NCBI RefSeq assembly: GCF_008000775.2 | Contig: NZ_CP042905.2 | Coordinates: 210,001 to 242,000 of the forward strand | Direction: 5' to 3' | Source of the DNA: Promethearchaeum syntrophicum | GTDB taxonomy: Archaea; Asgardarchaeota; Lokiarchaeia; Sigyniarchaeales; Promethearchaeaceae | DNA length: 32,000 nt | In this document: positions 1 through 32,000 of the stretch, one piece after another | Position numbering within the stretch: the stretch's first letter is position 1 | How the letters are laid out: each line of letters starts with the position of its first letter | Notes under the pieces: model-generated | Seen by the model: only the letters and a program-made list of their open reading frames with translations | Databases searched by the model: none | What the model was told of the DNA's origin: nothing | Translations under genes and position numbers: made by a program

Positions 1-2
1 GT

Positions 3-674
3 GTACCAATTGAAGGAATCCAGGATTTTGAAGAAAAAGAAGGCAACAATGGAAAAAAATATCACAATTTATTTTCTGATAATCGATTTAAGACGCTTCT
101 AATTCCCGAAAAATCATTGCAAAGAAGAATTCATAATTTAGCTCAATCCATAGTCAAAAAAGGTGAAAAAGTTGATAAATATGAATTTTTAATAGTTTTA
201 ACTGGGGCTTTTATCTTCGGAGCAGATTTAGGCCGTGAAATTTATAAAATTTGTGGGATTGATGTAATCTTTCATACAGTTAAACTCTCTACATACCAAG
301 GTGAGATTAAAGGAAAAGGAGAACTCAGTCGCCAAGTGAAGTTTGAATTAGAACCTTTGGATATAGAAAATCGTGATATTATAATTGTTGAAGATATAAT
401 TGATCAAGGTTTCACACTAAACGCACTTAGAGAATATTTAATTAACAATAAGAAAGTTAAATCAGTGAAAATTTGCACTCTTCTATTAAAAAATTTGGAT
501 AATCCATCACAAGAGGTCATTCAATCAAGGAAAAATATTGAAAGTTATCTTGATTTTGTTGGATTTACCGTTCCAGATATTTGGGTAGCTGGATATGGCA
601 TTGATGCATCAAATGATTTCAGATCTCTTCCCTTTATAATTGGTGTAGATGAAAAATTCTATCTTTCAAATTGA
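3..674 (+). CDS. hpt: Hypoxanthine/guanine phosphoribosyltransferase (type I PRTase); 5' end unresolved
   Basis: The product has the PRPP-binding loop IIIVEDIIDQGFTL and HPRT-like flanks (FLIVLTGAFIFGADL, VGFTVPDIWVAGYGID). The frame stays open back to nt 3 with no stop. The only in-frame start candidate inside the window is TTG at 117, so the gene may begin upstream of the window. Confidence 0.8.
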   Translation, partial: VPIEGIQDFEEKEGNNGKKYHNLFSDNRFKTLLIPEKSLQRRIHNLAQSIVKKGEKVDKYEFLIVLTGAFIFGADLGREIYKICGIDVIFHTVKLSTYQGEIKGKGELSRQVKFELEPLDIENRDIIIVEDIIDQGFTLNALREYLINNKKVKSVKICTLLLKNLDNPSQEVIQSRKNIESYLDFVGFTVPDIWVAGYGIDASNDFRSLPFIIGVDEKFYLSN

Positions 675-708
675 AAGTTTTTTTAATTTATTTTAAACTG
701 TTCATATT

Positions 709-1290
709 ATGGATAATTCAATTGATATTCTTGACAAACAAATATCAAAAAGCCAATTTAAAGAGTTCTTATTAAAAAGAAATAAAGAATGGATTAAAAA
801 GAAAGATGGTTCATCAATAATTAATGGTTCTTTACGTGCTGTTGTATTGGGTTGCATTGATTCTCGAGTCCCTATTGAGAAAATTTTCCAAGCAAAACCA
901 GGAGAATTACTTGTTCTTAAAAATGCAGGTAATATAATAACATTGGATGTCTTAAGATCAATTTTAGTTGCAATCTATGAACTTGATGCAAAGTTTATAG
1001 TCATAATGGGCCATACAGAATGTGGTATGGCAATTCTTGATAATGAAAATAAGATTGATCATTTAAAAGAAAAATTGGGAGACAAATTGTTAGAAACTTT
1101 AGAAAAAATTGGAAACAAGGATCCTTTAGACTGGTTTGGATTCTTTAATCAAGGAAAATGGAATGAAAATGCTAAAGAACAAGCAAAATCTATTCAAAAA
1201 TTTTTAGATGAAAACATTCCTAAAGAGAATCAACCAGAAATTATTACTATGTTGTATAACCTTGAATCAGGGGAAGTGGAATTTATTTAG
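709..1290 (+). CDS. Beta-class carbonic anhydrase-like protein
   Basis: It shows the zinc-ligand pattern of beta-CAs: CIDSRVP (C-x-D-x-R), GHTECGM (H-x-x-C), and LVLKNAGN between them. The ATG start follows a T-rich spacer after hpt. Confidence 0.75.
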   Translation: MDNSIDILDKQISKSQFKEFLLKRNKEWIKKKDGSSIINGSLRAVVLGCIDSRVPIEKIFQAKPGELLVLKNAGNIITLDVLRSILVAIYELDAKFIVIMGHTECGMAILDNENKIDHLKEKLGDKLLETLEKIGNKDPLDWFGFFNQGKWNENAKEQAKSIQKFLDENIPKENQPEIITMLYNLESGEVEFI

Positions 1291-1337
1291 ATTAAATTTT
1301 TTTTTAATATTAGAGATTGAAAAAAAAAGGGACCAAA

Positions 1338-3143
1338 ATGAAAAAAATTCTTAAAAATGCGAATATAATTGATGTTGAAGATTTATCTATTAAATTAAGA
1401 AATATTATTATCGATAATGGAGAAATAGTAAACATTTTACAAGTAACTGAACAACTTCCAGAAAGTGAAAATATAATTGATTTAAAAGAACAGTATGTTT
1501 CTCCAGGTTTTATCGATTCTCATCTTCATATAGAATCAAGTATGATGCCTCCCTTAGAATTCGCAAAATATTCAGTAAAACATGGAACTACTTGCGCATT
1601 AGTTGATCCTCATGAAATTGCGAATGTTTTTGGGAAGGAAGGAATTAGATCTTGGATCGATCAAGCAAAATTAACTCCAATGGATATTTTTATTGGTATT
1701 CCTTCATGCGTCCCTGCAACTCACTTAGAAAATTCGGGTGCAGAGATAAATGTTAATGATATTAAAGAGTTTTTAAACCAACCCAATAATAAAAACAATC
1801 TAGTTTATGGTCTTGGAGAAATGATGAATTTTCCAGGTATTATACATGGATTTGGAGACGCTCGAGAGAAAGTTGATGCTGCAATTACTGCGGGTAAAAT
1901 CGTCGATGGACATTGCCCAGGTGTTACTGGCTCAGATCTAATTTCCTATATTTCAAATGGAAAAAATGATAATATTGTGCGAATAAGAAGTGATCATGAA
2001 TCTTCAACTGCATCTGAAGCTATTGAAAAAATAAATGCTGGAATGTTCATATCCTTACGGTATGGGAGTGCCACTAGAGATTTAGATAGGATTTTACCTG
2101 ATTTAATTGAATCAAATATTAATTTTCAACAAATTATGCTTTGTTCAGATGATTTATCACCTTCTGAATTATATCTAAGGGGTCATGTTGATAGAATAAT
2201 TAAACAAGCTCGAGATATATTTTTAGAGAAAACTAGGTTGACTTTAGAGCAAGCAACATGTAAGGCAATATCTTTAGCTACCTTAAATCCTGGTAAATAC
2301 ATTGAATCTTTCTTAAAGCTCACAAATCGACTCCCTATTGGAAAATTATCAAAAGGATATCAAGCGAATATCACTGTTTTTAAATCATTAGAATTGATGG
2401 ATATTTCATATGTTATGGTCAATGGAGAAATTGTTGTTAAAGATAATTCTCTTCAGAATGAGATACCATCATATGATTATTCAAAATTTCTTAATAGTGT
2501 CAATATCTCCAATAAAATAACAAATGATGATTTTATTATTCCTTATTATGGAAATAATTCAACAGTTTTAGCAAATGTTATTCAAACCACTCCAATTAGT
2601 TTAATTACTAACCATTTACAAATTGAAATACCAGTCCTTGAAATTAATGGTCAAAAACAAGTTGCTTCTAATCCAGATGCAGATATTTTAAAAATTGCTG
2701 TTTTTGATAGACATCATAGTACAGGATCTCATAGTATTGGATTAATTAAAGGAATTGGAATTAAAAAGGGCGCTATTGCTTCAACAGTTGCACATGATAA
2801 TCATAATTTAATAATTGTAGGAAGCGATGATGATTCTATGGCTAAAATCGCAAATTTTATGAGAGAAAGAGGCGGTGGTATGGCATCATTTGCACAAGAT
2901 AATCTGACCTATTTCCCTCTTCCAATTGCTGGGTTAATGTCTTCGGATTCAATTGAAAACATTGTAGAAAATTATAATAATGTCAAGAAAGCAGCTAGAA
3001 ATATGGGAAGTTCTCTTGAAAATGTTTTCATGACATTAAGTTTTATGGCGTTGGCAGTTATTCCAGAGATTAAGATTACTGACATGGGAATAGTAGATGT
3101 TAATTCATTTGAACTTATCGACCTTTTTGTTAAAGAGACTTAA
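1338..3143 (+). CDS. ade: Adenine deaminase (amidohydrolase superfamily)
   Basis: PGFIDSHLHIESSMMPP is the characteristic metal-binding H-x-H plus IESS motif of adenine deaminases. The roughly 600 aa length fits. The ORF track starts at TTG 1317, but ATG 1338 (MKKILKNANIIDV) is the more likely start. Confidence 0.85.
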   Translation: MKKILKNANIIDVEDLSIKLRNIIIDNGEIVNILQVTEQLPESENIIDLKEQYVSPGFIDSHLHIESSMMPPLEFAKYSVKHGTTCALVDPHEIANVFGKEGIRSWIDQAKLTPMDIFIGIPSCVPATHLENSGAEINVNDIKEFLNQPNNKNNLVYGLGEMMNFPGIIHGFGDAREKVDAAITAGKIVDGHCPGVTGSDLISYISNGKNDNIVRIRSDHESSTASEAIEKINAGMFISLRYGSATRDLDRILPDLIESNINFQQIMLCSDDLSPSELYLRGHVDRIIKQARDIFLEKTRLTLEQATCKAISLATLNPGKYIESFLKLTNRLPIGKLSKGYQANITVFKSLELMDISYVMVNGEIVVKDNSLQNEIPSYDYSKFLNSVNISNKITNDDFIIPYYGNNSTVLANVIQTTPISLITNHLQIEIPVLEINGQKQVASNPDADILKIAVFDRHHSTGSHSIGLIKGIGIKKGAIASTVAHDNHNLIIVGSDDDSMAKIANFMRERGGGMASFAQDNLTYFPLPIAGLMSSDSIENIVENYNNVKKAARNMGSSLENVFMTLSFMALAVIPEIKITDMGIVDVNSFELIDLFVKET

Positions 3144-3213
3144 AACACATATGATTCATATGGAGAAATTTCATTTTTTAAAAGAAATTAATACACCTAG
3201 AGGAAAGTGAAAC

Positions 3214-3327
3214 TTGAGTAATAAAACTAAGAAGAAAATCATTATTGCATGTGTTTTTGCTTTCGGATTTTTATTAGGATTTGGTTTTTCTTATATTAAT
3301 CAATTTATCCAACAAATCGCGGGATAA
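3214..3327 (+). CDS. Candidate small membrane protein (37 aa), unannotated in the ORF track
   Basis: A TTG-initiated ORF encodes LSNKTKKKIIIACVFAFGFLLGFGFSYINQFIQQIAG, a basic N-terminus followed by one hydrophobic helix. A purine-rich agaggaaag lies a few nt upstream. There is no homology evidence. Confidence 0.25.
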   Translation: MSNKTKKKIIIACVFAFGFLLGFGFSYINQFIQQIAG

Positions 3328-3340
3328 TTATGGTGTTTTT

Positions 3341-4513
3341 ATGGAAAAAAAACCGGGAAAAAAATATTTAAGAAATCAAATTCGAGCAACCACAATCATT
3401 TTTTGGCTGATATTCGGATTTATTGGAGGATCAGCAATTGGAGAGTTGATTTTTCAGGATTCAGAGAAAGATGTAGTCAAATTAACAATGGTCTATTCAA
3501 GCGAAAAATCTTCATGGATTTCTGAAACTTCCAGCTTATTTCAAGAATATTGGGAAGAAAAACGTCAATTAGATCCATCTTTAAAACCAATTAATCTTGA
3601 TTTTCAACCTTATGGTTCAGGGGGTTCATTAATTTCTTTATTGAATGGCGAAATTAAACCTGTAATTTGGTCTCCAGCTTCAAACATATGGGTACCTCTT
3701 TTAAATTCGAAATGGTCACAAATTAATTTTGATGCAGAATTAATCGCGCCTAATTTCACACGTTTAATATATTCTCCTGTAGTGATCGCAGTTTGGGAGG
3801 ATTTCTACGATTCATATCCTTTTAATGGTTTCAATGAGCTACATGATCTCATTGAGGGAAATCCTAATCTTATTAAAATGGCTCATACTGATCCTAGAGC
3901 CTCAAATAGTGGGTTTATGGCAACAATAATGATGGTCAGCGGATTTTTAAATATGGATCCTTCAGAAGTTACATTAGATAATATTTCTAATAATGATGTA
4001 ATAAATTGGATGAGAGTAATTGAGAGTACAGCAATATTTTATGGAGAATCTACAGGATTTCTTGGTAAATACATGAGAGATCAAGGTCCTGATGCACTAC
4101 AAATTGCGATTTTATACGAAAATTTAGTACAAGATTATAGTATTCCCGCTGAAGAGAAATATGGACAGAAAATTAAAGCAATATATCCAATTGAAGGTTC
4201 ACTTTATTCTGATCACCCTTTTTGCATTTTAAATGCAGATTGGATAACAGCCGAGCAAAGAATGGTTGCTGAGGAATACCTTTCTTTCCTACAAAGGGAT
4301 GATATGATTGTAAAAGCAATTTCCACAGGATTTAGACCGATTAACAATTCTCTTTTAGAAGATCCAATGATAAATGAAATATACAATTTATCTTTTAATG
4401 AGGAACACGGAGTGACATCTGATCCATCCTTAATATTAGAGTTATTTCCTCCAACTGATGGAACCGTGATTGCCAGAATCCCAGATTTATGGTTATTAAC
4501 TAGAAATACATAA
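3341..4513 (+). CDS. ABC transporter substrate-binding protein, N-terminally membrane-anchored (type II periplasmic-binding fold, oxyanion-binder-like)
   Basis: ATG 3341 gives MEKKPGKKYLRNQIRATTIIFWLIFGFIGGSAIG, a basic stretch plus a TM anchor. The body (KLTMVYSSEKSSW..., PYGSGGSLISLLNGEIKPVIWSPASNIW) resembles SBP_bac_11-type binding proteins as I recall them. It sits directly upstream of the permease and ATPases. The extension to 3281 in the ORF track is unlikely. Confidence 0.65.
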   Translation: MEKKPGKKYLRNQIRATTIIFWLIFGFIGGSAIGELIFQDSEKDVVKLTMVYSSEKSSWISETSSLFQEYWEEKRQLDPSLKPINLDFQPYGSGGSLISLLNGEIKPVIWSPASNIWVPLLNSKWSQINFDAELIAPNFTRLIYSPVVIAVWEDFYDSYPFNGFNELHDLIEGNPNLIKMAHTDPRASNSGFMATIMMVSGFLNMDPSEVTLDNISNNDVINWMRVIESTAIFYGESTGFLGKYMRDQGPDALQIAILYENLVQDYSIPAEEKYGQKIKAIYPIEGSLYSDHPFCILNADWITAEQRMVAEEYLSFLQRDDMIVKAISTGFRPINNSLLEDPMINEIYNLSFNEEHGVTSDPSLILELFPPTDGTVIARIPDLWLLTRNT

Positions 4514-4775
4514 TAAAACAGGAGATGAACTGAATATCGCAATATCTACTGAATTCAATAACAAAAAAAGAAAAAAACCAATTCTAATTCAAATAGAGAA
4601 TTATTTATCTAAGAATAAATTTAAAATCGCTTTAGAAGTAATTGTAATTGGTTTTTTTATCATTATTATCACTGCACCCATCATTAATATTCTAAGTAAT
4701 GTAATAGATAATGTTGGTGAAATTCGAGAGCGGCTTTTTGAAGATGTATTACTTGGAAATCTTGAATGGAAGAAT

Positions 4776-6197
4776 ATGTTGAGTGCTTTATGGGAATCTT
4801 TTTCAATTGCTTTCATTGCAGTTGGAATTGATATAATTATTGGTTTTCCAATAGCAATTTTATTAACACGTGGTAATTTTCCAGGCAAAAAACTATTAGA
4901 TGGGCTTGTAGACCTTCCAATGGCAGTCCCTACCAGTGCTTTAGGTTTCTCAATAATGATATTTTGGGCGATTTTCAATATTACTCCTGGAAAAATTTTA
5001 ATTATTTTTGTTCATATTGCTTTTACATATCCATATATTGTTAGAAATCTTAAAATTGCAATAGAAAAGGTAAATCCTCTTTTAGAAAAAGCAGCTATGA
5101 CGCTTTCTGCTTCAAAATTAACAGTTTTTAAGACAATTTCTTTTCCACTAATTAGAGAAGGCTTGGTTGCGGGGGCAATTTTGGCTTTTACAAGATCCTT
5201 GGGAGAAACTGGAGCTACAATGATTTGTGCAGGATTAATCGAAACTGCTCCAATTATGGTTGTTGGATTACGTAAACAAACATATTTCTCAAGTGCCTCA
5301 TTTCTTTCATTGATTTTAATTTTAATTTCACTTTGTTTGTTGGTTATTGTTAAATTACTTGCACGAAGAAATGTAGCTCAGAAAGAATTTTGGCAAATTC
5401 ATCTTAAATGGGAAAAATATTTATCAAAACCAATATTCACAAGAGGATTAAAAATATTTAGTGGCTTGTTGATGCTAATTTTCATACTGATACCTTCTTT
5501 TTTTATTGTAACTCAAATCGCTCCTCAATTACTCGGTGAGGAATTATTCGGTGCTGATAATAAATGGGCCCACTTATGGATTTCATTAGTAAATTCTTTT
5601 CAAATAGGGTTTCTTGTTGTAATTATAGATGTCCTTATTGGATTACCTTTCGCTTTTATTTTAACTAGAGAGAAATGGGGAAAAATCCAAAATATAATGG
5701 ACACAATATTGGATATTCCATTAACTATTCCGAGTGCAGCTTTAGGGTTTGCTGTATTCTTGTTTTGGGGCCCCGCAGGTCTAAATTTTGCTCAACCTGG
5801 TTTTTTTATGATTATATTTGTTCATATGACTTTTACTTTTCCCTATGTTGTTAGACCGATAGCAGCAACTATAAAAACAGTAAAAATTGGACATGAAGAA
5901 GCCAGTGCTACATTGGGGGCAGCACCTCTTACCACATTTAGAAAAATAACTCTCCCTGCAATAAAAAATGGAATAATTGCGGGTATGATTGCAGCATTTA
6001 CTAGAAGTTTAGGGGAGACTGGAGCAACATTAATTGTAATGGGCCCGGATAGAACTATTCCAGTCCAAATTGTTGATTGGGTAGAAGCTAATGCTTTTCC
6101 TTCTGCTGCATTAGCAAGCGTTTTAGTTATTTTGTTAAGTGCTGTTCTACTTTTCTTATTACGAATTATTTCACCAGCAAAAAAAGATAGCTTATAA
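4776..6197 (+). CDS. ABC transporter permease, fused double-domain (two MetI-like modules)
   Basis: The EAA-type loop occurs twice: LEKAAMTLSASKLTVFKTISFPLI...FTRSLGETGATMI and HEEASATLGAAPLTTFRKITLPAI...FTRSLGETGATLIV. There are many hydrophobic helices. The first canonical start is ATG 4776, but the frame is open from 4500 and encodes a further TM helix (see findings). Confidence 0.85.
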   Translation: MLSALWESFSIAFIAVGIDIIIGFPIAILLTRGNFPGKKLLDGLVDLPMAVPTSALGFSIMIFWAIFNITPGKILIIFVHIAFTYPYIVRNLKIAIEKVNPLLEKAAMTLSASKLTVFKTISFPLIREGLVAGAILAFTRSLGETGATMICAGLIETAPIMVVGLRKQTYFSSASFLSLILILISLCLLVIVKLLARRNVAQKEFWQIHLKWEKYLSKPIFTRGLKIFSGLLMLIFILIPSFFIVTQIAPQLLGEELFGADNKWAHLWISLVNSFQIGFLVVIIDVLIGLPFAFILTREKWGKIQNIMDTILDIPLTIPSAALGFAVFLFWGPAGLNFAQPGFFMIIFVHMTFTFPYVVRPIAATIKTVKIGHEEASATLGAAPLTTFRKITLPAIKNGIIAGMIAAFTRSLGETGATLIVMGPDRTIPVQIVDWVEANAFPSAALASVLVILLSAVLLFLLRIISPAKKDSL

Positions 6198-6215
6198 AAA
6201 AATGGAGACAATGAG

Positions 6216-7361
6216 ATGCCGGATATATTATTAAAAAACATAACCAAAACCTTTGATGAAGGTCGAGTAATAGCTGTATCTGAAGTAAATTTAGCTATAA
6301 ATGAAGGTGATTATGTTTTTATATTAGGTCCCAGTGGTTGTGGAAAAACCACACTACTAAGAACAATTTCTGGCTTAATTCAACCTACATTTGGTAATAT
6401 TCTGTTGGATGGTTTAGATGTTACCGATAATTCTCCCCAATCACGAGAAATAGCTTTTGTTTTTCAAGATTTTAATATATTTCCAATTTCCGTTTGGGAA
6501 AATTGCACTTATGCTCTGAATGTGCAAGGATATGATAGCGATTATATCATTGAACAAGGAGAAAAAGCTTTAAAAATTGTTGGTTTAGAAGATCGCGCTG
6601 ATGAAATTCCAATTGGATGGGGAAATGGAGATTTACAGAGAATAGGAATTGCACGTGCTATTTGTAGTGGAGCAAAAATTCTAATCATGGACGAACCCTT
6701 AGGTTCATTAGATCCAAAAATTAGTGCTGAATTCAGATGGGAACTTCGAAATATAATTAAAGATTCTAATCTAACTGCAATTCAAGTTACTCACAATCAA
6801 GAAGAAGCTATGGCTGTTGGGGATTATATAATAGTTATGCGAGATGGAAGAATTTTGCAGCAAGATTCCCCAAAACAATTGTATAGATTTCCAAATTCCC
6901 TTTTTGTTGGAAATTTTTTGGGAGGTTTAAATATTTTAGAAGGTTACGTCAATCATATAAATCTACCTATTAATTATTCAACCAAAATCAGATTAGGTGG
7001 TCCTAAATTTGATGTAATTTCTAAAGAGATTCAATTTAATTTAGATGAAAATGTAATTATCGCTGTTCGACCTGAAGATATCTATGTTTTTCCAAATAAT
7101 TATGACTATGAAGCATCTGAAACAAATTGGGAAGAAATTACATTATTTGAAGCCAAAGTTCTTGAAAAATTCCTCACAGGGAAGGAATTAGTATATATAA
7201 TAGAATTAGATAATGGAGATACCCTAAAAGTTGTTAAACCCGAAGTTTTTAAGTATAATTTATCAATTGGAGAAAAAATTTTTGCTGGAATTTTCACTAA
7301 ACAAGATCTAAGGATATTCAAATATCCTTTAAATTTACAAAAAGAAATGGATCTGCAATAA
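6216..7361 (+). CDS. ABC transporter ATP-binding protein 1 (degenerate signature motif, C-terminal TOBE/MalK-like extension)
   Basis: Walker A is GPSGCGKTT, the Q-loop is VFQDFNIFP, Walker B is ILIMDEPLGSLD and the H-loop is QVTHNQEEA. At the LSGGQ position it reads GWGNGDLQRIGIARA. Confidence 0.9.
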   Translation: MPDILLKNITKTFDEGRVIAVSEVNLAINEGDYVFILGPSGCGKTTLLRTISGLIQPTFGNILLDGLDVTDNSPQSREIAFVFQDFNIFPISVWENCTYALNVQGYDSDYIIEQGEKALKIVGLEDRADEIPIGWGNGDLQRIGIARAICSGAKILIMDEPLGSLDPKISAEFRWELRNIIKDSNLTAIQVTHNQEEAMAVGDYIIVMRDGRILQQDSPKQLYRFPNSLFVGNFLGGLNILEGYVNHINLPINYSTKIRLGGPKFDVISKEIQFNLDENVIIAVRPEDIYVFPNNYDYEASETNWEEITLFEAKVLEKFLTGKELVYIIELDNGDTLKVVKPEVFKYNLSIGEKIFAGIFTKQDLRIFKYPLNLQKEMDLQ

Positions 7362-7382
7362 AATTATGGAGGATGATGAAAA

Positions 7383-8600
7383 ATGGTTAGAATTAGATTA
7401 GAAAATGTCTTTTTCAATAGAAATAATGTTCAAATTCTCTCAAATATAAATCTAACAATTGAAGATCAAGAATACCTAATTATCGTTGGTCCTACAGGTG
7501 CGGGAAAAACTAGTCTTATAGGATTAATTTCGGGATTGTACAAACCTACTTCAGGAAAAATATTTTTTGATGACGAAGACATTACTAATTTACCCCCAAA
7601 TGAAAGAAATTGTGGAGTTATGTTTGAATCTTATGCCCTTTTTCCACATTTAAACGTTTTAGATAATGTGAGTTATGCACGTCATATGCAAACAAATGAT
7701 CATACGGAAACGTATTCGATTGCTGAACAAATACTACACCTCGTTCGACTTTCTGGAAGAGAAGAAGCATTACCCTCCGAATGCTCAGGAGGGATGCAAC
7801 AGAGAGTTGCTTTAGCGCGTTCTATTATGGCATTAAGTAAGGGAGGAGTAATCATACTTGATGAACCATTCAAAGCTTTAGACGCGGGATTAAGACAAAA
7901 TTTAAGAAGAGAAGTAAAAAAAATTGCTAAAAGTAAACATCTAAACTTGACCACAATTCATATTACAAATGATATGCAAGAAGCAATGATGGGAGATAAA
8001 ATTGTAGTTTTAGATGAAGGGAAAATTAGACAAATTGGAACTCCTGAAGATGTAATGTATTCTCCAATAGACTTGTTTATTGCTAATTTTTTTAGCACTG
8101 AATTAAATCATTTTTCGGGAAAAATCCTAAGCATTGAGGAAATTCCAATTTCAGGTTTTAAAAATAAACCACTCCAAAAAGTTATTATGCAATCTGAAGA
8201 GGGTTATATCCTCTTCGCGAAAACTGAAAAAAAATTCAATATTGGAGATGAAGTTACCTTTATCATTCGCTCCCAATATTTCAAAGCAAGACATAAAAAG
8301 CGCGTAGATAAAACAAATAGTATTTATGGAACTATTAAACGCGTAAAATTCATGGGTGCTTGGTTAAGATTAGAAATAGAAGCACCTTATAATATTGAAA
8401 ACCTTCAAATTTTGAAGAAAAATCAAAATGAAAACTCGAACGCTAACACGAATAAAATATTAAAAATTGAAGTCCCTACAACCTATATTACGAAACATGA
8501 TTTCATTGTCGGACAAACCGTTACGGCTTTCTACCACAGCCAATATGCAATCATATTTCCAAAAATCAATGATATCGATGAAATACTTAAGGTTCATTAA
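7383..8600 (+). CDS. ABC transporter ATP-binding protein 2 (degenerate Q-loop and H-loop)
   Basis: Walker A is GPTGAGKTS, the signature is CSGGMQQRVALARSI and Walker B is VIILDEPFKALD. The Q-loop position reads MFESYALFP (E instead of Q). The H-loop position reads HITNDMQEA (N where the catalytic His is expected). Confidence 0.9.
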   Translation: MVRIRLENVFFNRNNVQILSNINLTIEDQEYLIIVGPTGAGKTSLIGLISGLYKPTSGKIFFDDEDITNLPPNERNCGVMFESYALFPHLNVLDNVSYARHMQTNDHTETYSIAEQILHLVRLSGREEALPSECSGGMQQRVALARSIMALSKGGVIILDEPFKALDAGLRQNLRREVKKIAKSKHLNLTTIHITNDMQEAMMGDKIVVLDEGKIRQIGTPEDVMYSPIDLFIANFFSTELNHFSGKILSIEEIPISGFKNKPLQKVIMQSEEGYILFAKTEKKFNIGDEVTFIIRSQYFKARHKKRVDKTNSIYGTIKRVKFMGAWLRLEIEAPYNIENLQILKKNQNENSNANTNKILKIEVPTTYITKHDFIVGQTVTAFYHSQYAIIFPKINDIDEILKVH

Positions 8601-8673
8601 ATTAAAAAAATATAATCAGAAAACTAAAAACTATAAAAAAACCCTATAAATTAGAAAAAAAAGTGAAAAAAAA

Positions 8674-9357
8674 ATGGGATCCTTGAAAAATTTCCTACAA
8701 TCCAGAAATGAAGAAGATGTCCTTGAAAAATCAATCCTTCATATGAAAAAAGTCCTTGAATGTGTGGTTGAATTTGAAAGAGGCTGCACCATATATATCC
8801 AAGAAAAAAATCCAGAATTAGCATTTGAAATCTTCAAAAGAGTTGATATTCTAGAACATGAAGCCGATATTATTCGACGAGACCTACTTGTTCATATTTC
8901 AAAAAGTGAACTTATTCCTCAACTTAGAGAAGATTTGACTCATCTTGTTCAACAAATTGATCGTATCGCGAATACCACTGATGGAGCTGCAAGACGAGTA
9001 TCAGGAATTGCCCCCCAACACATCCAATCCTTAGGAGACGAAATTTTAGAAAATATGCAAAAAATTGTCCATCACTCTGTATCTGCCACTAAAATCCTTT
9101 TTAACTTGATTAAGAGCTTACCCGAAATTGAAGACAAAGAACTATTTACAATCACCGAAAAAATCCAAACAATTGAACATACATGCGATGTTATCCACTC
9201 CAATATTTACGAGATGCTAAATAAAATCCCAGAAATTTCATTCAACCATTTTGTGGCGATCCAAATTTCTAATTTTGTTGATTTACTCGAAACTATCAGT
9301 GATAAAGTTGAAGATGTAGCTGATTACATTGAAATGCTAAAAACTGCAAAGCGATGA
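8674..9357 (+). CDS. DUF47 / PhoU-like helical-bundle protein (phosphate-transport-regulator-related family)
   Basis: It is a 227 aa all-helical protein with two similar halves. LEHEADIIRRDLLVHI and IEHTCDVIHSNIYEML match the repeated E-x-x-AD/H-x-x-D motifs of DUF47/PhoU-type proteins as I recall them. Confidence 0.6.
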   Translation: MGSLKNFLQSRNEEDVLEKSILHMKKVLECVVEFERGCTIYIQEKNPELAFEIFKRVDILEHEADIIRRDLLVHISKSELIPQLREDLTHLVQQIDRIANTTDGAARRVSGIAPQHIQSLGDEILENMQKIVHHSVSATKILFNLIKSLPEIEDKELFTITEKIQTIEHTCDVIHSNIYEMLNKIPEISFNHFVAIQISNFVDLLETISDKVEDVADYIEMLKTAKR

Positions 9358-9365
9358 ATCAAAAA

Positions 9366-9378
9366 TTTTTTAATATTT
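9366..9378 (+). promoter_or_regulatory. Candidate archaeal TATA box for tRNA-Ile
   Basis: tttttTAATATTT is centred about 30 nt upstream of the mature tRNA 5' end (9403), the expected spacing for an archaeal BRE/TATA promoter. Confidence 0.4.
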
Positions 9379-9402
9379 CCTACATTCAAAAAATCTATCT
9401 GA

Positions 9403-9476
9403 GGGCGGTTAGCTTAGCCTGGTTGAGCGCGGCGCTGATAACGCCGAGGCCGGGGGATCGAAGCCCCCACTGCCCA
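9403..9476 (+). tRNA. tRNA-Ile (anticodon GAU), 74 nt, no encoded CCA
   Basis: I folded the cloverleaf by eye. The acceptor is GGGCGGT/ACTGCCC with one G-U pair. The D arm is GCTT-AGCCTGGTT-GAGC. The anticodon stem is CGGCG/CGCCG with loop CTGATAA, giving anticodon GAT. The variable region is AGGCC, the T arm is GGGGG-ATCGAAG-CCCCC and the discriminator is A. It forms a GC-rich island in AT-rich DNA. Confidence 0.9.
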
Positions 9477-9690
9477 CGATTTTAATTTTTTTGCATTCTC
9501 TTCTTTTAAAAGTTATCGATTTAATTCAATCTTAAAAATTTGTAGAGTTTAAAGTTCATTCAAGAAGAAAATTCAATTTAGGGATTTTATTATTTTTTCA
9601 GAACCAAAAATCTTTACGAAATTGAAAATTGCAATTAAGATCCTGTATGTATATAAAACGTATAGTTATGCAAATTAATGAATCTTTTTT
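9461..9690. repeat. Direct repeat copy A (tRNA 3' end plus downstream intergenic sequence)
   Basis: It aligns by eye with 10806-11050. Shared blocks appear in the same order: cccccactgccca/cccccctaccca, tgcat, cttcttttaaaa, aaaaatttgtagag(t/a)ttaaag, gaaaatt(c/t)aat, ttttcagaac, gcaatta, tatata. Confidence 0.7.
9480..9492 (+). terminator. Oligo-T tract after tRNA-Ile (archaeal-type terminator candidate)
   Basis: ttttaattttttt lies immediately 3' of the tRNA. Archaeal RNA polymerase terminates at oligo-T runs. Confidence 0.35.
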
Positions 9691-9706
9691 TAACTAAGAT
9701 AAGATA

Positions 9707-10741
9707 ATGGGTAATTATAATAGGTTCAAGGGTAATTATATTTTGAAAAAAGTAAATAAACGCTTCCTAATCTATATTTTTATATTCACAATATTTATAG
9801 TAGGTATAATATTTGGAAATATCTTTTTAGATCCTGAAGATAATTCAAATAGTTATAATGAAGTTTTTCCAGATTTTATAACAAAAAACGAAGATTATTT
9901 TATTACTAGGATAGGAAATGCTCCAATTATTAATTCAGATACTTACAGTCTCAATGTCTGGGGTCAAATCGATAATCCGAAAAACTTTAGCCTTATGGAA
10001 TTACAAGAATTAAATTTAATTGAACAAACGTTAACAACTGAAACTATTGGTAATCCTACAAATGGACAACTTGTATCCACTGCTGTATGGAAAGGTTTTC
10101 TTATATATGATTTTATAGTTTCATTAGGTTTAAAGGAAAATGTAACTGGTATAAAATATGTAGCTGAAGACGGATATTATGTCTCGCATACACTTTCACA
10201 ACTTTTGGATAACGGAATAATTGGAGCTCTTTATATGAATGATGAAAGTTTACCTGTCGAACAAGGGTTCCCTCTTCGAATAGTAAGTCCTGGAGCATAT
10301 GGAGCAAAACAACCAGCATGGGTTATAAGTATAGAAGTCATCGATAGACCTCTCGAAGATTATTGGGACGATAGAGGATGGGATACCTCTCCTCCTATGG
10401 ATGTTGATTCCACATTATTTTTTCCAAGGAATAGTGTTAATATTAAAGTTGGTGAACCACTTAAAATAGGTGGTGCTGCTTATGGAGGGACCAAGATATC
10501 TATGATCGAGTATACAATAGATTTAGGTTTGAATTGGAGGCAAGGTAATATAATTCAATCAATTGATGTTGATCATGTGTGGGTTTTTTGGGAGATAAAT
10601 GTTACGTTTGATGAAATTGGAACCTTTACTCTTTATACTAAAGCAACTGATATCTATAATAATACTCAACCAATGGACGATCCAGTTTGGCAAGATGGAT
10701 CTAATGGATGGCCCAAATTAACTATTAAAGTTATTAGTTAG
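9707..10741 (+). CDS. Sulfite-oxidase-fold (Oxidored_molyb-like) protein with N-terminal TM anchor and C-terminal Ig-like domain; contains no cysteine
   Basis: LPVEQGFPLRIVSPGAYGAKQPAWVISIEVID matches the HGfPlRlvvPg.yG...KWl..I core of the SUOX/YedY molybdopterin-binding domain. The N-terminal helix is FLIYIFIFTIFIVGIIFGNIF. The translated product has zero Cys residues. Confidence 0.65.
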   Translation: MGNYNRFKGNYILKKVNKRFLIYIFIFTIFIVGIIFGNIFLDPEDNSNSYNEVFPDFITKNEDYFITRIGNAPIINSDTYSLNVWGQIDNPKNFSLMELQELNLIEQTLTTETIGNPTNGQLVSTAVWKGFLIYDFIVSLGLKENVTGIKYVAEDGYYVSHTLSQLLDNGIIGALYMNDESLPVEQGFPLRIVSPGAYGAKQPAWVISIEVIDRPLEDYWDDRGWDTSPPMDVDSTLFFPRNSVNIKVGEPLKIGGAAYGGTKISMIEYTIDLGLNWRQGNIIQSIDVDHVWVFWEINVTFDEIGTFTLYTKATDIYNNTQPMDDPVWQDGSNGWPKLTIKVIS

Positions 10742-10805
10742 ACTATCCTTAAATATTAAATCTGATAAGAAAGTTAGAATGGCTCAATCTTTCTCCAATT
10801 ACGCT

Positions 10806-11050
10806 TCGATTTTTAATTTTAAACCCCCCTACCCATATTTCTATTTTTCTGCATCAACTTCTTTTAAAAAAAAATACCATATTAATTAAAACTCAAAAAT
10901 TTGTAGAGATTAAAGGTGTGTTCAAAAATAGAGATCATATAAGAAAATTTAATCGTAATTTTCAGAACAAAATCCCTTTCCTTAATCGAAAAATGCAATT
11001 AGGTTCATGATTTATATACATAAAATATTAAACAAATGTTTGCATAGAAA
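10806..11050. repeat. Direct repeat copy B (decayed tRNA 3'-end fragment plus homologue of the tRNA-downstream region)
   Basis: See copy A. cccccctaccca at 10824-10835 mimics the T-stem and acceptor 3' strand of tRNA-Ile. It is followed by the same ordered blocks, including aaaaatttgtagagattaaag at 10895-10915. Confidence 0.7.
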
Positions 11051-11104
11051 TAATTGAAACTGGAATATTTGTCCATCAAAAATCTATCTTGGAGAAAAAA
11101 AGCA

Positions 11105-11737
11105 ATGGCGATAATTGGATTAATGGGAGCAATGAATGTTGGTAAAACTGCCGTTTTAAAGATGTTTGTTAATTACGTTGAGAATGAGAAAATCGGTAAG
11201 ATCGAGGGTGGCGTGGAGTGCACGATTGAAAAGAAAGATTTTAAAGGAGAAAGTGAAATTGAAGTCAAAGATGGAGAAGGTTTTAGTAAAACAATCACAC
11301 CTAATAAAGTAGTTTTTATTGAGACAAAAACAAGTAAGCAACATACACTTTTTGCACCTGGAGGGGATAGAGATCGCGCAGTAATTAGGATGGGAATTAT
11401 AACAATCTCAAGGATTGCACGACAGATAGTTGGATTATTTGCCCTTGATGAATCACTAAAAGATCAATTTAAGCTGTATGATTTAGTTAGGTATATGCCA
11501 AAAAAAATCCACATATGTTTAAATAAATATGATTTATTGGAAGGAACAGACGAGGAAAAGAAAAAAACTTTAGAAAAAAAGAAAGAAGACATTACAAACT
11601 ACTTTAAAAAGCGTAGAATAATTGTCGAGGGATTTTACTTCACATGTGCTATAGATAAACCAAATTTCCTTGAACAAAATGACAATACAGCGCGTATGAT
11701 ATTAGATCTTGTATTAAACCGGGAACCAAAAGATTAG
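11105..11737 (+). CDS. Small GTPase of the Ras superfamily, MglA-like (atypical G3)
   Basis: G1 is GAMNVGKT, directly after ATG 11105 (MAIIGLMGAMNVGKT). A candidate switch-I Thr lies in KTITPNK. G3 reads LFAPGGD instead of DxxGQ, G4 is NKYD and G5-like is TCAIDK. The ORF track starts at TTG 11054; TTG 11069 is another possibility. Confidence 0.75.
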   Translation: MAIIGLMGAMNVGKTAVLKMFVNYVENEKIGKIEGGVECTIEKKDFKGESEIEVKDGEGFSKTITPNKVVFIETKTSKQHTLFAPGGDRDRAVIRMGIITISRIARQIVGLFALDESLKDQFKLYDLVRYMPKKIHICLNKYDLLEGTDEEKKKTLEKKKEDITNYFKKRRIIVEGFYFTCAIDKPNFLEQNDNTARMILDLVLNREPKD

Positions 11738-11884
11738 GTATAATCAATTTTACCTTTTTTATAATGAGATTTTAATTCTAAATATAATAATTAACTTATT
11801 AATACAATCAGATATTCGATACATTCTCTTAGAATATTCTGATTTTCCAATAAAACCATCGAATTGATTGGATGTTGAATTTTT

Positions 11885-12625
11885 ATGGGAGAAATGCCAA
11901 ATTCTGAATTAAACACGCTTAGAAATCTTAATAATCAAATATATTTTATCGGTACTTTACATGTTGCGATTGATAGCGCTACTCTTGTCCACAAAACTAT
12001 AGAAACACTGAAATTAGACTGTGTTATGATAGAGTTGGATGAAATTCGTTATCAAGATTTGTTACACCCTGAAATGAAGCATAAAGAAGAAGAAACACTG
12101 AAAGATAAAAATAATGAAGAAACTCCTGACCTCCTTTTTAAAGTTTTAAATAAAATTCAACAAGAGATTGGTGAAAGTTTGGGATTAATTCCTGGAATGG
12201 AGATGATTTCTGCAATAAATGCAGTAAGACAGAACAAAATTCCTATTAAATTAATAGATCAACCAATTATGGTAACATTTCAGCGTTTAAATGAATTGAA
12301 AGATTCTGCTCAAAAGGAGCAGACCGATTTTATAAATCTATTAAAAGAAAATCCAATCGATACAAAAGATTCTGAGATTTATGAATTGATTGAACAATTT
12401 AAGAAACCCGGTTTTATAAAGAAATTAATTGTAGAATTTAAAGAAACATATCCAAACTTATATAAAATTCTTATCGACGAACGTAACGAATATATGGTTA
12501 AACAAATTTTAGAATATCTAAAAAATAATCCCTCGCATCGTGTTCTTATTATTGTTGGAGCGGGTCATTTAGAGGAATTGATGAGATTAACAGAAGAAAA
12601 TCTTTCTAAAACCAAAAATATTTAA
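11885..12625 (+). CDS. TraB/PrgY-family protein
   Basis: IYFIGTLHVAIDSATLVHKTIETLKLDCVMIELDEIR and the C-terminal IIVGAGHLEEL match the GTxH...ELD..R...GAGH pattern of the TraB family. Confidence 0.7.
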   Translation: MGEMPNSELNTLRNLNNQIYFIGTLHVAIDSATLVHKTIETLKLDCVMIELDEIRYQDLLHPEMKHKEEETLKDKNNEETPDLLFKVLNKIQQEIGESLGLIPGMEMISAINAVRQNKIPIKLIDQPIMVTFQRLNELKDSAQKEQTDFINLLKENPIDTKDSEIYELIEQFKKPGFIKKLIVEFKETYPNLYKILIDERNEYMVKQILEYLKNNPSHRVLIIVGAGHLEELMRLTEENLSKTKNI

Positions 12626-12658
12626 TATACATTCAAACAATTAGGATTAGGAGAGAAA

Positions 12659-13084
12659 ATGGGGAGATTAACCTATAATATAATTGGTTTAGAAGAATTT
12701 GCTATATCCTTTCAAGATTATTGTGTGAGTTGTGAATGGCAAAGAAGATGTAGATATGGAAAAACTGAGCCTTTTCAAATTCATGTTAGTTGTAAAGAAC
12801 TTACTGCAGCGTTGGATTTTAAAAAAGCAAAAGCAATGGATAAAGTAGGACAAAAAAATCCTGATTGGGATTGGGATCAACGAGAACAAAAAGCAAAAGT
12901 ATCAAAAGTACAAATTTTTTCCAAATTATGGAACGATAAAGTAAAAAAACATAAAGAAGAGTCTTTTTGTTTAGATTCCCGACGACTTGATTCAATGTTG
13001 ACTTCTCAACGGGGAGAAGAATGGTGGAGCGAATTTCGAGAGATAATGTCAATCATAGAAAAAGAATGTTCAAAAATTAGTTAA
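12659..13084 (+). CDS. Hypothetical protein (141 aa, Cys- and Trp-containing, Lys-rich)
   Basis: A good Shine-Dalgarno-like aggag lies upstream of the ATG, and the codon use matches the neighbours. I recognise no motif. Confidence 0.5.
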   Translation: MGRLTYNIIGLEEFAISFQDYCVSCEWQRRCRYGKTEPFQIHVSCKELTAALDFKKAKAMDKVGQKNPDWDWDQREQKAKVSKVQIFSKLWNDKVKKHKEESFCLDSRRLDSMLTSQRGEEWWSEFREIMSIIEKECSKIS

Positions 13085-13099
13085 AGTAGGTTAGATAAA

Positions 13100-14398
13100 A
13101 TGTGTGATACAATTGTTGCATTAGGGACTGCCACAAAGGATGGTGACACTCTTTTTGGAAAAAATTCCGATAGAGAACCCGATGAAGTTCAAAATTTAGA
13201 TATATTTGAGCGAAAAAATCATGGTTCAAATGAGAATGTTAAATGTACGTATATAAAAATCCCACAAGTTCAAGAAACCTACCGTACACTATTAAGCAAA
13301 CCCTTTTGGATGTTTGGAGCAGAAATGGGCATCAATGAATATGGAGTAGCTATAGGAAATGAAGCTTTACTAACTAAAATTAAACCTAAAAAATCTGCTT
13401 TAACTGGAATGGATCTCCTAAGATTAGCACTAGAAAGAAGTAAAACAGCAAAACAAGCGCGGGATGTAATTATTCAGCTTTTAGAACAATATGGACAGGG
13501 AGGAAATTGCGGTTATCTACTCAAGGATTATTATCAGAATGGTTTTATTATTGCAGATAAAGATGAAGCATATGTGTTAGAAACTATTGATAAGAATTGG
13601 GCTTGGAAAGAAATCGATAGATTTTGGAGTATTTCTAATAAAATATCTATTGAAAAAGACTATGATTCAGTATCTCCAGGATTAATTCATGAAGCTGTTA
13701 AGAGGGGTTGGGCATCCTCAGAAAGTGATTTTAATTTTTCAAAAGCTTATTCCGATAAAATAATCACTTGGGGGGCTGCTGGAAAAAAACGCGAGCAATC
13801 AAATCGATGTTATCTATCAAATAATCAATCTTCATTAAAGACTTCAGATTTTATGAAAATGCTAAGGAGTCATACTGATAAGACAGATTGGAAACCTCAT
13901 AAGGGATTTAGATTAACTGTTTGTGCACATGCAGCTAATAGTCTCTCGAGATATTCTCAAACAGTAGGCTCATTAATCTCAAAAATTGGAAAAGAGAATG
14001 TATATGCTTATTCAACAGGTTCTTCAAATCCATGTCTTAGTCCTTACTTCCCAATTTTTGCTCCTAATACAAACCTTCCAAAAGGTTATGTGAAAGGGGG
14101 AGAAAAATTAAATACAGACGCTTTTTGGTGGAAAGCAGAGAAGTTTCATAGAAAAGCGATAATGAATTACACAGATTCAAGAGCATTATTAGATCAAAAA
14201 ATGGGTGAATACGAAAAACAAATGCTGGACTATGTTGAAAATCATAATGCACCGTTGAACCAAAAATTAATTGATGAATATTTCTCTAAGGTAGAGAATA
14301 TTTATACGAAATGGGGTAAGGAAATATTATCCCTCCCTAATATGAAAGGAAAATTTTATTATAAGCATTTTTGGGGAAAATTTACCAAAACAAATTGA
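13100..14398 (+). CDS. Peptidase C69 / secernin-like Ntn-hydrolase (N-terminal nucleophile Cys)
   Basis: It starts MCDTIVALGTATKDGDTLFGKNSDREPDEVQ. Cys2 directly after Met and the GKNSDR-x-x-DE motif are the hallmark of the C69/secernin family. Confidence 0.75.
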   Translation: MCDTIVALGTATKDGDTLFGKNSDREPDEVQNLDIFERKNHGSNENVKCTYIKIPQVQETYRTLLSKPFWMFGAEMGINEYGVAIGNEALLTKIKPKKSALTGMDLLRLALERSKTAKQARDVIIQLLEQYGQGGNCGYLLKDYYQNGFIIADKDEAYVLETIDKNWAWKEIDRFWSISNKISIEKDYDSVSPGLIHEAVKRGWASSESDFNFSKAYSDKIITWGAAGKKREQSNRCYLSNNQSSLKTSDFMKMLRSHTDKTDWKPHKGFRLTVCAHAANSLSRYSQTVGSLISKIGKENVYAYSTGSSNPCLSPYFPIFAPNTNLPKGYVKGGEKLNTDAFWWKAEKFHRKAIMNYTDSRALLDQKMGEYEKQMLDYVENHNAPLNQKLIDEYFSKVENIYTKWGKEILSLPNMKGKFYYKHFWGKFTKTN

Positions 14399-14416
14399 AA
14401 AAAATAAATAAAAAAA

Positions 14417-15763
14417 TTAAATCTGCATTTTTTCAAGAGCTTTATTTCTTTCTTTAGTAAAACTCTTAATTTTTCCTGCATCTCCAGAAATTTCAGCAAG
14501 GTTAACCGATCTACTATAAAGATTGTAGGCTTCTTCATATTTGTGCTCTTTATACAATTTATCTCCTTCTATATTCACTTCTTTGGCTAAATTCAAGCAT
14601 GCTTTCTTATATTCTTCATTATATTTCTTTAAAAGGGTAGTATTATTTGCATTTTTGATAATTTCTACAGATTTTCTATAACTTTGTGCAGCTTTATCAA
14701 AATTTTTTTGTTTCATAGCGACATCCCCCACATTATTGACTTCTTTTGCCCATTTATCAATACTTTTCTCGAATTCAAGTTTAAAATTTTTGATGAGCTT
14801 TTTATTTTTGGATTCTTCTGCTAGTTCTACGGATTTAAAATATAATTCAGCAGCTTCTTCAAATTTCTTTGCTTTGAATAGTTTATCTCCTTGGTCATTT
14901 ATGCTTTGTGAATATTTTTCAAAGGATTTGTCCATTTCTTTTGTAAAATTATCAATCAATTTTTGATTTCCAGCATCTGTTGCAATATTAACACTTTGTG
15001 CGTATAGACTCGATGCTTTTTCAAAATTTTTTTGTTTCATATAATTATCGCCCATAGAATTTATTTTTTGAGCGTGATCTGAAAATGCTTTAAAGAGTTC
15101 TTTTTTAAATTCTTTCTTGAGTTTACTGTTATCAGATCTTTCGATTAGACGAACAGATTCAGTATATCGGTCAATGGCTTCTTCAAATTTCTTTTCTTTG
15201 TATAAAAGATCACCTTCTTTATTAACTTCTTGAGCCCACCTCTCGTATACAGTTAATTTTTTATGAATGAAGGATTTGCTCATTTTTTCGTCAACATCAA
15301 TTTTTACAATATCGCAAATTTCTTCATATTTTTTTCTTGCTTCTTTCCATTCACCTGATTTAACAAATTTTTCTGCTTCATCTTCAATTATTTGGGCATA
15401 GGCAATTTTAGATTTGTTTAGTTCTTTTAGGAATGACTTTCCAAGTTTCTTCATCCATTTTTCACCAGCATTTTGAAGAAAATCCCAAGCACTTTGATAA
15501 ACTTCTATAGCTTCTTGGTATTTTTTTTGTTTAAATAATTCATCTCCCTTTTTATTTAACTCTTCTGACCTTTTTCCAACTGCTTTATCAAGTTCTTGTT
15601 GATATTCATCAACTATCTTCATTTTCCCTACTGTTTTCATAAGATTAACCGATTCTACATATAGTTTGATCGCTTCTGTATAATTTTTTTTTTTATATAA
15701 TCGGTCGGCCATTTTGTTTACATTTTTTGCTTCCTTCTCGATTTCACTTACCATTTTTATCAC
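14417..15763 (-). CDS. TPR-like helical repeat protein (eight ~54-residue repeats)
   Basis: The unit recurs as A.EVN..GD.L[YF]K.KK[FY]EEA...Y..SV.L........L.K.F..E..K. The last five copies are spaced exactly 54 aa apart (residues 178, 232, 286, 340, 394). The start is either GTG 15763 or ATG 15754. Confidence 0.7.
   Translation of the reverse strand: MIKMVSEIEKEAKNVNKMADRLYKKKNYTEAIKLYVESVNLMKTVGKMKIVDEYQQELDKAVGKRSEELNKKGDELFKQKKYQEAIEVYQSAWDFLQNAGEKWMKKLGKSFLKELNKSKIAYAQIIEDEAEKFVKSGEWKEARKKYEEICDIVKIDVDEKMSKSFIHKKLTVYERWAQEVNKEGDLLYKEKKFEEAIDRYTESVRLIERSDNSKLKKEFKKELFKAFSDHAQKINSMGDNYMKQKNFEKASSLYAQSVNIATDAGNQKLIDNFTKEMDKSFEKYSQSINDQGDKLFKAKKFEEAAELYFKSVELAEESKNKKLIKNFKLEFEKSIDKWAKEVNNVGDVAMKQKNFDKAAQSYRKSVEIIKNANNTTLLKKYNEEYKKACLNLAKEVNIEGDKLYKEHKYEEAYNLYSRSVNLAEISGDAGKIKSFTKERNKALEKMQI
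14420..15736 (-). repeat. Intragenic tandem repeat, about 162 bp period (eight diverged copies)
   Basis: This is the DNA-level counterpart of the 54-aa protein repeat above. The copies are diverged, so periodicity is clearer in the protein than in the nucleotides. Confidence 0.6.
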
Positions 15764-15799
15764 TCACAAATTAAATTAGATATTAATAAATAAAATATA

Positions 15800-17245
15800 T
15801 TGGGGGAAAAATATTTGTCCATAAAAAATGATCAAGATATAGAAATTGAAAAAATATTTGAAGGTGAATTAAAGAAATCTTTCTTTGAACGGGCCATATC
15901 TTCATTTTTGAAGAAACAATTTATTTCTGGATTGAAAATTCTTACAAGTCGGCCATATATATTCTTCTTTATTTATTCTGTCATAATTATTTTTGCCTCT
16001 ATAACTTTTGGAATTCTGTATGCTTTAAAGGTGCCATATCCTCTGGTTTTTTTTGAGAAAACATTATTAGTTGCATTATGCTCTGGATTGTCTTTAGTAA
16101 TTGGAGGTTTTCTTGGAGGACTGTCAAATTATCATTATTTCACAAATGTTCTTACAATACTATTATTTGTTTGTTCTTACATTATCGCTGTTTTCTTTGA
16201 TATTTCATTAGATTTTTTCCAATGGATAAAACTACTGTTCTTAATAGCATATGTGCTAATAGGTTCAATGACAATGTTTTTTATAATTGTTTCCTTTCAC
16301 ACATCCCTCTCTTATAGAATAATAACCTTAGGAAATTCTCCAAATCGTATGTTTTTTCAAGAACTCATCCGTTTTGGTGTTTGGATAACAATCCCTATGT
16401 ATATTTACATGTTTTTCCAAAGAAGTTTAGATTCCCAAATTTTATCAATTCTCGGAATAATCATTAATATTCTTTTACTCGTTCAAATGTATGGTGTTCC
16501 AAAAACAAAGAAAGGAGATCGGTTCGAAAATAAAGAAAATAATAAGGTGAAGATTAATTTCAAGCAAATTTTAGGATTTTATAATTTATATCTTATTTTT
16601 CATGCATCTCAATCATTCAATACAGGTGGTAAAATTACAAATTTAATATTAGAAATCTTAATTTTGGCACTTAATGCATTTTATATTATAAATAATTACT
16701 GTAAAAAAATTGAAAATATTGATGATTATGATGAAACAATGAAAAGATTATTTAGATTTCAAAGACCAAGCTCAAATTTAATGAAATTCAAAAAAAGAAT
16801 TGGTGATAAAGGAATGGTATTTATGGCGTTAGGTGTTGTGGTTGGTTATATTACAGTTTTAATGAATTCTTATCTAAATACACCAATGGTTTTACTTGGA
16901 AGTCTTGGAGCTGAAGATGTTCCCCTAAATGTTATTTATCACAGGATGTTTCTATACTTTGCCTTAATTTTGATTGTTCTGATGACTGTACTATTTAAAA
17001 AATCAACAATTTTCAGACTTAAATTAGTAAATAGATATTCCATAAGACATGCAATGAATATGTTTGCAGATATATTTCGAGTGTCTGAAGATGGGCATAC
17101 TGGAATAATATATGATGCTGTTGAAGTTAGTAAACAAAAAATTGAAGAACAAATAAATAAAGTTGGAAAAAAATTTAAGAATGGATGGAATAAATTCTTC
17201 TCTTTAGGTGGTACTGAAGAATCTGATGAAAACGCGAATGATTAA
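15800..17245 (+). CDS. Polytopic integral membrane protein, unknown function
   Basis: There are about ten hydrophobic helices (e.g. IFFFIYSVIIIFASITFGILYAL, LLFLIAYVLIGSMTMFFIIVSF). The N- and C-terminal tails are hydrophilic and the C-terminus is acidic. I recognise no family motif. The start is uncertain: TTG 15800 or TTG 15815, the latter preceded by GGGGG. Confidence 0.6.
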   Translation: MGEKYLSIKNDQDIEIEKIFEGELKKSFFERAISSFLKKQFISGLKILTSRPYIFFFIYSVIIIFASITFGILYALKVPYPLVFFEKTLLVALCSGLSLVIGGFLGGLSNYHYFTNVLTILLFVCSYIIAVFFDISLDFFQWIKLLFLIAYVLIGSMTMFFIIVSFHTSLSYRIITLGNSPNRMFFQELIRFGVWITIPMYIYMFFQRSLDSQILSILGIIINILLLVQMYGVPKTKKGDRFENKENNKVKINFKQILGFYNLYLIFHASQSFNTGGKITNLILEILILALNAFYIINNYCKKIENIDDYDETMKRLFRFQRPSSNLMKFKKRIGDKGMVFMALGVVVGYITVLMNSYLNTPMVLLGSLGAEDVPLNVIYHRMFLYFALILIVLMTVLFKKSTIFRLKLVNRYSIRHAMNMFADIFRVSEDGHTGIIYDAVEVSKQKIEEQINKVGKKFKNGWNKFFSLGGTEESDENAND

Positions 17246-17257
17246 AAAGGTAATATT

Positions 17258-17848
17258 ATGGAATCAAAATTATACTTACTATCTGGAACACCTGGAACTG
17301 GTAAAACAACTGTTGCAAAGAAGCTAAAGGATAATAATTTTTCTATCATATCTTTAGGCGATTTTGTCATTCAAAATAATCTATTTTGTGAAGAAGATAA
17401 AAAAAGGGACACAAAAATAATTGATGAAGAGAAAATTAACAGTTTTTTTTCCAAATACTTGAGTAATAACAAATTTTCAATTCCCATTATAATTGAGTCA
17501 CATTATGCAGATATCATTGACCTTCCTTGTGAGATAGCCATTATTCTTAGATGTCATCCTCAAATATTAGAAAAGCGATTACAATCTCGAAATTATTCTC
17601 CTGAAAAAATACGAGAAAATATACAAGCGGAATTACTAGGTGATTCAACTTCTCATATGCTGGAGAGAGAAGATCTTATTGAAAAAGGGTCAATTTTTGA
17701 AATTAATTCTTCAAATCTAACTATTGAAGAAACTGCAAATAAAATAGCAGAAATTATCCAAAAACCAGAAAATTTTCAAGATTTAAAAGCGGGATGGCTT
17801 TCTTGGCTTTCTGATCCAACAGTTCAAATGGAAAATTATTTGGATTGA
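17258..17848 (+). CDS. Fap7/AK6-type P-loop kinase (putative adenylate kinase / NTPase)
   Basis: The Walker A YLLSGTPGTGKTTVAKKL lies at the N-terminus. IIIESHYADI and ILRCHPQILEKRLQSRNYSPEKIRENIQAELLG match the archaeal/eukaryotic Fap7-AK6 pattern (..RL..RgY...Ki.eN..aE). Confidence 0.75.
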   Translation: MESKLYLLSGTPGTGKTTVAKKLKDNNFSIISLGDFVIQNNLFCEEDKKRDTKIIDEEKINSFFSKYLSNNKFSIPIIIESHYADIIDLPCEIAIILRCHPQILEKRLQSRNYSPEKIRENIQAELLGDSTSHMLEREDLIEKGSIFEINSSNLTIEETANKIAEIIQKPENFQDLKAGWLSWLSDPTVQMENYLD

Positions 17849-17881
17849 AGAATTAATAAAAAATGTTTCATTATTTTTAAC

Positions 17882-18406
17882 ATGGCAATTTATTCATATG
17901 GAAAACGAGTCCCAAAAATTGATCCCACGGCTTGGATTTTTCCTTCTGCAGATGTGATTGGAAAGGTTTCTCTTGGTAAAAAAGTATATGTTGGAGCAGG
18001 TGCGGTTATACGCGGAGATTATGGAAAAATAATTATAAAAGATGGTTCTGCAATAGAAGAAAATGTAACAATTCATGCGCGTTTAGGAGGTACAACGTTA
18101 ATTGAAGAAGACGTAACTGTTGGACATGCAGCAATGCTACATAATTGTACAATTAGAAGAGACGCAGTAATAGGTATGAATTCCGTGGTTACTGATGATG
18201 TAGAAATTGGAGAATGTGTTATTGTAGCAGAAGGTGCAGTTGTTAAAAAAGGTTCGATTATCCCTCCAAATTCAATAGTCGCGGGAGTCCCTGCTAAAAT
18301 AATAGGTCAAGTTCCCGAAAAAAATAAAAAATATTGGAAAGTTGTAAAAGAACTTTACCAACAGCTCTGCTCAGATTATAAAACCAAACTAAAAAAAATT
18401 GAATAA
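17882..18406 (+). CDS. Gamma-carbonic-anhydrase-like / PaaY-YrdA family left-handed beta-helix protein
   Basis: Hexapeptide repeats are visible throughout (VIGKVSLGKKVYVGAGAVIRGDYGKIIIKDGSAIEENVTIHA...). The size (174 aa) and N-terminal PKIDPTAWIFPSADVIG are typical of the family. Confidence 0.8.
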   Translation: MAIYSYGKRVPKIDPTAWIFPSADVIGKVSLGKKVYVGAGAVIRGDYGKIIIKDGSAIEENVTIHARLGGTTLIEEDVTVGHAAMLHNCTIRRDAVIGMNSVVTDDVEIGECVIVAEGAVVKKGSIIPPNSIVAGVPAKIIGQVPEKNKKYWKVVKELYQQLCSDYKTKLKKIE

Positions 18407-18490
18407 GATTCTTTTGGGATTTATATGGTAGAATTTTAAGGTCCATATTTTTATTAATTATTTGTAGAGATTTCTTAGTGAAAATTAATT

Positions 18491-19645
18491 ATGAGCAATA
18501 AAATACCCTATGTAAATATTTTACAGTCTGCAATTTGTATTCCAGTTAGTGATGAAGTCCCAATTGCTTTGGACATAAAAATTTTACCAGATAAAAATAT
18601 ACCGGCAGAATCTTTCTTTGGAGTGTGGTTATTGGATGTTTCCGGATCCATGGGAGGAGACCGTTTAGAGAATGCAAAAGAATCATTGATAGAACAAATT
18701 GGAATTTTGCCTGATGGAACTATATTCAATTTAATTACTTTTGAAAGCAAAGTTAATGAGATTATTAAAGATGTTAAGATAACAAATAAAAGCAGACAGG
18801 AAATTATTAAAAAAATACAAGGAATCACAGAGAGAGGGACAACTTCTTTATATACAGCTTTAGAAAAGAGTCTTGAAATATTAAGGAAATATTCTCGGAC
18901 AAATGGCTCTCTTGCAATTAGGAAAATCATTTTAATTTCTGATGGGGAACCTACAGATGTACATGTTAGATCTGGTGAAGAAAACGATCCTAATTACCAA
19001 AAATATTTCATGCTGGCTAAAGAAGCTCTTGAATACAAATCTTCAATAGATACTGTTGGAGCACTTGGAGAACATAATGTATATTTAATGTATGAAATAG
19101 CAAAACTAAGTACTGGCAAATATATCTTCGCGGAAAATGAAGAAGAATTAAAAACTAAAATGATTATAGCGACTGAACAGACGGCAAGAATTGCTTTTAG
19201 TAGCCCAACACTAGCTGTAACAAGTATCACTGGTGATATTGAACTTGAAGATGCGGCTCAATATAAACCTACAGTAATTCGGATGCCTTTTGAAAAAATA
19301 AATAAAAGAGAATCGAAAGCGTATCTTAGAAGTTTTGAAGCAGGGGATACCTATCAGATTTTAGTAAAAGGAAAAATCTTCATAGATAAAAATAATATTC
19401 AAACCGAAACAAATGTGAAAGTATTGGAATTAGATTTTGATTTTGGTAAAGACGGATTAAGAGAAACAAAAGAAATATTTATTACTTTCTCCTCAGATTC
19501 ATCTAAATTTAAACTGAATCAAGATATCAACAGAAAATATGCAAATGTATTTTCACAAGCAGAAGAGATTGCAGATTGCACAATTAGAGGAGATGCTGCT
19601 GCAACACAAAAAATTCAAGGCGATGAAACAAAAAAAATTGATTAA
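18491..19645 (+). CDS. von Willebrand factor A (vWA) domain protein with intact MIDAS and a ~190-aa C-terminal domain
   Basis: The MIDAS residues are present: LLDVSGSMGG (DxSxS), GTTSLYTAL (Thr) and ILISDGEPTD (Asp). It is the first gene of the signalling cassette. Confidence 0.85.
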   Translation: MSNKIPYVNILQSAICIPVSDEVPIALDIKILPDKNIPAESFFGVWLLDVSGSMGGDRLENAKESLIEQIGILPDGTIFNLITFESKVNEIIKDVKITNKSRQEIIKKIQGITERGTTSLYTALEKSLEILRKYSRTNGSLAIRKIILISDGEPTDVHVRSGEENDPNYQKYFMLAKEALEYKSSIDTVGALGEHNVYLMYEIAKLSTGKYIFAENEEELKTKMIIATEQTARIAFSSPTLAVTSITGDIELEDAAQYKPTVIRMPFEKINKRESKAYLRSFEAGDTYQILVKGKIFIDKNNIQTETNVKVLELDFDFGKDGLRETKEIFITFSSDSSKFKLNQDINRKYANVFSQAEEIADCTIRGDAAATQKIQGDETKKID

Positions 19646-19717
19646 TAATATTTTTCAATGTATTACCCAAAATTTTTTAAGACGGAAAATTCACCATTTT
19701 AAACGAAAGTGAAAATT

Positions 19718-20467
19718 ATGACTGAATATCATTGCCCAAATTGTGGGTATAAAATTGGATTTGGGGAATCTATCTGCCCAAATTGTAAATCGGATGTTAC
19801 GAATGTATGGGAAGTTGCCCCTAAAAAAGAGGGCCCAAAAATTGCACCTGGAATGGGAGGATTGGAAAGTACTCCTTTTCCACCAGCTAGTAGTGATTCA
19901 CCTTTTCCTCCAGCGGAAAAAAAAGATAGCCCATTTCCACCTCCTGAAAACAAGGATTCTCCGTTTCCGCCTCCAGCCTCAAATATTGCTACACCTTTTC
20001 CACCTTCATCAGAATCTAGTCCTTTTCCCACCAGTCAAGAACCTTCTCCGTTCTCATCACCTTCTGGAGAAAGTAAGCCTTTTCCACCAATTTCAGGCAC
20101 ATCAAGTTCCCAAACAGAAGGATTGCATTTAGAAATCCCAAAAACTGGAGGAATTATTTTTATACCTGAAGGTGAATTGAGAATTGGACGTGATGAAATC
20201 CAAGGTGCAGCAAAAATTGCTTTACCTGATTTAAATGCCTACAAAAATATTTCGAGAAAAAGAGATAACAGTGAGCATTTTATAATTAGAAATCACAATG
20301 GAAATGTAAAGATTGAAGATCGCGGAAGTACAAATGGAACATATATAGGGTCAGAAAAAATTACGGGAACTGGTCCAAGAGATTTAAAAGATGGCGATAG
20401 TTTTATTTTACCAGTAGAAGAATTCGGTAAAATGGTTCAACTTGATCTCATATTCAGAGTTAAATAG
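19718..20467 (+). CDS. Zinc-ribbon + Pro-rich [ST]PFPP-repeat linker + canonical FHA domain protein
   Basis: The N-terminal zinc ribbon is CPNCGYKIGFGESICPNCK. Eight PF-containing repeats follow. The C-terminal FHA has LRIGRDE (GR), ISRKRDNSEHFII (S-R...H), DRGSTNGTYIG (NG) and LKDGDSFILP. The start is ATG 19718 or GTG 19709. Confidence 0.85.
   Translation: MTEYHCPNCGYKIGFGESICPNCKSDVTNVWEVAPKKEGPKIAPGMGGLESTPFPPASSDSPFPPAEKKDSPFPPPENKDSPFPPPASNIATPFPPSSESSPFPTSQEPSPFSSPSGESKPFPPISGTSSSQTEGLHLEIPKTGGIIFIPEGELRIGRDEIQGAAKIALPDLNAYKNISRKRDNSEHFIIRNHNGNVKIEDRGSTNGTYIGSEKITGTGPRDLKDGDSFILPVEEFGKMVQLDLIFRVK
19868..20092 (+). repeat. Degenerate tandem coding repeat ([ST]PFPP, 9-11 codon period, eight units)
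   Basis: The units are STPFPP, DSPFPP, DSPFPPP, DSPFPPP, ATPFPP, SSPFPT, PSPFSS and SKPFPP. The locally higher G+C creates shadow ORFs in two other frames. Confidence 0.8.
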
Positions 20468-20472
20468 AGAGA

Positions 20473-20490
20473 TTTTTTATTTTTTTTTTT
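20473..20490 (+). terminator. Long oligo-T tract (T6-A-T11) between cassette genes 2 and 3
   Basis: ttttttattttttttttt lies directly after the FHA gene stop. It is an archaeal-type termination or attenuation candidate. It could alternatively be part of a promoter for the next gene. Confidence 0.3.
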
Positions 20491-20510
20491 ATTAATTGGA
20501 ATAAATAAAA

Positions 20511-21815
20511 TTGGGGGCAAATAAAATAAGCGATTCGAATGTACCGTTCAAAATTAGGTGTTCATTTTGTGGAGATTTAAATGAATTTTTGAAAGATGAC
20601 TTATATGATGTAATAAATGGAAAAGAGCAGTTTCGAAAAAAATTTTGTTTAGAATGTGGTGAACCACTCGTATTAAACTGCCCTAATTGCAATCATAAAT
20701 TTCTATTGGGAATAAATTTCGAAAATAATCATTTTTTCAAAGTTCTTAATTCATTTTGGGATCCTACACCTTCTCTTCTAGATATTTTAATCCCAAATTC
20801 TCAAGAAACTTTGAAAATTTATAAAAATCTTGCTAATACATTAACTTCAGATTATTTTCGATTAAACCGAAAAGAATTCTTATCCAAAATGCCTGAAATA
20901 AAAGAAAAATTGGAAAATGTGAAGAAAATTTTAGAAAAATTTCAACCTTTTTTAAAAACTCAAGATTTAGATAAGAATTATAAAAGAGTGAATAAAGAAA
21001 TTTTATCAATTCTAAATGATATAACAAATATTTTAAATGATATTGAAGAAGGTAAAGGAAACGATATTCCTTTTTGGATAAATGAAAAAAGAGAGAAAAA
21101 ACTATTGAAACAAGTTCCTTTTCTGGATTTTTATAATATTATGGAAAATTTTATAGATTTAATTAAGCAAATTCGAGAAAATGAAATAAAATTAGAGCAG
21201 GAATCTTTAAAACCGGGTTTTAACAAAATTGAAAAATATGTAAAACAAGATCCTGAGTTTTATCGCGCAATTTGTCCTGTCTGCAATACAACAATATATC
21301 ATATTACTCATCAAGTATATATTCAAAATAAAATTGATAATAAATTGAAATTTATTGAAGAAATCTTTAAAGTTAATGAAGAAGAAGCAGAGAATTCAGA
21401 TACTCGAACGATACGATTTGATGTAAATGTAAATATCGAAAAATCTATAAAATTTTCTTTTCATGGTCAGCTAATTTTATTACTACATGAAAATACTCCA
21501 TATAAAATTGGAAGAGATCTGTTGAGGGATATTGATTATGAAGAAAAAGCTAGTCAAGAAATATTATTTGATGAGGATGACCCATTAGCTCGTGTTTCAA
21601 ATAGTCAGTTTACTTTAACTAAAAAAGGAAATAATATTATACTTGAAGGAATGAAATACGATGAAGGTCGCGTTGGGACATTTCTAAATACGCTAAATGA
21701 TGATATTAGGATAAAAGATCCTAACGGTATAGAAATTCAACCAGGATCAACAATTTTTATCCCATTAGTAAAAGAGAATAATAATTCTAATCAAATTAAA
21801 TTAATTTTATTGTAA
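20511..21815 (+). CDS. Multi-zinc-ribbon, coiled-coil protein with degenerate FHA-like C-terminus
   Basis: It carries CSFCGD...CLECGEPLVLNCPNCNH (three CxxC pairs), a Lys/Glu-rich central region, CPVCNTTIYH, and the C-terminal YKIGRDLL...ARVSNSQFTLTKKGNNIILEG. The start is TTG; there is no in-frame ATG before the first zinc ribbon. Confidence 0.7.
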   Translation: MGANKISDSNVPFKIRCSFCGDLNEFLKDDLYDVINGKEQFRKKFCLECGEPLVLNCPNCNHKFLLGINFENNHFFKVLNSFWDPTPSLLDILIPNSQETLKIYKNLANTLTSDYFRLNRKEFLSKMPEIKEKLENVKKILEKFQPFLKTQDLDKNYKRVNKEILSILNDITNILNDIEEGKGNDIPFWINEKREKKLLKQVPFLDFYNIMENFIDLIKQIRENEIKLEQESLKPGFNKIEKYVKQDPEFYRAICPVCNTTIYHITHQVYIQNKIDNKLKFIEEIFKVNEEEAENSDTRTIRFDVNVNIEKSIKFSFHGQLILLLHENTPYKIGRDLLRDIDYEEKASQEILFDEDDPLARVSNSQFTLTKKGNNIILEGMKYDEGRVGTFLNTLNDDIRIKDPNGIEIQPGSTIFIPLVKENNNSNQIKLILL

Positions 21816-21846
21816 ATTTTATAAATTATAAAGAAGAGGACTTTAA

Positions 21847-23388
21847 ATGACTGAAGAAAGCAAAACATTATATTTCTGTTCAGAATGCATGCATATTTAT
21901 TATAAAATACCCTCTAATAATCAATGTGCAATATGCCATAATGAAATGAATGTAGAAGATAGAATATTACCTTCCTCTTTGGATATCTTTACTTGTGAAA
22001 CTTGCCATACTCTTTACTCAACTCAGAATTTTGAGGATTTAATTCCAACAAACATAGAAAATAAAAATTTTTTGTGTGCGTGTAAGCATCATTGTCCTAC
22101 AAATGCATTATTACAAATTGGGAAAGAAGAAGCATATATAGGAAATATTGTAATTGCAGATATCTTTAATTGTTCTAATTGCGGAGCGATTTCTTATCGT
22201 AATCCAGATAATCAACAACGTAGTTGTGCTGAATGCGGTTCTCGATTTGTAATACCTTTAAATTGGGATCCAAAAACTCAAAAAACATTTTTTAGTTGTG
22301 CAAATAAACAAACTCATGGGATTCGTCTTAAAATAAGGGATCTTATCCTAAATAATAATAAAATAATATCTGAAGAAATAAAAAATATAAAAGTAAAAGA
22401 AAAACAATTGCAAAATCAGTATGAACAGCGAAGAGCGCGGATTATTACGAATTTTGGTAAAAAAAAAAAAAAACTTGAAAAAGAAATTAATTCTTTAAAC
22501 TTATGGGCAATCGAACAGCGTAGAGAAATGTATAATTACTTACGCCCAATTGGTCTACGTTGTACTGTATTTAAAATGGAAAAAGAAGAAAATAAAATAT
22601 TATATAAGAAAACGAATGATGGATGTGGAGCTTTAGCTCATTTAAAAATTAGAAAAATAATTCTTGCACCTGATGGTACAGTAATTGATAGAGCACCCCC
22701 TAAACCTGATGAACCAATTATAGAAGAAACTGAAACACCTAAAATAATGCATGTTGATCAACTAACCTTAGCACTGAAAAACACACCAATGGAACCACTC
22801 TCTAATAATTTATCTCAAACAAATTTATATGAGAAGCAAGATATTTTTAAAAAGATTACTAGTACTGACGATAAAGAAAATCAATTATTTAATTCATTAC
22901 CAATCTTAAAAGATGAGCAAATTTATATTAAAATTGGGCTCTATTCTTTAAAATATCTTTCAGATAAAGTAAAAAGGATTAATAGTGGAGTAATTCCAAT
23001 AAAAATAAAAAAAGATATTAATGAATTTAAAATCGGAAGAGAACAAATTATTCGTGCTTATTGGACTGATATTGAGTTGTTTAAAGAAAATCCTCTAATT
23101 TTTGATTCTCTAACTAAAGTATCTGAAAATTCAGATCAATTTCGCTTACAAAAAGATTCTGAAGGATTTTTTGTCTCTCCAGGAGAAAATCAAATAAATA
23201 AAATCTTTTATTCTTCTGATGATGAGAATTCAGATATCATTGAATTAACAACTCCCATGTCCTTAAACATGATTAAGGCTTTGTATTTTTATACATATTA
23301 CTCTTTTGATAAAGAAAATGTTGGAATGGATCATCAATTTATTTTTAAATTATCTATAGCCCTTCCAGAATCAAGTTTAACAACTTAA
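21847..23388 (+). CDS. Multi-zinc-ribbon, coiled-coil protein with degenerate FHA-like C-terminus
   Basis: It carries CSECMH...CAICH, CETCH...CACKHHC and CSNCGA...CAECGSRF, then a Lys-rich coiled-coil-like segment. The C-terminus has FKIGREQII...KVSENSDQFRLQKDSEGFFVSPG. A good RBS (gaggac) lies before the ATG. Confidence 0.7.
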   Translation: MTEESKTLYFCSECMHIYYKIPSNNQCAICHNEMNVEDRILPSSLDIFTCETCHTLYSTQNFEDLIPTNIENKNFLCACKHHCPTNALLQIGKEEAYIGNIVIADIFNCSNCGAISYRNPDNQQRSCAECGSRFVIPLNWDPKTQKTFFSCANKQTHGIRLKIRDLILNNNKIISEEIKNIKVKEKQLQNQYEQRRARIITNFGKKKKKLEKEINSLNLWAIEQRREMYNYLRPIGLRCTVFKMEKEENKILYKKTNDGCGALAHLKIRKIILAPDGTVIDRAPPKPDEPIIEETETPKIMHVDQLTLALKNTPMEPLSNNLSQTNLYEKQDIFKKITSTDDKENQLFNSLPILKDEQIYIKIGLYSLKYLSDKVKRINSGVIPIKIKKDINEFKIGREQIIRAYWTDIELFKENPLIFDSLTKVSENSDQFRLQKDSEGFFVSPGENQINKIFYSSDDENSDIIELTTPMSLNMIKALYFYTYYSFDKENVGMDHQFIFKLSIALPESSLTT

Positions 23389-23409
23389 GATTCAAACTGG
23401 TGAAAAATT

Positions 23410-24285
23410 ATGAGTGATGATGAAAACAAAAAAATAAAAATTTGTAGAAACTGCCATTCCATTTATAAAAAATTATCACAAAAATATTGCGGAAATAATT
23501 GCCAAAATGAACATCCATTCTTAATTGATGGAAAAATCAATCAAAATATTGAAACTCGCGAATTAATTTTATCAATAAATGAAAAAGGGATAATTAGATG
23601 GATATGTATGGGCTGTCATAAGGAATATTCTTCAGATAATATCAATGGAAAAGATTTTGTTTGTAGTTGTGGTTTAAAAAATCAACTTTATCCTTTCACA
23701 ATGAAAAGTTGTGCGAATCCTGGTTGTAAAAATGACGATAATACATATCATAATCTACCAATTGATGGAAAAGCTTGTGAAATTTGCGGGGAAACAAAAT
23801 TTCAATTAAATGGCAATAAATTGATTTCTAGTTTCCTATATTATGATGAAAAAAAAATAGAAACCCCAGAATCTTTCAAATTCAATATTAAACATCATGA
23901 TGAAGATAAGTCGAAAAATCTACCTTCTTTAACATTTACCATACTAAATAATAATCTTGAATATATTTTGTATGGTGAAAATAAATCAATTACTATGAAA
24001 GATATAATTAAAGACTCAATGGGATTTATTCCTGATAATATTTATGAGAAATTACTAGAAAAATATACAGATGAGAAAGAAATTTTCAATATCTCATATA
24101 ATGATGAAACTGAAGAATTTTCTTTAAAAAGTCTTTTAGAGTTTTCTGTTAGTGAACTAGATCCAAGATATCAACCGAAAAACATAGTAGGAACCTGGAT
24201 TTCAGGAAGTGAAAATGTTATTCCAGAAAATATTTTATTTGAATTGAATACAGATTTTTTTAAAATTCACATATGGGCATATTAA
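23410..24285 (+). CDS. Multi-zinc-ribbon protein (no recognisable FHA)
   Basis: It carries CRNCHS...CGNNCQNEH, CMGCHK...CSCGLKN and CANPGCKN...CEICGETKF. The C-terminal half is acidic and lacks a GR motif. A ggtga RBS lies before the ATG. Confidence 0.65.
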   Translation: MSDDENKKIKICRNCHSIYKKLSQKYCGNNCQNEHPFLIDGKINQNIETRELILSINEKGIIRWICMGCHKEYSSDNINGKDFVCSCGLKNQLYPFTMKSCANPGCKNDDNTYHNLPIDGKACEICGETKFQLNGNKLISSFLYYDEKKIETPESFKFNIKHHDEDKSKNLPSLTFTILNNNLEYILYGENKSITMKDIIKDSMGFIPDNIYEKLLEKYTDEKEIFNISYNDETEEFSLKSLLEFSVSELDPRYQPKNIVGTWISGSENVIPENILFELNTDFFKIHIWAY

Positions 24286-24298
24286 GGAGAAGATAAGA

Positions 24299-25630
24299 AT
24301 GTCGACATTAAAACCTAAAGACAAATTACAATTGAAAAACAAGTATGAAATTATTGAAGTTATTGGTGACGGAGGATTTGGAACAGTTTTTTCTGCCAAA
24401 AATACAAAAAATGGAGAATTAGTAGCAGTAAAACAGTTTAAACGCGAGGCTTTTTCTTCTACAGCAGAATGTCGAATGTATTGGGAACGTGAAGTCAAAT
24501 TAACTGAAGCAGTTACTGGTTATCCCGGAAAGCATATGGGTTTAATTGATTCAAAAGAAGATAAATCTGATCGCAGCAATCCAAAATTCTATATTGTATT
24601 AAATTTCGTAAAAGGTATTACTTTAAAATCATGGTTTAATGATAATTTGCGTTCGGCTAAGCCATTGGGAGTAGATGAAATTATCAAAAAAATATTCCTA
24701 CCTTTATGTGACTACATGGATTTTGCACACAGAAGAGGTGGGATTCATAGGGATTTTACATTCAATAATATTTTAATTGTAACTGATCAGATGACGCAAG
24801 ACATTTACCCAATTACTATCGATTGGGGAGGAGGAAGAAGTTTCGATCCTTCAACACTTGAAAAAGAAGCCCCTTTAATTGATGAAATGGAGGGCTCTGG
24901 AACAGTTATTATAACACCTGGTTTTTTTGCTCCCGAAATAATTATGCAAAAACCTCCTTTACCACAAACAGACATATATATGTATGGGGCAGTTTTATTT
25001 TATGCGTTAACAAATGGATACACGCGTGTTAAACCTACAATCTCATCTGATTATATTTTACACCCACAAGATTACAATATGAATGTTAGTGATACATTAA
25101 ATGATGTTGTTGAGAAATGTACGGAATATGAACCGAAAGACAGATTTCGAACATTTGCCGACATTAAAACTTCATTAGAACAGCATCTCTCAGGAGAAAT
25201 CGGAGGATTAGATAGATTACCCTCTATTGAAACGGGAAACTCTTTTATTCTAAGAATTGCAAATAATAATGCAATAATTCAATTGAATCCTTTAGAGATA
25301 GCTTTAGAAGATGGCAAAAATCTTCGAATTGGTCGTGAGTTAATGATTGAATCTGCAGCTTGGAAAGAAAGCTATAAAGGAGTATTTAGAGGAATCACTC
25401 GATGTAAAATTAATGATGAAGATCGCCCACGCGAACAATTTTTTATAGGATATAGTAAGAAACAGAATATTTTTTATATTCATGAGGGGCGAAATTCAAA
25501 TCCAACATCATTAAACGGAGAAAGATTGCCTCCAAATCAATGGGTTCCTCTTCAAGCAAACGCCCAAGTATCAGTTTCAAGTACAACGGTAAGAGGATCG
25601 TTTGAATTAATCTCTGTATTAGATTTATAG
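24299..25630 (+). CDS. Hanks-type Ser/Thr protein kinase fused to a C-terminal FHA-like domain
   Basis: The Gly-loop is IGDGGFGTVF, the catalytic Lys is in VAVKQF and the catalytic loop is IHRDFTFNNILI. DWGG stands at the DFG position, and FFAPEII, DIYMYGAVLFYAL and KDRFRTF follow. The C-terminus has LRIGRELM...REQFFIGY...NPTSLNGERL. A strong RBS (aaggag) lies upstream. Confidence 0.85.
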   Translation: MSTLKPKDKLQLKNKYEIIEVIGDGGFGTVFSAKNTKNGELVAVKQFKREAFSSTAECRMYWEREVKLTEAVTGYPGKHMGLIDSKEDKSDRSNPKFYIVLNFVKGITLKSWFNDNLRSAKPLGVDEIIKKIFLPLCDYMDFAHRRGGIHRDFTFNNILIVTDQMTQDIYPITIDWGGGRSFDPSTLEKEAPLIDEMEGSGTVIITPGFFAPEIIMQKPPLPQTDIYMYGAVLFYALTNGYTRVKPTISSDYILHPQDYNMNVSDTLNDVVEKCTEYEPKDRFRTFADIKTSLEQHLSGEIGGLDRLPSIETGNSFILRIANNNAIIQLNPLEIALEDGKNLRIGRELMIESAAWKESYKGVFRGITRCKINDEDRPREQFFIGYSKKQNIFYIHEGRNSNPTSLNGERLPPNQWVPLQANAQVSVSSTTVRGSFELISVLDL

Positions 25631-25639
25631 ATAATATGT

Positions 25640-26488
25640 TTGGTAATGAAAATGAAAAAAAATCAATTGGATTATGGAATTATTTGTGATGTTGGTGGAA
25701 AAAGAAAAGGTAATCAAGATAGTTTGTTTTTCTCAGAATTTGATTTAATTATTGCACCAGGATCTCCTGATTCAAAACAATTCTCATATAAATCAATATT
25801 AGCAATTATCTGTGATGGGGTATCGAGTAGTTTAAAGGGAGAGAAAGGGAGTAATTTTGTAATTCGACATTTAGCAGCTAAAATTATTGGCGATCTTTAT
25901 ATTCATAATTTTTCCATCAGTGAAGAATTAAATAAAATCCAAGAATTCATAAATCAAACGAATTTTGAATTAATAAACGAATTCAAAGATCTGAAAAACA
26001 CACCCCAAACAACTCTAGCAGGATTTCTAGTTATTGGTCAATGGTTATGGTTGTTTAATTTAGGTGATAGTCGAATTTTTATTGTGAAAGATGGAGAAAT
26101 TAATCAAATATCCGTTGATCATATTGGTACGAGCGCGTCACATGAAATAACTCAATCAATGGGACTTAGTGAAATCAAACCTGAGTTAAAAATCTTTAAT
26201 TGGGCTTACCAAACAAAAAATGATGAAAAAAAGATTTCCTACACAGAAAAATACTATATTCTTGCTTGTTCAGACGGTTTAACCGATAGAGTCACGAACA
26301 GCGAGATTAATGAAATACTTAATGACCAGTCAAAAAATGAAGGAATCCAAGAAAAGGTAGAGATTCTTTATAATTTATCAATGACACGTGGTAATGATGA
26401 TAATATTTCAATCATTGCTGTTGATCTATCTAAGTATTTCGACTCAATTTCTATAATACAAAAAATTAAACTTCAATACGAGGGATAA
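25640..26488 (+). CDS. PP2C (PPM) family Ser/Thr phosphatase
   Basis: The PPM motifs are GKRKGNQDS, ICDGVSSS, NLGDSRIF, CSDGLTD and DDNISIIAV. Start candidates are TTG 25640 or ATG 25646/25652. Confidence 0.85.
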   Translation: MVMKMKKNQLDYGIICDVGGKRKGNQDSLFFSEFDLIIAPGSPDSKQFSYKSILAIICDGVSSSLKGEKGSNFVIRHLAAKIIGDLYIHNFSISEELNKIQEFINQTNFELINEFKDLKNTPQTTLAGFLVIGQWLWLFNLGDSRIFIVKDGEINQISVDHIGTSASHEITQSMGLSEIKPELKIFNWAYQTKNDEKKISYTEKYYILACSDGLTDRVTNSEINEILNDQSKNEGIQEKVEILYNLSMTRGNDDNISIIAVDLSKYFDSISIIQKIKLQYEG

Positions 26489-26491
26489 ATA

Positions 26492-27613
26492 TTGATATCA
26501 GAACATAATGAGGAACCAATGTTGGAATTCTTTGATTTAGGAGATTCAACTCAATTTAAAAAAATCGATCTTGAAATAGTTCAAGAAATTGAAGAGAATT
26601 CCCGTTCTATTAGCCCGATTATTTTTGAAATATTTGAAAAATTAATGAAACAATGTTTAAAAGGATACAATTTTACAGATGAGCAAATTTCCTTTGTTGA
26701 ATATTTGGAATTTTATCAAGAGGTAAATAGATTAATACCAGAACTAAAAAAAAAGATAATTACTGAAGATTGTTACAGTAGCGTTTTTTATATTGGGGAT
26801 ACTCATGGAGCCATTCAGGAAAGTTTTAAGATTGTAGATTTTTTCTATAAATTATTTCAAACTAATAAGCAGATAAAAATAATCTTTGTAGGAGACTATG
26901 TAGATCGTAATCCTTACGATCTTGAAAATCTGACCCTGATCACGTCATTTCATCTTTTATTTCCAAAAAATGTCTTTCTTATTAGAGGAAATCATGAAGA
27001 TCGTTTAATTAATACTCATTATGGCTTCATAGATAATTTATTAAGAGCTTTTAGAGAAAAAGGGGAAGAATTATATGAAGAAATAATCAAATATTTTACT
27101 CATCTTCCTCTTGTTCATATTGCTCAGATGCATTCAGGAGATAAATTAGCACGAGTTATGGCAGTTCATGGCGGGATTCCAATAGATCCGTTAAATTTCC
27201 TTGAACCCGCAATTTTGGAAGACATCGAGCCTAAATTGAAATGTGAGGTAGATAAGAGTGATAAAATGGATGTTTATTCAGTAAGTATGCTTTGGTCAGA
27301 TCCTGATGATATGATTCAAGGCATATTAACTGGAGCCCATTTACATGGTAGAATGAGATTTGGATTTCCAGTATTTAAGAGTTTCATTCATGCGAATAAT
27401 ATTCAGTTAGTCGTTCGAGGTCATCAAAAATGGAATAATGGGCATCATATATTCTTTGGGGGGCAATTATATAGTCTATTTTCTACACAAACTTATGACG
27501 GTAAAATAAAATTTGAACCGAAAATACTCAGACTAGATTTCGGTCAAACTCCAAAAATTATTCCAATTGATTTTGAATCCTTAGAAAAAGAATTAATATC
27601 AAATACAAATTAA
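26492..27613 (+). CDS. PPP-family (PP1/PP2A-like) Ser/Thr phosphatase, paralogue 1
   Basis: The PPP motifs are GDTHG, GDYVDRN, RGNHE, VHGGIP, LWSDPDD and VRGHQ. An extension of about 100 aa precedes the catalytic core. The start is TTG 26492 or ATG 26519. Confidence 0.85.
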   Translation: MISEHNEEPMLEFFDLGDSTQFKKIDLEIVQEIEENSRSISPIIFEIFEKLMKQCLKGYNFTDEQISFVEYLEFYQEVNRLIPELKKKIITEDCYSSVFYIGDTHGAIQESFKIVDFFYKLFQTNKQIKIIFVGDYVDRNPYDLENLTLITSFHLLFPKNVFLIRGNHEDRLINTHYGFIDNLLRAFREKGEELYEEIIKYFTHLPLVHIAQMHSGDKLARVMAVHGGIPIDPLNFLEPAILEDIEPKLKCEVDKSDKMDVYSVSMLWSDPDDMIQGILTGAHLHGRMRFGFPVFKSFIHANNIQLVVRGHQKWNNGHHIFFGGQLYSLFSTQTYDGKIKFEPKILRLDFGQTPKIIPIDFESLEKELISNTN

Positions 27614-27622
27614 AAAATATGG

Positions 27623-28837
27623 GTGAATACAATAGTTCCAAATGAATTTGAAGAAGAAAACGAATTTAATGAAAAAACTAGGATAATTGGAGAGCAATCA
27701 TATCAAACACTAAAACCTACTCTTAGTAAAATTATTGAAACACAAACGCAAATGATTTTTGATGGAAAAACTCAGCGATTAGGAGAAACAAAGGAATCTA
27801 CAATCATAGATGAGTTTTGGTCATATTACTCACAATTTTCTTCTGAAAATTTACCATCAGAAGAAATGTATTATGGGAATGAATTTGCAGAATTAAAAAT
27901 AACAATTCTGATACGGATGTTTCAAGATTTCTATTTAGAACGTATTTATCCAATAAGTTTTCCTGTTCCCATCATTCATACATCCTATAGATCATCTAAA
28001 AATAAGAGTAAAAATCCTGCAAAAATGTTCTTTGTAGGTGATACTCATGGATCTTTTTTTGATACAATAAAATTAATTCCATTTTTTGTTAAAGAGATCC
28101 ACAAAGGCGAAGAAAAAGGATATGAAGTAAAAATAGTTTTTATTGGTGATTTTGTAGATCGGGGAAAATTAGATATTCATAATCTTCTTTATATATTAAC
28201 TTTCAACTTAAAATATCAAAAAAATGTGCTTTTACTCCGAGGCAATCATGAGGAGATATCAATAAACGCACATTACGGTTTTGGCACTAGAGTGATGAAA
28301 CATTTTTCACAGCTTCTTTTTGCTTCTTTTAATCATATGTTCAAGGATTTACCATTAATAGCAATTTTCCATTGTAATGAAGGAGGTATTATGTGTTTAC
28401 ATGGAGGAATACCAATAGTTCCTAATATATCTACAGGAGGCTATGAAGTACCCCAATTGAATACATTCCAATTTAATAATCGTCAAGTTTGGATTGATGA
28501 AATGGATGAGGTAACTCAACAGATTTTATGGAATGATCCAATTAGAAATTATGATCCTAATTCTCCGCAAAAATATTTTAAAAGTCGAAGAGGTATAGGA
28601 TTTGTATTTAATCATGAAATTTTTAATGAATTTTGTGTTAAAAATCATGTAAATCTATTATTTAGAGGTCATCAAGTATTTTTAGAAGGTTTTCATAAGC
28701 ATTTTGATAATCGATTTATAACTATTTTTTCAGCGACAAATTACGTAAAAAAGAAAATTGATGCAAGATTTATAGAGTTAGATTCGGGAGATATTTACAA
28801 TTTTAAAGTTCACAGAATTCAAAATTTATCCTCCTAA
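27623..28837 (+). CDS. PPP-family (PP1/PP2A-like) Ser/Thr phosphatase, paralogue 2
   Basis: The PPP motifs are GDTHG, GDFVDRG, RGNHE, LHGGIP, LWNDPIRN and FRGHQ. An N-terminal extension of about 135 aa precedes the core. The start is GTG. Confidence 0.85.
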   Translation: MNTIVPNEFEEENEFNEKTRIIGEQSYQTLKPTLSKIIETQTQMIFDGKTQRLGETKESTIIDEFWSYYSQFSSENLPSEEMYYGNEFAELKITILIRMFQDFYLERIYPISFPVPIIHTSYRSSKNKSKNPAKMFFVGDTHGSFFDTIKLIPFFVKEIHKGEEKGYEVKIVFIGDFVDRGKLDIHNLLYILTFNLKYQKNVLLLRGNHEEISINAHYGFGTRVMKHFSQLLFASFNHMFKDLPLIAIFHCNEGGIMCLHGGIPIVPNISTGGYEVPQLNTFQFNNRQVWIDEMDEVTQQILWNDPIRNYDPNSPQKYFKSRRGIGFVFNHEIFNEFCVKNHVNLLFRGHQVFLEGFHKHFDNRFITIFSATNYVKKKIDARFIELDSGDIYNFKVHRIQNLSS

Positions 28838-28858
28838 ACTAAAACGTAAGGAATTGAT

Positions 28859-30484
28859 ATGAGCTATAGTTATGAAATAAAGGATTTTGATGCGGGTGGT
28901 CGAATTGGGAATTTTAAATTGGGATCAAAGAAATTAGATACACCCAATCTATTTCCCGTAGTAAATCCTTTTCAAAATTTAATTTCTCCAAAGGAATTTT
29001 ATAATCATTTCAAAATTCAAGCAATTTTTACTAATGCATATATTATTTACAAAAATCGAGAAAATAACCCCAATATTATTAAAAAAGGATTACATGAACA
29101 TTTGGGGTTTCCAGGAATAATCGCAACAGATTCTGGTGGATTTCAAGATTACATGTATGCGGGGGATATAAAACTTGCTCCTGAAGAAATTGAACCTTTT
29201 CAAGAAAAAATAGGTTCAGATTGCCCAGTTATATTGGATATTCCTGTTCAGACAACAGATCCATATGAAGAAGCAAAAAGAAAAGTAGATATTACAATTC
29301 GACGTGCAAAAGATAATATTTTACGACGTCAAAGAACTGACACTGCATGGTTTGCTCCAATTCATGGATCTATATATCCAGATTTATTGAAAGTTAGTTC
29401 TCAAGAAATGTCAAAATTAGATTATGGAATCTATGCTATTGGTGGAGTTGTTAAGACCTTCATAGATTATAGGTTTGATCTTGATATAGAAATTTTATTA
29501 AATGTTAGGAAATGGATAGATCCAAGTAAACCGCTCCATATGTTTGGACTTGGTCTCCCCAATTTCTTTTCTCTTGCTGTAGCCTGTGGTGCAGATACTT
29601 TTGATTCTGCAGCCTACATACTGTATGCAAAAGATGATCGATATTTCACGTTTACAGGAACTAAAAATATTAAAGATTTAAGTGAATTACCTTGCCATTG
29701 TCCAATTTGCATTAAATATTCTGCCTCTGAAATTCAAAAACTCCCAAAGGATAAACGAACTGAAGTGATTGCACGCCATAATCTTTATCATTCTTTCTCT
29801 GAAATTCGAACAATTAAGCAAGCAATTCGCGAGGGAACCTTATGGGATTTAGTTGAACAAAGAGTTCATGTACATCCCAAATACATTAAAGCTTTAAGAA
29901 AATCAATTGAGTTTCCAGATCATTTTAATCAATTATTAAATATGAATAAAATCAAAGGTCAGAAATTATTGAGCCCTTTTTCATTTTATCGCCCACATTT
30001 ACAGTATTTTCGAAAGAAAATTGAAAATTTTAAAATTTTTCCTTCTAAGAAGATTTTATTATGTGTTCCTGAACTAGATCTTCCAAGTGATAAGGGAATA
30101 TCTTTTGAGGGTTGGAAGAAAGAAATCAAATTAAATCCATATTATGAAGAAATTCAAGTAGTAATAATTAGCAATTCATTAAGTATTATTCCAATTGAAT
30201 TAGCCGAAATTTATCCTGCAGGTCAACATGAAGGATTTGTTAACATTGAACATAAAAAAAAAGAAATATCCATATTATTGAGCACCTTTAAAAAATTTCT
30301 ATCTGAGAATAAAAGTCAATTTAAATTTATAAAAATCTTAATTCCAATTACTTTTGTTAATGAATATCAAGTTCAAGAACAATTCCAACCAAAGAACCAT
30401 TTAATTTATTATATTAAAAATTTGATATCTGAAAATTTTCCAGAGATAAAAACCAGTGTTATTCAAACTATAGAGGAACTCTAA
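28859..30484 (+). CDS. tgtA: Archaeosine tRNA-guanine(15) transglycosylase
   Basis: It has the TGT catalytic motif IATDSGGFQ, the zinc site CHCPICIKY...ARHNLYH (CxCxxC...H), and archaeal-type C-terminal domains with IPIELAEIYPAGQHE. The length is 541 aa. Confidence 0.85.
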   Translation: MSYSYEIKDFDAGGRIGNFKLGSKKLDTPNLFPVVNPFQNLISPKEFYNHFKIQAIFTNAYIIYKNRENNPNIIKKGLHEHLGFPGIIATDSGGFQDYMYAGDIKLAPEEIEPFQEKIGSDCPVILDIPVQTTDPYEEAKRKVDITIRRAKDNILRRQRTDTAWFAPIHGSIYPDLLKVSSQEMSKLDYGIYAIGGVVKTFIDYRFDLDIEILLNVRKWIDPSKPLHMFGLGLPNFFSLAVACGADTFDSAAYILYAKDDRYFTFTGTKNIKDLSELPCHCPICIKYSASEIQKLPKDKRTEVIARHNLYHSFSEIRTIKQAIREGTLWDLVEQRVHVHPKYIKALRKSIEFPDHFNQLLNMNKIKGQKLLSPFSFYRPHLQYFRKKIENFKIFPSKKILLCVPELDLPSDKGISFEGWKKEIKLNPYYEEIQVVIISNSLSIIPIELAEIYPAGQHEGFVNIEHKKKEISILLSTFKKFLSENKSQFKFIKILIPITFVNEYQVQEQFQPKNHLIYYIKNLISENFPEIKTSVIQTIEEL

Positions 30485-30940
30485 ATGAATTCTACAAAAA
30501 AAGTAGAACGTATTTTACTTGATGAATTGATTGCGCGTGGACATCCAAATATTCTGGGAACCCACAGGACAACTATTGAAATAACCACAGAAGATTTTCT
30601 AACAACTAATGGAAATTGCATAATAGGTATTATGAGCTCTAAAAGTGTGAAAGATTATAATCCAAAATTAAAAGAAGCTATTCAAAATGGAAAAAAAATC
30701 GAGATTGAAATGGTTGCAGGTCCATTTAAGGAGATAATTGTTGGAGTGGGGCATAATGAATTGCCTTTATCAAATGAGATTTCAATGGTCTTTCGTTTAA
30801 GTGAATTTATTTCTGATAGAACAGCTCTAATTAATTGTTCGAAATCCTCAATAGAACTTGATAGAAATTTTATAAATTATTTAAAAAATCCATCAAATAA
30901 AATTATTGTTCAGTTTTTTCTTTTAGATGAAAACAAGTGA
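30485..30940 (+). CDS. DUF371-like small archaeal protein
   Basis: ARGHPNILGTHRTTIEITTEDFLTTNGNCIIGI matches my recollection of the DUF371 signature (GH.N..a.H.TT.E.T....lt..GdCIiG). Its ATG directly abuts the tgtA stop (taaATG). Confidence 0.55.
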   Translation: MNSTKKVERILLDELIARGHPNILGTHRTTIEITTEDFLTTNGNCIIGIMSSKSVKDYNPKLKEAIQNGKKIEIEMVAGPFKEIIVGVGHNELPLSNEISMVFRLSEFISDRTALINCSKSSIELDRNFINYLKNPSNKIIVQFFLLDENK

Positions 30941-30947
30941 ATGCATT

Positions 30948-32000
30948 ATGAGTGAAATAAAAAAATGGATCCTTGAGATAGATCTCATTAATGGAAATTC
31001 TATAATAAAGAAACTTCAATCTATAAACGCGATTGATACGAATTTCAAGATTCACTCACAAAACAATTCTATTTTCATTCCTTTAAAGCATGAAATTGAT
31101 AATTTATCAGTACTACTTAATGGGTATGAATTTAAAATTTTTCCAGCTCAGAAAAATAGCAAGAACTTAATAGATCGTAAAAAAACTCATAGTAAATCTC
31201 TCAAAGAAACTCTTAAAGAAATTATCCCTTCTGAATTTCATAATTTGTTACCAAGAGCATTTGATATCATTGGAGATATTGCAATTATTGAATTAAATCG
31301 AGATGAACAAAAGCCTTTAAGACCTTTTATCAATAGTATTGGACAAATTCTGCTTGAAAATCATTCAAATATTAAATCTGTTTATGAAAAAGCCAGTGAT
31401 ATAGAAGGATTATATCGCACAAGAAAATTTGATCTGATTGCAGGATTAAATAAAACTGAAACTATTCATAGGGAAAATTTAGGCAAATTTCATGTAGATA
31501 TTGAACAAACTTTTTTTTCACCAAGATTAGCATATGAAAGACAACGTATCGCTAAACTTAAGACCGAATTCAATTTAAACGGAAAAATTTGGGACGTTTT
31601 TTGTGGTGTAGGCCCATTTATTATCCAAATTTCAAAAAAAAATCCTAAAGCTCACTCTATTGGAACAGATATTAATTGCAGAGCAATTGAATTGGCAAAA
31701 AAAAATATTGAGTTAAATAAAATTGTTGGAAATATCGAGTTTTATTGCCAAGATGTAAAAGAAATTTCGATTTCGCAAGTCTTTTCAAAATTTCAAAATT
31801 CTATCTCCAGATTTATTATGAATCTACCCGAAAAATCCATTCAATTTTTAAAAAATCTCCCCCAGTTTATTCAAAAAAATGGTGCTTTGTTACATTTATA
31901 TCAATTTAATAAAAAAATTAATCCGATTCAAGAAGCTAAAGATATTTTTGAAAAAGAATTGAAAAATACAAGAATTAAATTAAAAGAATATAAATTCTCA
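30948..32000 (+). CDS. trm5: Trm5/Taw22-type tRNA (guanine37-N1)-methyltransferase, 3' end beyond the window
   Basis: I translated this myself; it is not in the ORF track because it has no stop. The product MSEIKKWILEID...AFDIIGDIAIIEL...FFSPRLAYERQRI...WDVFCGVGPFIIQ...FIMNLPEKS carries the FSPRL..ER, SAM-binding D.F.GVGPF and NLP motifs of Trm5. The frame is open for 351 codons to the window edge. Confidence 0.8.
   Translation, partial: MSEIKKWILEIDLINGNSIIKKLQSINAIDTNFKIHSQNNSIFIPLKHEIDNLSVLLNGYEFKIFPAQKNSKNLIDRKKTHSKSLKETLKEIIPSEFHNLLPRAFDIIGDIAIIELNRDEQKPLRPFINSIGQILLENHSNIKSVYEKASDIEGLYRTRKFDLIAGLNKTETIHRENLGKFHVDIEQTFFSPRLAYERQRIAKLKTEFNLNGKIWDVFCGVGPFIIQISKKNPKAHSIGTDINCRAIELAKKNIELNKIVGNIEFYCQDVKEISISQVFSKFQNSISRFIMNLPEKSIQFLKNLPQFIQKNGALLHLYQFNKKINPIQEAKDIFEKELKNTRIKLKEYKFS

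Follow-up and report, generated by a model that had tools for sequence, protein, structure and literature searches.

A nine-gene block of Promethearchaeum syntrophicum resembling an expanded ArnA/ArnB-type phosphothreonine switch

Results and Discussion

We propose that a block of nine genes, g1 to g9, works as a self-contained phosphothreonine switch of the ArnA/ArnB type in the Promethearchaeota (Asgard archaea), a reading to which we give a probability of roughly 0.6. The block lies at 18491-28837, on the + strand, of the window that was analyzed, a stretch of 32,000 nucleotides from the cultured archaeon Promethearchaeum syntrophicum. It looks like an expanded, self-contained variant of the Sulfolobus ArnA/ArnB phospho-switch and not like a new kind of system. 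Within it, g1 would serve as both scaffold and substrate, g2 as primary reader and g6 as writer, while the PP2C phosphatase g7 and the PPP phosphatases g8 and g9 would be the erasers.

Gene order and conservation

All nine ORFs are co-directional and the gaps between consecutive ORFs, from g1 to g9, measure 63, 43, 31, 21, 13, 9, 3 and 9 bp, in exact agreement with the coordinates and the 3-63 bp spacing of the initial annotation. An independent gene caller run on the identical contig moved the starts of g2, g7 and g8 slightly. From gene calls and alignment of the upstream DNA, the 84-bp gap that precedes g1 (18407-18490, + strand) is likely the promoter region of the block. It is the widest gap of the run at every locus (84-151 bp), and an A/T-rich TTTATTAATTA element, conserved among close relatives only, is found about 40 nt upstream of the g1 ATG. 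Spacing alone cannot delimit the nine-gene block, since the flanking genes are equally co-directional and closely packed, with 84 bp separating g1 from its upstream neighbour and 21 bp separating g9 from the TGT gene that follows. The block is single-copy and of uniform GC. Domain profile searches of the nine products detected no HTH, nuclease, protease or transporter domain, which bears out the earlier statement that no output domain is encoded.

A comparison of gene neighbourhoods, suggested by the initial annotation, found the order g1-g9 kept in every related locus of sufficient length, about ten in all, which represent at least three genera (Promethearchaeum, Lokiarchaeum ossiferum and Harpocratesius). 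This order is intact even where the identity of g3-g5 falls to 33-45%, and in some orthologous loci the gene junctions overlap or span 1-4 bp. As the surrounding housekeeping genes (AAA_18 kinase-like, TGT, DUF371 and Trm5) are syntenic as well, this conservation partly reflects relatedness. The flanking genes u1, u3 and u5 have been lost or swapped in several loci, and g1-g9 never.

Related cassettes were also observed outside this group of loci. L039, from another Promethearchaeota lineage and with 50% GC, encodes two vWA proteins, a ZnR-FHA protein, a g6-like kinase, a PP2C and a second kinase. In L041, from a non-Loki archaeon, the vWA protein has a Thr-rich tail and is accompanied by a kinase, a PP2C, two ZnR-FHA proteins and another two FHA proteins. 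These simpler or differently decorated cassettes are independent recurrences of the combination of vWA, ZnR-FHA, kinase and PP2C, relative to which g3-g5 and the two PPP phosphatases are lineage-specific additions.

The vWA protein g1

The first gene (g1, 18491-19645, + strand) encodes a 384-aa protein in which a MIDAS-bearing vWA domain occupies residues 43-232 and a beta-sandwich residues 234-333, and residues 344-384 form a helical hairpin and the C-terminal tail. We assign it as an ArnB-type scaffold from matches to Pfam VWA families (VWA_2, E 3e-13), an AF2 model (pLDDT 92, pTM 0.89), Foldseek and the family profile. Across 45 homologues, D49, S51, S53, T118 and D151 of the MIDAS do not vary, and the intact MIDAS recognized at the outset is thus real. 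Foldseek aligned the model with 4FX5 (4e-22), with ArnB (8S05_A, 6e-22) and with vWA2 (5A8J, 1e-16), the match to ArnB being full-length (TM 0.66/0.67 over 386 columns). ArnB is also the best PDB sequence match to the single g1 sequence (9e-15), and the g1 family profile places it on top of the PDB at 1.6e-21, the next unrelated match being at 7e-10. Altogether, the model shows an ArnB-like fold for g1, at an identity of just 21%, with sequence similarity limited to the vWA part and with the bacterial 4FX5 fitting the model as well as ArnB does.

The tail of g1 contains conserved threonines, T364 (45/45 family members), T372 (44/45) and T380 (45/45), as well as a GDETKK motif. T372 and T380 stand in T-x-x-(I/L/V) motifs, positions 375 and 383 being aliphatic across the 45 members.

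The putative reader g2 and the zinc-ribbon proteins g3 to g5

Based on its Pfam FHA match, weak zinc-ribbon matches and conserved residues, g2 (19709-20467, + strand, with an ATG at 19718 suggested as start by the orthologs) would be an ArnA-like reader. A four-Cys zinc ribbon at the N-terminus is joined to a canonical FHA domain at the C-terminus (GR...SxxH...STNGT; E 2.9e-10) by a linker that contains seven (S/T)PFPP motifs (six or seven are kept in every ortholog), in line with the build given in the initial annotation. Thus, g2 has the build of ArnA, yet its sequence is not specifically ArnA-like (the g2 profile scored Rad53 FHA1 at 1.4e-4 and ArnA at 0.12). The (S/T)PFPP motifs are mainly Ser-Pro, and Thr-Pro dipeptides number 0 to 7 per ortholog, at unconserved positions. 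FHA domains bind phosphothreonine, not phosphoserine. TP sites of this linker had been put forward as kinase targets, a suggestion that we disfavour, the invariant threonines being those of the g1 tail.

The three following proteins matched no Pfam family above threshold, and every one of their CxxC knuckles is 100% conserved. In the 434-aa g3 (20511-21815, + strand), three CxxC knuckles at the N-terminus are separated from a fourth by a helical insert of about 150 residues, and the C-terminal domain that follows (about 300-434) has GR, SxxQ and R-x-G-T as conserved motifs. The AF2 model of this domain (pLDDT about 80) found FHA domains as best Foldseek matches (3PO8, 2LC1, 5E50 and 4QCJ, probability at least 0.96), which supports an FHA fold. 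Homologues of g3 form 14 clusters, and the named ones all belong to Promethearchaeota. With at least three zinc ribbons, g4 (21847-23388, + strand, 513 aa) aligned colinearly, if weakly, with g2, g3 and g6 in hhalign around an IGRE strand, and 4 of its 11 orthologs are among the best 30 matches to the g2-FHA HMM. Its C-terminal 150 residues or so are possibly a degenerate FHA domain. The smallest of the three, g5 (23410-24285, + strand, 291 aa), has three zinc ribbons and a C-terminal domain devoid of a GR motif, in which an 'ILNNN' strand motif is the sole feature common with g6; hhalign aligned only 16 columns between the two proteins, and the g2-FHA HMM had none of the g5 orthologs among its top matches. 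Of the earlier description of three multi-zinc-ribbon proteins, two of them with FHA-like ends, the ribbons are thus confirmed and the end of g3 is supported, while that of g4 has weak matches and g5 gives no sign of an FHA domain. Identity between orthologs is 33-49% for g3-g5 vs 66-74% for g1 and g6. We regard all three as fast-evolving, lineage-specific adaptors, though what g4 and g5 do is a guess.

The kinase and the phosphatases

A Hanks-type Ser/Thr kinase is encoded by g6 (24299-25630, + strand; Pkinase E 4e-25), with the kinase domain at residues 16-300, a divergent FHA-like C-terminus at about 330-443 and invariant GDGGFG, VA(V/I)K, HRDFTFNN, DWG and APE motifs. Its L039 homologue aligned over hmm positions 4-430 of 443. 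Six of eight orthologs matched Pfam FHA below threshold, with a best E of 2.9e-4. The kinase annotated earlier stands, and its FHA end is partly upheld. Of the 'up to four' phosphothreonine readers counted previously, three have support, namely g2, g3 and g6. Neither g3 nor g6 has the canonical Ser/His and Asn-Gly residues in its FHA-like domain, which makes phosphothreonine binding by these two uncertain. Likewise, the catalytic-loop Lys of g6 is replaced by Thr (HRDFTFNN) and DFG by DWG, so that its kinase activity is assumed.

The g7 product (25640-26488, + strand) is a PP2C/PPM phosphatase (PP2C_2 E 5e-9; NCBIfam Stp1/IreP E 3.5e-29) with conserved NQD, DGVS, GDSR, SDG and DN motifs. Both g8 (26492-27613, + strand; Metallophos E 1e-16) and g9 (27623-28837, + strand; Metallophos E 3e-22) belong to the PPP family, with N-terminal extensions of about 95 and 130 aa, respectively. 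Invariant motifs of g8 are GDTHG, GDYVDRN (a variant of the second motif), GNHE, HGG and RGH; those conserved in g9, a eukaryote-like enzyme closest in the PDB to eukaryotic PP1, PP5 and PP2A (about 1e-29 to 1e-26), are GDTHG, GDFVDRG, GNHE, HGG, RGH and FSATNY. The Pkinase, PP2C_2 and Metallophos matches to g6-g9 agree with the one kinase, one PP2C and two PPP phosphatases of the initial annotation, and from their conserved catalytic motifs all four enzymes look active.

Comparison with the Sulfolobus ArnA/ArnB system

The key comparator, which the initial annotation did not name, is the archaellum regulatory network of S. acidocaldarius, comprising ArnA/ArnB, ArnC/ArnD and PP2A. According to the published reports, the ArnB tail is phosphorylated by ArnC, bound by the ArnA FHA domain and reset by a PPP phosphatase (PMC6509490, PMC7472852, PMC12852372). 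The threonines concerned are T353-T375 of ArnB (PMC12852372), and PP2A dephosphorylates ArnB and dissociates the complex (PMC7472852). The set of vWA and FHA proteins with eukaryote-like PPP phosphatases, which had seemed unfamiliar at first, is therefore not unprecedented. ArnB and g1 have in common the vWA domain, the beta-sandwich, the helical hairpin and a threonine cluster near the C-terminus; in ArnA and g2, a linker connects an N-terminal zinc ribbon to a C-terminal FHA domain, and each is encoded next to its vWA partner. Both systems rely on a Hanks kinase as writer and a eukaryote-like PPP as eraser, with no DNA-binding domain. On the other hand, the writer and the three erasers are inside the block here and dispersed in Sulfolobus, and the block adds a PP2C, a second PPP and three more multi-zinc-ribbon proteins, at least one with an FHA fold. 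Moreover, g6 has an FHA-like tail where ArnC has an OB and TPR N-terminus, and the ArnB-like gene comes first, in the reverse of the arnA-arnB order. The archaellum genes on which the Sulfolobus module acts are no guide to the output of the block.

By analogy, T364, T372 and T380 of g1 parallel T353-T375 of ArnB and are candidate phosphosites. We infer the pairing of kinase with substrate and of FHA domains with sites, as well as the co-transcription of the block and any output. In the basal state, the zinc ribbons would be loosely docked on the beta-sandwich and C-terminal region of g1. Phosphorylation of the three tail threonines by g6 would then allow tight binding by the FHA domain of g2, probably also by those of g3 and g6. 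This binding could alter the oligomeric state and leave other surfaces, such as the zinc ribbons and the MIDAS, open to downstream partners, until g7, g8 and g9 act to reset the system. In outline, the phosphothreonine-gated assembly switch already put forward from the sequence fits and is essentially the mechanism demonstrated for ArnA, ArnB, ArnC and PP2A in Sulfolobus; its wiring through TP sites of the Pro-rich linker does not fit.

Other known systems and alternative explanations

The T6SS Fha1/PpkA/PppA and mycobacterial FhaA/FhaB-PstP-PknB modules also combine writer, reader and eraser from a Hanks kinase, FHA proteins and a PP2C, and their outputs, T6SS assembly and cell-wall growth, are defined and encoded nearby. 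They lack a vWA/ArnB-type scaffold, and their output genes were not found at this block. In Deinococcus radiodurans, DRA0331-DRA0334 likewise form an operon-like set of vWA protein, Hanks kinase, stand-alone FHA protein and PP2C, read by its authors as a self-contained phosphorylation control unit (preprint 10.64898/2026.01.23.701218). This set differs from the block in being bacterial, in its transmembrane kinase, in the KI-FHA carried by its PP2C and in having neither zinc-ribbon proteins nor PPP phosphatases. As for the 'ternary' systems, described initially as cassettes of vWA, kinase and PP2C, they are in fact defined by MoxR, vWA and VMAP (Kaur et al. 2020, PMC7159879). Like the block, they are conserved multi-gene neighbourhoods built around a vWA protein, but the block has no MoxR AAA+, VMAP or effector domain and behaves as a core-genome locus.

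It is unlikely that g6 marks the (S/T)P sites of the g2 linker for FHA modules to read, with the g1 MIDAS merely tethering an outside partner. Such wiring would agree with the six or seven (S/T)PFPP motifs per ortholog, with the invariant MIDAS and with the phosphorylation of ArnA itself in Sulfolobus (PMC7472852). However, the mostly Ser-Pro composition of these motifs and their varying Thr-Pro content argue against it, and the invariant threonines with an aliphatic +3 residue sit in the g1 tail, matching the mapped ArnB sites. One could also assume that the block is not one functional unit and that separate signalling genes are kept together by regional synteny in one archaeal clade. The AAA_18 kinase-like, TGT, DUF371 and Trm5 flanks are indeed co-directional, tight and syntenic in the same loci, and a bacterial-type promoter scan, uninformative here, gave no promoter or terminator signal delimiting the block. 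We nevertheless hold this to be improbable: u1, u3 and u5 are lost or replaced at several loci and g1-g9 never, vWA, ZnR-FHA, FHA-tailed kinase and PP2C recur in unrelated contexts (L039, L041), and writer, readers, erasers and substrate-like scaffold follow a complementary domain logic.

Another hypothesis is the phospho-regulated assembly of a Sec23/24-core-like scaffold tied to Asgard membrane or cytoskeleton remodelling. The zinc-ribbon proteins would then do in trans what the zinc finger does in Sec23/24, and the PFPP repeats would be a putative proline-motif ligand. The g1 model shares with the Sec23/Sec24 COPII core the vWA trunk, the beta-sandwich and the helical arrangement (Foldseek TMq 0.53-0.59), and g1 has several dispersed paralogues. 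In addition, 8S05 was titled 'an archaeal ortholog of the Sec23/24 core motif' by its depositors, and the corresponding paper draws the parallel for vWA, beta-sandwich, helical and zinc-finger parts. We consider this very unlikely, as g1 fits ArnB-type proteins far better in Foldseek and lacks both a zinc finger in cis and a gelsolin domain, whereas Asgard Sec23-like proteins have the zinc finger in cis and Sec23 as best match (PMC11914678). Besides, there is no Sar1/Arf partner nearby and no GTPase, coat or membrane protein inside the block, and similar cassettes exist in the non-Loki archaeon L041. An anti-virus or conflict function, akin to that of the defence cassettes which multicellular bacteria build around vWA proteins or kinases, would account for the fast divergence of g3-g5 (33-49%, against 66-74% for g1 and g6) and for the matches of g6 to defence-kinase profiles such as PD-T4-6 and mad6; a neighbourhood of kinase, PP2C and standalone vWA is also known from actinobacterial conflict systems (Kaur et al., PMC7159879). 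This explanation has hardly any likelihood, since PADLOC matched the generic kinase domain alone and none of the other eight proteins, and the block contains neither MoxR nor a nuclease, protease, pore or NTPase effector domain. Its single copy, apparently vertical inheritance, fixed housekeeping locus and uniform GC, with no island features, also speak against it.

Finally, the paralogues of g1 are solitary genes that keep the tail motif, and g6 and the readers of the block may thus serve them in trans.

Organization and conservation of the nine-gene block

Nine open reading frames lie on the plus strand at window 18491-28837 of Promethearchaeum syntrophicum MK-D1 (NCBI phylum Promethearchaeota, Asgard kingdom), separated by 63, 43, 31, 21, 13, 9, 3 and 9 bp, as described in the initial annotation. 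We designate them g1 to g9. A second, independent gene caller agreed with these calls except for slightly later starts of g2, g7 and g8, and the products of g1, g3 and g6 are identical to QEE14929.1, DSAG12_00753 (QEE14931.1) and QEE14934.1, respectively. Profile searches bore out the domain vocabulary first proposed, namely a vWA domain in g1, a zinc ribbon and an FHA domain in g2, a kinase in g6, a PP2C phosphatase in g7 and PPP/Metallophos phosphatases in g8 and g9. The same searches revealed no HTH, nuclease, protease or transporter domain in the nine products, in agreement with the earlier view that the block carries no output domain.

The order from g1 to g9, followed with HMMs built from the orthologs, is intact in all sufficiently long loci, that is, the window, L002, L004-L006, L008 (the complete genome of Ca. 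Lokiarchaeum ossiferum), L009, L011, L012 and L040 (Ca. Harpocratesius), and truncated contigs display the same order as far as they extend. Synteny in related genomes, on which the initial annotation had made its proposal depend, is thus found. The flanks are largely syntenic too, so that this conservation partly reflects relatedness. Several loci have lost u1, u3 and u5 from the flanks or have other genes in their place, but no locus has lost or replaced any of the nine block genes. Identity to the window protein reaches 66-74% for g1 and g6, equal to that of the downstream housekeeping gene TGT; g2 and g7-g9 follow with 49-64%, and g3-g5 are the most divergent, at 33-49%. In the orthologous loci, junctions are often of 1-4 bp or overlapping, and the widest gap is always found upstream of g1 (84-151 bp across loci). 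A scan for promoters and terminators of bacterial type returned 75 sites versus 84 expected, which is uninformative since the models are bacterial and the host is archaeal.

Outside the block, the window contains ordinary genes for metabolism, transport and tRNA modification. Two upstream neighbours are conserved in most loci: a 448-aa TPR protein with an MIT-like N-terminus (window 14417-15763, minus strand) and a 481-aa multi-pass membrane protein without Pfam family (window 15800-17245, plus strand).

The vWA protein g1 resembles the ArnB scaffold

The MIDAS of g1 (DxSxS...T...D) is intact, D49, S51, S53, T118 and D151 being invariant in 45 sequences; Pfam VWA families match, and these residues line up with the LLDTSGSM, GGQT and LTDG segments of ArnB. 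The best PDB sequence match of g1 is chain A of entry 8S05, the Sulfolobus acidocaldarius ArnB crystallised with the zinc finger of ArnA (PMC12852372). When a profile of 45 g1-family sequences was compared with the PDB, ArnB scored 1.6e-21, followed by ITIH1 (7e-10) and by the ArnB paralogue vWA2 (5A8J, 1.2e-8). This sequence match is confined to the vWA part, with 21% identity.

The structural comparison extends over the full length. The AlphaFold2 model of g1 (pLDDT 92, pTM 0.89) displays the tripartite architecture of ArnB, with a vWA domain (residues 43-232), a beta-sandwich (234-333) and a helical hairpin (344-376). Foldseek aligned it with ArnB (8S05_A) over 386 columns with an E-value of 6e-22, TM-scores of 0.66/0.67 and 21% identity, and full-length matches were also obtained with 4FX5 (4e-22) and with vWA2 (5A8J, 1e-16). 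In word-indexed searches the g1 family is sharply bounded within Promethearchaeota, E-values falling straight from 1e-91 to 1e-16. Judged by its sequences, the family appears to be a separate clade confined to Promethearchaeota.

The putative reader g2 and the candidate phosphosites

The gene g2, which adjoins g1, encodes a protein of ArnA-type build. Four invariant cysteines form an N-terminal zinc ribbon, a linker follows, and the C-terminus is an FHA domain (E-value 2.9e-10) in which the phosphothreonine-binding residues GR, SxxH and STNGT are present. Specific sequence similarity to ArnA was not found, the g2 profile matching ArnA (5A8I, 8S05_C) with an E-value of 0.12 over 30 residues and scoring the FHA1 domain of Rad53 ahead of it, at 1.4e-4. 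The profile scores thus describe g2 as a generic FHA protein despite its ArnA-like build.

The initial annotation had proposed that FHA domains read phosphorylated Thr-Pro sites, for example in the proline-rich g2 linker (window 19850-20130). This proposal does not hold up well for the linker. Six or seven copies of an (S/T)PFPP motif are present there in every ortholog, but these are mostly Ser-Pro, and Thr-Pro dipeptides number from 0 to 7 per ortholog at unconserved positions, which makes the linker a poor candidate for FHA reading. We searched the linker for a tandem repeat at the DNA level and found none; the PFPP array was therefore treated at the protein level. The (S/T)PFPP motif resembles proline-rich ligand motifs.

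The C-terminal tail of g1 makes the better candidate. Its residues T364, T372 and T380 are kept in 45/45, 44/45 and 45/45 sequences. An aliphatic residue stands at position +3 relative to both T372 and T380, which creates two T-x-x-(I/L/V) motifs. FHA specificity is determined mainly by this pT+3 position.

FHA-like C-termini and the multi-zinc-ribbon proteins

Every CxxC knuckle of the multi-zinc-ribbon proteins g3, g4 and g5 is 100% conserved across orthologs. Profile searches assigned none of the three to a family above threshold, and a Pfam run on the C-terminal pieces of all orthologs gave no match for them either. Homologues of g3 form just 14 clusters, all the named ones from Promethearchaeota.

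The initial annotation had assigned FHA-like ends to two of these proteins and to the kinase g6, and this assignment stands only in part. For g3, it is supported by the predicted structure. The model has a mean pLDDT of 69.7, rising to about 80 over the C-terminal 135 residues, and 15 of the 19 top Foldseek matches in the PDB are FHA domains (FhaA, APLF, OdhI, GarA), with probabilities of at least 0.95 and target TM-scores of 0.47-0.61. The E-values of only 6e-3 to 7e-2 are modest because the query was full length. The ortholog alignment moreover displays conserved GR, S-x-x-Q and R-x-G-T motifs. The model thus supports an FHA beta-sandwich fold for the C-terminus of g3. For g6, Pfam FHA matches 6 of 8 orthologs below the gathering score (best E-value 2.9e-4), and hhalign aligns the C-terminus with the g2 FHA domain over 78 columns (E-value 0.005); these comparisons partly support an FHA-like end. 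The C-terminal profiles of g3 and g6 yielded only chance matches against PDB sequences.

For the C-terminus of g4, the alignments are weak, though colinear, and centre on an IGRE strand that is conserved only in part, as is its GR motif; as an FHA domain it is unproven. No FHA signal was obtained for g5 by ortholog Pfam searches, hhalign or an HMM of the g2 FHA domain. Alignments by hhalign among the C-terminal domains are colinear, with probabilities of 1-13% that are too weak to call g4 or g5. The g2-FHA HMM was also run against 1,396 ORFs, drawn from every locus retrieved. Its top 30 matches other than g2 included 8 g3, 7 g6, 4 g4 and 0 g5 orthologs, the chance expectation being about 0.8; since orthologs are not mutually independent, this enrichment is supportive and not a proper probability.

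A short conserved beta-strand motif, ILNNN, is common to g5 (window 23935-23985) and g6 (window 25240-25290). It lies directly upstream of the start of the FHA core in g6, and no GR motif follows it in g5.

The gene g3 (window 20511-21815) presents two further features. DSAG12_00753 appears in GenBank in two lengths, 434 and 408 aa, which differ in the start region (window 20511-20590). The longer, TTG-initiated form looks correct because the shorter start drops the first CxxC knuckle, 100% conserved in orthologs. A helical insert of about 150 residues (89-241) separates the third knuckle (52-55) from the fourth (250-253); it is confidently modelled and has weak Foldseek matches to FAT-domain four-helix bundles. 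From the model, one zinc ribbon of g3 may be split around this helical module.

The kinase and the three phosphatases

The kinase domain of g6 is recognized with an E-value of 4e-25, and the GDGGFG, VA(V/I)K, HRD, loop Asn and APE elements are invariant across orthologs. The catalytic loop (residues 150-157, window 24746-24769) is invariantly HRDFTFNN, a threonine replacing the usual lysine of Hanks-type kinases, and the DFG position (residues 175-177, window 24821-24829) is DWG in all orthologs. In the alignment, the active site of g6 is atypical yet strictly conserved, and its sequence makes kinase activity likely.

As for the phosphatases, the metal-binding aspartate motifs of the PP2C/PPM family (NQD, DGVS, GDSR, SDG and DN) are conserved in g7, which matches the NCBIfam Stp1 model at 3.5e-29, below the equivalog cut-off. 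The PPP motifs GDxHG, GDxVDRG-type, GNHE, HGG and RGH are invariant in g8 and g9, with a GDYVDRN variant in g8; the best scores of g9 are with the eukaryotic enzymes PP1, PP5 and PP2A (about 1e-29). N-terminal extensions without family match are present in g8 (about 95 residues, window 26492-26780) and g9 (about 130 residues, window 27623-28020), and could be docking or regulatory domains.

Comparison with the Sulfolobus switch and other systems

In Sulfolobus, as long as ArnB is unphosphorylated, the zinc finger of ArnA contacts its beta-sandwich and its C-terminal domain; the kinase ArnC then phosphorylates ArnB sequentially at T353-T375, after which the FHA domain of ArnA binds tightly (PMC12852372). 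PP2A, a phosphatase of the PPP family, is reported to dephosphorylate ArnB and to take the complexes apart (PMC7472852). This mechanism, together with the match of components, leads us to propose that the block works by the same principle, its writer and erasers being encoded in cis. By this analogy it reads as an ArnA/ArnB-type phosphothreonine switch accompanied by a kinase, three phosphatases (one PP2C and two PPPs) and three additional zinc-ribbon adaptors. The phosphothreonine-gated assembly switch of the initial annotation was right in spirit, but it missed a known homologous system and probably misplaced the phosphosites. The arnA-arnB operon itself is never found within pilus or archaellum loci (PMC4858521), and the kinases and phosphatase of the Sulfolobus network are encoded elsewhere in the genome, whereas here a kinase and three phosphatases lie alongside.

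No earlier description of the block was retrieved from the searchable literature, by locus tags or for Asgard together with FHA and vWA. If our reading is true, this would be the first ArnA/ArnB-type switch with its kinase and all phosphatases encoded alongside, present in culturable Asgard archaea (P. syntrophicum MK-D1 and L. ossiferum), and a module studied only in Sulfolobales would extend to the lineage nearest eukaryotes. It would also offer nine defined proteins from which the system could be rebuilt in vitro, and a natural test of several FHA readers and two phosphatase superfamilies sharing one scaffold.

Other systems share part of this vocabulary. The initial annotation likened the block to 'ternary' cassettes of vWA, kinase and PP2C; ternary systems combine a MoxR AAA+ protein, a vWA protein and a VMAP (or iSTAND/FtsH) third component (PMC7159879). 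Neither a MoxR AAA+ protein nor a VMAP was found in the nine genes or in the rest of the window, so that membership in the vWA-MoxR-VMAP systems was rejected. An actinobacterial neighbourhood of kinase, PP2C and standalone vWA is mentioned in the same study (PMC7159879), and a bacterial operon under study in Deinococcus contains vWA, STPK, FHA and PP2C genes (10.64898/2026.01.23.701218). A defence role was also considered and rejected on the PADLOC result and context: it is unlikely because PADLOC matched only the kinase, through generic kinase families, and no multi-component defence system, and because the locus behaves as core genome.

Another hypothesis takes up the likeness of g1 to COPII proteins. 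Sec24 and Sec23 rank below ArnB among the Foldseek matches of the g1 model (TMq 0.53-0.59), with the trunk, beta-sandwich and helical parts aligned. In this reading, the cassette would be the control centre of Loki-only scaffolds resembling the Sec23/24 core, namely g1 and dispersed solitary paralogues with the same invariant Thr/GDETKK tail, and would link phosphothreonine signals with remodelling of the cytoskeleton or of membranes. The zinc-ribbon adaptors g2-g5 would each have a scaffold or state of their own as partner, and the PFPP array of g2 would recruit a binder of proline motifs, for example profilin or an SH3-like protein. Such coupling would then exist in the closest cultured relatives of eukaryotes. 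We consider this very improbable. Sec23 and Sec24 carry in cis a zinc finger and a gelsolin-like domain, whereas g1 has neither a Cys-rich zinc finger nor a gelsolin domain. The Asgard 'Sec23-like' proteins have their zinc finger in cis and Sec23 as best match (PMC11914678), which places g1 outside that family.

Related cassettes and solitary paralogues

Genome and metagenome scans with back-translated patterns of g1 and g6, which are very specific, returned only close relatives and some unrelated kinases; the wider distribution comes from an exhaustive HMMER search followed by genomic-context look-ups. This search turned up intermediates, two of them in informative contexts. The first, L039, is a Promethearchaeota MAG of 50% GC (versus 30% in the window) with a reduced cassette at L039:8825-15875, made up of two g1-like vWA genes, ZnR-FHA, kinase, PP2C and second kinase. 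Its ZnR-FHA protein (213 aa) has two zinc ribbons and an FHA domain. The first kinase is g6-like and aligns through the FHA-like tail, with a zinc ribbon between the catalytic domain and the tail; in the second, zinc ribbons interrupt the kinase domain itself. Counterparts of g3-g5 and the PPPs are absent from this cassette.

The second, L041, is an archaeal contig of 38% GC with a PGF-CTERM neighbour. Its cassette (L041:3628-13110) is related but differently decorated. It begins with a transglutaminase-core protein that bears a zinc ribbon, followed by a vWA protein of 421 aa whose tail is rich in Thr and by two ZnR-FHA proteins of about 145 aa. Next come a PrsW-protease carrying a pair of FHA domains, a DUF4234-FHA protein, a kinase that FHA matches weakly, a DUF4350/CARDB membrane protein and, last, a PP2C. 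Both contexts indicate that an ArnB-like vWA protein, a ZnR-FHA protein, a kinase and a PP2C make up a recurrent archaeal cassette, and suggest that it is a widespread signalling cassette uncatalogued as such. Only the group of Promethearchaeum, Lokiarchaeum and Harpocratesius adds g3-g5 and the pair of PPP genes to this core.

Paralogues of g1 fall into tiers of about 55-59% and 40-49% identity. Solitary ones in Promethearchaeota genomes lie at L013:1006-2157, L015:8001-9176 (L. ossiferum NEF87_002262), L036:1452-2564 and 7917-9062, and L037:7001-8158; they display 36-59% identity and have unrelated neighbours, with no kinase, FHA or phosphatase gene nearby. Neither the invariant MIDAS nor the T...T...GDETKK tail at the C-terminus has been lost from them, so that the kinase and readers of the cassette may act on these paralogues in trans.

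Follow-up and report, generated by a model that had tools for sequence, protein, structure and literature searches.

Three multi-zinc-ribbon proteins, one with a divergent FHA-type domain, in a conserved ArnA/ArnB-like operon of Promethearchaeum syntrophicum

Introduction

The window, a stretch of 32,000 nucleotides of the Promethearchaeum syntrophicum chromosome, encodes three consecutive proteins rich in cysteine pairs, called here P1, P2 and P3. An earlier note on this DNA regarded them as a locally duplicated family of zinc-ribbon proteins and saw, in two of them, FHA-like ends that lack key phosphate-binding residues. This raises the question of whether such proteins could still read phosphorylation, and of the system in which they would do so. 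All three ORFs are present on the plus strand at the positions listed in Table 1, and conserved homologues were found for each of them.

The operon and its distribution

The gene context, overlooked earlier, is decisive. Upstream lie genes for a vWA protein and for a protein with a zinc ribbon and a canonical FHA domain (ZnR-FHA), and downstream lie genes for a kinase and three phosphatases. The complete order is ArnB-like vWA, ArnA-like ZnR-FHA, P1, P2, P3, Hanks kinase, PP2C, PPP and PPP, with intergenic gaps of 3-63 bp. The best PDB sequence match of the vWA protein is 8S05 chain A (387 aa, E=9.3e-15), which is ArnB of Sulfolobus acidocaldarius (PMC12852372). The four cysteines of the ZnR-FHA protein, at positions 9/12/23/26, form a CxxC-x10-CxxC ribbon.

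The same nine-gene order is found, fully collinear, in a further six genomes, which come from four genera. P1, P2 and P3 are single-copy, keep the same order and always stand side by side in these four genera of one Promethearchaeota family, which include Ca. Lokiarchaeum ossiferum and Ca. Harpocratesius; P3 orthologues adjoin P2 in six other genomes. Genome by genome, the three genes and the orthologous kinase are either all there or all missing, and the kinase orthologue is confined to genomes bearing the cassette. The vWA protein retains 69-74% identity between genera, and the pair of PPP phosphatases is collinear in every relative examined. P1 is an orphan family of 20 proteins at E<=0.001 in an exhaustive search of 1.84 billion representatives, and a survey of 400 Asgard genomes confines it to one family. 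The P2 family has 18 clusters, of which the named ones are all Promethearchaeota, and P3 has 16 homologue clusters.

A search for archaellin genes (PF01917) was negative in the closed 4.32-Mb genome but gave matches in the four archaeal genomes used as controls. Thus, the target of this module differs from that of ArnA/ArnB, and the output of the operon is not an archaellum. Genes for tRNA modification follow downstream of the cassette and are probably mere neighbours.

Table 1. Features of the operon (positions within the window; residue numbers refer to each protein)
Feature	Coordinates	Strand	Remarks
vWA protein, ArnB-like hub, 384 aa	18491..19645	+	Pfam VWA_2 3e-13
Zn-ribbon, [ST]PFPP linker and canonical FHA, ArnA-like, 252 aa	19709..20467	+	Pfam FHA 2.9e-10
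P1, Zn knuckles, helical bundle, CPxC knuckle, divergent FHA, 434 aa	20511..21815	+	
P1 N-terminal knuckles C17xxC20, C46xxC49, C57xxC60	20559..20690	+	invariant, 12 sequences
P1 Lys/Glu-rich helical domain, aa 85-241	20763..21233	+	K+E 25%
P1 fourth knuckle C255-P-V-C258	21273..21284	+	invariant; 195 residues past third knuckle
P1 divergent FHA, aa 298-434; G334-R335, S363-N364-x-Q366, R387-V388-G389-T390	21402..21812	+	loops invariant
P2, 3-4 Zn ribbons, coiled-coil hairpin, Cys/His mid domain, linker, degenerate FHA-like domain, 513 aa	21847..23388	+	
P2 three N-terminal zinc ribbons, aa 11-130, paralogous to those of P3	21877..22236	+	Cys invariant
P2 K/E/R-rich helical hairpin, aa 163-229	22333..22533	+	K+E 28%
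P2 conserved mid domain, invariant C239, C260 (H265)	22540..22698	+	conservation 0.75; low pLDDT
P2 C-terminal FHA-like / SMAD-FHA-type beta-sandwich, aa 352-510	22900..23376	+	pLDDT ~80-87
P3, three zinc ribbons and C-terminal domain of unclassified fold, 291 aa	23410..24285	+	
P3 zinc ribbons, aa 12-126	23443..23787	+	12/12 Cys invariant
P3 Cys-free C-terminal domain, aa 150-291	23857..24282	+	many invariant residues; conservation 0.86
Hanks-type Ser/Thr kinase, FHA-like C-terminus	24299..25630	+	Pfam Pkinase 4e-25, FHA 0.026
PP2C phosphatase	25640..26488	+	Pfam PP2C_2 4.8e-9
Two PPP-type (Metallophos) phosphatase paralogues	26492-27613, 27623-28837	+	Pfam Metallophos 1e-16, 3e-22

Zinc ribbons and helical regions

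The number of ribbons had been put at 3.5 for P1, about 4 for P2 and about 3 for P3. The count for P3 is right and that for P2 acceptable, but P1 has too few cysteines for its figure. All eight of them are invariant and form four CxxC knuckles (17/20, 46/49, 57/60, 255/258), and therefore at most two Zn(Cys)4 sites are predicted. Matches of the P1 N-terminus to Pfam DZR, CpXC and DUF2321 are all sub-threshold. The fourth knuckle lies in a region that is poorly modelled by AF2, and by inference it pairs with one of the N-terminal knuckles; the helical domain would thus be an insert inside a zinc ribbon.

The clear ribbons of P2 are 11/14+27/30, 50/53+77/79/83 and 109/112+127/130. Fifteen of its 16 cysteines are invariant, C77 being present in 13 of 14 sequences, and a fourth metal site, from the invariant C151, H157, C239 and C260, is possible. 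In P3 the ribbons are 12/15+27/31, 66/69+85/87 and 101/106+123/126. CXXCH strings in P2 and P3 might recall a c-type cytochrome, but the N-termini are hydrophilic and, by inspection, carry no signal peptide, and each CXXCH cysteine pair has a ribbon-type partner knuckle; this candidate was rejected.

The Lys/Glu-rich, helical middle described earlier for P1 and P2 is borne out by the AF2 models. In P1 it consists of five helices (pLDDT 80-90) with a weak resemblance to four-helix bundles, the FAT domain among them (Foldseek prob 0.87-0.94), and in P2 of two long helices (163-203 and 207-229, pLDDT 82-91). The linker that follows the mid domain of P2 is Thr-rich (11% T) and contains TP sites. 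P3 was thought to have ribbons only; in fact, its residues from about 150 to 291 form a conserved Cys-free domain, which gave no signal against the FHA, P1 C-domain or P2 C-domain profiles, PDB or Pfam/NCBIfam.

The C-terminal domains of P1 and P2

As modelled (pLDDT 70-89, AF2), the C-terminal domain of P1 is an FHA-type beta-sandwich. Its top PDB matches are mostly FHA domains (Far9, Rv1747, Rv0020c, OdhI/GarA, APLF and ArnA 5a8i), with Foldseek probabilities of 0.96-1.0 and TM (target) of 0.5-0.62; as for P2, the E-values are all >0.001, the RMSDs are 6-9 A, and the models (mean pLDDT 67 for P1 and 60 for P2) were built on shallow alignments of 12-14 sequences. Independently, hhalign aligns the domain with the profile of the neighbouring ZnR-FHA at 82% probability (E=1.1e-5, 93 columns) and in the correct motif register, with GR on GR, S on S, Q on H and GT on GT. 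The C-terminal strands ('G-[DS]-x-I-x-I-P') are also in register with canonical FHA, and a helical insert follows the GR, as in the operon's own FHA domains.

The second C-terminus is more difficult to place. The best fold matches of the P2 C-domain are the IAD of IRF9, IRF3 and IRF4, with prob 0.90-0.96, TM 0.3-0.4 and RMSD 8-9 A (Foldseek), and its hhalign probability against the ZnR-FHA profile is 51% (E=1.5e-4). The GR of P2 aligns with that of the canonical neighbour FHA, and both FHAs of the operon can be aligned with P2 over its GR-helix and 'NS-x-[QH]-F' segments. Of the FHA-like ends claimed earlier, that of P1 is supported, and the P2 C-terminus is plausibly an FHA-type fold. The SMAD/FHA fold group unites FHA with the IRF association domain and SMAD MH2.

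The earlier reading that GR and Ser are kept and the His is replaced holds for both proteins, and in both the third-loop Thr-Asn is replaced as well. The stronger statement that key phosphate-binding residues are lacking is overstated for P1. An Arg/Ser/Thr phosphate triad has been defined for ArnA and Rad53 FHA1 (PMC6509490), and in the ArnA homologue of S. tokodaii neither the Thr nor the Asn equivalent (T199, N200) is dispensable (PMC5007285). In P1, Gln replaces the His and Arg-Val replaces the Thr-Asn, such that R387-V388-G389 faces the canonical T-N-G; the Arg and Ser of the triad are invariant, and an invariant Arg occupies the position of the triad's Thr. The residue after the Ser is Asn, and an Arg reappears there in divergent family members ('VSRTQ'). 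Invariant in the family are G334, R335, R339, R361, S363, Q366, R387, G389 and T390, and the loop residues among them and beside them (four Arg, Ser-Asn, Gly-Thr) do not vary even at 38% overall identity. Therefore, the site looks re-tuned, not dead.

The corresponding loops of P2 are poorly conserved, and its C-domain is the least conserved structured part of the protein (0.54). Among 14 sequences, G397 is invariant, the position of R398 holds 11 R, two K and one Q, and Q431, at the canonical His position, is Q in seven, including the window protein, and H in the other seven. The third loop is hydrophobic, with I450 facing the canonical Thr. The P2 C-domain is probably a pseudo-FHA.

Kinship of the three proteins

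The shared string [YF]KIGR[DE]...VS..S.QF.L reported earlier is indeed present in P1 and P2, and is absent from all other ORFs of the genome (6,309 ORFs, 1.56 M residues). Similarity among the three proteins, expected earlier, is uneven. P2 and P3 share their N-terminal ribbons (BLASTP E=3e-5; hhalign P2 5-131 vs P3 6-129, E=1.5e-4). P1 and P2 are not significantly similar by BLASTP and align weakly, and at the C-termini only, by hhalign (E=0.003-0.14 across runs), and neither BLASTP nor hhalign detects similarity between P1 and P3. The kinship is mosaic and ancient: P2 and P3 have their N-terminal ribbons in common, and P1 and P2 their C-domain. Since the proteins form separate orthologous groups, each conserved across four genera, they are not a locally duplicated family in any recent sense.

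Searches for sequence links to known FHA domains were negative. Pfam FHA does not match P1 or P2 at E<=10, whereas the whole-genome scan did find four canonical FHAs; PDB profile searches with P1 and P2 gave no FHA match, their profiles found nothing significant among the genome's own ORFs, and no intermediates linking them to the FHA family turned up among the 1.84 billion proteins searched exhaustively.

A possible role in phospho-signalling

The reading that we favour, with modest confidence, is that P1-P3 serve an ArnA/ArnB-type phospho-signalling module as accessory subunits, adaptors or scaffolds, that are specific to this lineage. It builds on the observed architecture, the P1 fold, the conservation of residues and operon, and the similarity to ArnB; from these, the partners bound, the dependence on phosphorylation and the history of duplication are inferred. 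The Hanks kinase and the three phosphatases would set the phosphorylation of the ArnB-like vWA hub and of Ser/Thr-rich linkers, and the ArnA-like ZnR-FHA protein and P1 would read this state through their FHA domains. The P1 domain may have been re-tuned by keeping Arg and Ser, exchanging the phosphate-contacting Thr for an invariant Arg and adding two further invariant loop Arg; its probable ligand is a phosphorylated segment, perhaps one that is acidic or carries several phosphates, and its specificity is probably altered. The degenerate domain of P2 is more likely to be a phospho-independent interaction or structural module. In ArnA, the zinc finger (C21/24/35/38; PMC12852372) docks on unphosphorylated ArnB, while the FHA domain binds phosphorylated ArnB (PMC12852372; PMC6509490). 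By analogy, the ribbons of ZnR-FHA, P1, P2 and P3 (about 1, 2, 3-4 and 3 predicted sites) would dock in the same manner as protein-protein docking modules. Judging from the common order of N-terminal ribbon(s), linker or helices and C-terminal FHA, the adjacent ZnR-FHA gene may have been duplicated in the distant past and elaborated into P1 and P2.

It is also conceivable, albeit unlikely, that neither C-domain reads phosphate, and that P1-P3 are kinase substrates or phospho-independent scaffolds, for example oligomerising via helical regions and beta-sandwiches. The replaced His and Thr-Asn of P1, the essential T199 and N200 in S. tokodaii (PMC5007285), the hydrophobic third loop, low conservation and variable R398 of P2, and the Thr-rich linker with TP sites, as expected for a substrate, are consistent with this. 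However, a decayed site would not be expected to show the loop invariance of P1, which also retains the Arg and Ser of the phosphate triad.

Nucleic-acid binding is common among zinc ribbons, and P1-P3 might instead be an output layer of transcription or translation regulators that bind DNA or RNA and are gated by the kinase and phosphatases. This appears improbable. In its favour, binding of ssRNA is cited in PMC6509490 as a capacity of RanBP2-type fingers, gene expression in Sulfolobales is influenced by the ArnA/ArnB module (PMC5007285), and tRNA-modification genes lie downstream; yet a 2026 study of ArnAB saw the zinc finger on ArnB and no direct DNA binding (PMC12852372), and P1-P3 match no helix-turn-helix or known nucleic-acid-binding family. 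It is very unlikely that the C-domains are unrelated beta-sandwiches, their FHA likeness arising from low-depth AlphaFold models and a short chance motif, as the Foldseek statistics, the negative HMMER-level searches and the weak hhalign match of the P1 and P2 C-domains might suggest, given that most top PDB matches of P1 are FHA domains of unrelated organisms, that the adjacent canonical FHA aligns in register, that the composite motif is restricted to P1 and P2 in the genome and that the operon holds two other FHA proteins.

It is tempting to speculate, although we give this very little credence, that the cassette records a stepwise change of an ArnA-type FHA, from ZnR-FHA to the Arg-rich P1 and the enlarged, helix-flanked P2, and that the four ribbon-bearing readers gather on a single vWA protein as the hub of a combinatorial phospho-code. 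If true, P2 would be a prokaryotic example of an FHA-to-MH2/IAD-type phospho-dependent oligomerisation domain; to our knowledge, these have so far been known only from animals.

Comparison with known systems

Canonical FHA domains (PF00498; Rad53 FHA1, Rv1747, GarA/OdhI, APLF) have in common with P1 the beta-sandwich, the Gly-Arg after strand 3, the Ser in the next loop and the Gly-Thr in the third loop. The canonical sandwich has 10-11 strands, and its motifs are Gly-Arg between beta3 and beta4, Ser-x-x-His between beta4 and beta5, and Thr-Asn-Gly between beta6 and beta7, where the Thr contacts phosphate and the Asn the peptide backbone. P1 differs in having no Pfam match, in the changes of His to Gln and Thr-Asn to Arg-Val, and in two extra invariant Arg. 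The IRF IAD and SMAD MH2 domains, which are metazoan, are larger sandwiches with flanking helices, as the P2 C-domain may be, but have no sequence similarity to it; the resemblance of P2 to the IRF IAD may reflect an FHA core with extra elements. Bacterial vWA-STPK-FHA-PP2C operons, such as DRA0331-0334 of Deinococcus radiodurans, follow the same logic of vWA, kinase, FHA and PP2C in a single operon, and the abstract on that example describes no multi-zinc-ribbon or pseudo-FHA proteins (bioRxiv 10.64898/2026.01.23.701218).

The closest counterpart is the ArnA/ArnB system of S. acidocaldarius (kinases ArnC/ArnD, phosphatase PP2A), where genes for a vWA and a Zn-finger-FHA protein are likewise adjacent and the partners are likewise a Hanks kinase and PPP-type phosphatases. 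The operon vWA protein is nearly equal in length to ArnB (384 vs 387 aa), and the Cys spacing of ZnR-FHA is identical to that of ArnA, a likeness that is architectural only, with no PDB sequence match at E<0.01. In contrast to that system, the vWA gene here precedes that of ZnR-FHA, the operon itself also encodes the kinase and three phosphatases, and three extra multi-ribbon proteins stand between the ZnR-FHA gene and the kinase.

Organisation and Conservation of the Operon

The zinc-ribbon proteins P1, P2 and P3 are encoded by three adjoining plus-strand open reading frames, which exist exactly as the earlier note had drawn them and are separated by gaps of only 21–31 bp. They form part of an operon on a closed 4.32-Mb chromosome, together with genes for a vWA protein, a zinc-ribbon protein with a canonical FHA domain (ZnR-FHA), a Hanks kinase and three phosphatases. 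The entire operon is collinear in six other genomes from four genera, and the kinase orthologue is restricted to genomes with cassette genes, apart from its occurrence on a contig-end fragment of one genome (G140). The operon thus behaves as a unit. Identity between genera is 69–74% for the vWA protein and the kinase, but only 33–49% for P1–P3.

Genes of the operon, in window positions
Product	Position	Strand	Basis
vWA protein	18491-19645		Pfam
Zn-ribbon + canonical FHA protein (ZnR-FHA)	19709-20467		Pfam FHA, 2.9e-10
P1, 434 aa	20511-21815	+	ORF
P2, 513 aa	21847-23388	+	ORF
P3, 291 aa	23410-24285	+	ORF
Hanks kinase with weak FHA match	24299-25630		Pfam; C-terminal FHA-like domain E = 0.026, sub-threshold
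PP2C	25640-26488		Pfam
Two PPP-type phosphatases	26492-28837		Pfam

The two PPP paralogues adjoin each other 3' of PP2C and share approximately 31–34% identity; the arrangement of three phosphatases to one kinase is kept in all relatives examined. The FHA-like domain of the kinase has a helix insert after its GR ('RIGRE...AAW') that is common to P2 and ZnR-FHA. A paralogous Hanks kinase of 636 aa, encoded elsewhere on the chromosome (C1:3147042-3148949) and 32% identical to the operon kinase, contains KIGR[DE] at about residue 523 and may be another kinase-FHA fusion; most genomes of the family have kinase paralogues of similar length (620–690 aa).

Downstream of the phosphatases, on the same strand (28859-31997), lie genes for ArcTGT (TGT and DUF5591), a DUF371 protein and a Trm5/TYW2 methyltransferase. 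The TGT and DUF371 genes are collinear with the operon in other genera too, and all three are probably mere neighbours, outside the signalling module. On the minus strand, at 14417-15763, there is a TPR-repeat protein with an N-terminal match to the MIT domain (6e-11), which in eukaryotes is typical of ESCRT-associated proteins. A defence system was considered and rejected: of seven operon genes compared with PADLOC, six had no match, and the kinase had only generic kinase-domain matches.

Distribution and Relationships of P1, P2 and P3

Among 400 Asgard genomes, full-length P1 is confined to one family-level clade. Within it, the P1 family is present in four of seven genera and in 8 of 14 genomes, this one included, and P2 and P3 are distributed in essentially the same way. 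Where the source names them, the homologues belong to Promethearchaeota (Lokiarchaeia, Asgard), and the named carriers include Ca. Lokiarchaeum ossiferum Loki-B35, Ca. Harpocratesius repetitus FW102 and, from the same genus as the window, a Promethearchaeum sp. MAG. When 1.84 billion representative proteins were searched exhaustively with the P1 profile, only 20 were recovered at E ≤ 0.001, all of them family members or fragments, and no intermediates between the P1 family and canonical FHA. P1 is thus a narrow orphan family. A 201-aa metagenomic protein (P0063), in which a transmembrane-rich N-terminus precedes the final 59 residues of a P1 homologue, probably results from a gene call that is chimeric or frameshifted and does not represent a new architecture.

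The three proteins had been taken for a locally duplicated family with a shared architecture. Their relationships are instead mosaic. P2 and P3 do have their N-terminal ribbons in common (BLASTP E = 3e-5; hhalign of residues 5-131 against 6-129, E = 1.5e-4). P1 and P2 are not significantly similar by BLASTP (E = 1.2), and their profile-profile match is weak and confined to the C-terminal motif region (E = 0.003), while P1 and P3 have nothing detectable in common by sequence or profile comparison. Recent tandem duplication is contradicted by the finding that each protein forms a distinct orthologous group with the low cross-genus identity noted above. The shared motif itself, [YF]KIGR[DE]...VS..S.QF.L, is present in P1 and P2 and absent from every other one of the 6,309 ORFs of the genome.

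Zinc Ribbons and Helical Middles

Pfam gives only sub-threshold zinc-ribbon matches for P1–P3, and NCBIfam nothing significant. The earlier count of ribbons holds best for P3, where the three expected pairs were found. Of the roughly four in P2, three are clear and a fourth is only possible, from the invariant C151, H157, C239 and C260. The 3.5 pairs claimed for P1 are too many: the protein has eight cysteines, all invariant in the family, in four CxxC knuckles (17/20, 46/49, 57/60 and 255/258), which leave room for at most two Zn(Cys)4 sites. Since the fourth knuckle lies 195 residues beyond the third, the helical middle may be an insert inside a ribbon, although the model is poor around the fourth knuckle.

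Composition and AlphaFold2 models confirm the Lys/Glu-rich helical middles of P1 and P2. In P1, residues 85–241 are 25% K+E and modelled as five helices (pLDDT 80–90); in P2, residues 163–229 reach 28% K+E, with two long helices in the model.

Several knuckles match CXXCH, in formal terms the motif for c-haem attachment (P2 residues 27-31 and 50-54; P3 residues 12-16 and 66-70), and H31 of P2 and H16 of P3 are invariant. A multihaem cytochrome was rejected in view of the absent signal peptide and the paired-knuckle layout of the cysteines. Given that P2 and P3 have no signal peptide, these histidines are read as knuckle-flanking residues or alternative zinc ligands.

The C-terminal Domains

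In an AlphaFold2 model built on a 12-sequence family alignment, residues 298–434 of P1 form a beta-rich domain (pLDDT 70–89). The proposed FHA-like fold is supported by this prediction, in that FHA domains dominate the top Foldseek matches in the PDB: Far9, Rv1747 FHA-1, Rv0020c, OdhI/GarA, APLF and ArnA (5A8I). Probabilities are 0.96–1.0 and target-normalised TM scores 0.5–0.62, with E-values of only 3e-3 to 7e-2 and RMSDs of 6–8 Å. Independently of the fold search, when hhalign profiles were enriched with orthologues from other genera, the ZnR-FHA profile matched the P1 domain over 93 columns (82% probability, E = 1.1e-5), which is better than the match between the two accepted FHA domains of the operon (E = 0.011).

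In ArnA and Rad53 FHA1, the phosphate site is made of Arg, Ser and Thr (PMC6509490), and Arg, Ser, Thr and Asn are all individually required for kinase binding by the S. tokodaii homologue (PMC5007285). In the register of the profile alignment, the canonical G-R corresponds to G334-R335 of P1, S-R to S363-N364, the His to Q366, and S-T-N-G-T to G386-R387-V388-G389-T390. The earlier statement that key phosphate-binding residues are lacking therefore goes too far for P1: Arg and Ser are kept, but Thr-Asn is replaced by Arg-Val and His by Gln. Together with R339 and R361, these site residues are unchanged in sequences with as little as 38% overall identity, and divergent family members read 'VSRTQ', with the canonical Ser-Arg back. 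Such conservation of loop residues suggests that the basic site is functional and not decayed, and argues for an altered specificity.

The P2 domain is less clear. Its model (residues ~355–510, pLDDT ~80–87) runs through the same elements in the same sequence as that of P1, from a long hairpin by way of the 'KIGR' strand and short helices to a hairpin that starts at 'QF'. The best PDB folds are the association domains of IRF9, IRF3 and IRF4 (probability 0.90–0.96, TM 0.3–0.4), which belong to the SMAD/FHA fold group; the PDB match list contains no bona fide FHA domain, and a viral structure library gave nothing interpretable. By hhalign, the domain aligns with the ZnR-FHA profile (51%, E = 1.5e-4, 85 columns), placing 'KIGRE...A.W' and 'NSDQF' on 'RIGRD...A' and 'NSEHF'. 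An FHA origin of this domain is, on balance, the favoured one. No other structured part of P2 is as poorly conserved (0.54). Of 14 family members, 7 have His in place of the Gln and three have Lys or Gln instead of R398, and a hydrophobic residue faces the phosphate Thr position. The P2 domain is probably a degenerate, phospho-independent module.

That the proteins are pure pseudo-FHA scaffolds or substrates is unlikely. A role as nucleic-acid-binding output regulators is less probable still.

Sequence searches do not recover the FHA assignment. Run across the genome at E ≤ 10, the Pfam FHA model detected neither P1 nor P2. PDB sequences searched with the P1–P3 family profiles yielded no informative match, to FHA or to anything else, and domain profiles gave no significant cross-matches among the ORFs of the genome. 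Only weak matches in consistent register were seen: the kinase-FHA profile ranked P2 third among the ORFs (E = 2.6), and the profile of the P1 domain picked up an FHA protein at E = 1.5. The assignment of the C-domains as FHA-derived hence rests on fold match, profile-profile alignment, motif register and operon context. It is very improbable that the resemblance is a model artefact or that the domains are unrelated sandwiches.

P3 does not consist of ribbons only, as had been thought: residues ~150–291 contain no Cys and are strongly conserved, many positions being invariant. Profile comparisons, the PDB profile search and NCBIfam assign this region to no class. A degenerate FHA domain, suggested by eye from 'VGTWISG...FKIHIW', was unsupported in every profile comparison run.

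Significance

The earlier observation is partly confirmed and its interpretation partly supported. No description of the P1–P3 families, or of this operon in Lokiarchaeia, was found in the literature searched. Asgard archaea are the closest known prokaryotic relatives of eukaryotes, and to our knowledge their Ser/Thr phospho-signalling is almost unexplored. Here, one conserved operon brings a vWA hub together with a kinase, three phosphatases that include two metallophosphatases of the PPP family, and as many as four domains of FHA type that have diverged to different extents. It offers a compact natural series for studying how FHA readers shift specificity or turn into pseudo-readers. If the Arg-rich site of P1 binds a non-canonical ligand, this would widen the known recognition range of FHA domains. 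Otherwise, practical importance is modest, the families being restricted to one archaeal family. Ca. Lokiarchaeum ossiferum has been brought into culture and carries the operon, so phosphoproteomics and heterologous reconstitution look feasible.

Comparison with the Arn System

Among solved structures, the vWA protein is closest to chain A of 8S05 (E = 9.3e-15), which is ArnB of S. acidocaldarius in a co-crystal with the zinc finger of ArnA (PMC12852372), and ZnR-FHA has the Cys spacing of ArnA, CxxC-x10-CxxC. The module is therefore ArnA/ArnB-like. P1 and P2 have the same order of N-terminal ribbon, linker and C-terminal FHA domain as ZnR-FHA, and are plausibly ancient, elaborated paralogues of that gene.

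In Sulfolobus, the ArnA zinc finger docks on unphosphorylated ArnB, and the FHA domain binds the phosphorylated ArnB helical bundle after kinase action (PMC6509490, PMC12852372). By analogy, the kinase and the three phosphatases would set the phosphorylation of the vWA hub and of Ser/Thr-rich linkers. ZnR-FHA and P1 would read this state via their FHA domains, and the ribbons of ZnR-FHA, P1, P2 and P3 might provide phospho-independent docking.

The Sulfolobus network controls the archaellum, whereas no archaellin (PF01917) was found in this closed Lokiarchaeial genome by a search whose positive controls matched; the output therefore differs. Combining vWA, FHA, kinase and phosphatase components is in itself a familiar scheme among archaea and bacteria. 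What is new here is the addition of lineage-specific, multi-ribbon, FHA-derived adaptors to an Arn-like module.
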